Positions 1-64,000 of a DNA stretch of 64,000 nt are shown in pieces. The stretch lies in the NCBI GenBank assembly GCA_963744145.1, contig CAVUSO010000001.1, positions 2,752,001 through 2,816,000 on the forward strand, given 5' to 3'. The position numbers were made by a program, and so were the translations under genes. The notes under the pieces were generated by a model. It was not told the origin of the DNA and made no database searches. It saw only the letters and a program-made list of their open reading frames with translations. Position 1 is the first letter of the stretch, and each line of letters opens with the position of its first letter. The stretch comes from an uncultured cyanobacterium (GTDB lineage: Bacteria; Cyanobacteriota; Cyanobacteriia; Cyanobacteriales; CAWUOF01).

Positions 1-1084
1 CATTGCTTTACTAGCTGAAGGTCGCTTAATCGCTTTGGATACTCCAGAAGTAATCTATTCCCAGGTGGAACTGATCGAAACTTACCAGCTGCGATCGCCG
101 GAAGTCTCACAAACCTTCTATCAGATTCGTCAGCGTGGTCTTCCGATCGCTGATATTCCTGTTGTTTTAGAAACGGGTATCCCTACTCTGGAACGCTTAC
201 AATCAGTCAGTCCAGCCGCACTACCACCGGAATTTCCACCCCCCAGTTCTAACCATCACTCGCCCATTCTTTCTACCCAAGACCTCACTCATATCTATCC
301 AGATGGCACTGAGGCTCTCCGCAATATTTCACTTGATATTTATGCTGGAGAGTATGTTTTAATTATTGGACAAAATGGCGCAGGCAAAAGTACCCTGGTC
401 AAGCATTTCTTGAATCTGTTACAACCAACGTCAGGAACAGTCAGGGTGCGCGATCGCGATACCAAAAATATGTCCGTGAGTGAGTTAGCCCAATCAATTG
501 GCTATCTTGCCCAAAATCCAGATAACCAGATTTTTAGCACCACCGTTGAACAAGAAGTTGCCTTTGCTCTGCCCTATCTGGGGTATTCATCAGAAGCAAG
601 CAAATCAGCCACAATGAAAAGTCTGAAAGCCATGCAATTGTGGCAGCATCGGGATGCCCATCCCCTCTCCTTACCCAAAGGAGAGCGTGCCCGGATTGTG
701 ATTGCGGCTCTCTTGGCTATGAATCCAGACACGATTATTTTTGATGAACCGACTATTGGACAGGATTTTCATGGCGCACGCGCTATTTTGGACATCACAA
801 GGCAGTTGCACCAGATGGGTAAAACTGTGATTGTGATTACCCATCACCTATATTTAATGCCTGACTATGCTCAACGGGTAATTGTGATGGGGCAGGGAAC
901 AATTTTGCTGGATGCCCCGCTGCGTCAAGCATATCATCAAACCAAATTGTTGCAATCGACTTATCTGGTGCCGCCCCAGTCTGTGCTGTTGGCACAACAT
1001 CTCAGCCACCTGGTTCATCAGGACTATCCCCTGGTCACACCCATAGAAGTCGCCGATTTGTACAGTCCACAAACATTGGAGTAG
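1..1084 (+). CDS. ECF transporter ATP-binding protein (C-terminal ATPase domain of a probable dual-ATPase protein; 5' end probably outside window)
   Basis: Walker A GQNGAGKST, QNPDNQIF Q-loop, DEPT Walker B; followed by an EcfT-like gene. Confidence 0.85.
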   Translation, partial: IALLAEGRLIALDTPEVIYSQVELIETYQLRSPEVSQTFYQIRQRGLPIADIPVVLETGIPTLERLQSVSPAALPPEFPPPSSNHHSPILSTQDLTHIYPDGTEALRNISLDIYAGEYVLIIGQNGAGKSTLVKHFLNLLQPTSGTVRVRDRDTKNMSVSELAQSIGYLAQNPDNQIFSTTVEQEVAFALPYLGYSSEASKSATMKSLKAMQLWQHRDAHPLSLPKGERARIVIAALLAMNPDTIIFDEPTIGQDFHGARAILDITRQLHQMGKTVIVITHHLYLMPDYAQRVIVMGQGTILLDAPLRQAYHQTKLLQSTYLVPPQSVLLAQHLSHLVHQDYPLVTPIEVADLYSPQTLE

Positions 1085-1086
1085 CT

Positions 1087-1947
1087 ATGGGAAGTTCAAA
1101 ATTTCAGACCGTTAAGTATGATTCCATCTTTACCCAGTTAGACTTCCGGACAAAGTTAGTCATCATTGGGGTGGTTACCCTAATTGCATTTCTGTGGCAA
1201 AGTCCGATCGCTGGAGGCTCATTGACCATAGGTGTGGCCATTGCCTGTATTGTGGCAGGGGTAAGACTAGACTATCTGGTAGTGATTTTGAAATTCATGG
1301 TGCCGTTTTATATTTTCTTGCTCCTGATTATGGGCTTCTTTAGTGGTATCCAGGTGCAATCCTTAATGGGAAATATGGAACTGACCCCAATCCTAATTTT
1401 GCCCAAAAACTGGTGGTTGATTGGGGGAGGAACTATGACTCTAGAAGGGCTTTTATACGGTCTGAATATCGTGTTTAAGACATTAACTATGATCTTGGTG
1501 ATTCCCTTGGGTATCTTTACCACTAATGTCAACCAGATCACTGTTAGTCTAGTGCAAATTCGTGTTCCTTACAAAATTCTGTTTATCTTCACTTCTACCC
1601 TGCGGTTTGTGCCATTTCTGCTCGAAGAGGTGCAATCTATCCTTGACGCTCAACGGTTACGAGGATTGAACTTGCAAAAAATGAACTGGTTCAAACGAGG
1701 AAAAATCTATGCTGCAATTGGAGTACCACTGATTTTGAATGCCATGGCTAAGTCACAAAAGCTGGAAATTGTCTTGCAATCTAAGGCGTTTTCTGGTAGC
1801 TCAAATCGGACTTATCTCCATGAGACGTTTTTGACTTATACTGATTATGCCATTATGGTGATTTTTGGGGTTTTTTTGGTGCTGGCGATCGCCCTATATT
1901 TTACCTGGGGAATAGGTAAATTTGCCTGGTTATTGAGTACAGTTTGA
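1087..1947 (+). CDS. ecfT: ECF transporter transmembrane component T
   Basis: LDFRTKL N-terminus, multiple TM segments, LRFVP..AQRLRG coupling motif. Confidence 0.85.
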   Translation: MGSSKFQTVKYDSIFTQLDFRTKLVIIGVVTLIAFLWQSPIAGGSLTIGVAIACIVAGVRLDYLVVILKFMVPFYIFLLLIMGFFSGIQVQSLMGNMELTPILILPKNWWLIGGGTMTLEGLLYGLNIVFKTLTMILVIPLGIFTTNVNQITVSLVQIRVPYKILFIFTSTLRFVPFLLEEVQSILDAQRLRGLNLQKMNWFKRGKIYAAIGVPLILNAMAKSQKLEIVLQSKAFSGSSNRTYLHETFLTYTDYAIMVIFGVFLVLAIALYFTWGIGKFAWLLSTV

Positions 1948-2006
1948 TTGGGCTAATAGTAGCCGATATTGTTAATATTAACACCGATAAAATTATGCTG
2001 GTCCTA

Positions 2007-2034
2007 GTAGGGGCGTATGGCAATACGCCCCTAC
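2007..2034. repeat. GTAG-type REP-like palindrome
   Basis: GTAGGGGCGTATGGCAATACGCCCCTAC; related copies at 26584, 45778, 45952 and ~60630. Confidence 0.8.
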
Positions 2035-2070
2035 ACAATACGCAGTTCACTCAACATTTGTTCGACTCAA

Positions 2071-2088
2071 TGTAGCAGTTATGCTACA
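2071..2088. promoter_or_regulatory. Perfect inverted repeat upstream of the ssuA operon, possible operator
   Basis: TGTAGCA-GTTA-TGCTACA about 100 nt upstream of ssuA. Confidence 0.3.
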
Positions 2089-2184
2089 AATTAACTCGTA
2101 AGGGATGGGCTATACTAGGAGCGCCTAAAGGATAAGTCGCTAGATTTTTACAAGTATAAAAATCATCTGTAGAAGAAACTCAAA

Positions 2185-3267
2185 ATGCCAAATAGAAAAA
2201 CTAAAAGCAGAAAACCTGGTTTGTTTAGCCGCAGGCTTTTTACAAGCTGGCTACTATCTTTCGCTACCATTTTTTGCCTTGTGACTGTCAACAGTTGTGT
2301 GAATAATCAGTCAACTTCACCAGCTAACACTCAGCCCAATAACAATCCAGTTAATCCAGCACAAGTTAGTAAACCAGATAAAATTAAATTGGATTATGCC
2401 TATTACAATCCTGTTAGTTTGGTCATTAAAGAGAAAGGTTGGTTAGAAGAAGAAGTCGGCAAAGATCATGTCTTAGTGGAATGGGTATTGAGCCAAGGGA
2501 GTAATAAAGCTTTAGAATTTTTGAATAGTAGTAGTGTAGATTTTGGCTCTACTGCTGGAGCTGCTGCTCTAATTGGTAAAGCAAATGGAAATCCAATTAA
2601 GTCGATTTATGTCTATTCCAAACCCGAATGGACAGCATTGGTGGTAAAGGCAAATTCTCCGATCAACACTGTACCTGATCTCAAAAGCAAGAAAATAGCT
2701 GCTACTCGTGGTACTGATCCATTTATTTTCTTGCTGCGAGCTTTAGATAAATTCGGTTTGAGCGATAAAGATGTGGAGATTGTGCCATTACAACACGCTG
2801 ATGGTAAGGCTGCTTTAGAAAAGGGAGATGTGGATGCTTGGGCAGGACTCGATCCCCTGATGGCGAAATCTGAGGTTGAGCAAAGATCGCGTTTGTTTTT
2901 CCGCGAAACTTCTTTTAATAGTTATGGTGTTCTAAATGTGCGTGAAGCTTTTGCAAAGGAATATCCAGATTATGTCACAAGGGTGTTAAAGGTTTACGAA
3001 AAAGGAAGAAATTGGGCATTAAAAAACCCAGCTGAATTTAAACAAATTTTGCTCAAGGCTTCTAATTTAACTGATGCTGTTGCTACTAAACAATTAGAAC
3101 GTACTGATCTATCTAATTCGGCAATTGGTGAAGAACAGAAAGCGGTAATTTTGGCAGCAGGTGATGTGCTGAAAAAAAGTGGTGTCATTAAAGCGGAAAT
3201 TAATGTGCCTCAAGTAGTTAGTGATCTTGTCGATCCGCAGTTTTCGGCAAAATTGGCAAACCCATAG
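2185..3267 (+). CDS. ssuA: Aliphatic sulfonate ABC transporter substrate-binding lipoprotein
   Basis: DYAYYNPVSLV, GSNKALEFL, DAWAGLDP motifs; lipobox-like VNSC; followed by permease and ATPase. Confidence 0.85.
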   Translation: MPNRKTKSRKPGLFSRRLFTSWLLSFATIFCLVTVNSCVNNQSTSPANTQPNNNPVNPAQVSKPDKIKLDYAYYNPVSLVIKEKGWLEEEVGKDHVLVEWVLSQGSNKALEFLNSSSVDFGSTAGAAALIGKANGNPIKSIYVYSKPEWTALVVKANSPINTVPDLKSKKIAATRGTDPFIFLLRALDKFGLSDKDVEIVPLQHADGKAALEKGDVDAWAGLDPLMAKSEVEQRSRLFFRETSFNSYGVLNVREAFAKEYPDYVTRVLKVYEKGRNWALKNPAEFKQILLKASNLTDAVATKQLERTDLSNSAIGEEQKAVILAAGDVLKKSGVIKAEINVPQVVSDLVDPQFSAKLANP

Positions 3268-3281
3268 GAAATACTTGACAT

Positions 3282-3710
3282 ATGGGATTAGATAATATGA
3301 GTAATTCTCGATCGCATCATGGATTGGAAGAAAATTTCAGAGTCTATTTAAGCTTGATGAGTGGTATTCAATCAGTCGATCGCAAGTTAGTAGAAGTCGG
3401 CAAAATCTATCGTTTAAGTACATTACAACTGATTCAACGTGTGTTTTTACCTGCAACTATCCCTGACTATATAGTAGGATTACGGAGCGGGTTGGGACTG
3501 GGTTGGATGTTTGTGGTAGCCGCAGAATTGATGGGAGCAAGTCAGGGACTAGGATTTTTGTTAGTGGATGGACAAACTACCGGTCGTCCTGAACTAACCC
3601 TTGCTAGCATTCTTTTATTTGCAGTATTGGGCAAAATTACCGATGGAGCGATCGCTTTTATATCCAAACGTTGTCTATTTTGGCAAGATACCTATAGGTC
3701 ACACAATTAG
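3282..3710 (+). pseudogene. ssuC: Sulfonate ABC permease, N-terminally truncated
   Basis: Only the C-terminal half (GIQSVDRKLVEVG, GLRSGLGLGWMFVVAAE) is present; 142 aa and no room upstream for the N-terminal TM helices. Confidence 0.75.
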
Positions 3711-3732
3711 GAATCGTCATTAGAAGTTTCTC

Positions 3733-4488
3733 ATGCTATTAATTGAAGGTCTACATAAGCGATTTAGTAACGGTTTTGTTGGCTTGGAATCGATTAATCT
3801 AACTATTAACAAAACTGAAATTGTGAGTTTAATCGGTACAAGTGGCTGTGGCAAAAGTACCATCTTGCGGATTATTGCGGGATTAGATTGTCCGACGAGT
3901 GGCACAGTGCGAATTGATCATCAACTGATCAATCAACCCCATCCAGATATTAATATTATTTTCCAAGAAGCACGTCTAATGCCTTGGTTAACAGTTTGGG
4001 AAAATATCCAGTTTGGCTTACAACATTTGTCCCGATCGCGTCGTAATCTATTAACAGGTGAAATTATTACCAAGGTGGGGTTAACAGAATTTGCTCAACT
4101 CTTACCCCGACAATTATCGGGTGGGATGTCGCAACGGGTAGCGATCGCCCGCGCTCTAGTTACACAACCTTCAATTTTGCTTTTAGATGAACCTTTTAGT
4201 GCTTTAGATGCGTTTACCAGACTGAATTTACAAGATCATTTACTGCAAATCTGGAATTATGATCACCCAACCATGATTCTAGTTACCCATGATGTCGAAG
4301 AAGCCCTAATATTAAGCGATCGGGTGATTGTGCTACGCGGTAATCCTGGACGAATTCATCAGGAATTTGCGATCGATCTACCCCGTCCACGCAGGCGGAC
4401 CGACCAACACCTACAATATTGGAAAGAACAACTATTAGATGCCTTAGACCTATCGACAAGCTATCCTAGTCAAATACAATTCAGTTAA
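3733..4488 (+). CDS. ssuB: Sulfonate/nitrate-type ABC transporter ATP-binding protein
   Basis: GTSGCGKST, LSGGM, LLDEPFSALD, LPRPR. Confidence 0.85.
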   Translation: MLLIEGLHKRFSNGFVGLESINLTINKTEIVSLIGTSGCGKSTILRIIAGLDCPTSGTVRIDHQLINQPHPDINIIFQEARLMPWLTVWENIQFGLQHLSRSRRNLLTGEIITKVGLTEFAQLLPRQLSGGMSQRVAIARALVTQPSILLLDEPFSALDAFTRLNLQDHLLQIWNYDHPTMILVTHDVEEALILSDRVIVLRGNPGRIHQEFAIDLPRPRRRTDQHLQYWKEQLLDALDLSTSYPSQIQFS

Positions 4489-4604
4489 GTGTAGGGGCGA
4501 AGCATTCGGGCGATAATATATCACTTAAAGCGATTAATATGATATCCGAATGCTTCGCCCTTCTTTGCCGATATCTCCCAAAAAAACTTAACTGAACCGT
4601 ATTG
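4472..4604. mobile_element. MITE-like element with internal REP-like hairpin
   Basis: Ends AAATACAATTCAGTTAAG / CTTAACTGAACCGTATTG; internal GGGCGAAGCATTCGG...CCGAATGCTTCGCCC (4491-4560); supplies the ssuB stop codon. Confidence 0.7.
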
Positions 4605-4632
4605 CATTCTAGTCAAACTAGAAGATATTGAT

Positions 4633-5619
4633 TTAAGGAGATGATGTGGGAGAAGGACTCGGAGTTGGAGTCTCCGTGGAAGACGGAGTTGGAGTCACAG
4701 GAGCAGCAGAACTCGGAGTCGGAGTCACAGGAGCAGCAGAACTCGGAGCTGGAGTCACAGGAGCAGCAGAACTCGGAGCTGGAGTTGGATCAACCGCAGG
4801 ATTAGCTGAAGCTAGTTCCTTAATTTTATCTTTGAACCGGGCTGGAGCTAAATCGATCGCAGAAGCAAACAAAGGTTTAGCTTCTTCAACTCTACCCTGT
4901 TGTTTGAGGACTAAAGCTTTAGCAAAGATGGGACGCCAATCCTTTTGATTATCTTTAATTAGCCCATCATAGGTAGCGATCGCTTCATCATAACGCTGTT
5001 GTTGAGCATAAACACTCCCCAAAATTAACTGAACCGAAAGTACATCAACAGTATTAGGTTTGGCTTGATTAAATTGAGGAGCAGTTTTGATTGTATCTTG
5101 GAGAACACCGATCGCCGCTTCTGGGCGCTTTTGTTCTAGTAACAACCCGACTAATCCTTGCAAGGCTTCCACATTACCAGGATTAGTAGCCATGATACTA
5201 CGATAAGTCTGAGCTGCTCCTTCCAAATCATTCAAATACTGTTTAGCTTGGGCTAGAAGTATGCCATAACGAGGTTGATCGGGATTCAGTTTCACCAGCT
5301 TTTCTAAAGGGTCAATCGTCGTCCGGACATCACCCTGTCCAGACTGAATCATTTCTAGACGTACCTGTAACAAACCCTTTAATGCAGTTTGATTTTCCGA
5401 TTCCCGTTGCAAAACCAATTCATAACCCTTTTCCTGGGCTTTGAGTTCTTCTAACTTTTTCGAGTTTCCTGACACCTGAGAGGGGGTCGATGTCGCCGCC
5501 TTTGGCCCAGGAGTAGCTTGAATAGCACTTAAATAGGGAGCTAAAGAAAACCCTAGAAAGGCAATGATGCCAAGCACCATCACCACTTTAATCAGCCAAC
5601 GACCACGTTTTTCAGACAC
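4633..5619 (-). CDS. TPR-repeat protein with N-terminal TM/signal segment and Pro/Ser/Thr-rich tail
   Basis: TPR helices; about four 30-nt repeats (PSSAAPVTP) at ~4640-4790. Confidence 0.8.
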   Translation of the reverse strand: MSEKRGRWLIKVVMVLGIIAFLGFSLAPYLSAIQATPGPKAATSTPSQVSGNSKKLEELKAQEKGYELVLQRESENQTALKGLLQVRLEMIQSGQGDVRTTIDPLEKLVKLNPDQPRYGILLAQAKQYLNDLEGAAQTYRSIMATNPGNVEALQGLVGLLLEQKRPEAAIGVLQDTIKTAPQFNQAKPNTVDVLSVQLILGSVYAQQQRYDEAIATYDGLIKDNQKDWRPIFAKALVLKQQGRVEEAKPLFASAIDLAPARFKDKIKELASANPAVDPTPAPSSAAPVTPAPSSAAPVTPTPSSAAPVTPTPSSTETPTPSPSPTSSP

Positions 5620-5887
5620 AAAAATGTTTTGAACTCAGCTATCATCTATCATCTATTATCTTTCATCTTTGATTAAAGCCGTAACCAAAGAGCTGAAAGT
5701 TGTATTGATGAATAACCGTCATCACGATCATCTGCGTTACCAACTTGCAAATCCATTAATCTGGGAAGCTGCTCCTAAACTAGAAAGTAGATATCCTTTA
5801 CGGATCAGCCTAGAGCGCAGTTGCATTCATTAAAATAAGCTGACTCATGGGATCATGCGTCCATTGTGCCAATAAAGCGATTGCTTA

Positions 5888-7065
5888 TGAGTTCCTCACC
5901 TAACCCCTCCCCCAAACGCCCTAAAAAACTAGTCTCTGAACCAAAGGGGACTTCTAATCAGGCTGCAATTGAGCCGCAATCTGCTGCGGTTCCTCCGAAA
6001 AACCTAATTGCTCATCAGGTGGCAATTGAGCCGCAATCCTTTGCGGTCCCTCCGAACCAGCCAGTTGCTGAACAAGTAGCCACTCCCCCACTGGTGGCGG
6101 TCCCTCCGAAAAAGACAGTTGTAGCGGAGGAAGTAACTAAAGCTGAACCAGTTGTGGTTACTCCCCCAGTCTCTAAGGAAACTTCATCAAAGACCCCTCT
6201 TACTGTAGTGGGGATCATTAGTTCTACCGAGACCCAGAGTCCATCTTTAGAAACCACGGAAGAAATCAATCTACGTCAACACCCAATTCCACCGCCGAGC
6301 GAACCAATGCAATATCGAGCGATCGGCTTGATTCGTGGTCGCTATACTTCTTCAAGTGAACAATTCACTCAAGGAACTTTGCTCACTAGCGATGGAACAG
6401 CGATTGATGCTGTGCTATTGGGCCGAATTATGAGTTTAGTCAAAAACCATTTGAATTTAGAAGAGGAACATCTGTGGGTAGTTTATCCTCGAACTAGACA
6501 ACAGGATAATAACCTCCATGCTCAAATTGTCGGAGTTTGGGAACCGGAAACCCTTGCGTCTGACCATTCATCATCCACGGAAACAGTCCCTGAGAAAGAA
6601 TTAGTCGGAAGTTCAGAAAATGTAACTAATCCGACCGTTGAAGATGACTATTTTTCGATTCGTGGGGAGGTAATTTTTCAAGGTCAAGATCCAGCCCATG
6701 TAATTGTGAAAATTAAACAAGCAGCTCGTAAACCAGCCGAAGGACCGAAGTTTTTTAAATTGAAACTGACAGGTACTTTAGCTGGAAAAGCGATCGGACA
6801 TTTTTGGGAATTTCATGTGCGACGACAGGATAATAATCTGGAAATTCAAGCGAGTCAGGATATTGGTCTTTTACCACCCACTAAAAAGCCAAAAGGAGCA
6901 GCTAAAGGTCGTCCAGGTGTAAAGAAACCTTGGAATACCAATCGTCCACCTCGAAAAGATTACCAATCGACGACGGAAGCACCATCCCTAGCACACAAAG
7001 ATCCGCTACCAAAACCAATTAAAAAGGTGGAACGTCCGGTTAAGCGTCCCCTTAACCCAGAGTAA
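5888..7065 (+). CDS. Conserved cyanobacterial hypothetical protein with low-complexity N-terminus
   Basis: PIPPPSEPMQYRAIGL and LWVVYPRT core; ATG at 5888 preferred over GTG at 5866. Confidence 0.7.
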
Positions 7066-8233
7066 TCTGCGAACCCCACAAATCTTGGGGTAAAAAAGCT
7101 CGCTCTGTGGGAATTGGTGCTACTGGTTCAGTGAGGGTAAATTGACCAATAGTGATCCACTGTTTTAATTCCAGTGCTACCTGACGGGAGAGGTGGATAC
7201 TAGCTAGGGGAGCAACCCGGATATTTTTTCCCTCAATATTGATCCGACCAGTTTTTAACTGAGCATAATTCACTAAGCCAAATGTAGGACGAACGCGTCG
7301 GGGAATGGAAAAATCCACAACCGGCGCTACTAAGTCTTGATCTTTGATGCTACAATGGGCTACTACTTCTTCATTCAATACTGGTAAGGGTAAACCAACT
7401 CCTAGCATTAAGGATGCACCGTAATGTTTAAAGTAACAGCCCCTCACCCATTTGGCTTGCATCTGTTTAGCGTCACCGATTAAGGCTAAAGTAGCTGCTG
7501 GACCGATGGGAGTATGATTAGGTAAGCGTTTTTGTAAGGGAAAATGTTGAGTTCCTTCCCAAGCAATATAGCCAATTCCACCTCCCAAAAAGATCCGACT
7601 CCCTATTCCGATTAATTGCAATTCTGGATCATTGAGTAAGGGGGAAATAGCTCCGGTATTGGAATAAACAGCATTACCTAAATGAGGTTGTAGTGGTCCA
7701 AGATAGGTGTAAAGTTGCCGATCGCCACCATTCACACCGACGATAAAGTTTTGATATAGATTACGTGGGTTATACAAATAAAACTGATTGATCGTATCTC
7801 GACTAATGTGAGTTTCAAAGGAAGGACGAGGATAGCAGTCAGTTACTTGACCAATTGCTCGCAAATGAACCGATTTTCCCGCAATTAGGTCTTCGATGAC
7901 ATGACCCCCACCCCGATCGCGAGATTCTTCTCCATCGGTGGTTTCCCGGACCTGTGTGGCTCCTAAATATAGATCAACAGCACCAAATCCAGAATAAGCT
8001 AAAACTCCATCTAACCAACAGGAACGAATCTTAATTGGTGGATCGGTATGTCCTAAGTTGATTATCGCTCCAGAAGATTCCATTGGCTCAAAAGTACCAG
8101 TGGTAATCACATCTACTTCTTTAGCTGTTTTTGTGATCCCAATTTCGGCGACTCGGGCTTTTAATTCTTCGATCGTTAATACTACTACACTACGACGGTT
8201 AATTTTGTCGTTAATATCGGCAATGGTTCGCAT
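7052..8233 (-). CDS. Homocysteine biosynthesis protein (DUF39 / aspartate-semialdehyde sulfurtransferase family)
   Basis: MRTIADIN..VDVITTGTF..GHTDPPIK..GGGHVIEDL..TDCYPR..NPRN motifs. Confidence 0.8.
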   Translation of the reverse strand: MRTIADINDKINRRSVVVLTIEELKARVAEIGITKTAKEVDVITTGTFEPMESSGAIINLGHTDPPIKIRSCWLDGVLAYSGFGAVDLYLGATQVRETTDGEESRDRGGGHVIEDLIAGKSVHLRAIGQVTDCYPRPSFETHISRDTINQFYLYNPRNLYQNFIVGVNGGDRQLYTYLGPLQPHLGNAVYSNTGAISPLLNDPELQLIGIGSRIFLGGGIGYIAWEGTQHFPLQKRLPNHTPIGPAATLALIGDAKQMQAKWVRGCYFKHYGASLMLGVGLPLPVLNEEVVAHCSIKDQDLVAPVVDFSIPRRVRPTFGLVNYAQLKTGRINIEGKNIRVAPLASIHLSRQVALELKQWITIGQFTLTEPVAPIPTERAFLPQDLWGSQITLG

Positions 8234-8236
8234 AGT

Positions 8237-8455
8237 TTACTCTTTTTCACCAAAAGATACTTTTGGTGTCTTACCAGTTAGCAACAACCGTCCCCCCAAT
8301 ATTATGACCATAATTAGGGCTGGTAAAATCACAGCGATCGCCACATTAATAGTACCAGGAGCGATCGCTAAAAATGGTCCACCATATTTAATCGCGACAG
8401 ACAAAACCGTAGATAGAAGCAAGACCTTCGATACAAAACCAATATTACTATCCAT
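8237..8455 (-). CDS. Small two-TM hypothetical protein
   Basis: 72 aa hydrophobic ORF with IKYGGP motif, 3 nt upstream of the DUF39 gene. Confidence 0.65.
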   Translation of the reverse strand: MDSNIGFVSKVLLLSTVLSVAIKYGGPFLAIAPGTINVAIAVILPALIMVIILGGRLLLTGKTPKVSFGEKE

Positions 8456-8578
8456 ATTGTACGGAAATAACCATGTTTAAGGGCGTAGACACCGATCACC
8501 AGCGATCGATCTTAATTTTATACAATGACTAAAAGAATCGGGGATCAATATTGTTGTCCAGTAAGGAAATATAAAAAA

Positions 8579-10510
8579 ATGCCTGTTGATACCAATGCTA
8601 ATCGTCCCATGAAAATGCCTAAACCAAAGCAGTTGGGTGGTAGTTTACTCATTTTGATTACCATTCTATTTCTTGTGAACATCATACCTGGTTTAGGGGG
8701 CAAGCAGTATGCCATGATGGGCTACAGTGACTTTATCAACAAGGTGCAAGCTGATCAAGTGGAAGAAGCTCTGATCACACCCAATGAAATTCGCTTTGTG
8801 CTTAAAGCTACAGACAAAAACCAGACTCGACTCATTTATGCTACTACTCCAGTTCCAGTAGACTTGGATTTACCCAAGATTCTCCGGGAGCATAACGTGA
8901 AGTTTGAAGCACCACCCCCCAATAATACTGGTTGGATTTCTGCTCTATTAAGTTGGGTTGTTCCACCATTAATTTTCTTTGGAATTTGGAGTTGGTTGCT
9001 CAATCGTCAAAGTGGTGCTGGACCCGCAGCACTTACTGTGGGTAAAAGTAAAGCAAGAATCTATTCAGAAGGTTTGACAGGAGTAAAATTTGCTGATGTC
9101 GCTGGAGTAGATGAAGCTAAGTTTGAACTCCAAGAAATTGTTGATTTTCTCAAAAATGCTAGTAAATATACCCTATTAGGAGCTAAAATTCCCAAAGGTG
9201 TCTTGTTAGTAGGACCTCCTGGTACAGGTAAAACTTTATTAGCAAAAGCGATCGCTGGTGAAGCAGGTGTTCCCTTTTTTAGTATTTCTGGTTCGGAATT
9301 TATTGAGTTATTTGTCGGTGTCGGTGCATCACGGGTAAGAGATCTGTTTGAACAAGCAAAAAAACAAGCTCCTTGTATTGTTTTTATTGATGAGTTAGAT
9401 GCTCTCGGTAAATCTCGGGGTGGTAATACTCCTTTTGGTGGTGGTAATGATGAAAGAGAACAAACTCTCAATCAGTTACTGACTGAAATGGATGGTTTTG
9501 ATGCTAATACTGGGGTAATTCTCCTAGCCGCAACTAATCGTCCGGAAGTGTTAGACTCAGCTTTACGTCGTCCTGGTCGATTCGATCGTCAAATAGTGGT
9601 AGATCGTCCTGATAAAATTGGTCGGGAAGCAATTCTGCAAGTTCATGCCAGAAATGTTAAATTAGCTCCTGAAGTTGATTTAGCTACGATCGCGATCCGT
9701 ACCCCTGGTTTTGCTGGAGCTGATTTAGCGAATTTGGTGAATGAAGCAGCTCTATTAGCAGCACGTCAAAACCGTACTTCAGTAACTCAAGCTGATTTTA
9801 ATGAAGCGATCGAACGAGTAATTGGTGGATTAGAGAAAAAATCCCGTGTTCTGAATGAAGTTGAGAAAAAGACTGTTGCTTATCATGAAGTTGGTCATGC
9901 TTTAATTGCAGCTTTAATGCCTGGTGCTGGTAAAGTAGAAAAAATTTCGATCGTACCTCGTGGTGTTGGTGCTTTAGGATATACTTTACAACTACCAGAA
10001 GAAGATCGATTTTTGATGGTAGAAGATGAAATTCGTGGTCGAATTGCTACGCTGTTGGGTGGTCGTGCTGCGGAAGAGTTAGTTTTTGGTAAGGTTTCGA
10101 CTGGTGCTAGTGATGATATTCAGAAAGCTACGGATTTAGCTGAACGAACGGTAACTCTTTATGGAATGAGTGATCACCTTGGTCCGGTAGCATTTGAGAA
10201 AACTCAGCAACAGTTTTTAGATGGATATACGAATCCTCGTCGTCCGGTTAGTCCGAAAATTGCGGAAGAAATTGACTGTGAAGTTAAGGAAATTCTTGAT
10301 AATGCTCATCATATTGCTTTAGCAGTTTTAGATCAAAACCATAATTTATTAGAAGAGGTCGCGCAAATGCTGTTACAAAATGAAATTATGGAAGGTAGTC
10401 AATTGCGATCGCACCTTGCTCAAGTTGTTGCTCCTTCAGAACTGAATGAATGGTTACGTTCTGGTAAGTTACCCGCAGGAACGCAAATGATGCAATCAAA
10501 GTTGGTGTAA
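8579..10510 (+). CDS. ftsH: ATP-dependent zinc metalloprotease FtsH (FtsH4-like clade)
   Basis: Two TM segments, [19 protein letters not shown] 8579 preceded by AAGGA. Confidence 0.95.
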
Positions 10511-10593
10511 AATTATCATGATCATCCCACCTCAGCTAGGTGGGATATTTCTCATTCAAAAGTCTCCGACGATCGCACTATCAAAAAACTGCT

Positions 10594-13266
10594 ATGGTGG
10601 ATATGAGTCTTCCTCCTAACTCTCCCCCCTTACTTCTAGCTATCCAAGCAGGTATTATTGATCAGGATACCACTGTTTTTGATTGGAAAGATGATCCTCC
10701 TGCTCGTGATGTTGATGTGATTAATTTAGGTGATCCGCTTAACCTGATTACATCCTCTACTGAATGTCAAGAACTTCTGACACAAGCTTGGTCATTAACT
10801 CGTCAGGTTTTAATTGTTTCCGCTCCTGTGGGGATTAATCATCAAGGTGATCATCAAATTGTTTATGGGAATGGAGAATTTAGACATCCCCATTGTTTCC
10901 GAAAATATTACCAACAGGAAGAATTAAAAAATTATCTCGAACAAGTTTTAAATGTTCCAGCTATTCCGGTTTCTCTAGGTGTTTATTTTATTTTCCGCTC
11001 GATCGCGCGATCGCAAAAATTCTTATTTTCTTATAGACAATCATCTCCACCCCAGTCGTCTCTTCGCGATGATATTCTCATTTATTTAGCACTGTACCAA
11101 CCTAATTTTTCTGATCTGATTCCCGAAATTCAAAATCCGATTATTGCTCTTTTTAATAGTTATGAGCAAGCTAGTCAAATGGCTCAGGATCTCCTCAATC
11201 AGATCCATGACTTTACCATAATAGTTAATCATTGTCAACAAAGCCCCATCGGTAAATTATTACCAGGTGCGCTCTATATTCATGTTTCTGCTTTACCCTA
11301 TCTCCATCCATTACTCAGACTTTATCAAGCTTATTCTAGTCAGAACATCGGGATAATTGAAAATACTACCTTAATTAAATTTAACACTAATCGTCCCCAA
11401 CTATCCTATTTATTTTATCCCGATTTTGATCGAGAACCCCATCCCATTCTTAAAGCTAGTATTCAGCTCGATACTCAGACAAGAAATCTGCGCTATCGTG
11501 ACTACAAAAATTCTGATAATCCTCCCCTATTACATCGAAAAGAAACCTTTGTTACTCCCGATTATCCCCACTATCAAGAATTTGCTCAACTAACTCAAGC
11601 ACAAGAAAAATTAGGATTACTCAATCACCGAGGAATCGGTACTTTAAAAGGTTGGTTAGGATGTTTAGAAGTAAAGGGAGTTGATCTAGATGGACATCAA
11701 ATCGTGAGACGAGAAAATCAGGGAATTGCGATCGCAATTCCCAAAATTGAACGTCATAAAGCAGCAATGTTAAGGAATGATCTTTCTCGACCCATGCGTT
11801 TAGCGTTGGAAACTGGTATCTTTACTGAAAATACTACCTTTTTTGATTATGGTTGTGGTCACGGTGGGGATATTGCGCGAATTGCAGAAAAAGGATATCT
11901 AAGTAGGGGATGGGACCCTTATTATTTACCAGATCATCCTTGTATTTCTGCTGATGTAGTTAATCTTGGTTATGTCATTAACGTGATTGAGTGTACGACA
12001 GAACGTCGAGCAGCTTTAATCAAAGCGTGGGAATTAACTCAGCAAGTTTTAATTGTGTCTGCTCAAGTTTTGATTCATGAACGTGGTAGTAATAGTCAAG
12101 CTACTTATGGAGATGGAATTATTACTCGTCGTCGGACTTTTCAAAAATATTATGAACAAGAAGAATTAAAAACTTATATTGACCAAGTTTTAAACGTAGA
12201 TGCTGTTCCCATTGCACTAGGAATTTATTTGGTTTTTCGGAATGAAGAACAAAAAACTAATTTTACTTTGTCTCGTTTACGCTGTCGTGTTACTACTCCC
12301 AGAATTCGAGCTAATATTAAGCGGTTTGAAGATTATCAAGAGTTACTAACTCCCCTGATGCGTTTTGTGACTGAACGCGGTCGTTTACCAGTTAAGGATG
12401 AGTTGGTTAATGAAGCTGATTTAAAAGTCGAATTTTCTAGTTTCAAACGCGCTTTTCAAGTCATTTTACAAGTTACTGATCAATCAGAATGGGATGCGAT
12501 CGCTCGGAAACGTCGGGAAGATTTACTGGTTTATTTTGCTTTAAGTAATTTTAGTCATGATGTAGATATCCGCAATTTAGCATTAGAGGTAAAGAATGAT
12601 ATTAAATGTCTGTTTGGTTCCTTTAAGCAAATTTGGGAAGAAGCGGATCAATTATTATTTACTCTCGCTGATAAAAACGCGATCGCAGCTGCTTGTGCGA
12701 AAAGTAAAATCGGTTTAAAACTTCCTCGGTCTTTTTCTGTGCATATTTCCGCTTTATCAGAAATTGATCCTTTAATTAGACTATATGAAGGTTGTGCTAG
12801 TCGGACAATTGGCAGATTTGATGGGGCAAATTTAATTAAATTTCATATTCATCAACCGCGCATATCTTATTTATTTTATCCTCATTTTGATACCGATCCT
12901 CATCCAGTGTTAGCTAATAGCGTTCATATTGATTTACAAAATTTGCACGTTAGCTACTGCGATTATGATGATGTTGATGATCCACCAATTTTTCACCGTA
13001 AGGAAACTGTAGTTGCTCCAGATTATCCTAATTATGAAAAGTTTGCCAAACTCAGTCTTCAGGAAGAAAATTGGGGTTTATTTGATGATTTTTCAGCGAT
13101 TAAAACTCGTCGAGGGTGGTTACGCTGTTTAGAAGAGCATTGTGCAGAGATTCATAATTATCGTCTTTTTTGGCGTAAAGATGCTGATCCTTATCGGATT
13201 AAATTAGCACAGTCAGCGCGGCGATCGCGTCGGAAGTCACAACTACATACCTCGGAAAAAATCTAG
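10594..13266 (+). CDS. DNA phosphorothioation-associated putative methyltransferase family protein
   Basis: FDYGCGHGGD, GWDPYY, VVNLGYVINVIE, TFQKYYEQEEL, duplicated YPxFDxxPHP/HRKET blocks. Confidence 0.8.
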   Translation: MVDMSLPPNSPPLLLAIQAGIIDQDTTVFDWKDDPPARDVDVINLGDPLNLITSSTECQELLTQAWSLTRQVLIVSAPVGINHQGDHQIVYGNGEFRHPHCFRKYYQQEELKNYLEQVLNVPAIPVSLGVYFIFRSIARSQKFLFSYRQSSPPQSSLRDDILIYLALYQPNFSDLIPEIQNPIIALFNSYEQASQMAQDLLNQIHDFTIIVNHCQQSPIGKLLPGALYIHVSALPYLHPLLRLYQAYSSQNIGIIENTTLIKFNTNRPQLSYLFYPDFDREPHPILKASIQLDTQTRNLRYRDYKNSDNPPLLHRKETFVTPDYPHYQEFAQLTQAQEKLGLLNHRGIGTLKGWLGCLEVKGVDLDGHQIVRRENQGIAIAIPKIERHKAAMLRNDLSRPMRLALETGIFTENTTFFDYGCGHGGDIARIAEKGYLSRGWDPYYLPDHPCISADVVNLGYVINVIECTTERRAALIKAWELTQQVLIVSAQVLIHERGSNSQATYGDGIITRRRTFQKYYEQEELKTYIDQVLNVDAVPIALGIYLVFRNEEQKTNFTLSRLRCRVTTPRIRANIKRFEDYQELLTPLMRFVTERGRLPVKDELVNEADLKVEFSSFKRAFQVILQVTDQSEWDAIARKRREDLLVYFALSNFSHDVDIRNLALEVKNDIKCLFGSFKQIWEEADQLLFTLADKNAIAAACAKSKIGLKLPRSFSVHISALSEIDPLIRLYEGCASRTIGRFDGANLIKFHIHQPRISYLFYPHFDTDPHPVLANSVHIDLQNLHVSYCDYDDVDDPPIFHRKETVVAPDYPNYEKFAKLSLQEENWGLFDDFSAIKTRRGWLRCLEEHCAEIHNYRLFWRKDADPYRIKLAQSARRSRRKSQLHTSEKI

Positions 13267-13346
13267 GGTAGATGAATTATAATTTTATTATATACTTAAA
13301 CGTTGGTTGTTGGCGCATCCAGGTCTGTTTCATTCTACCCGAATTG

Positions 13347-13385
13347 ACCTCTCCCCCAACCCCTTTCCTACAAGGAGAGGGGAGC
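13347..13385. repeat. C-rich/G-rich palindromic dispersed repeat
   Basis: GACCTCTCCCCCAACCCC...GAGGGGAGC; longer copy at 42523-42611. Confidence 0.7.
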
Positions 13386-13516
13386 AAGAATGAATCGGAT
13401 TACATCTCACTTAAATAAATTGACCTCTCCCCCCAGCTTCGCCCAGAATTCGCAAAAAACCTTAAATTATTACATCATAACTGAACCATTTTGGCGAATA
13501 GTTATTGGCAAAAATC

Positions 13517-14293
13517 ATGAGTGAAATATTAACTTCGATCGATGTCCCACCATCCTTACCTGACCATACCCAATTACCAGATCACGATGGTGTATTCGTG
13601 AAAAACTTTCAAGAGCATCCTCAATGTATTATGTTGACCGATTCGATCGGACCAACCTTAGCCCGACTACATCCAGAGGGAGATTATTGTATCGGACAGG
13701 ATTCGGGGATATATTGGACAGATGCAGATCCACCAGAACAAGGAGCAGAAGCACCGGATTGGTTCTATGTCCCTCATGTTCCAGCCCAACTCAATGGAAT
13801 GATGCGTCGCTCCTATGTATTTTGGCGAGAATTAAGGTCACCCTTGATCGCATTAGAATTAGCGAGCGGAAATGGTCAAGAGGAAAGAGATCAAACACCC
13901 CTATCCAGAAGTAGTGAAGGAATTAGACCAAGACCAGGCAAGTTTTGGGTATATGAACAGATTCTTCAGATTGCCTATTATGGCATTTATGAAGTGTTCA
14001 CAGGTAAATTAGAAGTCTATCATTTGGAAAATAATCGCTATCAAAAAATTACCTCCAACGACAGAGGACATTATCCAATTCCCGAATTAGAAGTAGAATT
14101 AGGACTATGGCAAGGAATCTATCAAAATCAAGAACAACTTTGGTTACGTTGGTGGGATTTAGCCGGCAATCTATTATTAATCGGTAATGAACGAGCTGAA
14201 CTAGAACGACACCGAGCTGAACAAGCTGAAATCAAAGCTGCTAAATTAGCAGAACTTTTGCGATCGATGGGGATTGAACCTGATGCTAATTGA
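13517..14293 (+). CDS. Uma2 (DUF820) family endonuclease, tandem copy 1
   Basis: APDWFYVP, IALELAS, KFWVYEQ, WLRWWD; 1 heptad in tail. Confidence 0.9.
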   Translation: MSEILTSIDVPPSLPDHTQLPDHDGVFVKNFQEHPQCIMLTDSIGPTLARLHPEGDYCIGQDSGIYWTDADPPEQGAEAPDWFYVPHVPAQLNGMMRRSYVFWRELRSPLIALELASGNGQEERDQTPLSRSSEGIRPRPGKFWVYEQILQIAYYGIYEVFTGKLEVYHLENNRYQKITSNDRGHYPIPELEVELGLWQGIYQNQEQLWLRWWDLAGNLLLIGNERAELERHRAEQAEIKAAKLAELLRSMGIEPDAN

Positions 14294-14333
14294 TCAGGAG
14301 CGGAATTGAATTTTTGGCGATCGCACGATCTAT

Positions 14334-14483
14334 AAATCCAGTTCAGTTACCTGTAGGGGCGTAGCATTCAGGCGACAACTTATCACCCATAGCAGTTAAT
14401 ATTAGATCCGAATGCTACGCCCAGTTACGTCCAGAATTCCCAAAGAAAACCTTAAATTATTACATCATAACTGAACCATTTTG
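14334..14483. mobile_element. MITE-like/REP composite, one per Uma2 repeat unit (also 15430-15579, 16609-16757; left-truncated copy ending ~13493)
   Basis: GTTCAGTTA...TAACTGAAC ends around a GTAGGGGCGTAGCATTC...GAATGCTACGCCC hairpin. Confidence 0.7.
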
Positions 14484-14506
14484 GCGAATAGTTATTGGCA
14501 AAAATC

Positions 14507-15389
14507 ATGAGTGAAATATTAACTTCGATCGATGTCCCACCATCCTTACCTGACCATACCCAATTACCAGATCACGATGGTGTATTTGTGAAAAATTTTC
14601 AAGAGCATCCCCAATGTATTATGTTGACCGATTCGATCGGACCAACCTTAGCCCGACTACATCCAGAGGGAGATTATTGTATCGGACAGGATTCGGGGAT
14701 ATATTGGACGAGATGCAGATCCACCAGAACAGGGAGCAGAAGCACCGGATTGGTTCTATGTCCCCCATGTTCCAGCCCAACTCAATGGAATGATGCGTCG
14801 GTCCTATGTATTTTGGCGAGAATTAAGGTCACCCTTGATCGCATTAGAATTAGCGAGCGGAAATGGTCAAGAGGAAAGAGATCAAACACCCCTATCCAGA
14901 AGTAGTGAAGGAATCAGACCAAGACCAGGCAAGTTTTGGGTATACGAACAAATTCTTCACATTGCCTATTATGGCATTTATGAAGTGTTCACAGGTAAAT
15001 TAGAAGTCTACCATTTGGAAAATAATCGCTATCAAAAAATCACCCCCAATGAAAGAGGACATTATCCAATTCCCGAATTAGAAGTAGAATTAGGACTATG
15101 GCAAGGCATCTATCAAAATCAAGAACAACTCTGGTTACGTTGGTGGGATTTAGCAGGCAATCTGTTATTAATCGGTAATGAACGAGCCGAGCTAGAACAA
15201 CAAAGAAGGGAACAAGAATGTCAACGGGCTGAACAAGAATATCAACGGGCTGAACAAGAACGTCAACGTGCCGAACAAGAACGTCAACGTGCCGAACAAG
15301 AACATCAACGGGCTGAACAAGCTGAAATCAAAGCTGCTAAATTAGCAGAACTTTTACGATCGATGGGGATTGAACCTGATGCTAATTGA
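14507..15389 (+). pseudogene. Uma2 family endonuclease, tandem copy 2, frameshifted
   Basis: TGGACGAGAT at ~14705 versus TGGACAGAT/TGGCGAGAT in sibling copies (+1 nt); 6 heptads in tail. Confidence 0.8.
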
Positions 15390-15602
15390 TCAGGAGCGGA
15401 ATTGAATTTTTGGCGATCGCACGATCTATAAATCCAGTTCAGTTACCTGTAGGGGCGTAGCATTCGGGCGACAACTTATCACCCATAGCAGTTAATATTA
15501 GATCCGAATGCTACGCCCAGTTACGTCCAGAATTCCCAAAGAAAACCTTAAATTATTACATCATAACTGAACCATTTTGGCGAATAGTTATTGGCAAAAA
15601 TC

Positions 15603-16568
15603 ATGAGTGAAATATTAACTTCGATCGATGTCCCACCATCCTTACCTGACCATACCCAATTACCAGATCACGATGGTGTATTTGTGAAAAACTTTCAAGA
15701 GCATCCCCAATGTATTATCTTGACCGATTCGATCGGACCAACCTTAGCCCGACTACATCCAGAGGGAGATTATTGTATCGGACAGGATTCGGGGATATAT
15801 TGGCGAGATGCAGATCCACCAGAACAAGGAGCAGAAGCACCGGATTGGTTTTATGTCCCGAATGTTCCAGCCCAACTCAATGGAATGATGCGTCGATCTT
15901 ATGTATTTTGGCGAGAATTAAGGTCACCCTTGATCGCATTAGAATTAGCGAGCGGAAATGGTCAAGAGGAAAGAGATCAAACACCCCTATCCAGAAGTAG
16001 TGAAGGAATCAGACCAAGACCAGGCAAGTTTTGGGTATACGAACAAATTCTTCACATTGCCTATTATGGCATTTATGAAGTGTTCACAGGTAAATTAGAG
16101 GTCTATCATTTGGAAAATAATCGCTATCAAAAAATCATGCCCAATGAAAGAGGACATTATCCAATTCCCGAATTAGAAGTAGAATTAGGACTATGGCAAG
16201 GCATCTATCAAAATCAAGAACAACTCTGGTTACGTTGGTGGGATTTAGCAGGCAATCTGTTATTAATCGGTAATGAACGAGCTGAACTAGAACAACAAAG
16301 AAGAGAACAAGAACATCAACGAGCCGAACAAGAACATCAACGAGCCGAACAAGAACGTCAACGAGCCGAACAAGAACATCAACGTGCTGAACAAGAACAA
16401 CAACGTGCTGAACAAGAACGTCAACGAGCCGAACAAGAACAACAACGTGCTGAACAAGAACGTCAACGCGCTGAACAAGAACAACAACGTGCTGAACAAG
16501 CTGAAATCAAAGCTGCTAAATTAGCAGAACTTTTACGATCGATGGGGATTGAACCTGATGCTAATTGA
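15603..16568 (+). CDS. Uma2 family endonuclease, tandem copy 3
   Basis: Near-identical to copy 1; 10 heptads (xQRAEQE). Confidence 0.9.
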   Translation: MSEILTSIDVPPSLPDHTQLPDHDGVFVKNFQEHPQCIILTDSIGPTLARLHPEGDYCIGQDSGIYWRDADPPEQGAEAPDWFYVPNVPAQLNGMMRRSYVFWRELRSPLIALELASGNGQEERDQTPLSRSSEGIRPRPGKFWVYEQILHIAYYGIYEVFTGKLEVYHLENNRYQKIMPNERGHYPIPELEVELGLWQGIYQNQEQLWLRWWDLAGNLLLIGNERAELEQQRREQEHQRAEQEHQRAEQERQRAEQEHQRAEQEQQRAEQERQRAEQEQQRAEQERQRAEQEQQRAEQAEIKAAKLAELLRSMGIEPDAN

Positions 16569-16780
16569 TCAGGAGCAGAATTGAATTTTTGGCGATCGCG
16601 CGATCTATAAATCCAGTTCAGTTACCTGTAGGGGCGTAGCATTCGGGCGACAACTTATCGCCCATAGCAATTAATATTAGATCCGAATGCTACGCCCAGC
16701 TTTGCTCAGAATTCCCAAAAAAACCTTAAATTATTACATCATAACTGAACCATTTTGGCGAATAGTTATTGGCAAAAATC

Positions 16781-17704
16781 ATGAGTGAAATATTAACTTC
16801 GATCGATGTTCCACCATCCTTACCTGACCATACCCAATTACCAGATCACGATGGTGTATTTGTGAAAAACTTTCAAGAGCATCCTCAATGTATTATCTTG
16901 ACCGATTCGATCGGACCAACCTTAGCCCGACTACATCCAGAGGGAGATTATTGTATCGGACAGGATTCGGGGATATATTGGCGAGATGCAGATCCACCAG
17001 AACAAGGAGCAGAAGCACCGGATTGGTTCTATGTCCCTCATGTTCCAGCCCAACTCAATGGGATGATGCGTCGATCTTATGTATTTTGGCGAGAATTAAG
17101 GTCACCCTTGATCGCATTAGAATTAGCGAGCGGAAATGGTCAAGAGGAAAGAGATCAAACACCCCTATCCAGAAGTAGTGAAGGAATTAGACCAAGACCA
17201 GGCAAGTTTTGGGTATATGAACAAATTCTTCACATTGCCTATTATGGCATTTATGAAGTGTTCACGGGTAAATTAGAGGTCTATCATTTGGAAAATAATC
17301 GCTATCAAAAAATCACTCCCAATGAAAGAGGACATTATCCCATACCCGAATTAGAAGTAGAATTGGGACTATGGCAAGGCATCTATCAAAATCAAGAACA
17401 ACTCTGGTTACGTTGGTGGGATTTAGCCGGAAATCTGTTATTAACTGGTAGTGAACGAGCCGAGCTAGAACAACAAAGAAGGGAACAAGAACGTCAACGG
17501 GCTGAACAAGAACGTCAACGGGCTGAACAAGAACGCCAACGTGCTGAACAAGAACGCCAACGTGCCGAATCCGCTAATCAGCTAGTCGAGCAGGAACGAC
17601 AACTTAGACAACAAGAACGACACCGAGCTGAACAAGCTGAAATCAAAGCTGCTAAATTAGCAGAACTTTTACGATCGATGGGGATTGAAGCTGATGCCAA
17701 TTGA
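16781..17704 (+). CDS. Uma2 family endonuclease, tandem copy 4
   Basis: Near-identical to copy 1; tail 49 aa longer, with a divergent ESANQLVEQ segment. Confidence 0.9.
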   Translation: MSEILTSIDVPPSLPDHTQLPDHDGVFVKNFQEHPQCIILTDSIGPTLARLHPEGDYCIGQDSGIYWRDADPPEQGAEAPDWFYVPHVPAQLNGMMRRSYVFWRELRSPLIALELASGNGQEERDQTPLSRSSEGIRPRPGKFWVYEQILHIAYYGIYEVFTGKLEVYHLENNRYQKITPNERGHYPIPELEVELGLWQGIYQNQEQLWLRWWDLAGNLLLTGSERAELEQQRREQERQRAEQERQRAEQERQRAEQERQRAESANQLVEQERQLRQQERHRAEQAEIKAAKLAELLRSMGIEADAN

Positions 17705-17777
17705 TCAGGAGCGGAATTGAATTTTTGGCGATCGCGCTATCTATACTATTAATCATCCCGATCGCCTCAATTTTCAA

Positions 17778-18347
17778 TTAATAACAATATTTGCCGTTTT
17801 TAGGTTTTGGTTGGTTTTGTCCAGTCCGAATCGTTCCTAATAAAGTAGAGACAAATACACAGCGTTTCATGCTAGGATTATTCCTACTATTTAATGTGAC
17901 TCTACCTAATTGTCCATTAGTAAGTCCTTTATGATTAAATTCGACTTTCCAAATACCTTTTGTATATTTTAAGGTGGTTTCGTTCAAATCTAAATCTACA
18001 TTTTCATCTAATTTTTGCCAATTTGCATCCTGGGGATCGGTACTTTTCGGATGAACTGCCCAATAGACAATATCATTTACTAATTTTATACTTACTTGCC
18101 AAATTTGATTACTTCGATTGGCTTTATTTTGCGCTTCTCGTTTAGCTTGTAATATTTGGTCTTGGGCATTTTTCAGTCTCTGGTTGTCTATAAAAACTAG
18201 CCAGTTTTGCACTGCGATCGCACTAATAATACTAATAATAGCGATGATCACCACATTCTCAATTAAGGTAAATCCTAATTGGGAATTTTTCTTCCCGATC
18301 GCTATCAATTTCTGGCTTTTATCTATTAATTTCTGATTTATCTTCAT
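17778..18347 (-). CDS. Type IV pilin-like / pseudopilin protein
   Basis: GFTLIE prepilin motif, hydrophobic helix, KRCVFVSTLLG. Confidence 0.85.
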   Translation of the reverse strand: MKINQKLIDKSQKLIAIGKKNSQLGFTLIENVVIIAIISIISAIAVQNWLVFIDNQRLKNAQDQILQAKREAQNKANRSNQIWQVSIKLVNDIVYWAVHPKSTDPQDANWQKLDENVDLDLNETTLKYTKGIWKVEFNHKGLTNGQLGRVTLNSRNNPSMKRCVFVSTLLGTIRTGQNQPKPKNGKYCY

Positions 18348-18440
18348 CTTGATACACCTGCTGAAAATATTTGGAGGCTATTTTAAAAGCCCGGATATTT
18401 TATATGAAAGGTGTTTTTTGACAAGATGGTTTTACAAAAC

Positions 18441-19052
18441 TTATAAATTACAATCCGTATTCCTACCAGTGCGAATTTCACCGAATAGAGTGGAAACGAT
18501 TACACAACGTTGAGTAGCAGTAGCTGGACTAAAACTGGCTAGATCACTTTGAGAAATTACTGTGATTTTTCCATACTCTCCTGTAGTCATCGTCGCTAAG
18601 GTATTGGAATTTGGATTAGTTGTAGAAGTATTATTAGCGATCACCATACCTTTTTGATCAAACTGGACCCTATACACAGAAGCACCTACAGGAGGACTAC
18701 TCGGGCTAAAAGCGATCATATCAGCATTACTATTAATCAAATTCTCCCAACTAGCACCAGTACATATATTAGCCTGGCTATCTAGTTGCGCTGCACCTTG
18801 TAATGCTTTAGTGGTAGGATTTTGTTGAAAACAGGCTTCCCAAACTCTTTTCTCTTTTTTAGCTTTAAATTGGGCGGTTCGGATTGTCTCTAAAATCCGC
18901 TCTTGCGCTCCATTTATTCGTTGTCCTTGTAAAAATGACAGCCAACTAGGAACTGCGATCGCTCCTAAAATGCCAATAATGACAACGACAATGAGCAATT
19001 CTATAACTGTAAATCCCGCCACTGATTGAGTTGAGTCTATTTTTTTGATCAT
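18441..19052 (-). CDS. Pseudopilin (HpsD position)
   Basis: GFTVIELLIV..AIAVPSW, RCVIVSTLFG; fourth gene of the hps locus. Confidence 0.8.
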   Translation of the reverse strand: MIKKIDSTQSVAGFTVIELLIVVVIIGILGAIAVPSWLSFLQGQRINGAQERILETIRTAQFKAKKEKRVWEACFQQNPTTKALQGAAQLDSQANICTGASWENLINSNADMIAFSPSSPPVGASVYRVQFDQKGMVIANNTSTTNPNSNTLATMTTGEYGKITVISQSDLASFSPATATQRCVIVSTLFGEIRTGRNTDCNL

Positions 19053-19122
19053 CTTACTTCTCTCAGCTTAATCTACTGAAAATTTACCTAATATGATTTG
19101 ATTGAAGTGAAATTAACCCCTA

Positions 19123-20256
19123 TTACTGAACAGGTGCTTTATCAATTACTCCTCGATTGAGAACTTGAGTTTCAATAACAGGAAGGGGATCTATACTTGC
19201 CTGACCAATGGTATTAATTCCTGGTTTACCTGACATATTACCTCTCAGGAATAAAACCACCTTCTGGTTAAATGGAGTCTGAGTTGCGGAAGTTGAACCA
19301 TTTACCGCCGCAGATTCATCTGGAGGTATTCTTACACAAGCGTAGAAATTCCTCATATTATAGGAATCGTTATTACCTGAGCCAAATTGAGCTGGTCCTC
19401 CATCTGTACGAGGTGCTGAATATAGGTTTAAAGTTTTATTACTCGGAGTCAAGATATAGTTAGTAGGATCAGAACAGGCAACTTGAGAGTTAGTTCCCAG
19501 AAATTCAAACATTTGTCTATCTTCGACAAAATCAACCAATACTTTAGAAGTGTCAGTTGGAGAACTACTTTGCAGATTATTATAGGGGCTAACCGTACTT
19601 AATGGCCAGTAAGCAGCACTAACTGTTTGATTCGGATCAAAAGGATTTACATATCCTGCAACTGGGTTACCGTTACTATCATATTGGGATAACTCGTAAC
19701 GAAGGATACGGGATCTTCCTTGCCAAGTGTTAGCAGAATTATCTCGACTTAAATAGTATACAACTAGACCGTAAGTTCTAGCCGCTAAACAGGGATAATT
19801 CTTACCGCTAGAATCTGTCGCACTAGGGTTTGCGGCACAAGCCGTGCTAACTACTGAAGGTAAAGGGTCTATTTTCCAAAAGGCTAAAATTGGCACACTA
19901 TTAGCCGGGTGAGGTATATAGTTATTGCCAGTATTAAAAATTCCTGAACAGATCTGCTGGCTAGCTTGGGTATTAATGCTAGCATCTAAGCATGAGCCGT
20001 CATAAACATATACAGCCTCTCTCAATTCTGAGCTGATAAAATCCAAAGCTAATTGCATTTCTCGCTGGGTTTCTGTGCGAGCTGATTCTAGGTTATTTGT
20101 GCTTTGTAATTCTACTACTGCTGCTAGTAAGCCGGTGATAATTACCCCCGACATAATAATTGCAACTAATAGTTCTACTAAGGTAAAACCTGAACTCTGG
20201 TGCTTTTGTTTCCAAGCCCAGTATAAATTTAATAATAATCTCGATCTTCTTACCAT
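19123..20256 (-). CDS. hpsC: Hormogonium polysaccharide secretion pseudopilin HpsC-like
   Basis: GFTLVELLVA, ELREAVYVY, PILAFW; synteny with hpsA. Confidence 0.7.
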   Translation of the reverse strand: MVRRSRLLLNLYWAWKQKHQSSGFTLVELLVAIIMSGVIITGLLAAVVELQSTNNLESARTETQREMQLALDFISSELREAVYVYDGSCLDASINTQASQQICSGIFNTGNNYIPHPANSVPILAFWKIDPLPSVVSTACAANPSATDSSGKNYPCLAARTYGLVVYYLSRDNSANTWQGRSRILRYELSQYDSNGNPVAGYVNPFDPNQTVSAAYWPLSTVSPYNNLQSSSPTDTSKVLVDFVEDRQMFEFLGTNSQVACSDPTNYILTPSNKTLNLYSAPRTDGGPAQFGSGNNDSYNMRNFYACVRIPPDESAAVNGSTSATQTPFNQKVVLFLRGNMSGKPGINTIGQASIDPLPVIETQVLNRGVIDKAPVQ

Positions 20257-20303
20257 GAGTCTTTACCCCCGATTGGTTTTTAAAATTTTATGTGTTACTT
20301 TAA

Positions 20304-21050
20304 TTACGGAGAACATGTGTGATTTTTAAAGCAGGAATATTTTCCTAAAGAAATATTTTGATCAGCCTGAGTAATGTCCGTATATAAAACTGCTAAAGGT
20401 TGGACTTGCTGATTACCCAGACCTGTGGTTAATTGCAAAGAAGCTTGTTGAGTTTGAGCAGTGTTTGAAGTGATCGCATTAAGAGCTTCATAAGAATAGA
20501 CTCTAACACCCATCGTAAAAGCGATCGGCACTGGATTCCCATCTGGGCCATTAATAGTTGTTCCGTTAATCTGATTACTGAAAGTTTGCATTAAAAAAGC
20601 GGGTTGGCAATCTCCAGTTACATCAACAGGTACAACTGTATTAAAGGGAACTGGTGTTGGCGGGTTTGCCGCAGCCGGACTAGCCGTGTCAAAAGTTGAA
20701 CAAGAGCTATTACTAGACTGTAAGTAAGGATAGACAACATAAGGAGCTGGTATAGTTGTGAGATCTGCAACGTTACCAATACTACTAGGTATCTGGTTAG
20801 AATTAAAGTTTCCCTTTTCTACCAATACTCTTACTTGATCAATTGCACCATGCGCTATTTGCAATGCTTGTTCAGCTTTGCGATTTTGAGCGCGGGTTGC
20901 TACTGCCAACATGATGGGAGGTGTCATGGAGATAATTACTGCTGAAAGCACGAAAATCGCCACCAGACATTCGATCAGAGTTAGCCCTTCCTCGGAGCGA
21001 TCGCGATCGCTCCAAGTTTTGAGATGCTGTTTTATTTGAGTGATATTCAT
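20304..21050 (-). CDS. hpsB: Hormogonium polysaccharide secretion pseudopilin HpsB-like
   Basis: GLTLIECLVAI..PPIMLAVATRAQN; directly downstream of hpsA. Confidence 0.7.
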   Translation of the reverse strand: MNITQIKQHLKTWSDRDRSEEGLTLIECLVAIFVLSAVIISMTPPIMLAVATRAQNRKAEQALQIAHGAIDQVRVLVEKGNFNSNQIPSSIGNVADLTTIPAPYVVYPYLQSSNSSCSTFDTASPAAANPPTPVPFNTVVPVDVTGDCQPAFLMQTFSNQINGTTINGPDGNPVPIAFTMGVRVYSYEALNAITSNTAQTQQASLQLTTGLGNQQVQPLAVLYTDITQADQNISLGKYSCFKNHTCSP

Positions 21051-21147
21051 CTGGATTTTACCTCCTTGGGTAAGAAGTTTTTTAGACCTCTTACCCTTTA
21101 TTTTTAGCTGAGATTACCAACTGATTAAGTGATCCGGATCGTTGTTA

Positions 21148-24100
21148 TTAACTATTGCAATCACTTACTGACGCATTTGGGTCCATTTTGATACCAGTGT
21201 AAGGGCTGATCGCACAACGTAAGCTAGCTATATAAGGATCACTAACTGGCAATTCCGTGTAATACTCACTCCGAGCATTACCAACACTAACTAAACGGTT
21301 AGCAGCAGGACCAGCAGGTACATATTGCAGTGCTACATCGTAACCCCAACGTCGATTGGGTGGATTATAGAAAGCGCTGACTGAACCACTGGAGTTAGAA
21401 CTGTGAACAGCATTACTTTGTGGAGGTGCCCCAGATTCCCAAGCATCTTGGTCGTAAAGACCGGTTGCTGAAGAGCTGAAGTTTAGCTGGATAAAAGAAC
21501 CGGCGATCGCACTAGGTATGCTACTCCAATCTTCAATAAATCGTGGGAAATTGTGCATACCTCCGTAAGTTTGCAAAGGTTGAGAAGGAATGATTCCACT
21601 AACTACCATGGCGTTTACTGAACTGGTAGCTGCTGTCATTAAGTTTTTGCCATCAATAAACTGGTCGTAATTGGTAGTAACATCTATGGGTTTATTGCCA
21701 GTGCTAGCGTTGCTATAGAGCGGATTGCCATTATTACTAATTTTCACTGGAGATGTGGTATCACCGTTAGGATTTTCCCGGACCCAGTCCCCTGAGTTAA
21801 TGCTGTTATCTGTATTGGGTCGGTTTTGGTTGAAATAAGAAGTGTCAATCGAATTGCCATTGCAACCGTATATATTTTGGCGATCAGTTGTATTTACTTG
21901 TCCCCAATGTGTCTTAACAATTCCATCTTCAACACTTCCATCGCAGAAATTAGTAGAAAGCAGTGTAATTCCATCTGCTAGAAGTTCGGTAGTACGCCAA
22001 CTGTCATTATTTGATTTGGCAAAATTAGCATTCAAGGTGCTTCTTGAGTAAAATGCACTGAGGAAACCTGATTGATTATTGGCAGAATCGATCTGGTAAA
22101 GCGTTTCTTGAAACTCTTCAATTGGGGTAGCGCAAGTGTTATGACAGTTTAAATTGCCTTGAATGTAAAGTGTATTATCAGAAACAAATGATAACCCAAA
22201 GGTACTGTTAGGACGTTGCAAATTATCGCCATTTTTAAACCGGAAACCGTAAGGACGACGATCTGGATCTGGGTAAAAGTCAACAGGTTTAGGACTAATA
22301 TTGTTGTCCGCGTTAAGTGGTGGATCTTGTGGATTTTGCGGAGGTCGGGCTATGGTGTAGCAACCTGCAGTGTTGATTGTGGTTACTGTGTTACAACTTG
22401 CCCAACCTGAAGCTGCTGGTCGGGCGATCGAATCTTCCCGTTTAGCATCTTCCCGGAAAGCATACACAATCCCACCATCCATTGGATTGAGGGAACTACT
22501 ATTACCAAGTGCTAGCCAATAATCCCCATTAATTGTGGCATTGGTCTCACCACCTACTGCACCTCGTAATAAGTTTAAATCCATATCCAAAGCCCGCACA
22601 TTGCTCATTTCCCTACCATCAAATAAAGCTGCGTCCTTAAAAGCAGTTCGGATATAGGTAGCTGGTTGTCCTGTCTGAGTATATTTGACTAAACTAGCTC
22701 CACTACAGTTAGGACCTGATGTTGTACCTCCAGGACACAAGGTTCCATCTGGTGCCGCACCAGCACCATAATTTACATAGGGAAGTTTCCATTCACTGAC
22801 ATTGCGTGGACGAATTGCAATTTCTGACACTGAATTTGGATAACTAGTACCTACGACTTGATAGATGTTGCCTGTTGGGTTAGCCGTACTCTTGATGTAA
22901 TTACTATTAGGATCTAATCTGTCCTCAGCCAATGATGATGTAGTGGTTGGAAAAATGTAATGTAGTGCTGGGAATTTTGGTTGTGCATAACAAAGACTTG
23001 TGGCTAGACGGATAAATTTTTTCTCTGTTGGTGCATCTGTAATACCATTGATACCATTGATACCAAAATAGTTGTTTCCTGTACTGCTGTTGCTAAAATC
23101 ACAACCTAAATTTATGGTATCTCCAGTATTATAAGTTACACCACCGTAAGTAAACCCTGAGACGTACTGCACTGGATATTGATATTGATTAGCCGTTGTT
23201 GGCGATGCAGTAAACCCATATTGGCGATCGCGTTTTGCTTGTTCTTTCTCGTGAAGTAATTTTGCTATTTGCTGATTTGGCGTTGATTGGATATTTCCAG
23301 TTGTTCCAGTTGAAAGTGCAGCAATGTAGCTATCTGGGGTTGGTGTAATCGCAGTAGTGCCTACAGGGACTATATTTGTACCACTTGTGTTATAAATTGC
23401 ACCATTAGTTGTATTAACTTCACCATTGGCAGGGTTTCCATCACTTAAAGCTTGCAGAGCAGCATCCAAATTAGTTATCAAAGGTTGGTTAGTAGTTGTA
23501 TCGGTGTAGCTAAACGCTTCCAAATAACTAAGTTGATACGCTAGCATTCCCAAGGATAAGGTAGCAGTATGTAGGTAAGATTTATCCGCAATACTAAGAT
23601 TGGCAGTAGTATTAGTATTGCTGGGATCGTAAGTTTGAACTACATTTTGCACTGGAACTGTATTTTCCAGGTTATATATTGCTCGGCGTAGGTTAGAAAA
23701 ATCTCCCCACATTGCCATTTGGGGGTAGGGATGAATAATTGCACTACCTGCTCCTTCTTGATTAGGTGGAAAAGCACCACCAATCTGAGTTTGAAAGGAA
23801 TAGTCTCCAGCAAAATATGCCAAATTTTTCAGCGCTTTTCTGAGAGAAGAAGTAGGAGTGTTAATCGCGTTAGCATAAGTTCCCTCGTCTTGGGCTCCCA
23901 ATGCTAATGGAGATACATCAAACTCCCAACCATTTGTGCTATTACCGCTTAAAAAGTCAAACGCAATTTCATTACCAGCATCACCAAAAGTAGCGCCAAA
24001 AAGAGTGCTCAAAAACGCGCTGTTAGTTGGATCGACAGTAAATTGGGGACTAAACTGCTGGAATGAGGCACTATTTGTCAGAGTGGTTGCAGTTCCAGGG

Positions 24101-26214
24101 TGAACTGTAGTCGCTAAACCAGCGATCGGGAAATAACCTCCAGCTTGGGGAGTTCCTGCCCCATTGGTTGAATTAGTATAGTGATAAACTGCTGTCGCTT
24201 GTGTGGCGGCTAGATTGTCTCTTAATGCTCGTCGTTGTCTTGCTTCATGACAACGAGCCGGATCTTGACAGGCTCCGAAGGGGACAAGAGGGTCGATCCT
24301 AAAAATCCCATCACTACTGCTAGCTGTTTCACTGCCATCTTTGATTCCGTTGAAGTTGGTATCATCATTTACCCAACCAAAGGTATTACCCAGTTCTAAA
24401 CGCTCCCCAACAATTACCCGCAATCCTTCCCGGACTGCTCTTCTTTCCCAGTATCCATCCAATCCTAAGTCTCGAGGATCGGAACTCAGATTGTCCCCAC
24501 CAGTTCCAGCAGGGTTCATTGTTACTAATTCATGAATATTTGGTGTAATGCTAACTGAGGTAGGAATTGCCATTCCACTTTTGCAGTAACCTCCATTGCA
24601 AGCTGTTGCTAGGGGAGTGATGGTGGGGTTGGAAGCAGTGACGACAGTATTAGCACTATTAGGTAGTTGTAATAGAGTTCCATTTTGTCCGTAGGATGGG
24701 TTAGGACCAAATCGGTTATCGGCTCGATAGGTGTCATCAACAAATGGAGTAACTGATGGAGTAGCTGATGAAGTATTTATCGTATTGACAATCATCCGCT
24801 GATTTGTAGCAAACTGGGTACTAGCCCAATTTGGGTCTCCAGCTTTTCCACCTGCAAAAGCATTATTTCTTAAGGGATAGGGAGTTTGAGCTGTCGTAAA
24901 AAGTGCGATGGGATCTAGTGCTAGATCCCCAGGACCGGTGGGAACGTTTGAACCGCTATCTGCTACAGAATCATTGCCGCTAGCCATATTAATGTTAGTA
25001 ATCGGCTGAGGCTTTTGATAAAGATGGATGGGACTTGGAGTGCTTCCAGCATCAAACTGGTTCTCATCCATCCTTCCACTGAGAATATATCCATAGTCAG
25101 TGGTAATTTGAGAAGAATCAATTGTATATAAGCAAGAAGAAGGGGAACTGATTAAAAATGCTTCAAATGGACCTGAATCTGCCCCCATCATAATACTGCC
25201 TTCGCTGTGCAAAGTACCGTTCCATGCCACATGAGGACCTGGAAATACTTCCAGATCATTACGGAACCAAGCACCCCATTTATTGCCTCGATCGGCTTGT
25301 CTTTCTTGTTGTAGTTCTAGGGTAGTAATCGCATTATTAGCCGTTGGACTAATTACCACCGCATTGATTTGAAAATTTTTGCGGACTGAACCTGTAGTAG
25401 CACTGGGAGGAGCAGACCATCCTTTGGCACTTGCTGCAACTGGAGCTGCGGACTGTTGACAATTCGAGTATGAGCCAGATGGATAAAGTGGACCATTACG
25501 CACTTCCAGACTTTTAGCTCTTTGTTCTACCTTAGTCGCTGTACTATCTGACAGAAGCTGATCCGATGTTTTTACTCCACTAGGATCTGTAGGTACTTCC
25601 CAAACAATAGAGTAAGCAACGGTGATCTTATTAGGACTAGTCGGGTTAGTCGGATCGGGAATCTGATAAGACCAGGCGTTATCTTTGGTCCCATCAGGTG
25701 TCCCGAATGCGCCAGTTCCACTACCACCGATATCTAATCTAGTTTCATCAGGAAGTGTATAAGGATCATTATTAGGATTTCCTGTGATACTAGGATCGTT
25801 GAGGACAGGAATGTTGTTCAGACCGTCATTCCTCATCATCCCAGTTAGGATCGTTTCATCGGGAATCCCGCTCGGACGACGGCGATCGCTTTTGAAGAGA
25901 TATTCCATTTTCGCTTTCGCCCGATCGATCGCTGGTGTAGCTGCGTTATAAATTACTTTTTCTTCCCGTTCACCCATTACCTGGTCAGTACGGTATGCGG
26001 TACGGAACAGCATGGCGGCAACTACTAATGAAACCATTAATAACAGTAACGCAACTGTGGGTAAGACAAACCCTCCTTGTCTTGCCGTAGACATGGAGTT
26101 CATCATAAACATACGCAGAACCCAGCGCACAAGTTTTGCCGTTAGGGTTTGGAAAAGATTTACGATTTCCCGTAACAGTCGTGATAGAGCTTTTTGGAAT
26201 TTGTTTTTAGTCAT
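21148..26214 (-). CDS. hpsA: Hormogonium polysaccharide biosynthesis protein HpsA
   Basis: GFVLPTVALL, PAIDRAKAK, GNKWGAWFRNDLE, DGYWERRA, GGMHNFPRFIE, PPNRRWGYDV. Confidence 0.9.
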   Translation of the reverse strand: MTKNKFQKALSRLLREIVNLFQTLTAKLVRWVLRMFMMNSMSTARQGGFVLPTVALLLLMVSLVVAAMLFRTAYRTDQVMGEREEKVIYNAATPAIDRAKAKMEYLFKSDRRRPSGIPDETILTGMMRNDGLNNIPVLNDPSITGNPNNDPYTLPDETRLDIGGSGTGAFGTPDGTKDNAWSYQIPDPTNPTSPNKITVAYSIVWEVPTDPSGVKTSDQLLSDSTATKVEQRAKSLEVRNGPLYPSGSYSNCQQSAAPVAASAKGWSAPPSATTGSVRKNFQINAVVISPTANNAITTLELQQERQADRGNKWGAWFRNDLEVFPGPHVAWNGTLHSEGSIMMGADSGPFEAFLISSPSSCLYTIDSSQITTDYGYILSGRMDENQFDAGSTPSPIHLYQKPQPITNINMASGNDSVADSGSNVPTGPGDLALDPIALFTTAQTPYPLRNNAFAGGKAGDPNWASTQFATNQRMIVNTINTSSATPSVTPFVDDTYRADNRFGPNPSYGQNGTLLQLPNSANTVVTASNPTITPLATACNGGYCKSGMAIPTSVSITPNIHELVTMNPAGTGGDNLSSDPRDLGLDGYWERRAVREGLRVIVGERLELGNTFGWVNDDTNFNGIKDGSETASSSDGIFRIDPLVPFGACQDPARCHEARQRRALRDNLAATQATAVYHYTNSTNGAGTPQAGGYFPIAGLATTVHPGTATTLTNSASFQQFSPQFTVDPTNSAFLSTLFGATFGDAGNEIAFDFLSGNSTNGWEFDVSPLALGAQDEGTYANAINTPTSSLRKALKNLAYFAGDYSFQTQIGGAFPPNQEGAGSAIIHPYPQMAMWGDFSNLRRAIYNLENTVPVQNVVQTYDPSNTNTTANLSIADKSYLHTATLSLGMLAYQLSYLEAFSYTDTTTNQPLITNLDAALQALSDGNPANGEVNTTNGAIYNTSGTNIVPVGTTAITPTPDSYIAALSTGTTGNIQSTPNQQIAKLLHEKEQAKRDRQYGFTASPTTANQYQYPVQYVSGFTYGGVTYNTGDTINLGCDFSNSSTGNNYFGINGINGITDAPTEKKFIRLATSLCYAQPKFPALHYIFPTTTSSLAEDRLDPNSNYIKSTANPTGNIYQVVGTSYPNSVSEIAIRPRNVSEWKLPYVNYGAGAAPDGTLCPGGTTSGPNCSGASLVKYTQTGQPATYIRTAFKDAALFDGREMSNVRALDMDLNLLRGAVGGETNATINGDYWLALGNSSSLNPMDGGIVYAFREDAKREDSIARPAASGWASCNTVTTINTAGCYTIARPPQNPQDPPLNADNNISPKPVDFYPDPDRRPYGFRFKNGDNLQRPNSTFGLSFVSDNTLYIQGNLNCHNTCATPIEEFQETLYQIDSANNQSGFLSAFYSRSTLNANFAKSNNDSWRTTELLADGITLLSTNFCDGSVEDGIVKTHWGQVNTTDRQNIYGCNGNSIDTSYFNQNRPNTDNSINSGDWVRENPNGDTTSPVKISNNGNPLYSNASTGNKPIDVTTNYDQFIDGKNLMTAATSSVNAMVVSGIIPSQPLQTYGGMHNFPRFIEDWSSIPSAIAGSFIQLNFSSSATGLYDQDAWESGAPPQSNAVHSSNSSGSVSAFYNPPNRRWGYDVALQYVPAGPAANRLVSVGNARSEYYTELPVSDPYIASLRCAISPYTGIKMDPNASVSDCNS

Positions 26215-26583
26215 AAGTAGTCCGTAGACGCCGCAGATAACAACAATAAAAAAAATTAGTGCTAATTCAGTCTTAACTTAGGAGTCTTGACAATGGCAAT
26301 CAGTAAATGCCTCGATTTATCACTGAGATACCTACCTACTGTCTAGCATACCCATTTGTCTCGGCTCAACGATCAGGCCCAGAGAGAAAAAAATTGTTAT
26401 TAGCAAAATTATCAATAATCGGGTAATTTTAATGCTAATATTTGAGAAATATTTTTATTTTCTCAAAATTTATATTTACATATTTAATCTTTCTTAAAAA
26501 TAAATGTTGATAATTGTTGCCGCTAATTTTCTTTGGCTAATATATTTTTAATATTTGTTTAAATTAGACTAACGCCAAAATTG

Positions 26584-26611
26584 GTAGGGGCGGATGGCCA
26601 TCCGCCCCTAC
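26584..26611. repeat. REP-like palindrome downstream of rpmB, may act as terminator
   Basis: GTAGGGGCGGATGGCCATCCGCCCCTAC perfect palindrome. Confidence 0.75.
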
Positions 26612-26618
26612 TGCGTCT

Positions 26619-26855
26619 TTAAAATTTATTTAGATCAATGCCGGCTTCTTTGGCCATTGCTTGTAAGCTTTTATGTTCTAAGGTTTTGATCGCTTTAGTG
26701 GAAAGATGTAATTTGACCCAACGGTTACCTTCGGGCCACCAAATCCGTTTCCATTGTAAATTAGCTTCTTGGACTCGTTTAGTCCGACGGTGAGAGTGAG
26801 AAACAGCAAAAGCGTTATTTGCCTTTTTCCCAGTGAGCTGACATCGACGCGACAT
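26619..26855 (-). CDS. rpmB: 50S ribosomal protein L28
   Basis: [26 protein letters not shown]. Confidence 0.97.
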
Positions 26856-27075
26856 AGAAAACTCCGAATTTTACTTGGTTCATTTTAAGTGCAATCCACA
26901 ATTATAATTTACTTTGGCGAAATTGACGCATTTTTCTGATTGGTCTGATTCAATAGGACCAGGTGCTAGGATAAAAATCTCACACCTGACACCGATACAA
27001 TAAGATTGTGGGACAGGCATCTTGCCTGTCCGATCAATTCGTCAGTTAAAGTCAATTGTGATTGATCTGTGTTGG

Positions 27076-27440
27076 TTGGGCGGGTTTATGATGTTGATCT
27101 ATTTGTGTCAGAATTAGTTGGTGAACCCGCCCCTACAAATCCTGGTTAATTATGATCATAAATTCATCGACAATACATCTTTTATGATCTGGTTTAATCT
27201 TGAATTTCAGATTTTTTGGTAAATAATCCCAGATCCTGGTTGATCACCTGTAGGGGCGGGTTCACCGATGAATTTGTCACACACAAATAACCCTTGTGCC
27301 GAGCGCTTGCCCTGAGTGTTCCCTGAGTTTACCCTGAGTTTACCCTGAGCGTAGTCGAAGGGGGCGAAGTCGAAGTTTACCCTGAGTTTACCCTGAGCGT
27401 AGTCGAAGGGTAGTCGAGGTATTGATAAACCCGCCCTGCC
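27076..27440. repeat. Two inverted REP-like doublets, the second with nested short repeats
   Basis: GTAGGGGCGGGTTCACC...AAACCCGCCC in both orientations; nested CCCTGAGCGTAGTCGAAGGG x2 and CCCTGAGTTTA tandem units. Confidence 0.75.
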
Positions 27441-27521
27441 CCACAGATTACCTTGATGGACTACCCCCATCTTACCTCACAGACAACACTATATCGACTT
27501 TATAAATCTGGAGTACGCTAT

Positions 27522-28172
27522 ATGGTTAATCTGGCGATCGCGGCAAATATCTTACCAGAACAGAGGGTAATTTTTCACCATATCTCTTGGATTGGTTATG
27601 AACAAATTTTAATTTCACTCAGTGAAAGTCGTTCAGCTCGACTCTACTATGATCAAGGCAAATTAGAAATTATTATGCCCTTAGAAGAACATGAAAGTGC
27701 GACTAGATTAATTGAATTATTTATCCGCATTTTAGTAGTCGAAATTGGTTTAAAAATTAGAACAATGGGTTCAACTACTTTAAAACGTCCTGACTTAGAA
27801 AAAGGTGCTGAACCTGATAATTGTTATTATATTCAAAATCAACCCTTAGTAGTGGGAAAAAAGATTAATCTTAATCAAGATCCTCCACCTGATTTGGTGG
27901 TGGAAGTAGAATTAACCCATAGTGATCTAAATAAATTGAATTTATATGCTCAGATCGGTGTACCGGAATTTTGGCGTTATAATGGTGAAATCTTACGAAT
28001 TTACCAACTTCAGGATGATCAGTATATAGAAGTAGAAAATAGTCCAACTTTTAGGTTATCGATTAAAGAGAGACTTAATCAATTTCTAGCAGAGTGTCAA
28101 ATTGATGAAGTTATAGCTGAGAAATCTTGTCGTGCTTGGATCAAAAAGTTAGTTGAAAGTCGCTCAATCTAA
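27522..28172 (+). CDS. Uma2 family endonuclease (different subfamily from the tandem array)
   Basis: ISWIGYEQ, GSTTLKR, EPDNCYYI, PPPDLVVEVE, GVPEFWRY. Confidence 0.9.
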   Translation: MVNLAIAANILPEQRVIFHHISWIGYEQILISLSESRSARLYYDQGKLEIIMPLEEHESATRLIELFIRILVVEIGLKIRTMGSTTLKRPDLEKGAEPDNCYYIQNQPLVVGKKINLNQDPPPDLVVEVELTHSDLNKLNLYAQIGVPEFWRYNGEILRIYQLQDDQYIEVENSPTFRLSIKERLNQFLAECQIDEVIAEKSCRAWIKKLVESRSI

Positions 28173-28238
28173 CTGGGACGGAGGAACCATCTTAGGGATA
28201 TTTCATGCTCGATTCTCACCGGATCGACCTAACCCCCC

Positions 28239-28426
28239 CTACAGTGTACACAGAAGTTGATATCTACTCCATTTCACAGAAATTTTATTCGACGGAACCT
28301 TGATTTATCGTTCTCCATTATCAATAAGCTATAGCTATTGATAATAAGACAGATTTTTGCAAACGTTGATTTGCAAGGTTTTCAGGACTTGTGTACATGG
28401 TTTTTAGGTTTGTGTGTACACCGTAG
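28239..28426. mobile_element. MITE, probably IS630-like (TA flanks)
   Basis: CTACAGTGTACACA ... TGTGTACACCGTAG terminal inverted repeats, ~188 bp, non-coding. Confidence 0.75.
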
Positions 28427-28493
28427 GGGGAGAGGTATTCTGCTCAAATGAAACAGCCCTGCGATCGATGAGCTAAACATGATCTAACAGGGA

Positions 28494-31116
28494 TTACAAC
28501 CAATTTCCGATTAAGACAAATGGTGCCCAGAAATAGGGATGTTTGTATGCGGGATTTTTTAACAAATCTATTTGAGCTTGACGTAAAGCTTCGGCTTTGC
28601 TCATTTTTAAGCCTGGCTGACTTAAGTTATGATAAAATTTGATCATCAAATCCGCTGTCGATTTGTCACTGACTGACCATAAAGTACCTAAGGTACTACG
28701 TGCTGCCTGATCTTAATGCTAATCCTGCTAGACCTAGTATTGCCCGTTGATCCCCCGCTGCGGTTTGACAAGCACTTAAAACTAATAATTGAATGGGATT
28801 TAGATTTACTTTTCCCTGGGGTAGAAGTAATTCATCGAAATCTTTGACTGCAATTTTTTGATCCCAAGTAAGTAAAAAGGTTTCGGCTGGATTAGAGCTG
28901 AATTGACCGTGGGTAGCTATATGAACTACTGGGAAGGTATTAGTTTCTATTTGAGTTTTAAAAGCAGCACGAGTAAAATTCTCGTCGAGCAGTACATGAG
29001 AATCTATGCTAGCAGCAATTTGTTTGACTTCTTCTGCAACTGCTGGTAAATTAGAAAAACCTTGGCGAGCTTTTGTCAGTCCTACTGCTAATATTTTGAG
29101 TTGATTTCGGTCTAGTCCTTGGGGAAATAGTTGTAAACCTGGACTGAGAGCAATACTATATTTTTCGATTAAATACTTTTCACCATCATAGAGAGCAGCC
29201 ATTGGTAAAGAACGGAAGAAACCATCTAGAACAAACACTAAGGTTTTGATGTTGTGACTAGCTAAGTCTATTTCAGCGGGTCGAATTAGCCAGTCGTAAA
29301 CTTGCTGGGAAAAAAGCTGACTCTTATTATAAAAATAACCTTTATAAAAAGAAGAAGATAAATTGTGCAGAACTACTTCGACTTGCTCTTTAGCTAGTGG
29401 AGTTGTGTAGTGACGAAGGGGTGCATTAGGTAAAGATAAGATTACTTCTAAGCGATCGCTCAGAATAATTGGATAAATTACTGCTGCTTGAGGATCAATA
29501 CTATCAATTTTTTGGGGATGAGTTTTTAAGCAAGCATCGCGGAAAAAGTTGTCTAATTCTGCTAGTTGTAGAGCTTCGATTACTTGACGAGCTTGGATAA
29601 TATGAGCTTGACTAGCATTAGGTTGTAATAGTAAGCTAACCAATTCTCGATAAACTGGTTCTACACTTTCTTTAAAGTTAAATTGAACATCGGAATTAAT
29701 TGCAACTAAGTCATTGCGAAGTAATTGCAAAGTATTAACAGCTTCCGTGTAAGCAGCGATCGCTTGATTTAGCTCTCCTTTTTCCTTAAAAATCCGACCT
29801 AGTTGCCAAGCAGCACGAGCAACTATTGCAGGAGAATTAGTTGTTTGGGCAATTTGTAAAGCAGTCTGAGTCAGATTTTGGGCATTTTCCCATTGCTGAT
29901 TTTGTTCATAAAGTTTTCCCAATTGATTTAATGCTGATGCTGACCCTCTTTGATCTCGGATTTGTCTTGCTTGTGCGATCGCTGTTCCTAATATTTTAGC
30001 AATGTCAGGGATTTGGTGATCAACCAATCCGACCGGTAATTTCATTAAATTTTCAGCTAAATTAACTCTAGCATAAATAGCATAATGAGAAGATGGTAAT
30101 GCCGCTAAATTAGCTTCTATTTGTGGGAGCAATGCGATCGCTAAGTCCCATTTTTTGATTGCTCGCAACAAACTAAGTTGATTGAGTTGAGATTGCAGAC
30201 GGACTAGATTATTTTTGGCTAATTTTGTTGCCTGTTGGTAGTAGGATAAAGCCAGATCATTTTGACCTAAATCTCTAGTAACATTACCAATACTAAATAA
30301 GATTGCACTGTGATCTTTGCTAGGACCAAGACGCTGGCTAATTTCCCAACTTTGTTCTAAGATTTTCTTGGATCTGACTAAATCACCTACAGTTTGCAAA
30401 GCTACACCTAAACTTTGTAAACCATCGACTTTCATAACACTATCAGGTTGAGATTGAAGTTGCTTAAAAAGCTCATCTAAAAGTGATCTTGCTCTGCGAT
30501 ACTGTCCTAAAGATTGCCAAGCTTGGGCTTGATTAATCTGAGTACCTAATTTACCAGTTTCATTACCAGCACGATTATATGTAGCTGTGGCAATTTTCCA
30601 AGTTTCTAAGGCAGTTTCAGGCTGTCCAATTGCTAGTTCAATATTTCCTTGAATATTGAATGCTTGCGCTAAGATTTCCACACCTTGTTGTTCTAATTTA
30701 CTTTGATTTTGTAATAAATTTATACTGGTTTGGATGTTTTTTTTAGCTAAATTCCATTCACCTAAATCTTCGGTTACAGATGCTAGGTAATTTAATGCTT
30801 GTGCTTGGCTGAGAATATCATCTGTTCGGGCATATTCCTGGACTGCTTGTTGCCAGATTTGAGCAGCATCAGCAAAACGTCCTGCTTGATATAGTTGTTG
30901 TCCTTGTGCTAACAATTGATCGGGATCTACTAAGGTTTGAGTAATTAGTAATGGTACTTGATTGAGTGGTTGGGCGATCGCAGGTAATCCAACTGTAATT
31001 ATAACTAATGTTGCAACTGCACCCTGAGCAAAGTCGCAGGGTACGATCGAGACAAGAGTTAGCAAAAAGCCACCCATCGCAGGGAAAAAAGAACTGATTT
31101 TTTTCGGCTTACCCAT
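28494..31116 (-). pseudogene. TPR-CHAT domain protein, frameshifted near the C-terminus
   Basis: HIATHG and LSACQT catalytic motifs; +1 nt near 28706, after which an alternate frame continues ARSTLGTLWSV...HPYFWAPFVLIGNWL* to 28494. Confidence 0.85.
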
Positions 31117-31153
31117 CAATATTTTGCCTAGATAATAAATTTTTATCATAAAT

Positions 31154-33664
31154 TTATATACCATTACATTTAAAAGGTTTAAGCCAAACTGAATCACCAG
31201 TTAAATTTGGTGTATAAGTAATTAATTTTATTTTGCCAACTGGATCGATTACCCAACCTGTTGCTTCTACCAATTGATGCGGCTGCTTTGGCACCCAAAA
31301 GCGCGAATTTTGGTTAACGCTTGGATGATGGTGGGAATTTTGACTCAATCTTTGACTATGGGCTTTTTTTGGAACTGAAAAATTTTGCCAATCTTGCCAA
31401 ATTGTTTGACCTCTGATTGTTGCAGTTGGATCTTCTGGTAAACCACCAAGTCCAGTTACAGTTAAGGAGTTACCTTGATTAGCAGCACATCCTACAATTA
31501 CTCGGTGGGTAGGATCTTGGACTTGATCTGGTAATAATATTAATCCAGAACTAGGGTTTACGGCGGGATTGTTAATATTGATGGTGCCAGAAACTCCAAA
31601 CTGGGAACTAGCGGTAATATTACTATCAGGAGAACTAAATATTCCTTGGGTATTGATATTAATATTACCACCTCTTCCTTGAAAGGCATTAGCAATAATA
31701 TTACTACTTGCTAAGGCAACTAAGGTATCACTTTTGATATTAATATTGCCACCATTTCCTGTGCCACCTGCGGTAGTAGTAATTTCACCATCCGAACGCA
31801 ATTGCAAATTTTGGTTTTGCACAATAATATTACCACCTGCACCAGATGCAGTTGTTGCTGTGATCACACCACCACTGGTGACAGAAATATTTTTCGCATT
31901 TATTGTTAGCGTTCCCGCGTTTCCAGAACCAACATTCCTCACACTGAGCAATCCCCCATCTTGAATGATTAATTGCTCTGTATTAATGATCAAGTCTTTC
32001 GATGATCCACTAGGTAAGGGGGGTAGGTTAAATTCCTGCTGGAAAGCTAAAAATGGGGATTCAGCCGAAGATGTGACCGTAGTGACTAATGTCCCAGGAA
32101 TACTGTGGCTAATTTTGATTGACTCAGTAGCATTAATAGTAACACTTCCAGCATTACCACTCGCCAAGGTAGTAGCATTAATATCACCTCCATCTTGGAC
32201 GATTAACTGGTCGGTATTAATGCTCAAGTTACCTGCATTACCACTACTCAAAGTGGTACTAGCGATCGCACTAGGTTCAAGTAAGATCGGTTCAATCCCA
32301 CTGACTTGGATCTGTGCAGCATTCACCGTAATATCTCCAGCGTCACCTGTTCCTAAGGTTGATGATGAGACCGATCCTCCACCCAAAATTTGCAACTGAT
32401 TGGTAGAAATAGTGATATTACCCGCATGACCAGGACCAAAGGTGGGAGTACCCAGAAAACTAAAAAATGCTGGATTGAGTGGAGAAACTCCGCTCACTAC
32501 TATAGATTCAGAAGAGTTAATATTGAGGTTACCTCCGGTCGCAGGACCGAATGTGTCAATGCTGATAAATCCCCCATCTTGAACCAATAATTTTTTGGTA
32601 TTGATGTTTAAGTCACCGATAAGTCCCTCGATCGTTAAACTGCTGATCGCACTCCGAATCCGTAAATCAGGTGCAGTTCCAATCACATCTACTTCTTTGG
32701 AGGTATTGATATTTAGCTGACCTGCTGGTGTTAAACCTGTATTATAAATTAAAATTTGAGAACCGTCTGTAACCGAAATCAGCCCCCCTTCGACGGTAAT
32801 CGAACCACCACCATCGCTTTTGCTGTATGCTGCGGCTAGTTGTGATAGCTTAATATCTCCGAAGGATGGTACTTGGGTATAGTCGAAACTCCATCCATTG
32901 GGAACTGCATTGATGGTGACATTAACTGGTAGTACACCTGAAGTTCCAGATACACTACCTAATTCTATATGTCCTGATGGTGCGGAAACGGTGCCACCTG
33001 TTAAGGATATATTACCACCAATTAATGCCAGAGTGTTTCCTGGTGCTACCTGTAATCCGGTGATTTGATCTCCTCCTTCGGTTAAACCAAACGGTGAATT
33101 GGGATGGGTAAAGGTATGACCTGTACCATTAACATTAATGTCACCAGGATTTTGTCCGAACTGCAATCCCATAGGAACGCTGATGGTTAATAGAGGATTG
33201 CTTTGAGGATTGGTAGCACTAAAAGATGTGCGATCGCTAAATATTATCCTCTCTGCGGTTGTCGCTAAAAATGAACCCCCTATATTTAATCTCGCATTCG
33301 GACCAAAAATAATTCCCTTGGGATTGAGTAGAAACAGATTAGCTGTACCATTAGTTTGTAGCAATCCATTAATATTAGAACTGGAACTGCCCGTAACACG
33401 AGTAATAATATTTTGGATATCTAAAGCATTATTAAAAAATGCTGTATTACCAGTCGGAACAGAAAAATTTGCGAAACTATGAAATAAGTTGCCACCTGCT
33501 CGACTACCACCATTAATAGTAAGCGTACTACCATTATTATTAACTAGAGAATTTATTGGCAAAGTAGCATCCGGGACAATTTGACCGATCGTTTGACCAG
33601 TTGCACAAAGAAACGAGAAAAATAAACCACCAGCTATTGAGAATAAATAATTTTGTAATTGCAT
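31154..33664 (-). CDS. Filamentous hemagglutinin N-terminal (TPS) domain protein
   Basis: GGNLFHSFANF, NIITRVTG, LLNPKGIIFG, beta-helix GNAG repeats, GGLPEDP, LVEATGW. Confidence 0.9.
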   Translation of the reverse strand: MQLQNYLFSIAGGLFFSFLCATGQTIGQIVPDATLPINSLVNNNGSTLTINGGSRAGGNLFHSFANFSVPTGNTAFFNNALDIQNIITRVTGSSSSNINGLLQTNGTANLFLLNPKGIIFGPNARLNIGGSFLATTAERIIFSDRTSFSATNPQSNPLLTISVPMGLQFGQNPGDINVNGTGHTFTHPNSPFGLTEGGDQITGLQVAPGNTLALIGGNISLTGGTVSAPSGHIELGSVSGTSGVLPVNVTINAVPNGWSFDYTQVPSFGDIKLSQLAAAYSKSDGGGSITVEGGLISVTDGSQILIYNTGLTPAGQLNINTSKEVDVIGTAPDLRIRSAISSLTIEGLIGDLNINTKKLLVQDGGFISIDTFGPATGGNLNINSSESIVVSGVSPLNPAFFSFLGTPTFGPGHAGNITISTNQLQILGGGSVSSSTLGTGDAGDITVNAAQIQVSGIEPILLEPSAIASTTLSSGNAGNLSINTDQLIVQDGGDINATTLASGNAGSVTINATESIKISHSIPGTLVTTVTSSAESPFLAFQQEFNLPPLPSGSSKDLIINTEQLIIQDGGLLSVRNVGSGNAGTLTINAKNISVTSGGVITATTASGAGGNIIVQNQNLQLRSDGEITTTAGGTGNGGNINIKSDTLVALASSNIIANAFQGRGGNININTQGIFSSPDSNITASSQFGVSGTININNPAVNPSSGLILLPDQVQDPTHRVIVGCAANQGNSLTVTGLGGLPEDPTATIRGQTIWQDWQNFSVPKKAHSQRLSQNSHHHPSVNQNSRFWVPKQPHQLVEATGWVIDPVGKIKLITYTPNLTGDSVWLKPFKCNGI

Positions 33665-34087
33665 ATTCAAACATAAGTTTTTTTTTTCAAATTATAGCTC
33701 AGGCTTTCAATCCTAAGAATAGGACTTTTGGCTATAATTTTGTTCAAAATTCCAATATTTTGGAGAGTTTTTAGTGCTTTTTTCAATAGACTCAGATTTA
33801 GAATTACACCATTTTTATTTCTTGAGCTGAATTAGCGAAGAAACGAACAGACAAGATAGGTGTTGCGATCGCACAGTTTCACAATAAGTATAAATACTTA
33901 GCAAATCTGATGATCGAGAAGCTTGACAACCAGCATAAATACCCAGATAATCATAATCATGGTGATTTGTGGATCTACTTTGCGATCAATTGGTAAAATA
34001 ATAGGTGCATTTCTTGAATTCAACTTTTGAAATGTAGTTTCTGTCACTTTTTTCTTTTTCCTGTCCTTAATTACTCAGGTTAATATA

Positions 34088-34267
34088 ATGCAACTAAAAC
34101 AAGAAATTCGCTGTCCCAACTGTGGTAGTCATGCTGAACGTCACTATGTTTCTAGTCGTCAAATTACCCAAACTCAGTGTCCGATGTGTGATTATTTAAT
34201 GGTTACTTGTTCTCAGACTGGTAAAGTGGTAGAAACTTATACTACGGGTATCTATGCTCATCACTAA
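34088..34267 (+). CDS. Small zinc-ribbon protein (59 aa, absent from the ORF track)
   Basis: MQLKQEIRCPNCGSHAERHY...QCPMCDYLMVTC...; two CxxC motifs. Confidence 0.8.
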   Translation: MQLKQEIRCPNCGSHAERHYVSSRQITQTQCPMCDYLMVTCSQTGKVVETYTTGIYAHH

Positions 34268-34284
34268 GTAACCGTGGTGGAAAA

Positions 34285-34325
34285 GTATGTAGTTGTGTTC
34301 TGACTCCCAAAATCCAACTACATAC
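34285..34325 (+). terminator. Stem-loop after the zinc-ribbon gene
   Basis: GTATGTAGTTG...CAACTACATAC 11-bp inverted repeat; no U-tract. Confidence 0.35.
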
Positions 34326-34388
34326 GATATATGATAATTTTAGACAAGTTGAACCTCTGATTTTTTTTTAGATCATAAGGAACAAAAT

Positions 34389-34787
34389 ATGTTATGGCCT
34401 AGTCTAGTAACTGCGATCGCTTTGTTAGTATATTTAGTGATCATCATTAATGTCGGTCAAGCTAGAAGGAAATACAAAATTTTCCCTCCTGAAACCACAG
34501 GAGATCCTAATTTTGAGCGGGTTTTAAGAGTCCAACAAAACACCCTAGAACAGCTAATATTCTTTCTCCCTACCCTATGGTTATTTTCTAATTATGTTAG
34601 TCCATTATGGGGTGCAGGTATTGGTGCAGTTTGGATTATTGGTCGGATCGTTTATGCTTGGGGATATTATCAAGCTGCTGAGAAAAGAATAGTTGGTTTT
34701 GCGATCGGTAGTTTTAGCACCATCACCTTACTATTAGGTTCTCTGATCGGAATTACTTTATTACTGATCAACGAGTATCTGAGTTAA
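34389..34787 (+). CDS. MAPEG family protein
   Basis: [30 protein letters not shown]. Confidence 0.9.
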
Positions 34788-35832
34788 CGATTCGAGTCGC
34801 TCTCAATTGTCCACAAGCAGCATCAGCTTCCAAACCACGGGAATAACGTACACTAACCGCAATATGATATTGCTGCAAAACTTGCATAAAAGCTTGAATC
34901 CGTTGGTGATGAGGACGTTGATAATCAGCTTCACCAATGGGATTATAGGGAATTAAATTGACATGACTTTGAAAACCCCGAACTAATTGGACTAATTCCT
35001 GAGCGTGTTCGGGGTAATCATTCACTTCAGCTAAGAGGATATATTCAAAGGTCAATCTTCTCCCAGTAAGTTTAACATATTCACGACATTCTGTGATTAA
35101 ATCTAATAAGTTATAAGCTCGGGCACTGGGAATTAATTGAGTTCTTAAAGTTTGGTTAGAAGCGTGTAAACTAACAGCTAGAGTAACTTGTAATTGATAT
35201 GCAGCTAACTGATGAATGCGATCGCGAATACCCACCGTCGAAATAGTTAAAGCTCGTTGACTAATCCCCACATCTTGATTTAAACATTTAACCGCAGTCA
35301 CGACATTTTCTAAATTGAGCAAGGGTTCCCCCATCCCCATAAAGACAACATGACTAACTCTTCGTTCAAATTGTTCTTGAACAGTTAAAACTTGATCAAC
35401 AATTTCATGAGTAGCTAAATTACGTTGAAAACCACCTTTCCCGGTAGCACAAAAATCACAACCCATGGGACAACCAACTTGGGTCGAGACACAAACCGTT
35501 AAGCGATCGTCCGTGGGAATTCCGACAGTTTCAATAATTTGTCCATCGGTCAATTTGAGTAAATACTTAACCGTCCCATCGGGAGCTGCGGCTTGATGGT
35601 ATAGAATTGATCTACCAATGGGGATACTTTCAACTATTGCTCTCCATGGTTTGGGAAATACGGTAATATCTCCTAGCGATCGGACACCTTTTTCATAAAT
35701 CCACTGGTGCAATTGTTTACCCCGATAGCTAGCTTGTCCCTGTTGTTGGACCCATTCCGTTAATTCTGGTAAGGTTAATCCTAATAAGGGGGTAAAAGAG
35801 GGATTTGGTTCTAGAGTAGATTTGGGTTGCAT
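34768..35832 (-). CDS. rlmN: 23S rRNA (adenine2503-C2) methyltransferase RlmN
   Basis: [27 protein letters not shown]. Confidence 0.96.
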
Positions 35833-36122
35833 ATAATTGACCGACTAGAGGATCAATCATAACATCTTTTTTCGCTCTTAATCAGCCAGGGGAGTAATTA
35901 ATTACCAATCTAATCTTGAATTAGTTCAGATTTTCTCTCTTCTGAGATTAAATGATCACAACGCTTGGAAGGTTTTGAATGCGATCGCAGAAATTTTGAC
36001 AAGCTTGAATTTGGCTGATTTTTTAATAGTTCAATGGCTTGAGATCCAAGTTCTTGCAGATAGCGATCGAGTTCGTGCATAGGAGAACAGTCAAACAAAA
36101 AAGGGATTCTTAGATTATATCT

Positions 36123-36252
36123 CAATAGAGTTCAGTTAACCGTAGGGGCGAAGCATTCGGGCGACAATTTATGGTTCAAACCTGTAATATTATATCCGAA
36201 TGCTTCGCCCAGCCTTCGCCGAGATATCCAAAAAAAGATGGTAACTGAACCA
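36123..36252. mobile_element. MITE-like/REP composite (same family as 4472-4604)
   Basis: CAATAGAGTTCAGTTAAC...GTAACTGAAC with internal GGGCGAAGCATTCGG...CCGAATGCTTCGCCC. Confidence 0.65.
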
Positions 36253-36284
36253 AACCTGTTAATGTTATATCCGAATACTGATAC

Positions 36285-36611
36285 CTATGATCCCGTAACA
36301 TAGACAACTTGAGCAGTTCCTAAAATTTCTTGCCGACGAATCCAGTTGTGGCTTTGCTCAATCGATTTTTTGGTCAGTAAGTCAACCTCACGTCCTAGTA
36401 AAGTCTTCAGTTCACCTTTCATCCGCACCAGTTCTAAAAGTCCCCAAGGTGAATTGTCCTCAAAGCTTACCATTATATCTATGTCACTGTCCGGTCGAAA
36501 ATCATCCCGTAAAACCGAACCAAAAAAGGACATTTCGTTAATCTTCCATTTTTGGCAAAATTCGATCAGTGTCTGCTGAGGAAGCTGAATCCTCAATGGT
36601 TGCTTTAACAT
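36285..36611 (-). CDS. Minimal nucleotidyltransferase (MNT/MntA-type antitoxin)
   Basis: FGSVLRDDFRPDSDIDIMV, GREVDL. Confidence 0.85.
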   Translation of the reverse strand: MLKQPLRIQLPQQTLIEFCQKWKINEMSFFGSVLRDDFRPDSDIDIMVSFEDNSPWGLLELVRMKGELKTLLGREVDLLTKKSIEQSHNWIRRQEILGTAQVVYVTGS

Positions 36612-36694
36612 AATTTCTCCTGGTAATCACTTTAGTGCTGGGATCATCCACTAAAAAACTAGCCAATGCAGCGATCGCCGTAATCAATTATAAC

Positions 36695-37078
36695 TTAATG
36701 TTCATATATCTCAAGGGGTAAGTTATCTGGGTCTTTGAAAAAAGTAAAACGTTTACCTGTTAATTCATCAATTCTTACTGGTTCAACATTTACTCCTTTT
36801 GATTCTAAATAGGTAACAGTTTCTTCTACACTTTCTACTTCAAAAGCTAAATGTCTTAACCCACAATTTTCGGGACTATTTCTAGGAGCAGGAGATGGAA
36901 ATGAGAACAGTTCAATCATGTCATTATTTCCTACTCTTAAATCTAGTTTATATGAGTTTCTGTGTTCTCTAAAAGTCTCGTTAATTATGGAAAAACCGAG
37001 TATTTTAGTGTAAAAATCTTTAGATTTCTCATAATTAGAGCAAATAATAGCAATATGATGGATTTTTGCTGTTTTCAT
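36695..37078 (-). CDS. VOC/glyoxalase family protein (YaeR-like)
   Basis: IHHIAII..SYKLDL..IELFSF..GLRHLAF..DPDNLPLEIYE. Confidence 0.9.
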   Translation of the reverse strand: MKTAKIHHIAIICSNYEKSKDFYTKILGFSIINETFREHRNSYKLDLRVGNNDMIELFSFPSPAPRNSPENCGLRHLAFEVESVEETVTYLESKGVNVEPVRIDELTGKRFTFFKDPDNLPLEIYEH

Positions 37079-37501
37079 GTTATTCTCCAGTTGTTCAAGT
37101 TAGGTAGTTACTTTAAACGCATAATTTGAGTTGTTCAAACCAAGTACAGACTATGACGTTTAAAGTATAGATTATGCCTTAATTATTGGCATTATAAAAC
37201 AGAATGACTAAAATCCTGCCATTTTAACCAATCTAATGTCTGCCAACGCTCGTTGTCAATAGATATATCTTGCTGAGGAAGACAGAAATTAAGAGAATTA
37301 AAGCGTCCTTCTCCTGGACTAATGTATTCTTGTATTTTAGTTGCAATTCTTTTACTAGATCGAGGAGCAATGCTTAACTTAGTGGGATAAACAGTGACAA
37401 CATTCTGTAAACCGCAATTGTCAACAAAGTCTCCATTAGGACGAAAACCATTTCTCTTCGGCGATCGCCAATTTTATCAAGGAAATAAATAATTGCATAA
37501 A

Positions 37502-37720
37502 TCAGGACAATGATCTATTTCTATCCAAATCAATAAGGCGCTTAATGACTCGGACTACATCATATAATTCATTCTGTTGTGGGTTAACAATAGTAAATTT
37601 TTTTGATATCGCATACTGGCTTAATTGCCGATCAAGCTTGACAAATATATAATCTTCACCATTCATTATCATCCCTAAAGTAGGCATCTCCGGATGTGGA
37701 TTTGCCATCAGATAAGCTGC
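37502..37720 (-). pseudogene. 3' fragment of the restriction-endonuclease-like gene at 60709-61356
   Basis: AYLMANPHPEMP..GEDYIFVKL near-identical to 60709-60925. Confidence 0.8.
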
Positions 37721-37759
37721 TGCTAACAATTTCGACAATTAGTTTGATTGATTGACATA

Positions 37760-40129
37760 TTATATCATCGTGGGAATAAATTTGATAAACAGAGGACTTG
37801 TCCAAGCCTTAGCGTCATCGATCTGGCGACCTGATAGGTAAACTGGAACAAAGCCGTAGGAGTTAAACTGAGGCTCTAGGGTGAAACTACCACTCACATC
37901 GCGGGTCAGTGGATTTGCACTTAACCGCTCCACTGCGACAAACAGCTCTGTACCGTTCAAATCTTTACGCAGGATACCCTGTTCTAACAGAGTTTGACCT
38001 GTAAACTCCCAGCTAAACTCTGGACAATGAATGTAAGGATTTCTCTTGAGGGGACTACCTACCTTACTGTAGCTATTAATCTGCACGTCAAGCCGAAACT
38101 GTGCCTGGGATAGTTCAGAAAGTTCTAGTTCAATAGCATCAGAGTCCCCGTATGTATCTGAACGAAATTCTAGTTTTAGTGGTCCGGCTCGTCTGACATA
38201 CTCCTCTGGATGTGCTAACCCATAAGTCTGATATGCTTGAACTAGGGTATTGCGATATTGGAGTGAACCATGCCATTCAGCTGCGCGATAACGGTCTTTA
38301 ATGCGCGAACCTCCCCAACGCAGACGGATTTTATTAGAGGTATAACCTGTTTCTGATTGCAGATTTCGAGACCACAATACACCTTGGTCAGTATGCGCGG
38401 TAATTTCATCCCAGCCATTTGTGCCCAGGAATCTGTAGTGAATTGTAACTGCATCGGGGGCGGTAAATTCATCTCCCTGAATATGTGAATCAGACCAAAG
38501 TAGAGCAACGATGCGATCGCCTGTAGTAGCCCAAGTGTGTCGAGAACGTAAGGCATGATTAATTGCTGACTTAGTTAATGATGGCGCAATTATCCCTGTA
38601 ACTCCACCATTAACTCCAAAAACCGCAGTACCAGGAACTCCACCACCACAACGTCCGCGATGTTCGTCTCCGTTTGCTGACACACCTACTTTATACCCAC
38701 GACTGATGGCATCCTGATAGAACCAGGGAAAATGACCCCAAGCTGAACCAATTTCAATTAAGCGTTCCAGACGGGGATGGTGCCAGTCAAAAATAGCACG
38801 ACGTCCTCCTACATGGGGGATGAGTAAATGCTGCTCTGGTGCGTGAATATAGGCAGCCCAGAGACGATCTACGGGCCATGCTCCAGGGACTAATTGATTG
38901 CCCAACATACCTTCGTTCCATTCAAAGGAACGCACCTGTTTTCCCTGACGGTCGTATGGAAATAGCACCTCATCACCTAAAAAGATCACATTGCGATCGC
39001 CACCTGCTGCTGAGTTACCACACCATTCAGTACCGGGATAGCAAAGAAATTCTCCTTCCTGGGTTACCTCTCGACATAACAAGACATCCTGATGCCACTG
39101 TTTCTCGGTAATATTAAAATCATTTGCCGTATAACCAAGCACATCCAAACCAGCAACATCGCGACCATAGGCAAAGTTGTACTCTGTGCTATTAGTACCG
39201 ACCGTATTGTTGGAATGCACATGGAGGTCAGCAAAAAACGCCCGGGGATAGGTAAGATCGCTCTCTGCGGCGATCGAGATCTGCTCATTCTGCAACTCGG
39301 TTCCAATCAAAGTAGCCCGAAGTAATACTTCCTTAGCTACATCTAATGTCAGGTTGGTTTTAACCACTGCCCAACCCTGTGCTGGTAAATCCAGTTGTTG
39401 ATCTATAAAAGTATCACCTGTCAGTCTAATTTGCCCACCTAATCCCCAGCAGGTATTACCCCAAATATCTTCTGCTCGGATGCGGAGGGGGAAGGGAATT
39501 TCTGTCTTAACTAAACGAGGGCTGACGATCGCTAATTTTGCAGGGGGTCCTGGGATAATGTTAATCTTTATATCGCCAGGAATTTCTGCAAAGCGTGAGG
39601 TGCCGACCGGATCGACATAAGCTCGAAACCGAAAATCTTGCTCTACAAAAGTTTGAACTCGCGTTCCTGGTCCTCCAGCACGGCGATCGCCTAAGCGAAT
39701 GAAAATATGGTCTCCTGGTTTGAGATAACCATCAATAATATCTATAACAATTGCCTTTTGAAAGGGGCGCTCATGTCCTTTTTGGTCAAAATAAACCTGT
39801 AGGGATTGCACCGTTGCTTGACTTTCCCCTGGTAGAGTTGGACGAGCCTGATATTCAGTAGAGAGATAGTTTGCACCATCAGGAACTTCCGCTTGGAATA
39901 ATGCCCAGTCTGAGTAGAACTTGAATGTCACCTTGAGTCTGGCACCATCAGCAATACCAGAAGCACCTACCTCGTAGTCTAAAAGAATTTCCTGCCAACT
40001 TCCTGCCTCAATTTTGGTGGTTGAGCAGTGTAGGCGACCCAAAAACGGTAAATTACTGACATATTCTTCGTAACCTTGAGGATGGAAGTGTTCACCCAGT
40101 AATTGCTCTAGTGCTTCATTAGACATCAT
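37760..40129 (-). CDS. Uncharacterised PHP-like (DUF3604-type) metallohydrolase
   Basis: ADLHVHS, TANDF, PGTEW, IPHVGG, NGDEH metal-ligand-like motifs; 49 nt downstream of a second ssuA-like gene. Confidence 0.6.
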   Translation of the reverse strand: MMSNEALEQLLGEHFHPQGYEEYVSNLPFLGRLHCSTTKIEAGSWQEILLDYEVGASGIADGARLKVTFKFYSDWALFQAEVPDGANYLSTEYQARPTLPGESQATVQSLQVYFDQKGHERPFQKAIVIDIIDGYLKPGDHIFIRLGDRRAGGPGTRVQTFVEQDFRFRAYVDPVGTSRFAEIPGDIKINIIPGPPAKLAIVSPRLVKTEIPFPLRIRAEDIWGNTCWGLGGQIRLTGDTFIDQQLDLPAQGWAVVKTNLTLDVAKEVLLRATLIGTELQNEQISIAAESDLTYPRAFFADLHVHSNNTVGTNSTEYNFAYGRDVAGLDVLGYTANDFNITEKQWHQDVLLCREVTQEGEFLCYPGTEWCGNSAAGGDRNVIFLGDEVLFPYDRQGKQVRSFEWNEGMLGNQLVPGAWPVDRLWAAYIHAPEQHLLIPHVGGRRAIFDWHHPRLERLIEIGSAWGHFPWFYQDAISRGYKVGVSANGDEHRGRCGGGVPGTAVFGVNGGVTGIIAPSLTKSAINHALRSRHTWATTGDRIVALLWSDSHIQGDEFTAPDAVTIHYRFLGTNGWDEITAHTDQGVLWSRNLQSETGYTSNKIRLRWGGSRIKDRYRAAEWHGSLQYRNTLVQAYQTYGLAHPEEYVRRAGPLKLEFRSDTYGDSDAIELELSELSQAQFRLDVQINSYSKVGSPLKRNPYIHCPEFSWEFTGQTLLEQGILRKDLNGTELFVAVERLSANPLTRDVSGSFTLEPQFNSYGFVPVYLSGRQIDDAKAWTSPLFIKFIPTMI

Positions 40130-40178
40130 TCATGCTCCCTGGATTAGCTTGTTTTAATATACAAAGATCCCTCACTAT

Positions 40179-41246
40179 TTACTTAAGCAAAGCAGCATCC
40201 TCAGCTTTAACAGGTTTAGGAATCAGTTTGAGTTGAAAAAAAGTATCAGCTAGCTTTTGCTGTTCTGCCAAAACTTCAGCTTGAATTGGCTGTGCCCCAT
40301 AGCGTTTTTTTCGACTCTCTGCTAATTCCAGAGTTGCTACATCCACATTAATATGGGGAGACAAAAACTTCACAACTTCCTTCGGGTTACTGCGTGCCCA
40401 AGTTCCAACTTCCTGAACCTCTTCAATAAACTGCTTAACTAAATCAGGATTACTATTAGCAAAGCTGCGGGAAGCTAAGTAAAACTCTCGAAATTGCATT
40501 AATCCTTCACCATCTGTCAAAACACGAGCATTTGCTCCTATCTGTGCTGCTGCAAAGTAGGGGTCTGGTACTGCCATAGCATCTATACTGCCATGTTCAA
40601 AAGCACTCCGCGCATCTGGCGGCTGTAGATAGACAGGCTGAATATCCTCATACTTCAGCCCAACGGAAGCTAATGCTAGTATTGTCAGATATTGAGGACT
40701 AGAACCTTTGGCAAAGGATACTTTCTTCCCCTTCAAATCTACCAACTTCTGAATCGGTGAATCCTTTGGTACTAAAATAGCAATACTTTTTGGACCGGGT
40801 GGGGTATTGGCGATATATACTACATCAGTTCCTGCTGCCTGAGCAACTACGACTGGTGCATCCCCAGTCTGTACGATATCCAGAGCATTTGTGCCTAAAG
40901 CTTCCATTTGGGGTGGTCCGGAGGTAAACTCACTCCACTTGACTGAAGCATTTAGGGGCGCAAATCGCCTCTCCAATCCTCCCTTAAATTTGACCAAAAA
41001 CGTTATACCTGCTTTCTGATAGCCGATCCGCACAACTCGTCCTTTTGTGGTGTTGTGGTCAGCAGAGCAAGCAGAAATTATCAAACTCAGACATAACCCC
41101 AAAGAAAAAAGTAGTCTCATGGGTTTGAGGGATCTTTTAAGTGCTTTTTGTGCAACTGCTCCGAAACCTCTTGCCGTGAACCGATTTAAAAAACGAAAAA
41201 ATCCCACCCATTTAGTCATTATTGGTAATTGCTCAACAGATTTCAA
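40179..41246 (-). CDS. ssuA: Aliphatic sulfonate ABC substrate-binding lipoprotein (second, divergent paralogue)
   Basis: IISAC lipobox, VRIGYQK, WSEFTSGPPQMEAL, GDAPVVVAQAAG, QQKLADTF. Confidence 0.85.
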   Translation of the reverse strand: MKSVEQLPIMTKWVGFFRFLNRFTARGFGAVAQKALKRSLKPMRLLFSLGLCLSLIISACSADHNTTKGRVVRIGYQKAGITFLVKFKGGLERRFAPLNASVKWSEFTSGPPQMEALGTNALDIVQTGDAPVVVAQAAGTDVVYIANTPPGPKSIAILVPKDSPIQKLVDLKGKKVSFAKGSSPQYLTILALASVGLKYEDIQPVYLQPPDARSAFEHGSIDAMAVPDPYFAAAQIGANARVLTDGEGLMQFREFYLASRSFANSNPDLVKQFIEEVQEVGTWARSNPKEVVKFLSPHINVDVATLELAESRKKRYGAQPIQAEVLAEQQKLADTFFQLKLIPKPVKAEDAALLK

Positions 41247-41406
41247 GCTATAATAATAGCAGGTTTGGATTTGTAGCGATCGCTTATAGATGTAGTTAAG
41301 ATGAGATCACTCTTGGCGCACCTACATACCGTTTGACAATTATTTAATTTCTATTCCTTAGCGATCGCGACGCCAAAGTTCTGTTTGTGATATTAGTTTT
41401 TTTCTG

Positions 41407-41949
41407 TTAAAATTGATGGTCGAAAGAAAAGTTGTGCGGATTTTTCAGAATAAAATTACTCCCTTCTTTGATTAAATCGCCTGTGCAGAAAATGGGTAAA
41501 CGTTCTTGATAAGCTTTGATGGCGAGAATATAATCTTGATCGGCAAGTTCAGTTTTAATTTTCCGCAGTTGATCAGCGACCAGACCAAGGAGAGTAATCT
41601 CTCCGCTTAGTTTGTCAGTGTTGGGGGTATGAATTTGCATGACAATTCCTTGTATAGTCGTGTTGGGAATAGGGGTCAAGATTTCACTTAAAATTTCAAA
41701 TTGAGAGCGATTTTCTACGTCTTCTAGAATTTGGATTACCTCACGGATGCGATCGACATAATCTCCGAGATTTTGGTATTTGGGCAGCAATATTTCAAAA
41801 TCTTCTCCTTCGGCTGCTGGCTGATGCCAAAGTGTAGCATTGTCTAAGAAAGGTTTATCTTCATTCCAGCCATGAATTTGTAAGTAATTTCTAAGTCGAT
41901 TTAGGTCTATTGTTTCGAGAGTTTGGCTATCTTTTATGGTAACTTTCAT
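41407..41949 (-). CDS. Hypothetical protein translationally coupled to a DUF4365-like gene
   Basis: 180 aa ORF; ATG overlaps the TGA of the upstream remnant (ATGA). Confidence 0.65.
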   Translation of the reverse strand: MKVTIKDSQTLETIDLNRLRNYLQIHGWNEDKPFLDNATLWHQPAAEGEDFEILLPKYQNLGDYVDRIREVIQILEDVENRSQFEILSEILTPIPNTTIQGIVMQIHTPNTDKLSGEITLLGLVADQLRKIKTELADQDYILAIKAYQERLPIFCTGDLIKEGSNFILKNPHNFSFDHQF

Positions 41950-42165
41950 GGTTGCATTCCTTGGCTAACTCCCTCCATAATTGACTGAAGGGTAGGGACT
42001 GTAAATTGGTTGGTTCTGGGGATGGTAATAGTTCCCACCTTTAGCGGCTCCCCAATCTATGCTGTCATCATCTACAGAGGGTTTGTAAAGGGAATAGCCT
42101 GCTACCGTGGTGACAGCTTGCAGATAGGTGTTGCTGAATTGTTCTTTTTGTTGGTTAATGTCCAT
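41946..42165 (-). pseudogene. DUF4365-like protein with large internal deletion
   Basis: N-terminus MDINQQKEQFS..DDDSIDW joined out of frame to C-terminus TITIPRTNQFTVPTLQSIME. Confidence 0.7.
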
Positions 42166-42522
42166 TAACGAATCCTCTCTCTATTTACTATTTAGTAGAG
42201 GAAACATAAATTTAGTCTTCTATAATACTATATTATCAGCCAGATTGCTAATTTTTGCAAACGCCGCAGATCAAGTAGTTACCTTTTCTGCAAATTTATA
42301 ACAAACTGCAACTTCTTCGATCAAATATTCATTTGAGTCATACCTAAGCAAGATTATATCCCAAACGCCCCCACCTGATCTATTTCCCATTCCCTTAAGT
42401 TACGTTGCCCAATTCATCCCTTAGCTCCTCATCTCTCGTTAAAATTGTGAGTAGTTATAAAAATAAAGTTCGTAGTAGGGTCTTTAGACCCTCTTTTCCA
42501 CAGGTTTGTTTGAGCATCGGTT

Positions 42523-42611
42523 GACCTCTCCCCCAACCCCTCTCCTAAGAGGAAAGGGGAGCAAAATTACTCCCCATTCCCTCGCAGGGAAGGGGGTTGG
42601 GGGGTTAGGTC
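42523..42611. repeat. Palindromic dispersed repeat doublet
   Basis: GACCTCTCCCCCAACCCC...GGGGTTGGGGGGTTAGGTC. Confidence 0.7.
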
Positions 42612-43097
42612 TATAATTTAGAAGGTACAATAGCGGGAGATTTACGAGCTGTTTCTAAAGCCCAATTCACACAGTTAACAACATCTTTAAAATCGCAAAC
42701 TTTCACCTTACCTTCAGTAGTTAAATTAGTCTCTAACTGGGTTCTGAGAGTTTCATCCTCAACCATAAACGCGATCGTTACTTGATCTTGAGTAATCCGA
42801 TGGACAAGTGTTTTCACTCTCTCCATATCTTGGGGATTGGGTTGGTTTGGACTGGGTTCGTCATCTTGAATCGCGATCGTTACTGCTACCGGATTAAGAT
42901 TGTTCTGGGCTGCGTTCTTTTTGTAAAGTGTTTTGAATCCGTTCGCTAGAGTAAAATCAGAGAAGTACCGGGAATTTTATTCGCGATCGGGGATGGGACT
43001 GTGCTACGGTTGGGGTAGTAGGATCGACTCATAGTAGTTGCTCTGTTCATGCTATTACCCCTATATCGAAGATACCTGTAGCTGTTATGCAGAATAA

Positions 43098-43180
43098 TTA
43101 ACGCAAACCGGAACAAATAAAAGTAGCCCAGTAATAAGGTTGTACAAAGGGATAGGTTTCTTGACCATTTAAAATTTTTG
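43098..43180 (-). pseudogene. Orphan 3'-terminal fragment of a CHAT gene
   Basis: Reads KILNGQETYPFVQPYYWATFICSGLR*, matching the ends of the genes at 50571 and 62861. Confidence 0.8.
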
Positions 43181-43260
43181 GGACATCCCTACAAGATTTA
43201 GGCAATGCAACATTTATGTTATGTTAGAGTAAATCTACAGCAAGCGCATAAACTTCAAAT

Positions 43261-43524
43261 ATGCTGAAGTACCTGACCATCGATGAAGCCCAAGAACAAC
43301 TGCTAGAACTAGCAGAACAGTTGACCAATCAGTGGGCGATCGTTACCAAAAATGAGCTGCCCGTCTTAGCAGTCATCAGCTACGATTTGCTTCTATCTAT
43401 ATTAGAAACTTTAGACATTCTTTCTGATCCTGAGTTTGCTAATCAGTTGCAGGAGAGCATAGCCCAAGCTGAACGAGGAGAAACAATAAGCTGGGAAGAA
43501 GCTAAAATAAAACTGGGACTATGA
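43261..43524 (+). CDS. Phd/YefM-type antitoxin
   Basis: IVTKNELPVLAVIS..ETLDILSDP; overlaps downstream RelE-like gene. Confidence 0.85.
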   Translation: MLKYLTIDEAQEQLLELAEQLTNQWAIVTKNELPVLAVISYDLLLSILETLDILSDPEFANQLQESIAQAERGETISWEEAKIKLGL

Positions 43525-43859
43525 CGACGAACGCACCAAACAATATCGAATACATCATTCAACTGACTCCCATTGCATTAACAATGTTAGCTGATGTAAA
43601 AGACCAGCGCGAATTGAAAGCATTGAGCAACCGTATTGATAAACTTAAGTCTGAACCAGAAAAACAAGGTAAACCTTTAGGAAATAAGCTACAAGGTTAT
43701 CGCAGTGTAAGGGCTGTGGGTCAGCGCTACCGCATTATCTACCGAGTTGAACAAGAAGAAGTAATAGTTTTTGTATTAGGAGTTGGTAGGCGTAAAGAAG
43801 GAGATAGAAATGATATTTATGCAGTAATGGAGCGATTACTAGGAGAAGGAATACAGTAA
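43521..43859 (+). CDS. RelE/ParE family toxin
   Basis: GKPLGNKLQGYRSVRAVGQRYRIIYRV..VGRRK. Confidence 0.88.
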   Translation: MTTNAPNNIEYIIQLTPIALTMLADVKDQRELKALSNRIDKLKSEPEKQGKPLGNKLQGYRSVRAVGQRYRIIYRVEQEEVIVFVLGVGRRKEGDRNDIYAVMERLLGEGIQ

Positions 43860-43924
43860 ATATTTGTCAAAATTTTCTTCCACGCGATCGCCAATTTTAT
43901 CAATGAAATAAATAATTGCATAAA

Positions 43925-44164
43925 TCAGGACGATGATCTATTTCTATACAAATCAATAATGCGCTTAATTACTCGCACTACATTATATAATTCATTCTGT
44001 TGTGGGTTAACAATAGTAAATTTTTTTGATATCGCAAATTTTTCTCCACAAATTTTAAACGGTGGGTCGCAAAATCTCAAGAGTTTTAATAGAGGAGAGT
44101 TGGATTTTTGTTGAGCTTCATTGAGGTTAGTAATGGCTTTGGCGATCGCAATAGTTTGAGACAT
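43925..44164 (-). pseudogene. Internally deleted copy of the gene at 60709-61356
   Basis: Start, middle (FCDPPFKI) and end retained, separated by two deletions. Confidence 0.85.
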
Positions 44165-44277
44165 AATTGTTCAGGGTTTTGTTTTTGAATTTTAGCATCA
44201 AGATATCTCAGGTACAGATTCCGCCAAAACATCATTACCGTTATATGGCAAAATTAGACAAATAATTCCTGGAGAGC

Positions 44278-46184
44278 CAGCAATTCTCATTTTAAAAAAA
44301 ATAGAGTATTAATCCCGATTTGGGAATTGAAAATATAGTACAAAATAACCAGTTTTTCAGGCAGAGGCAATGGCTAAAAAACAATTGGGTCAATATCTAA
44401 GTATAAATACTCAATAGAATCGAGGATGGCCTGACAACGAACGAGGGAAATCCAGTTTGATAGTTCGGTTTTTAGAATAGGGAATTCAAGGAAAATAAAA
44501 ATTTATAATTGTGATCAGATGAGGTATAATCGGTGAGTTAAAAATCTGACAGCACGTTAAATTACTCAAACATGGCTCAAAAAGCAGCGACCCTAGAAAT
44601 CCCTGAATTAATCGAATTTTTACGTCAACAATTACATGACTTACCTGATGAAAGGAAACCTGGAAATAATACGAAATACCAGGTAGAAGATGCAGTGATG
44701 GCTGCATTTTCAATCTTTTTTACTCAGTCAGCATCTTTTTTAGACCATCAGCGGTTAATGAAAAGCAATAAAGGAAAAGATAACGCAGAAAGTTTATTTT
44801 CAATTAAGAAAATTCCCTGTGATAATCAAATCAGAAATTTGTTAGATCCGGTGCCAGCAGCTACTATATTTATGGCTTTTCAAGAAGTCTATGAATGGTT
44901 AAATAAAAACGGAGTTTTGAAAAAGTTTCTCTACTTAGATGAAGAAATTTTAATGGCTTTAGATGGCACCGAATATTTTTCATCACAGAAAATAAATTGT
45001 CCTCATTGTAACCGTCGTAATCATCGCAATGGAACTACCACCTATTTTCATAGCTGTGTTACACCTATTGTAGTTTCTCCTAATCAAAACCAAGTGATTA
45101 GTTTAGCGCCAGAATTTATTAAAAACCTGGATGGTCATCAAAAACAAGATTGTGAAAATGCGGCGGTTAAAAGATGGTTGAATAAGAATCATCAAAATAA
45201 ATATGGTTATCCTGTAACCCTTTTAGGGGATGACTTATATGCCCACCAACCTATTTGTGAATTAGCTCTAAAACAAGGATATAATTTTATTTTTGTTGGT
45301 CGAGAAACTTCGCATAAAACTTTATATGAATGGCTAGAGTTTTTAGAAAAAAGTGGAGAAGTTACTACCATTAAAAAGCCCCAATGGGATGGGCGAAAAA
45401 ATCTCCTGTATCGTTATCGCTATGCTAATAGAGTTCCCTTAAAAGATGAAGAATCAAGTCTCGAAGTTAATTGGTACGAAGTGACTGTTATTAATGAGGA
45501 AACACAGAAAATTATCTACCAAAATAATTGGATCACTAATCATAAAATCACTGAAAATAATATTGAAGAAATTGTCAAAGCTGGGCGCAGCAGATGGAAA
45601 GTTGAGAATGAAAGTAATAACGTTCTTAAAAATCACGGTTATAATTTAGAGCATAACTTTGGTCATGGTGAAAATCATTTGTGCGAGTTATTATTGTCTT
45701 TGAATTTACTAGCTTTTTTATTTCATACTGTTTTGGATTTAGTTAATTACATCTATCAAAAAGTTCGTGACCTATTAGTACGGGCGTATTGCCATACGCC
45801 CCTACTACTTTCTTTAAGGATATTCGGACCTTATTAAAATATTTATGGTTCAAAAATTGGTCAGATTTATTCTCATTTATTCTCACCGAGAATGTCCCAT
45901 TAAAAAAACTAAATTCTAGTTGAAAAATATCAATATATTGAAAGAGGAAGGGTAGGGGCGTATTGCAATACGCCCGTACTTTTTTATCAAAAAAAACCTA
46001 AAAAATGGGTGAGAATTTCATCTGGATGTATCAGTTGAAATCGATTTTTCATGGACAAATTTCTGAAAACTTGTCTATCTTCAGCGTCGGATGATAATTA
46101 TCTGTCAAAAAATCATGCTTCGACACAAGTTCTCTATTTAAATAAGAGAATTTTCTCTGATTTTTTTCAAAATGAGAATTGCTG
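44278..46184 (+). mobile_element. ISNCY-like insertion sequence
   Basis: TIRs CAGCAATTCTCATTTT / AAAATGAGAATTGCTG; 9-bp target duplication CTGGAGAGC on both sides. Confidence 0.85.
44572..45923 (+). pseudogene. DDE transposase with 3' end disrupted by a REP-like palindrome
   Basis: ALDGTEYF, LGDDLY, RWKVENE; REP at 45778-45805 shifts frame; native tail TFFKDIRTLLKY...* continues to 45923. Confidence 0.8.
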
Positions 46185-46206
46185 CTGGAGAGCGAGGAGA
46201 TTAGAA

Positions 46207-46617
46207 ATGGATGGCAAATGTCTTTGCGGTGCAATCACCGTCCGAACCCCAGACAAAAAGAGCATTGATGCCTGTCATTGCGGGATGTGTCGGCGATGGG
46301 GAGGCTGGCCCGTATTAGGTGTAGCTTGTGGCTCAGACCTACAGATAGACGGTGTTGAAAAACTAAAAGCGTATCAGTCCTCAGAATGGGCTCAAAGGGG
46401 TTTTTGTAGTGAATGTGGCACGCATATTTTCTACAAGTTGTTGCCTACCAATGAATATTTTGTCCCAGCAGGTTTGTTTCAGGATGGAATTGAGTTTGAG
46501 TTCAAGGAGCAAATCTTTATCGACCGGAAACCTAGTTACTATGAGTTTGCTAATCAAACATTGAATCTGACAGAAGCAGAAGTATTTGCCAAATTTATAC
46601 CAAGTGAAAAACTTTAA
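46207..46617 (+). CDS. GFA (glutathione-dependent formaldehyde-activating, CENP-V-like) family protein
   Basis: GKCLCGAI, CHCGMCRRW, RGFCSECGT; ATG 46207 with GAGGAG RBS. Confidence 0.9.
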   Translation: MDGKCLCGAITVRTPDKKSIDACHCGMCRRWGGWPVLGVACGSDLQIDGVEKLKAYQSSEWAQRGFCSECGTHIFYKLLPTNEYFVPAGLFQDGIEFEFKEQIFIDRKPSYYEFANQTLNLTEAEVFAKFIPSEKL

Positions 46618-46657
46618 GGCCCAGGTTAAGTTCGGTCATTAATTTAATAATCCCTAA

Positions 46658-48539
46658 AACACCGATTCAGTAATAAAATACTGAGTATAAATACTTAAGA
46701 GATTTACCAGAAATAGGGCTGACTAAATTTAACTGGAATGTATAATCAAGACAGATTTTAACTGCGCTCGAATCAGGAATTAAGAAATAATGCGTCCCCA
46801 ACTCTGGAATATACCTGTAGATTTGTCACCACAAGAACAGAAAATAGTGTCCCGGATTAAAAGAGCAAAACTATTTATTTTTTTACGAGAAATCCGTCAC
46901 TTACTGTTTGATGAAGCCTTTCAAAAAGAACTAGCGTCTATGTATGCAGAGAGTCCAAAAGGGCATCCACCAGTACCTCCCGCACAACTAGCATTAGCGA
47001 CAATTTTACAAGCCTATACGGGTGGTAGAGATGCAGAAGCAATTGAAGCATCAATAATGGATAAAAGATGGCAATTGGTATTAGATTGCCTAGAATGCGA
47101 ACAAGCACCTTTTTGTCAAGCAACATTAGTAAGATTTAGACAAGCATTAATTATTCATCAACTAGACCGACGCTTAATCGAACGCACAATAGAACTAGCA
47201 AATCAAACGAAACAATTTGGGCATAGACAATTACGTGCAGCACTAGATTCAAGTCCTTTATGGGGAGCAGGAAAAGTAGAAGATACCTACAATTTATTGG
47301 GTCACACTCTAAAAAAAATGCTGAAGCTCATAGCACAACAACAGGGGAAGAGTTTGCGACAGATCGCAATTGATCTGGGACTAGAAATCTGTTTAGGTGC
47401 TTCTATAAAATCAGCCTTAGATTTAGATTGGGATGACCCGTCCCAAAGAAATCTAGCTTTAAAGATGCTCTTAGACAAGTTGGAGCAACTAGAACAGCAA
47501 CTAGAAAATCAACCAGAACTTCAAGAAAATCTGCTCATCAATGCCAATCTGAAAACAGCTGCTATGGTGAAAGAACAAAACGTGGTTCTAGATAGCAATG
47601 AGCAAGTAAAATTAGCTGAACAAGTAGCTCCCAATCGCCGCATTTCTGTAGAAGATGAAGAAATGCGTCATGGTCGCAAGAGTAAAAATCAACGGTTTAA
47701 TGGTTACAAACGTCATGTATTAAGAGATTTAGATTCAGGATTAGTTAGAGTTGTAGGCATTACTAAGCGCAAATGTTCCGGAAGCGTCAGTAACTGATGG
47801 TCATGTCTGCCGATTTAGCATCACAGCAGGTGCAGTTAGTAGAATTATATATTGACCGAGCATATCTGAGTAGTTCTTGGGTGAAAGAGCGGAGTGATGA
47901 ATTAACTATCTATTGTAAATCTTGGCCAGTAAAAAATGGGGGGAAATTTCCGAAAACCGCTTTTATTTTAGATTGGGAAACAGGAACTATTTGCTGTCCA
48001 AACCAAGTAATTATGCCATTTACTGTAGGGCAAAAAGTTCAATTTCCCGCCGCCGAATGTAGTGTTTGTCCTCAACAACAACGTTGCACTAGTAGTCAAA
48101 AAGGACGTAGTATTTCCCTTCATCCTGATGAGCAGTTATTCGCCGAATTACGAGAACGGCAATTGACCTCCTTCGGGCGGACTCAACTGCGAAAAAGAGT
48201 AGCTGTAGAACATAGTTTATCACATATTGGGCGGATTCAAGGAGACCAAGCTCGTTATTTTGGGATGCGGAAAAACTTATTTGATTTGCGACGTAGTGCT
48301 GTAGTTCATAACCTACATATTTTGGCGCGATTAGGAATAGATCACCAGAAGTCAGTTCACCGAGTCCCTCTCAAGTTTAATTAGGTTACATTTGTTTTCT
48401 GTCAGCATCAACTCTACCAATTTGCTTCAGATTTACTCAAAATCCTTTTCTTGGAAGATATTTGTTTTTTTGCGGAAACGCAATTACCGGATTAATATCC
48501 TCAGTATTTCTACTTATAATCTATTACTGAATCGGTGTT
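46658..48539 (+). mobile_element. IS1182-like insertion sequence
   Basis: TIRs AACACCGATTCAGTAATA / TATTACTGAATCGGTGTT; 4-bp duplication CTAA. Confidence 0.8.
46790..48384 (+). pseudogene. IS1182-like transposase, frameshifted
   Basis: ALDSSPLWGAG, MRHGRKS..GYKRH, IDRAYL, RVAVEHSL; two apparent +1 insertions near 47768 and 47800. Confidence 0.8.
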
Positions 48540-48585
48540 CTAATGCCTCCGGCACGCTACGCGATCGCCTTTTGGTATGGGATTT

Positions 48586-48780
48586 TTAAAGGAAAGAAAA
48601 TGGTTTTCCAGCAGCAAAGATTTGATCGGTGGTTAGTTCCAGATTTGGGAATGTGAGGGATTGGATGCGATCGCCTATTCTAAATGATTGTCGATGGTAA
48701 AGTTCACCTTGTAATATACATAAGGTCAGAGTAGGTTGTTTTGGGATGCCAATATATTCTCTACCACCAAGTCCGAGATT
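48586..48780 (-). pseudogene. C-terminal remnant of a Uma2 family gene
   Basis: Reads LGLGGREYIGIPKQPTLTLC..IQSLTFPNLELTTDQIF. Confidence 0.7.
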
Positions 48781-48908
48781 GACATAATGCTAAAAAGTGC
48801 GATCGCTGCTCTGATCTCACTATTTATATTCTGCATCCTCAATTTTATCAACTGCGATCGCGAAACCCTTTAATGAAATAATCAAGGGAATAAAAATGAT
48901 TAATCTCA

Positions 48909-49352
48909 CTACAAAATCGTCAAATAAGTTTCGGTTGGACTGATGGGTAAGGGTTTTAAAGTTTGATTCTTCAAGTCTATTTCTAACCCCAAAGATTCCA
49001 AAGGAATTACTCCTAAAAGAGCATCTCTCCCTCCTGGTAACTCTAAACACTCAAAGGTTCCTTCCCGTTCAAACATTGATATGGTAGCATCTCGAAAGAT
49101 TCGGGCTTTACCAATACCCATTGCTGTAGCTACGTCCACTTCTTTAAGGAGTTTCAGTCCCAGCTTGGCGATCGCATCTGATGGTAAACACAAGGTTGTT
49201 GCTCCTGTATCTACTAAGATATTTTTGAGTGTGATTGAGCGAATTTGTTCTTGGGAAATTGTCCCATCTTCAGCTCTAATTTGGTCGGCTCGATTAATAA
49301 TTGTCAGCGTGGCAAAAACTTTTCCCATTTCTTGTTTACTTTGAATTGACAT
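48909..49352 (-). CDS. Clan AA (retropepsin-like) aspartyl protease, copy 1
   Basis: LVDTGAT catalytic motif, ALLGVIPLE; GGAGG RBS. Confidence 0.85.
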   Translation of the reverse strand: MSIQSKQEMGKVFATLTIINRADQIRAEDGTISQEQIRSITLKNILVDTGATTLCLPSDAIAKLGLKLLKEVDVATAMGIGKARIFRDATISMFEREGTFECLELPGGRDALLGVIPLESLGLEIDLKNQTLKPLPISPTETYLTIL

Positions 49353-49419
49353 TGGTTACCTCCTCCTTAAGAGTTGGAGTTTTATCTACTTTTATTATAA
49401 CTTCGCGGTGGTTATAAAT

Positions 49420-49640
49420 ATGATCGAGGCGATGAGAAGACAGTTCTTTTCAGGTAGATGAAGTCCAAACAACTACCCCTTGACTTTTTTATTTAATTGA
49501 CGTAGTATATCATCATGGGGATCTGTATCGCCAAATAATATCAGTTTTGGCAGGGCAGATTATACCAATTCCAGTTAAACTTCAAGGAACAAACAAGGAT
49601 AACTATCAATCATTGAAAATGTATGATTGGCGTTCAACAT
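49420..49640 (+). repeat. Promoter-bearing repeat X, copy 1
   Basis: Homologous to 59961-60175 and 62427-62645; TTGACT(49480)-N17-TAGTAT(49503). Confidence 0.8.
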
Positions 49641-49703
49641 GATCAAGTTACAATTTCAACCACCGAAAGATATAATTTCAGCTAGTTAGCGAGAGACAAT
49701 ATT

Positions 49704-49907
49704 ATGAACATTCGTCAAGAGTTTCTGAATGCGATCGCCGAACTTTCCGATGACAAATTAAAGCTACTATTAGATATAACACTTTCGTGGAAAAGTGAGA
49801 AAAAATTGTCTCCGCAGATACCTGGATCTCAAGCTTATCAAGATTGGCTAAGTGCGGAAAATGACATTTATGACGAACTATTTGCTGATGAACTTACAAA
49901 AAGGTGA
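49704..49907 (+). CDS. Putative antitoxin
   Basis: 67 aa with acidic tail WLSAENDIYDELF, overlapping a PemK-like gene. Confidence 0.7.
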   Translation: MNIRQEFLNAIAELSDDKLKLLLDITLSWKSEKKLSPQIPGSQAYQDWLSAENDIYDELFADELTKR

Positions 49908-50253
49908 TCTGGTTTTGGCTCAAGTGCCAATGCCTTCTACTCAATTAACACAATTTAAACGCCGTCCGGCTGTGATTGTTTCAGCAAACTATCTCAACGA
50001 AATTCTTGACGATGTGATGGTTGTACCTTGTACTTCTCAAACTAATCGGACTTTAACTAGAACGCAATATTTAATTACCGGAGATGAAATTGCTGCTTGT
50101 GGAATCAGAGTAGAATCTGTGGTAAGATGCGAGTCAATTTTAACACTAAATAAGCCTATGATTCTTAGGAAACTGGGTCGGCTTTCAGAGTCAGCAATAA
50201 ATCAAATAGATAGTTATTTATTGATTGCTTTAGAATTAGCAAGAATTGATTAA
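49888..50253 (+). CDS. PemK/MazF family toxin
   Basis: KGDLVL..KRRPAVIVS..VVPCTS..SVVRCE..LGRL; start could be 49870. Confidence 0.88.
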   Translation: MNLQKGDLVLAQVPMPSTQLTQFKRRPAVIVSANYLNEILDDVMVVPCTSQTNRTLTRTQYLITGDEIAACGIRVESVVRCESILTLNKPMILRKLGRLSESAINQIDSYLLIALELARID

Positions 50254-50436
50254 TATATGAACAAAAATTCCAAGATATTTTAATGTTAATTTTTCTCATT
50301 TCATATTAACGCAAACCAGAACAGACGAGTGAAAGCAAAAACTATGGCGATCGCCACATTAGCAAAATCAAAACCACTCTAAGAACCAGTCCATTAATCG
50401 CGATCGACCACCATCAACATAACATAAATATCGATT

Positions 50437-50507
50437 GTAGGGGCGAAGCATTCCGGCAGATCAATTAAAGGTTAAAACCAGCAAATTATGACCGGAATGC
50501 TTCGCCC
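50437..50507. repeat. REP-like hairpin downstream of the CHAT gene (identical copy 62727-62797)
   Basis: GTAGGGGCGAAGCATTCCGG...CCGGAATGCTTCGCCC. Confidence 0.8.
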
Positions 50508-50570
50508 TTCTTCTCTGGCTTCCTCATGATTCCCCCTCAATAATTCAGAAATCATTATTTTTGTCAGATA

Positions 50571-53500
50571 TTAACGCAAACCAGAACAGATAAAAGCAGC
50601 CCAATAAAAAGGTTCGGCAAAGGGAAATTCTTGGCGGCATAAAAATTTCAGGTTTTCGGTTATTTTGTAAACCTTTTCGCCGATCTTATTCCACTCTTTA
50701 TATTCTTCATCCCATTGTTGATACTCTGGTGTTCCTTTAACTAATTTTTTGCGATTTTTATCAGCATTCTTGAGCTTTTCTGCTACTTGTTGCCGTTGCT
50801 TTTGTAAATAAGTTTCAAGTTCAGATTTGTACTCAGTATCTAGAGTTGTTCCTGGTAGGGTGCGAAGTTTGATTTGCGCTTGTTGGAGTGCTTCAGGACG
50901 ATTTAAACCTTGTTGGCGATACTGATAATAAAAGATGGAAAATAAGGCAGTAGCTAAATCATTGACTGCCCACAATGTACTAACTACACTCCGCGCACCA
51001 GCACATAAAAAGCCAGTGGCAATAGTTAAAATATCATCTGTTATTGAGGGAATCCCTAAATTTGTCTCGCAACAAGAAAGAAAAACATCAGAAAGATCAG
51101 GTAATTTCCACCCTGGTGTAAGAAGTTGTCCTAATGTAATACTACCATCACCCAGTATTAATTTAGATTCTAAAGGATTATCTAAACGAGATGTAGCATG
51201 ATGGCTCAAATGCAAAACTTGGACTTCCTTGGCAAGTTGGCGAAAGTTATGGATAGTAGCTCTCTTTCTACCTTTTAGGCGCTGATGGTCAGGAATATTA
51301 TAGATTTTTGCAATTTTTTCCCCTTCAAACAATGCACATTGAAGCGTATCATCAGCATCTTCTACAGTACCATAATTAATTTTAGCAAGTGGTGGACGTT
51401 GTTGGCAATATTGCAAAATTTGACAACTAGGAATATAACGCAAGTAGAAGCAATCAGCTAAATATTCAGTTAAGTATTGAGTCGGGAAAGTTAAAGGTAA
51501 AGCGGCAAATGGTATTTGATGCCAAAATAGGTGCGGAATGATAATCAGTTCTTCAATGTCACTGAGATAATTTTTCACTAGGGTTGTTAGCTGTAGTTTT
51601 TCAGCTAATTGCTGCAAAAGCTCAGAGATTTTTTTATACCAAATTCCATCTCTTGCCTTGTTTAAATAAGGAATTAGCCATTGGTCAACGACTAACTCGC
51701 GTAAAGTTTGATAGCCAAATCCTATACAAGTGTGCAGTTGTGGTGATTTGTCTTTGTAGATGATGAAAATGTGGGTGTCTTCGTCAGTAGTGAAGAAATT
51801 AAGAATAGCAGTATGAGGTTGGTCTATAAGTTGCTGAATGGTAGCAAAATCTAACGGTTCTACTTGAATACCTCCAGATAAAACCGGGTCTAAACGACGG
51901 ATTTGTTCCCAGATTTGTTGTTTTTGTGCTTCCAAGCTTTCGATGTTTACGGTAACAGTTTCTATTACAGCGCGAGTGAGAATTAAACTACCTTTATTTG
52001 TTTGCTCATTTCTAGATTCAGAGTCACTTTGGAAACGTTTCCGTTCAGTATCAATTTGTGCTTGTAGCTCATCGTATTGTTGCAAATATTCCTGAATTTG
52101 GAAAGGAATTTCGCCATCTGAGTAGAGATCATTACTTGCTATTAAATCGACCAGACGTTTAGAACGAGATCGCTCTACATATTCTATGGCTTTGTCAAGA
52201 TTGCTGATATTGATGTAGGATTGAATTATCTTTTCGTAAACATCAATTGAGTCGGCTAAAATCTGTTGACGACTAGTATCAGTAGTTGACCAACTGCGGC
52301 TGATTTCGACAGCAATAATAGCCTGTTCGTATCCCTCAATAGCAATATCCCACCAACCTTCTGTGAATGCCAGATTGCCGAGATTTATACCAGATGTCAG
52401 ACAACCTAGAGGTAGAGTCGTGGGAGTGCGAAATTCTAAGGCTAATTGGAAACAACGAATCGCCGCATCGATATTCTCCGCCCGGTTGCCCGTGATTTTG
52501 GACCTGTAGGCAGTTCCCAGATTATTTTGAGTCATCGCCCATTGTTCGGGGAAATCGGCCCAGGTATAGATAGCTAAAGCCAGTTGATAAGCAGCGATCG
52601 CCGCATCAAGATTCTCAGCTCGGTTGCCCGTGATTTTGTCAGAGTAGGCAGTTCCCAGATTATTTTGAATCATGGCCCATTGTTCGGGGAAATCGGCCCG
52701 GGTATAGACAGCTAAAGCCAGTTGAAAAGCAGCGATCGCGGCATCAATATTTTCCCCCCGGTTGCCCGTGATTTTGTCCCTGTAGGCAGTTCCCAGATTA
52801 TTTTGAGTCATGGCCCAGTCTTCGGGAAAATCGGCCCGGGTATAGACAGCTAAAGCCAGTTGATAAGCAGCGATCGCCGCATCAATATTCTCCGCCCGGT
52901 TGCCCGTAATTTTTTCCCTGTAGGCATTTCCCAGATTATTTTGAGTCATGGCCCAGTCTTCGGGAAAATCGGCCCGGGTATAGACAGCTAAAGCCAGTTG
53001 AAAAGCAGCGATCGCCGCATCAATATTCTCCGCCCGGTTGCCCGTAATTTTTTCCCTGTAGGCATTTCCCAGATTATTTTGAGTCATCGCCCATTGTTCG
53101 GGGAAATCGGCCCGGGTATAGACAGCTAAAGCCAGTTGATAAGCAGTGATCGCCACATCAATATTCTCAGCTCGGCTCCCCGTGATTTTGTTAGAGTAGG
53201 CATTTCCCAGATTATTTTGAGTCAGGGCCGATTGTTCGGGGAAATCAGCCCGGGTTCTGACAGCTAAAGCCAGGTGATAAGCAGCGATCGCCGCATCAAT
53301 ATTCTCCGCCCGGTTCCCCGTGATTTTGAACCAGTAGGCAGCTCCCAGATTATTTTGAGTCATGGCCCAGTCTTCGGGAAAATCGGCCCGGGTATAGACA
53401 GCTAAAGCCAGTTGATAAGCAGCGATCGCCGCATCAATATTTTCCGCCCGGTTCCCCGTGATTTTGTCCCTGTAGGCATTTCCCAGATTATTTTGAGTCA

Positions 53501-54914
53501 TGGCCCAGTCTTCGGGAAAATCGGCCCGGGTATAGACAGCTAAAGCCAGTTGATAAGCAGTGATCGCCGCATCAATATTCTCAGCTCGGCTCCCCGTGAT
53601 TTTGTTAGAGTAGGCATTTCCCAGATTATTTTGAGTCATCGCCCATTGTTCGGGGAAATCGGCACGGGTTCTGACAGCTAAAGCCAGTTGATAAGCAGTG
53701 ATCGCCGCATCAATATTCTCAGCTCGGTTCCCCGTGATTTTGTTAGAGTAGGCATTTCCCAGATTATTTTGAGTCATCGCCCAGTCTTCAGGGAAATCGG
53801 CACGGGTTCTGACAGCTAAAGCCAGGTGATAAGCAGCGATCGCGGCATCAATATTCTCAGCTCGGTTCCCCGTGATTTTGTCAGAGTAGGCAGTTCCCAG
53901 ATTATTTTGAGTCATTGCCCAGTCTTCAGGGAAATCGGCATGGGTGTAGACAGCTAAAGCCAGTTGATAAGCAGCGATCGCGGCATCAATATTCTCCGCC
54001 CGGTTCCCCGTGATTTTGCCCCTGTAGGCAGTTCCCAGATTATTTTGAGTCATGGCCCAGTCTTCAGGGAAATCGTCACGAGTATAGACAGCTAAAGCCA
54101 GTTGATAAGCAGCGATCGCTTTTTCTAAATTCTCTGCTCTATTTCCTCTTAGTCTATCGCTATAAGTATTGCCAAGACTGTTTTGCAAACCTGCCCATTG
54201 TTCTGGAAAATTTTCACGATTGTATATATTTAAAGCAAGGTTATAGGAAACAATGGCATTTTCTAAATTCTCGCCTCTTTCGCGCATTATCTTACTATTA
54301 TAAGCCCTACCTAAATTTATTTGACAATTAGCCCACTCCATCGGGTAAGATTGTTGATTAAAAATAATCATTGCTGTTTTATATGATGCGATCGCAATCT
54401 CTAAATTATTAGCTTTAATCCCGAGCGGAAACTGTTGAATTAAATTTCCAAAATAACACAGTATTGATGCTAAAAATTCTGCTTCATCGGATCTTATTTC
54501 AGTTAAAGTAGAACTACCCCATGTTTGTAGAACTACCTCAAATTGAGCATTAAGCTTATCTATATTCGACACTAAAATTGGATAAACAACTTGTGGATCT
54601 CCATTACTATGAGAGACAGTTTGTAAAACCTGTAGTAAAAAAGTTAAATTATCTTCACTTAAACTATCTTCTGACTTAGTAGCTAATGGTTTTTCCAGTA
54701 AATCCGATATTTCATTGGCAAGCCTTTGCAAAAAGCTTGCTGAATTTTTATCTCCATTTTCTGTTAATTTTTCTGCTACTTGTACTAGAATTTGAACTAA
54801 TTTAACATCAATGAGTTCTTGGTGAGCATTCAAAAGCCCTGCTTCTTCTCCGCTTGGACAACTTAGCAGTGCATTGACCAGATTAAGATAAGCATTTAGA
54901 TTCTGCTCATCCAT
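50571..54914 (-). CDS. TPR-CHAT (caspase-like) protease with 12 near-identical 46-aa repeats
   Basis: WAMTQNNLGxAYxxKITG repeats, ERSRSKRL, IIIPH, HLSHHA and LSCCET dyad, VSTLWAV, YWAAFICSG. Confidence 0.92.
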   Translation of the reverse strand: MDEQNLNAYLNLVNALLSCPSGEEAGLLNAHQELIDVKLVQILVQVAEKLTENGDKNSASFLQRLANEISDLLEKPLATKSEDSLSEDNLTFLLQVLQTVSHSNGDPQVVYPILVSNIDKLNAQFEVVLQTWGSSTLTEIRSDEAEFLASILCYFGNLIQQFPLGIKANNLEIAIASYKTAMIIFNQQSYPMEWANCQINLGRAYNSKIMRERGENLENAIVSYNLALNIYNRENFPEQWAGLQNSLGNTYSDRLRGNRAENLEKAIAAYQLALAVYTRDDFPEDWAMTQNNLGTAYRGKITGNRAENIDAAIAAYQLALAVYTHADFPEDWAMTQNNLGTAYSDKITGNRAENIDAAIAAYHLALAVRTRADFPEDWAMTQNNLGNAYSNKITGNRAENIDAAITAYQLALAVRTRADFPEQWAMTQNNLGNAYSNKITGSRAENIDAAITAYQLALAVYTRADFPEDWAMTQNNLGNAYRDKITGNRAENIDAAIAAYQLALAVYTRADFPEDWAMTQNNLGAAYWFKITGNRAENIDAAIAAYHLALAVRTRADFPEQSALTQNNLGNAYSNKITGSRAENIDVAITAYQLALAVYTRADFPEQWAMTQNNLGNAYREKITGNRAENIDAAIAAFQLALAVYTRADFPEDWAMTQNNLGNAYREKITGNRAENIDAAIAAYQLALAVYTRADFPEDWAMTQNNLGTAYRDKITGNRGENIDAAIAAFQLALAVYTRADFPEQWAMIQNNLGTAYSDKITGNRAENLDAAIAAYQLALAIYTWADFPEQWAMTQNNLGTAYRSKITGNRAENIDAAIRCFQLALEFRTPTTLPLGCLTSGINLGNLAFTEGWWDIAIEGYEQAIIAVEISRSWSTTDTSRQQILADSIDVYEKIIQSYINISNLDKAIEYVERSRSKRLVDLIASNDLYSDGEIPFQIQEYLQQYDELQAQIDTERKRFQSDSESRNEQTNKGSLILTRAVIETVTVNIESLEAQKQQIWEQIRRLDPVLSGGIQVEPLDFATIQQLIDQPHTAILNFFTTDEDTHIFIIYKDKSPQLHTCIGFGYQTLRELVVDQWLIPYLNKARDGIWYKKISELLQQLAEKLQLTTLVKNYLSDIEELIIIPHLFWHQIPFAALPLTFPTQYLTEYLADCFYLRYIPSCQILQYCQQRPPLAKINYGTVEDADDTLQCALFEGEKIAKIYNIPDHQRLKGRKRATIHNFRQLAKEVQVLHLSHHATSRLDNPLESKLILGDGSITLGQLLTPGWKLPDLSDVFLSCCETNLGIPSITDDILTIATGFLCAGARSVVSTLWAVNDLATALFSIFYYQYRQQGLNRPEALQQAQIKLRTLPGTTLDTEYKSELETYLQKQRQQVAEKLKNADKNRKKLVKGTPEYQQWDEEYKEWNKIGEKVYKITENLKFLCRQEFPFAEPFYWAAFICSGLR
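52460..54120 (-). repeat. Intragenic tandem repeat, 12 x 138 bp
   Basis: CCAGATTATTTTGA recurs at 138-nt spacing (52517, 52655, 52793, ...). Confidence 0.9.
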
Positions 54915-54957
54915 TGTTTTTGATGCTCACTTATGCTATTAACAAAATTTGACTTCC

Positions 54958-55764
54958 TTAACTTATATCCCAAAAGTTCCAAAGAATGATCGCAATTAAG
55001 AAAAACTGTAACCAGTACAATTTTACCTTAGCTACTAGATTTTTGTTTTTGATACCTCGATTAAAAAAAGAACTAACAGTGCCAACTTTTACCACCAATT
55101 TTTCTGATATTTCAGCCCAAGTATATCCATCTAACCACAACAGAGTTATTTTCTGTAAAGTAATATCCTGACGTTTTTTCATCGGCTTCCCAAAAATATT
55201 CTCAGGATTCTCCACAACTATTTCTCTGAGTTTTTCTACAAAATCAGGCTCATTTTGCTCGTAAGTCAATTGGTCTAAGTAAGTGATTTCTGATTCTTCA
55301 GCATCCCCCGATTTACCGTTGCTAATTGGTTTGTCGGCTGAAACTAGGATATCTGTAATTGGTTTCCCATTCTCAGTTCTCTTATGAATACCACGATGAT
55401 CATTACAGGCATCGATATTTTTTTTAGACTGAATAAACCTCGCCCAGTTTAAAATATCTCCCTTTTCAGGATCAAATTGCTTCCGCCGAATAATTTGGAC
55501 AACTGCCAAGTCGGTTTCTTGCTTAGTGTCCTCCGAAATTTGACGGTACTCACTGGTCGATAATCCAGATGGATGCTTTGGCTTTGAAAGCTGTCCAGTT
55601 TGTCTGAATTCTGAAAGCAGTTGAGTCAAAGCCCGCTCTCCCTCGAAACTTTTAGGTTCATGTCTTTGGGCATCCAGGGCTAGCCTATTAAAGTAGTCGT
55701 TCTGTCCAGCTTCAGTGGACTTTTCATTTGGCTCAGGAGATGACTGCTTGTCCTTGTCAACCAT
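54958..55764 (-). CDS. Cyanobacterial sigma-70-like protein
   Basis: LALDAQRH..ALTQL, FDPEKG..W, C-terminal HTH-like DGYTWAEISEKL..TVSSFF. Confidence 0.65.
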   Translation of the reverse strand: MVDKDKQSSPEPNEKSTEAGQNDYFNRLALDAQRHEPKSFEGERALTQLLSEFRQTGQLSKPKHPSGLSTSEYRQISEDTKQETDLAVVQIIRRKQFDPEKGDILNWARFIQSKKNIDACNDHRGIHKRTENGKPITDILVSADKPISNGKSGDAEESEITYLDQLTYEQNEPDFVEKLREIVVENPENIFGKPMKKRQDITLQKITLLWLDGYTWAEISEKLVVKVGTVSSFFNRGIKNKNLVAKVKLYWLQFFLIAIILWNFWDIS

Positions 55765-56159
55765 AAATAAACACTCCGTTAAGAGTATAAGTTTATATAA
55801 ATCACTGAGAAGATATCAACTTCCTAAAGACCCCTCGGTTTTCCGTAGAAAAGCTAAACGGGTTTTGATGGGAGAAGTAACCAGACGTTCTAAGTTAGAG
55901 TGGTGGGGCACTCTAAGCGAAACTGTAACGGTCTGGTTGGTTATTTATCTAGAAATATTGCTAAAGTTCTGCAAGTGCCTGAATTTTTTTTGAAATTCAA
56001 CAATTCGATCAGAGTCAAAATAGCTGGAATTGTTATCCTATAACGTTTTGAGATATCTTAAACCTGATTGGGAGTTTCTTTTCTTAAGCACATTGAACCA
56101 TTTGGACTCCTTTTTAGCAAGGTTTAGTGATTTTTCTCAAATGTCTTTGCTTGATAATT

Positions 56160-58649
56160 TTAAACTCTTCCTCTTTCTCTCTCCCTATCTCTCTGAGCAA
56201 TCTGGATTTGCATCCGATTATATAAATCAACTTGAGGATCGGAATGGCTAACGCAAGCAACTAAGGCATAACGTTGTATTTCGATATCATCTGGCTTGGC
56301 CCATTTACGATTACAACTCACAACCAGGATCATATTTCCTTTATCATAGTTTGTAGACCTAGATGAAATTTCTACTTGCCCTCTTTGGATTGTTCCTTTC
56401 TTACGAATACTTGAGCCTGGAGACAATTTAACTTCAATACCCGCTTTATATTTTTTCTTTAACTTTTGTTTTGTATTATCTGTGGACTCATCAGGAGAAC
56501 TTGTTTTGCTAGTAGTTTCATAAGCCTTCCTAACAATTTCACGATCGATTCCTTTAAACAGATCGAATTCCATTGTGACTCCTAGATATGAGTCTCCGCG
56601 AGTTGGGCGAGTTGGCGGATCAAATGCCAAGGTAATTGATAATATACGAGTGCCTTTTATTGTAAAAAATTCCGGTGGCAACTGGGGGATTTCGTAAATA
56701 TGAAAATATCCTACTTTGATGGAAATATTATCTTCTGATAGCACAACGTAGTTTTCAGCAGAATACATGGCACGTTCTAAGTTAGCTTGCCCATATCCAT
56801 AGATTTTTAACTGGTTTTTAATTTGTTTATTTGGAGATTTCTTACCTTTACATTGAAATTCGGGCGGAATTTCTTGAGGAAGAGCCGCAGAGTTGACAAT
56901 AAGTGCCCGAATGAGGTTAGAACTAGCATCTGGATATTTGGTAAAAAGTTGAGCAGCAATGTTAGCCACACGAGGAGCTGCAAAGCTTGTACCACTACAA
57001 ATATCGAATAATGAATTGGAGTAATCTTTGGATAAAGTTAAAATAGAGACACCTGCTATATTATCTGAAAGTATATTAGTTTTAGGTAACCCTAAATTTT
57101 CTCGATAACTAAGATCCAATGCTAAATCTCCACCAAAATCTACAACATCGGGCTTAATCATTCCATCAACTCCAAAACCAGTTCTAGTAAAGGGAGATGG
57201 GTATCCTGGTAGTTTGGCGATCGCTTGACGACGAACATCAGAAGGTTCTGTAATACTACCACGACCAAGTGATAAAGAACCTACGGTTAATGCAATTGCT
57301 GAAGTTGCTGGATCGATGATTTGGGCGCTCGGATTCAGCAGATAATTTGGATAATCAGTTCGTAGTTGCTCATTTGATTGTACCTCTTCATGAAAAGCAT
57401 TTCCCGCTGAAATCACAAAAACAATATTTTTATGTTTGTAGTTATAAGCAATTTCATCTATTTTTGCAGCTAGGCGAAACTGCTTCAGTCCATCTCGATA
57501 AATTTGGTCAGCATTACCTAGGGAGATATTGATGATTTTACAATTAGGATACTGTTCAACAAAAGCACGAATAGCTCGATCCAGTTGATTTTCTACAAGC
57601 AGATCCTCATCATATTTATTATCCTCGTTTGTTACACGGGCAGAAAATAGCCAAGCTGTGGGATCGAATGAACGCTGTTTTATGCAATTTTCAACATCTC
57701 CATAGATAGCAATTCCAGCCACATTAGTACCATGTCCGTTTACATCGTCAGGACCGCCTTGGATGATTTCCTGTGTTGGATCTGGGAATACTTCAGCTTC
57801 ACCCAAGACTGGAGCAATCAACGGATGACCACGTTGTACACCAGAATCAATAACAAGAATGCCGCAATTATCTTCAGGTGGGGGAATAATTTCTGGAAAA
57901 TCAGAAATTGGTAGATTATAATCAGCATTTCTTTCAAATGCAGGTTGGGGAGGGCGATCTATTTCTTTAACAATTTCTTCTTGCAGCAAAAGCTCTAAAA
58001 CTTCCTGGGTGACTTTAATTCTAGCAATACACAGATATTCACCTATGTAGCGATCGCTCATTTTCATGGAAGCAGTATCATTTGATAAACTTTCTAGCAC
58101 TTCAGCAATATCATCTAAATATTTTTTCATTTCTCGGCGATCGCCTGTGTGCCAAAGTTCCAAATCTAAGGCAGCAACTTCATCTGCTTGTACAGGCTTT
58201 AAGCGTAACAACTGACCAATCCGATCTTCAGGTTCGAGAGGAACTAGCATCTCAATTGCCCCTAATTGTTCGTATTTAGGACCTGGTTTAATCTGACTGT
58301 AATTTTCTAACCGCTTCCTGAATTCTGTTAGTTCAATGTCCGATGAAAATACCACAATGACTTTATCAGGTTCATGCGCTAGAACATTTAGTTCTATTTG
58401 ATTTACCAAGTTATCTGAAAAAGAATCTTTTTCAGCAATTTTTAGCTTGAAAATCAATTTTGGGTCAAGACGGAAAAGACTAGACTTTTTCTTATTTTCC
58501 TCAACCAAGACAGATATTTGATCTAATAAATGTTTCCCATGTTGAGCTACATCAGGACGGTTTTTACCACCAAAACCTGAAGGCGATCGTCGCTGTGATT
58601 CAATCTCTATTACTCTCGGTAATTTCAAGTGATCAAACTTATTTACCAT
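56160..58649 (-). CDS. S8 family serine peptidase (IetS-like)
   Basis: VIDSG, HGTNVAG, NISLG, VISAGN, GTSFAAP; follows an AAA ATPase. Confidence 0.9.
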   Translation of the reverse strand: MVNKFDHLKLPRVIEIESQRRSPSGFGGKNRPDVAQHGKHLLDQISVLVEENKKKSSLFRLDPKLIFKLKIAEKDSFSDNLVNQIELNVLAHEPDKVIVVFSSDIELTEFRKRLENYSQIKPGPKYEQLGAIEMLVPLEPEDRIGQLLRLKPVQADEVAALDLELWHTGDRREMKKYLDDIAEVLESLSNDTASMKMSDRYIGEYLCIARIKVTQEVLELLLQEEIVKEIDRPPQPAFERNADYNLPISDFPEIIPPPEDNCGILVIDSGVQRGHPLIAPVLGEAEVFPDPTQEIIQGGPDDVNGHGTNVAGIAIYGDVENCIKQRSFDPTAWLFSARVTNEDNKYDEDLLVENQLDRAIRAFVEQYPNCKIINISLGNADQIYRDGLKQFRLAAKIDEIAYNYKHKNIVFVISAGNAFHEEVQSNEQLRTDYPNYLLNPSAQIIDPATSAIALTVGSLSLGRGSITEPSDVRRQAIAKLPGYPSPFTRTGFGVDGMIKPDVVDFGGDLALDLSYRENLGLPKTNILSDNIAGVSILTLSKDYSNSLFDICSGTSFAAPRVANIAAQLFTKYPDASSNLIRALIVNSAALPQEIPPEFQCKGKKSPNKQIKNQLKIYGYGQANLERAMYSAENYVVLSEDNISIKVGYFHIYEIPQLPPEFFTIKGTRILSITLAFDPPTRPTRGDSYLGVTMEFDLFKGIDREIVRKAYETTSKTSSPDESTDNTKQKLKKKYKAGIEVKLSPGSSIRKKGTIQRGQVEISSRSTNYDKGNMILVVSCNRKWAKPDDIEIQRYALVACVSHSDPQVDLYNRMQIQIAQRDRERERGRV

Positions 58650-58667
58650 TATGTTCAACGTAGATGA

Positions 58668-59678
58668 TCATTTTGACTTTGCTATGATACTTTGTCTTTC
58701 TAAAAAACGGGCGATCGCTACCTCTAAATCATCAGCAGCCAAAGTCCGTTCACCTCGCAGGATCACAGCTTTAATTGCATCAGAGCAGATTCTCTCTAGA
58801 TCTGCTCCAGTAGCATTTTCCAGCCGAGCAGCAAATATAGATAAATCAATACCACTATAGCGGATAGCTGATAAATAACGACTCAAAATAGTCGTCCGTA
58901 GTTCAAATGACGGGTGATCAAAGAAAATCACTTCATCAAATCTTCGCCAAACTGCACTGTCCAATAGTTGCTCATGATTAGTAGTCGCAATGAATACACT
59001 TTGATTATTGGTATTATCGATCAACTGTAACAAACTATTCACTAGGCGCTTTACTTCACCGTGTTCATTTAAGTTATCTCGCTCGCGGGCTATAGCATCA
59101 AACTCATCAAACAAAACCAGCCATTCACCTTTTTCAATGTAGGTAAAAATTTTCTGAAGATTCGTTGCAGTTTGACCCAAGTAAGAAGAGAATACTGCTG
59201 TTAGGTTCACATAAACCAGGGGAAGTCCCAAATAACTAGAAAGGATTTTTGCTGTTTGAGTTTTTCCACATCCAGGTGGACCGCAGAAAAGCAATTTGTT
59301 TTTGGGTTTCAGATTATATGCTGCAATGATATCTTGTTTACGGTTTTCTAGGACAATTTCTTGGAGGACATCAAAAATTTTTTCATTCAGCACAATCCGA
59401 TCCCAAGTCAGATCAAATCGTTTCACATCAAGCAAAGTAAGTCCAGTATCCTTGTCTTTAGGAGGATCAGGAAATTGGTTCAGGGGATTGGAGTTAGTAG
59501 CTAGCGGTTTTGTAGATACATTTCCATTATGAAGCAACTTTTCTAAATCTCTAGCAAGTAAGACATGATTTTTATTTCTTTCTTCTTCAATTATTTCCAT
59601 AGCGGCAGCCAAAAACTCTTCTCTATCGTTATGAGAGAAGCTTTTGAAGAGTTTTCTAAGGATTTCACCACGCGCCAT
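58668..59678 (-). CDS. AAA+ ATPase (IetA-like)
   Basis: GPPGCGKT, SSYLGQT, FDEFDAI, GEVKRLVNSLLQ, LDSAVWRRF. Confidence 0.9.
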   Translation of the reverse strand: MARGEILRKLFKSFSHNDREEFLAAAMEIIEEERNKNHVLLARDLEKLLHNGNVSTKPLATNSNPLNQFPDPPKDKDTGLTLLDVKRFDLTWDRIVLNEKIFDVLQEIVLENRKQDIIAAYNLKPKNKLLFCGPPGCGKTQTAKILSSYLGLPLVYVNLTAVFSSYLGQTATNLQKIFTYIEKGEWLVLFDEFDAIARERDNLNEHGEVKRLVNSLLQLIDNTNNQSVFIATTNHEQLLDSAVWRRFDEVIFFDHPSFELRTTILSRYLSAIRYSGIDLSIFAARLENATGADLERICSDAIKAVILRGERTLAADDLEVAIARFLERQSIIAKSK

Positions 59679-59838
59679 ATTTATAATTGGATTTAACTAT
59701 TCAGCAGACTTAATTCATTATACTGTATTTTTCCTAAATAGTCAAATATACTGATTTATTTTACAGCGCAAATATCCTATTAATATTCATAATATAGCAT
59801 TAGTAAATATCAATTTATCGATCTATATTCTGTTGATA

Positions 59839-59883
59839 TTAACGCCAACCAGAATAGATGAATGTAGTCCAATAGAAAGGTTA
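59839..59883 (-). pseudogene. Degenerate orphan 3' end of a CHAT gene
   Basis: Reads PFYWTTFIYSGWR*. Confidence 0.7.
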
Positions 59884-59960
59884 TGTAAATGAGTTGTTTT
59901 GTAGATGCGATCGCTTTTTTCTCACCCTATTTATATGCTGCATCCCAAACTTGACCAACG

Positions 59961-60175
59961 GCGATCGCGGTGATGAGAAGAGAGCTGTTTTCAGGTAGAT
60001 TAAGTCCAAAACCCCCTTGACTTTTTTGGTGAATTGACATACCATATAATCATGGGAATCTGTGCAGCCCAATAATATCGGTTTTGACCAGGTAAATTAT
60101 ATCCATTCCAGCTAAACTTCGAGCAACAAACAAGGATAAATATCAATTATTGAAAACGGGTAATTGGCGATCAAC
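59961..60175 (+). repeat. Promoter-bearing repeat X, copy 2
   Basis: Starts at HIP1; TTGACT(60017)-N17-TACCAT(60040). Confidence 0.8.
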
Positions 60176-60203
60176 ATTAGTAATAAAACTACTGGGATAA
60201 ATC

Positions 60204-60473
60204 ATGGAAACTTTACTATTAGCAATTATAATTATATTGCAGATTGTGTTAATTGTTCTAATTATAAACCGTGATTACCACCTTTTACCAGAAAGTTTAG
60301 GTATTCCAGGGGACTCTCAAATTTCACAAGCAACAACCCAGAAACCAAGGGAAAGTCCAAAGAATTTATGGGATAACCCACTACCAGCATCAGCAGAGTT
60401 AAAGTTGACCGTTGCCGAATTTAAGAATAGTTATGATCGGAGTGAATCGTGGGATGGAGATTTTGTAGCCTGA
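60204..60473 (+). CDS. Small hypothetical protein with N-terminal TM helix
   Basis: 89 aa; overlaps the start of a GNAT-like remnant. Confidence 0.55.
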   Translation: METLLLAIIIILQIVLIVLIINRDYHLLPESLGIPGDSQISQATTQKPRESPKNLWDNPLPASAELKLTVAEFKNSYDRSESWDGDFVA

Positions 60474-60540
60474 AAAATTCTCCTACTCTACAAAGAGAAG
60501 AGTTTGACTGTGGGGATGAAGAAATTAATCACTATGAGAA
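60449..60540 (+). pseudogene. N-terminal remnant of a GNAT-type toxin/acetyltransferase
   Basis: QREEFDCGDEEINHY resembles the RxxFDCGxxxLNxY start of GNAT toxins; the rest of the listed ORF is read-through into repeats. Confidence 0.55.
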
Positions 60541-60597
60541 TTATCAATTTAGTGAAAGCAAAAACTCTGGCGATCGCCAAATTTATCAAGGAAATAA

Positions 60598-60687
60598 GGC
60601 GTTGCTTAATCAGGGTATGAAAATCAATCGGGGCGTATGCCATACGCCCCTACAAATTATTTATTCATACCGTAAATCAGCAACGCC
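60598..60687. mobile_element. 90-bp MITE carrying a REP-like hairpin
   Basis: GGCGTTGCT...AGCAACGCC ends; flanks GGAAATAA/GGCAATAA; empty sites visible at ~37480 and ~43903. Confidence 0.8.
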
Positions 60688-60708
60688 GGCAATAAATAAT
60701 TGCATAAA

Positions 60709-61356
60709 TCAGGACGATGATCTATTTCTATCCAAATCAATAAGGCGCTTAATTACTCGCACTACATCATATAATTCATTCTGTTGTGGGTTAACAATAG
60801 TAAATTTTTTTGATATTGCATACAGACCTAATTGCCGATCAAGCTTGACAAATATATAATCTTCACCATTCATTATCATCCCCAAAATAGGCATCTCCGG
60901 GTGTGGATTTGCCATCATATAAGCTAAAGTTTGGGGTAATGCTTGTAAAACACTAAAGCTATATTGTTTAGCTTCTATTAATACAACCCACAATAAGTTT
61001 TTGATCACCAATGTATCAATAAATCCTTCTAATATAGTGTCCCCATTTTCAATCTCTATTTTGACAAATTTTTCTCCACGAATTTTAAACGGTGGGTCGC
61101 AAAATCCCAAGAGTTCTAATAGAGGAGATAGGATAATAATGTTAACTGTGGCTTCAAGAATAAAACCATCGGCTGCATAATAGAGGTAGCGATTTTTGAG
61201 GCGATCGAGGGAGTTTTTTTCTGTCTCGGTGAGTTCAGGTAAATCATTTAGCCATTCGGTGAAGAATTGAGGCTCATTTGTTTGAGTAATGTTGAATTTT
61301 TGTTGAGCTTCATTGAGGTTAGTAATAGCTTTGGTGATGGCAATAGTTTGAGACAT
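60709..61356 (-). CDS. Type I restriction endonuclease R N-terminal-like (PD-(D/E)XK) standalone protein
   Basis: EATVNIIILSPLL, LEGFIDTLV, VLIEAK, ALPQTLAYM, MNGEDYIF. Confidence 0.75.
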   Translation of the reverse strand: MSQTIAITKAITNLNEAQQKFNITQTNEPQFFTEWLNDLPELTETEKNSLDRLKNRYLYYAADGFILEATVNIIILSPLLELLGFCDPPFKIRGEKFVKIEIENGDTILEGFIDTLVIKNLLWVVLIEAKQYSFSVLQALPQTLAYMMANPHPEMPILGMIMNGEDYIFVKLDRQLGLYAISKKFTIVNPQQNELYDVVRVIKRLIDLDRNRSSS

Positions 61357-61442
61357 AATTGTTCAGGATTTTGTTTGGGAATTTTAGCGTCAAGATATTT
61401 CAGCTATATTTTAAGCTGCTTCAAATAGAGACTTTCCGAAAG

Positions 61443-61697
61443 CTAACCACCAGTTAATCCCAGTCTAGCTCGTACTTCCGCTGCTGAAATGGTTTTTGTT
61501 TGTTGTCCGCGATCGCCCAGAAACGCCATCAATTCTTGATTCTGACGAGTTAGTTCAATTTCTTGATCAAAGTTATTAATCTCGGCTAGAATAAACTCTA
61601 AACCATCCTCTGTTTGCAGAATTAGGTTTTGTTGTCTAGCTTCTATCAGGAGCGCAATCAGGGCTGTTGAGTCAAGTGGTACATTAATAATCTTCAT
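61443..61697 (-). CDS. Small antitoxin-like protein
   Basis: 84 aa ending ISAAEVRARLGL; start overlaps the stop of an upstream remnant. Confidence 0.6.
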   Translation of the reverse strand: MKIINVPLDSTALIALLIEARQQNLILQTEDGLEFILAEINNFDQEIELTRQNQELMAFLGDRGQQTKTISAAEVRARLGLTGG

Positions 61698-61765
61698 AAT
61701 TCAAATTCTTTCCCCCGGATATAAAGTTTGTTGTGTTTCTTAAAACCTACAACTTCAATCTTGTC
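61694..61765 (-). pseudogene. C-terminal remnant of a RelE-like toxin
   Basis: Reads IEVVGFKKHNKLYIRGKEFEL*, with TGA overlapping the next ATG. Confidence 0.45.
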
Positions 61766-61915
61766 TTTGTTTGATAGTTTTAAGTATGGCATCAGGCTAA
61801 AAAGTACGATCGCTGCTCTGATCTCACTATTGATATTCTTCATCCTCAATTTTATCAACTGCGATCGCGAAACCCTTTAATGAAATAATCAAGGGAATAA
61901 AAATGATCAATCTCA

Positions 61916-62359
61916 CTACAAAATCGTCAAATAAGTTTCGGTTGGACTGATGGGTAAGGGTTTTAAAGTTTGATTCTTCAAGTCTATTTCTAACCCCAAA
62001 GATTCCAAAGGAATTACTCCTAAAAGAGCATCTCTCCCTCCTGGTAACTCTAAACACTCAAAGGTTCCTTCCCGCTCAAACATTGAGATTTTGGCATCTT
62101 GGAAAATTCGGGCTTTACCAATACCCATTGCTGTAGCTACGTCCACTTCTTTAAGGAGTTTCAGTCCCAGCTTGGCGATCGCATCTGCTGGTAAACACAA
62201 GGTTGTTGCTCCTGTATCTACTAAGACATTTTTGAGTGTGATTGAGCGAATTTGTTCTTGGGAAATTGTCCCATCTTCAGCTCTAATTTGGTCGGCTCGA
62301 TTAATAATTGTCAGCGTGGCAAAAACTTTTCCCATTTCTTGTTTACTTTGAATTGGCAT
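61916..62359 (-). CDS. Clan AA aspartyl protease, copy 2
   Basis: VLVDTGAT; differs from copy 1 at about five residues. Confidence 0.85.
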   Translation of the reverse strand: MPIQSKQEMGKVFATLTIINRADQIRAEDGTISQEQIRSITLKNVLVDTGATTLCLPADAIAKLGLKLLKEVDVATAMGIGKARIFQDAKISMFEREGTFECLELPGGRDALLGVIPLESLGLEIDLKNQTLKPLPISPTETYLTIL

Positions 62360-62426
62360 TGGTTACCTCCTCCTTAAGAGTTGGAGTTTTGTCTACTTTT
62401 ATTATAACTTCGCAACGGTTAGAAAT

Positions 62427-62645
62427 GCGATCGCGGCGATGAGAAGACAGCTCTTTTCGGGTAGGTGAAGTCCAAAAAAACACCCCTTGACTTTTTTGTT
62501 TAATTGACATACTATATCATCATGGGAATCTGTGTCGCCCAATAATATCGGTTTTGGCAAGGTAAATTATACCAATTCCAGCTAAACTTCGAGCAACAAA
62601 CAAGGGTAAATATCAATTATTGAAAACAGGTGATTGGCGATCGCC
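62427..62645 (+). repeat. Promoter-bearing repeat X, copy 3 (empty slot)
   Basis: HIP1 at both ends; TTGACT(62487)-N17-TACTAT(62510). Confidence 0.8.
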
Positions 62646-62860
62646 ACATTAGCAAAATCAAAACCACTCTAAGAACCAGTCCATTAATCGCGATCGACCA
62701 CCATCAACATAACATAAATATCGACTGTAGGGGCGAAGCATTCCGGCAGATCAATTAAAGGTTAAAACCAGCAAATTATGACCGGAATGCTTCGCCCTTC
62801 TTCTCTGGCTTCCTCATGATTACCCCTAAATAATTCAGAAATCATTATTTTTGTCAGATC

Positions 62861-64000
62861 TTAACGCAAACCAGAACAGATAAAAGCAGCCCAATAAAAA
62901 GGTGAGGCAAAGGGAAATTCTTGGCGGCATAAAATTTTCAGGTTTTGGGTTATTTGGTAAACCTTTTCGCCGATCTTATTCCACTCTTTATATTCTTCAT
63001 CCCATTGTTGATACTCAGGTGTTCCTTTAACTAATCTTTTGCGATTTTGATCAGCATTCTTGAGCTTTTCTGCTACTTGTTGCCGTTGCTTTTGTAAATA
63101 AGTTTCGAGTTCAGATTTGTACTCAGTATCTAGAGTTGTTCCTGGTAGGGTGCGAAGTTTGATTTGCGCTTGTTGGAGTGCTTCAGGACGATTTAAACCT
63201 TGTTGGCGATACTGATAATAAAAGATGGAAAATAAGGCAGTAGCTAAATCATCGACTGACCACAAGGTACTGACCACACTTCGCGCTCCAGCACATAAAA
63301 AGCCAGTTGATAATGATAAAATATCATCAGTAATCTGAGCTAAAGCGAGGTGCGTTTCGCAACAGGAAAGAAACAGATCAGAGAGATGAGGAAGTCGAAA
63401 ACCGGGGGTCATTATTTGACCTAAAGTAATATTACCATCGGCAAGTATGAGCCGGGATTCTAAGGGACTATCCAATCGTGATGAAGCGTGATGGCTCGAA
63501 TGTAATACTTGCACTTGTTTAGCCAGTTGGCGATAATTGCTCACGGTAGCTTGACTGCGACCTTTTAAGCGTTGATTTTCTGGAATCTGGTATAAATTAG
63601 CGATTTTTTCGCATTCAAATTCTACACTGGGTAATGTGCCATCGGGGTTTTCTACTAGACCATAATTAATTTTAGAAAGTTGGGGACGTTGTTGGCAATA
63701 TTGCAATATTTGACTACTGGGAACATAGCGAATGCGGAATTGATCACCTAAGTGTGGGGTTGAGATTATTTCACTTTCTCTGTGCAGAGAGTTACTTTGA
63801 ATGGGCAGAGTTAAAGGTAAGGCAGCGAAAGGAATTTGATGCCAAAATAGGTGCGGAATGATCATCAATTCCTCAATGTCACTTAGATAAGTTTTCACTA
63901 AGGTGGTGAGTTGCAGTTTTTCCGCTAATTGCTCCAAAAATTCCGAGATTTTTTCATACCAAGTTCTGTCTTTTTTCCTATTCTGGTAGGAAGTTAGCCA
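62861..64000 (-). CDS. Second CHAT-domain protease (partial, continues beyond window)
   Basis: HSSHHA, LSCCET, YWAAFICSGLR; frame open to the window edge. Confidence 0.9.
   Translation of the reverse strand, partial: WLTSYQNRKKDRTWYEKISEFLEQLAEKLQLTTLVKTYLSDIEELMIIPHLFWHQIPFAALPLTLPIQSNSLHRESEIISTPHLGDQFRIRYVPSSQILQYCQQRPQLSKINYGLVENPDGTLPSVEFECEKIANLYQIPENQRLKGRSQATVSNYRQLAKQVQVLHSSHHASSRLDSPLESRLILADGNITLGQIMTPGFRLPHLSDLFLSCCETHLALAQITDDILSLSTGFLCAGARSVVSTLWSVDDLATALFSIFYYQYRQQGLNRPEALQQAQIKLRTLPGTTLDTEYKSELETYLQKQRQQVAEKLKNADQNRKRLVKGTPEYQQWDEEYKEWNKIGEKVYQITQNLKILCRQEFPFASPFYWAAFICSGLR

Follow-up and report, generated by a model that had tools for sequence, protein, structure and literature searches.

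Integrons (IntI, attI, Pc, attC) carry arrays of mostly promoterless cassettes expressed from a promoter on the platform, and toxin-antitoxin genes are typical cargo of the chromosomal ones. Another arrangement is found in Neisseria, where the cassettes of minimal mobile elements lie between conserved flanks and are exchanged by homologous recombination after transformation. In cyanobacteria, the role of the HIP1 palindrome (GCGATCGC) is a long-standing question. Natural HIP1-bounded rearrangements named in the papers cited here are few: one selected deletion, a plasmid recombination and the insertion of SDR5. The deletion is that of a HIP1-flanked 352-bp segment at smtB in Synechococcus PCC 6301 (Gupta 1993); further HIP1-flanked recombination or excision has been described (Robinson 1997), as well as recombination of a Synechococcus PCC 7002 plasmid (Akiyama 1998), all as cited in PMC13756078, PMC5861425 and PMC4390886. 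In Nostocaceae, SDR5 and other very small dispersed repeats have their insertion sites within HIP1 (Elhai et al. 2008, known here through PMC5861425 and PMC4390886).

The window considered here, a stretch of 64,000 nucleotides from an uncultured cyanobacterium, contains a cluster of paralogous modules in which a non-coding element, hereafter X, precedes different genes. A sequence-only reading of this DNA had proposed that X is a fixed promoter expressing swappable toxin-antitoxin-type cargo at HIP1-like sites, in an integron-like manner. In the reading preferred here, the duplicated modules were probably cut and rejoined by short-homology recombination at HIP1, and no dedicated cassette machinery would be needed.

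Element X and its conserved core

X is about 215 bp long and occurs three times in the window, on the + strand, at 49420..49640 (X1), 59961..60175 (X2) and 62427..62645 (X3). Pairwise identities are 87% for X1-X3, 89% for X2-X3 and 82% for X1-X2. The triplicate non-coding element of about 210 bp seen earlier is therefore real, and its junctions read as had been written: X1 ends ..TTGGCGTTCAACAT and its slot rejoins the block downstream of the CHAT gene at 50345; X2, whose left edge is the HIP1 at 59961 and which has recurrent cargo behind it, reads ..TTGGCGATCAACAT; X3 reads ..TGATTGGCGATCGCCACATTAGC and is joined at TTGGCGATCGCC straight to the CHAT-downstream block, giving an 'empty' form. 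The possibility that X is a decayed coding sequence, which would have spoken against the sequence-only reading, is ruled out by at least two stops in every frame of every copy and by the even split (15/16/13) of the 44 variable sites by codon position. X was also considered as the promoter of the aspartic protease genes found beside X1 and X3. This was discarded too, as the homology of G001 to the protease unit stops at window position 49403, before X, and X2 has no neighbouring protease gene. In the one genome of the same family that was compared, the protease gene has no adjoining X.

TTGACT-N17-TA..AT is present in each copy of X on the + strand, pointing rightward as proposed, with TAGTAT, TACCAT and TACTAT as -10 hexamers. 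The -10 keeps its T, its A and its last T in X1-X3; its two middle positions vary, as does the spacer. In X1, the putative -35 lies at 49480-49485 and the -10 at 49503-49508, followed by a predicted start-site box from 49515 and an AT-rich leader. Each site scores 9/12 in a promoter scan, and such a hexamer match is by itself little proof because 61 promoter-like sites came out of the scan, where shuffled sequence gave 43.9 +/- 6.7. The core of X, about 65 nt long, appears as a promoter- or TSS-type box in 35 of 401 genomes at 1-4 copies per genome (reversed control, 0 hits). The -35/-10 pair stands at a fixed distance in 26 of 30 further instances of the box. Given this conservation of both core and distance, X is not a neutral spacer.

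The core is found upstream of different gene types, in this genome and in others. It has two more copies in the source genome, which do not share the whole X unit, and a degenerate copy in the window at 37745-37775. In Microcoleus, it occupies one syntenic site beside purF in many species and is also found in tandem. X-level DNA matched one of 60 other genomes of relatives, over the core only; the conserved end of the leader had 0 matches in a metagenome scan, and a plasmid collection gave no match. A by-product of the study is thus a predicted promoter and start-site box that is present in about 9% of the sampled genomes, upstream of unrelated genes.

The spacing of the hexamers (17 +/- 1 nt) and their retention from copy to copy and from genome to genome are as in sigma-70-type promoters. 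X would likely correspond to a promoter of this type, followed by an unstructured leader of about 150 nt and belonging to the ORF89-GNAT module described below. A structured RNA or riboswitch in the leader was rejected: Rfam gave nothing at E <= 1, either over 48500-64000 or for the box in nine other loci, the fold of the X2 leader was no better than shuffles (z +1.26), and compensatory changes were seen in 0 of 20 predicted pairs. The box itself, located after the -10, starts with GGGAAT and in this resembles the J-Box of SigJ promoters, GGGaAtacT (Gonzalez et al. 2019, PMC6495340). However, the final T of the J-Box, nearly invariant in the description given there, is a G in the X box, and the X box is 3' of a complete -35/-10 pair instead of replacing it. 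Identity with the J-Box was therefore set aside. A leaderless mini-ORF (MGIC..) at the box is not read as a conserved peptide either, since its length ranges from 7 to 58 codons among instances. The literature searched held no relevant publication on the box sequence.

Genes and modules around X

Behind X2, ORF89 (60204..60473, + strand) encodes a small protein with an N-terminal hydrophobic helix. It belongs to a conserved family without assigned function, with 14 homologous clusters at 60-75% identity, present in 12 of 401 genomes including the source genome. The GNAT remnant noticed after it is indeed one: the stub (60449..60549, + strand) comprises the first 29 or so codons of the gene that follows ORF89 in homologous loci, where the full-length product has 170-182 aa. 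The full-length homologue of locus L133 scores 28.0 bits on PF13508 (cut-off 27) and that of L129, with 18.8 bits, stays under the cut-off; the window copy is too short to be assigned to the acetyltransferase domain. A GNAT-like gene, intact, split or fused, overlaps ORF89 on its 3' side in seven of nine other full-length loci.

X followed by ORF89-GNAT is the only pairing of X with a cargo that recurs in another lineage. X2 and the Microcoleus loci L064/L026 can be aligned from the -35, through the leader and GGCGATCAACAT, into the METLLL.. start of the ORF; the promoter is 84% identical, the leader 63-66% and the ORF start 69-71%, with a drop to 36-38% beyond, and the ORF89-type ORF of L064/L026 is frameshifted. 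In genome G338, the X core is located 56 nt 5' of an intact ORF89-GNAT pair. Because the core is upstream in only three of about 12 ORF89 loci examined (the window, G338 and L064/L026), the case for ORF89-GNAT as the native cargo of X comes from two lineages. The overlapping two-gene layout is that of type II toxin-antitoxin and GNAT-type toxin pairs. A partner of the DUF1778 type is known for GNAT toxins. ORF89, which matches no family and contains a membrane helix, is not such a partner. It would be a small protein of the membrane, and the two genes probably form a toxin-antitoxin-like pair. This conserved two-gene module, without prior annotation, may be of interest to cyanobacterial geneticists.

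Behind X1, a putative MazE-type antitoxin gene (49704..49907, + strand; 67 aa, no family hit) overlaps by 20 nt the gene of a MazF/PemK toxin (49888..50253, + strand; 121 aa from ATG). The toxin, already named in the sequence-only reading, matches PF02452 (PemK) with E 1.1e-16 and 61 bits against a cut-off of 23. A PemK-domain gene after a small, overlapping, antitoxin-like ORF is the layout of type II MazEF/PemIK operons, to which this cargo can be assigned. DNA homologues of MazEF are found in 27 of 401 genomes including the source genome. The operon has a promoter-like site of its own, GTTACA-N18-TATAAT (10/12), at 49647-49676, and the homology to other MazEF loci begins at 49667-49703, after X. 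In a locus of another genus (L149), a MazE gene and a MazF remnant are convergent with the orthologous CHAT gene and X is absent. MazEF would thus seem to be a self-sufficient operon that does not depend on X and is linked elsewhere to the 3' end of CHAT without it. The idea that X is the promoter of its cargo is not supported for this pair.

Both filled slots end in the same sequence, as had been noticed for a 30-mer: a 33-mer, R, with copies at 50328..50360 (R1) and 60551..60583 (R2) that are 94% alike. R ends in a 12-nt palindrome, TGGCGATCGCCA, and contains HIP1 at 50347 in R1 and 60570 in R2. R1 is terminator-like on the - strand, and R2 is joined on its left to the GNAT stub. The genome search suggested in the earlier reading found further copies of the X core and only these two occurrences of the 33-mer in the 7.7-Mb genome; a 23-base pattern from inside it had 0 exact matches in a metagenome collection. 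Just left of R1, a 23-nt fragment (50303..50325, - strand) is identical to the last codons of CHAT and duplicates 50568-50590.

The block downstream of CHAT (50345..50570) is 98.7% identical to 62635-62860, and its middle 80 nt are a hairpin repeat with hundreds of genomic copies. On its right lies a TPR-CHAT gene (50571..54914, - strand; 1447 aa), a paralogue of the gene starting at 62861. The 3' part of this second gene (62861..64000, - strand) leaves the window, with homology on to about 65900 in window coordinates. On the other side of X, retropepsin-like aspartic protease genes are found on the - strand in copy 1 (48909..49352), where gene and promoter lie between HIP1 48854 and a degenerate HIP1 at 49422, and in copy 3 (61916..62359), between HIP1 61861 and HIP1 62427. 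In module 2, the place left of X2 is taken by a CHAT 3' remnant (59835..59960, - strand) ending in PFYWTTFIYSGWR and a stop, the homology of which stops at HIP1 59961, the start of X2. A 215-aa gene (60709..61356, - strand) is located right of module 2 and has a decayed copy at 43925-44164. Module 4 (43097..44180) consists of a CHAT 3' remnant (43097-43152), Phd/YefM (43261-43524), ParE/YhaV-like (43521-43859) and HIP1 43884, after which its right flank is that of module 2; its genes form a Phd/ParE-type pair, like type II operons of the Phd-ParE/YhaV kind. The sole mobility gene found in the window scan is a DDE transposase (46790-48384, two ORFs).

Joints at HIP1

There is one HIP1 per 981 bp, and the window has 76 of them; a random position falls within 8 bp of a HIP1 in only 1.7% of cases. 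Of about nine joints of the cluster, counted by eye, four or five are at HIP1, many more than chance would give. Genome-wide, 5.0% of 2256 homology ends are within 8 bp of HIP1. As this enrichment is only about 3-fold, the general trend does not explain the locus, which is an outlier. Three joints are off HIP1: after AACAT in cargo 1, between the GNAT stub and R, and between the CHAT fragment and R.

The earlier view of a slot bounded by HIP1-like sites stands in the following form. The filled form of cargo 1, TTGGCGTTC...ATGGCGATCGCC, is to be compared with the empty form TTGGCGATCGCC of X3, which equals the filled form minus all DNA between two TGGCGATC repeats. Likewise, GCGATCGCG is found at 61861 and 62427 around the aspartic-protease unit and as a single site at 59961 in module 2, from which the unit is missing precisely between the two sites. 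Both cases thus show direct HIP1 or part-HIP1 repeats at the two ends of the filled form and one in the empty form. Flanks also occur in exchanged pairings. On the right, the block with CHAT continues X1..R in one place and X3 in another, and the flank with the 215-aa gene continues X2..R in one place and Phd/ParE in another; in both, the homology begins at HIP1. Finally, the left junction (TCAACAT) and the right 33-mer are common to two cargos that are unrelated, and cargo 1 retains no trace of ORF89-GNAT, nor cargo 2 of MazEF.

A duplication that exceeds 5 kb (48780-54200 versus 61787-65900) includes copies 1 and 3. Over 48830-49400, ten of the 12 bins of fifty columns show 98-100% identity between them (the two other bins, 86% and 96%), and identity reaches 98.7% over 50345-50570 but only 82-90% inside X. 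This suggests that X is one of the shuffled pieces, with a history separate from that of its flanks, and not a fixed platform.

Several steps may be envisaged for the preferred reading. The modules of the cluster (TPR-CHAT protease genes, the aspartic-protease unit, MazEF, Phd/ParE and ORF89-GNAT pairs) would have undergone repeated illegitimate short-homology recombination at HIP1, here often in the 12-nt version carried by R. X2 would have retained the recurrent cargo, with truncation of the GNAT gene. X1 would have become joined to a MazEF operon already linked to the 3' end of CHAT. X3 would have lost, by deletion, the DNA that separates the TGGCGATC closing X from the TGGCGATC of the HIP1 behind the 33-mer. 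The common ends of the filled forms would go back to a single longer X...R unit, or to descent of one form from the other, with different internal losses. Each of these events fits an insertion as well as a deletion, and the directions given are those that we infer. There are observations against this reading. The shared ends fit a replacement of cassettes by recombination equally well. Moreover, a copy 3 that is simply copy 1 minus its cargo would not account for an X that is much more divergent than its flanks, and additional gene-conversion or replacement events would be needed.

Rival readings and related systems

Considering the shared ends, a true exchange of cassettes may be imagined, in which HIP1 or the 12-nt TGGCGATCGCCA is the site of a trans-encoded enzyme and X...R units are promoter-bearing, integron-like slots. 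Unrelated cargos with the same left end and the same right end (33-mer and HIP1), flanks and left partners in recombined pairings from HIP1 on, the four or five joints at HIP1 against about 2% expected and an X core preceding different gene types in many genomes would agree with it, as would the site-specific recombination at HIP1 of the PCC 7002 plasmid and the precise insertion of SDR5 inside HIP1, in so far as the citing papers describe them. However, no recombinase family was recognized among the 58 window ORFs scanned, each slot holds a single cargo with no array, MazEF comes with a promoter-like site of its own and with a linkage to CHAT that is old and does not involve X, the 33-mer occurs just twice in the genome and its 23-base inner pattern has no exact metagenome match, the history of X is unlike that of its flanks, and three joints are off HIP1. 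Such an exchange appears unlikely. If instead the HIP1-X-...-R-HIP1 unit were a small non-autonomous mobile element with an outward promoter, landing in HIP1 like SDR5 and picking up genes, one would understand the separate history of X, the HIP1 that borders copies 2 and 3 of the unit on either side, a possible target duplication in the filled forms (their 8-bp direct repeat, TGGCGATC), and a core that 35 of 401 genomes carry in one to four copies and that Microcoleus has in tandem. Yet the 8-bp repeat is simply half of HIP1 and may just be the repeat that recombined, the copy number is very low and the other genomic copies share only the core of about 65 nt. No terminal inverted repeats are seen by eye beyond the HIP1 palindrome, a repeat finder returned none of at least 25 nt, and the Microcoleus copy, syntenic beside purF in many species, is better explained by vertical descent. 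We consider this mobile element improbable.

A segmental duplication alone, with one or two random deletions after it, may also be considered; the HIP1 ends would then be coincidental and X a passenger spacer. Copies 1 and 3 do lie inside a large duplication, HIP1 is frequent in the window, and promoter-like hexamers are common in this AT-rich DNA (61 versus 44 expected). But chance proximity to HIP1 (1.7%) contrasts with four or five joints, the core is conserved across genomes with its -35/-10 in 26 of 30 instances and no hit in the reversed control, and the sharp steps of identity at the edges of X, together with the flank shared with module 4, require more events. This history is already disfavoured and seems very unlikely. 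In the other direction, it is tempting to imagine that HIP1 sites are real recombination joints that allow cyanobacteria to shuffle whole expression modules, be they promoter-leader units, toxin-antitoxin pairs or units with a protease, from one paralogous conflict or defence locus to another, one class of modules being marked by a widely conserved portable promoter/TSS box absent from Rfam and from the literature searched. This broad view is rather doubtful at present; if true, HIP1, without explanation for 30 years, would gain a role in modular genome plasticity.

Compared with integrons, the locus has in common a promoter-like element 5' of variable gene content. It differs in that no IntI-type or other recombinase or integrase was found among the 58 window ORFs, in line with the sequence-only reading, and in that no attC-like site is apparent: inverted-repeat pairs of at least 25 nt are missing from 47000-64000 and the 33-mer holds only its 12-nt HIP1 palindrome. 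There is one cargo per X, a promoter-like site comes with MazEF, and the supposed 'platform', X, belongs to the shuffled pieces. From the integron-like proposal, the HIP1-bounded presence or absence of cargo and the conserved promoter-like core before different genes can be kept; the fixed platform and the integron parts cannot, in view of X at 82-90% identity between flanks at 98-100% and of the lack of recombinase, attC and array. The attractive view of an 'integron without integrase' is thus corrected.

With the minimal mobile elements of Neisseria, the locus shares differing cargo between common flanks and the absence of an element-encoded recombinase. Those elements are defined by strain comparison and have long conserved flanking genes, whereas the shared ends are here of 14 and 33 nt, between paralogues within one genome. 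As with SDR5, foreign sequence is joined at HIP1. However, SDR5 is described in the citing papers as a short, many-copy repeat inserted between bases 3 and 4 of HIP1, and the units found here measure 0.2-0.9 kb, exist in two or three copies and carry genes. A further parallel is the published HIP1 recombination, where, as far as the citing papers relate, presence or absence is also bounded by direct HIP1 repeats, the empty site retains one HIP1 and no enzyme is encoded by the element. Here, one of the repeat partners is a half site, TTGGCGATC|AACAT, and the events are known from sequence alone. With these joints and the genome-wide enrichment, breakpoint statistics across strains and a PCR for products closed at HIP1 could put the idea to the test. 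In place of the single laboratory-selected deletion reported in those papers, several joints and flank swaps of a multi-module paralogous cluster coincide with HIP1, which makes this locus a compact natural case.

Element X and its conserved core

Three copies of X, a non-coding, promoter-like element of about 215 bp, were found by sequence reading and a repeat finder at 49420-49640 (X1), 59961-60175 (X2) and 62427-62645 (X3), all on the plus strand, as the sequence-only reading had proposed. In a whole-genome BLAST, X1 and X3 are 87% identical, X2 and X3 89%, and X1 and X2 82%. The promoter scan recovered a plus-strand TTGACT-N17-TA..AT in all three, in the rightward form TTGACT-N17-TA(G/C)(T/C)AT of that reading. 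Since the scan returned 61 promoter-like sites against 43.9 ± 6.7 in shuffles, the hexamers by themselves are weak evidence. The idea that X might be a decayed coding sequence is ruled out: every copy has at least two stops per frame in all six, and the variable sites (44 of 212) are spread 15/16/13 across codon positions.

The core of X consists of about 65 nt of promoter-like sequence plus the first ~25 bases predicted to be transcribed. Within it, a conserved promoter with its start-site box, located at 49480-49535, 60017-60072 and 62487-62542, has the consensus CCCCTTGAC, N17, TAYNAT, N6, ATGGGAATCYGTG..GCC, often followed by ATATATA. A first search, with an 18-base pattern lying just 3′ of the -10, gave many chance matches outside cyanobacteria; the cyanobacterial matches, among them Microcoleus, Phormidium, Anabaena, Cuspidothrix and Oscillatoriales MAGs, have a -35/-10 pair at a fixed distance upstream. 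A slightly looser pattern has 59 occurrences, spread over 35 of the 401 genomes sampled from the order; its reversed control has none in these 401, and the -35/-10 pair is present in 26 of 30 further instances. Downstream of the box lie, depending on the place, ORF89-GNAT (see below), MazEF, a PrlF/YhaV pair, Uma2 endonuclease genes, a phosphofructokinase gene or no ORF. X-level DNA was matched in one of 60 other genomes, by the core alone, and two metagenome scans, with the conserved leader end and with a pattern from the 33-mer R that closes the filled slots, gave no matches.

No Rfam family was matched by the box, and the leader of X appears unstructured (fold z +1.26 versus shuffles, 0 compensatory pairs). 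The box was not classed as a SigJ J-Box: the likeness is limited to GGGAAT, and the conserved final T of the J-Box is missing. Given this mismatch, the recurrence with a -35/-10 pair, the lack of an Rfam match and the unstructured leader, the core would best be described as a conserved promoter whose start-site box, likewise conserved, has no assigned role. As judged by eye, the box could in some families base-pair through its second half with an arm of TGGCGG type, 10-25 nt downstream.

Two more copies of the core occur in the same genome (L004 and L005, at C1:1.95 Mb and 6.35 Mb), together with a degenerate copy at 37745-37775 of the window. L004 and L005 are near-identical copies of one locus, in which the core and a DUF1156/methyltransferase-like gene point in divergent directions. 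At L004 a 50-aa ORF comes after the core, and a PrlF/YhaV pair ~730 nt further; at L005 the small ORF is interrupted. In Microcoleus, the box is found upstream of Uma2 genes. The window itself contains five Uma2-family endonuclease genes within 15 kb (13505-17704 and 27453-28172), four of them in a row.

Cargo genes and their neighbourhoods

To the left of X1 lie a DDE transposase in two ORFs (46790-48384, +) and a retropepsin-like aspartic protease (48909-49352, -). The antitoxin and MazF that had been read behind X1 are indeed there, as a 67-aa antitoxin-like ORF (49704-49907, +) and MazF (49888-50253, +; PemK, E 1e-16). This MazEF cargo has a promoter-like site of its own in the scan, GTTACA-N18-TATAAT, at 49647-49676. 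DNA homologues with 70-85% identity were found in 27 of 401 genomes, this one included, and their alignments start at 49667-49703, past X and its junction. In one genome (G397, L149), MazE is intact and MazF broken; the pair is convergent with, and adjoins, the 3′ end of an orthologous CHAT gene (..PYYWAGFICSGLR*), and no X is found upstream. This arrangement suggests that the MazEF-CHAT neighbourhood is older than its joining to X. A loss in the 'empty' copy 3 is a simpler reading than a gain in copy 1.

The block downstream of the CHAT genes (50345-50570 and 62635-62860) adjoins a TPR-CHAT gene for a protein of 1447 aa (50571-54914, -) and a second TPR-CHAT gene (from 62861, -). Inside the former, thirteen tandem 138-bp (46-codon) repeats, most of them 84-89% alike, occupy 52298-54253; the paralogue has a shorter array past 64000. 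The block contains a hairpin-forming, MITE- or SDR-like short repeat (50433-50514 and 62723-62804) that has hundreds of genomic copies, often in tandem arrays. Between the two CHAT modules sits a minus-strand run encoding a protein whose matches to sigma-70 region 4 are weak and all under family cut-offs (54958-55764), an S8 subtilase of 832 aa (56160-58658) and an AAA ATPase of 336 aa (58668-59678). This run may be another protease-based conflict system.

Behind X2, the small gene and GNAT remnant noticed from the sequence correspond to ORF89 (60204-60473, +) and a GNAT stub (60449-~60549, +) that ends after ..EEINHY, at the start of the 33-mer. ORF89, which starts METLLL, has an N-terminal membrane helix and a conserved C-terminal ..NLWDNPPPA.EELKLTVAEFK.KYDRSEPWDGDFVA. 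It is found in 12 of 401 genomes, this one counted, with 14 homologous clusters at 60-75% identity. An overlapping GNAT-like gene lies 3′ of it in 7 of 9 other full-length loci, with a product of 170-182 aa where intact (N-terminus VGWRFCSLK..LQREEFDCGDEEIN.YLK); the Pfam GNAT cut-off is reached by one homologue. As judged from these loci (60204-60549; L129-L137), the two genes make up a conserved, unannotated module of filamentous cyanobacteria, possibly representing a novel type of toxin-antitoxin-like pair.

Two Microcoleus loci (L064 and L026) align with the whole of X, beyond the core, with 84% identity in the promoter, 63-66% in the leader, 69-71% at the METLLL start and 36-38% thereafter; the alignment includes the GGCGATCAACAT string between leader and ORF start. 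A further genome (G338) has the core 56 nt ahead of an intact ORF89-GNAT pair. Thus, X2-ORF89 is the sole pairing of X and cargo that recurs in another lineage; at the remaining ORF89 loci, the upstream DNA is unrelated.

To the right of module 2 follow a 215-aa gene (60709-61356, -), two small ORFs (61443-61858, -), a second aspartic protease (61916-62359, -) and X3. A fourth module (43097-44180) contains a CHAT 3′ remnant, a Phd/YefM plus ParE/YhaV-like pair, a second, decayed version of the 215-aa gene and, at 43884, HIP1 (the abundant cyanobacterial palindrome). Rightward of this HIP1 it matches the right flank of module 2 from the HIP1 at 60570, bar one hairpin-repeat insertion; leftward, the two are unrelated. 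The right flank of module 2 has a different hairpin element at 60590-60690, absent from module 4. Toxin-antitoxin pairs are seen here at CHAT 3′ ends or 3′-end remnants, MazEF by an intact gene, Phd/ParE and ORF89-GNAT by remnants.

Joints between modules

The junction strings and the common end of both filled slots are as first described. The common end is a 33-mer, R (50328-50360 and 60551-60583, 94% alike), which occurs only twice in the 7.7-Mb genome. On the minus strand, R plus HIP1 forms a weak terminator-like site in the scan, which may be part of the reason for its retention between convergent genes. At cargo 1, X3 reads TTGGCGATCGCCACA whereas X1 reads TTGGCGTTC/AACAT...cargo...ACTATGGCGATC/GCCACA, so that what separates the two forms is the stretch enclosed by a pair of TGGCGATC repeats. 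On the left side of X2, 59906-59969 aligns with 48798-48862, and module 2 lacks the aspartic-protease unit exactly between two GCGATCGCG sites, which flank the unit in copy 3 (61861 and 62427). In the single same-family genome compared, homology to the protease unit stops at 49403 and no X follows. Each right flank accordingly has two different left partners: X1..R or X3 for block-CHAT, and X2..R or Phd/ParE for the 215-aa gene.

HIP1 has 7852 copies in the genome, one per 981 bp; of randomly chosen positions, 1.7% fall no more than 8 bp from a copy. By our own count, 4-5 of the ~9 joints of the cluster are at HIP1. Three lie away from it: after AACAT in cargo 1, between the GNAT stub and R, and between the CHAT fragment and R. 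Genome-wide, 5.0% of 2256 homology ends from a self-BLAST are within 8 bp of HIP1, as are 5.2% of 847 low-copy ends and 5.0% with the window excluded; multi-copy repeats behave similarly. This ~3-fold enrichment is real, if modest, and the locus is an extreme example of it.

Origin of the mosaic and known systems

A duplication exceeding 5 kb takes in copies 1 and 3 (48780-54200 and 61787-65900, window coordinates). The simplest account would be that an ancestral X-L-cargo-R-HIP1 unit, L being the left junction after X, was duplicated among the cluster of CHAT paralogues, possibly with both ORF89-GNAT and MazEF beside a CHAT 3′ end. Recombination between very short, HIP1-containing repeats would then have removed or exchanged segments. 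Copy 1 would have lost ORF89-GNAT, copy 2 the 3′ part of GNAT and the DNA beyond, and copy 3 all DNA between the two TGGCGATC repeats; the protease unit would have been gained or lost between two GCGATCGCG sites, and right flanks swapped at TGGCGATCGCCA. HIP1-flanked excision by illegitimate recombination, HIP1 recombination in a plasmid and an SDR5 insertion inside HIP1 have been reported, as cited in passages of PMC13756078, PMC5861425 and PMC4390886.

Against this account, exchange between units with common ends would equally well leave different cargoes with the same left and right borders. None of 58 window ORFs scanned matches a recombinase family, in agreement with the earlier remark that the window has no integrase, and we consider a dedicated exchange system based on HIP1 improbable. 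Identity between copies 1 and 3 is 98-100% in 10 of 12 fifty-column bins over 48830-~49400 (86% and 96% in the other two) and 98.7% over 50345-50570, but only 82-90% inside X, and the steps coincide with the edges of X. To explain such a divergent X inside nearly identical flanks, further conversion or replacement events have to be assumed, which counts against loss and exchange from a duplicated unit. A mobile, promoter-bearing X unit is judged unlikely to the same degree as the dedicated system. As for coincidence, with 4-5 joints at HIP1, it appears less probable still.

The clustered HIP1 joints, the promoter/start-site box in 35 of 401 genomes and the ORF89-GNAT module are worth pursuing. 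The cargo is made of ordinary type II toxin-antitoxin pairs and the unannotated ORF89-GNAT pair. The integron-like logic first proposed for the slot is not supported, as the locus fails every integron feature tested. The locus fits HIP1-mediated illegitimate recombination, extended here to a mosaic of several modules.
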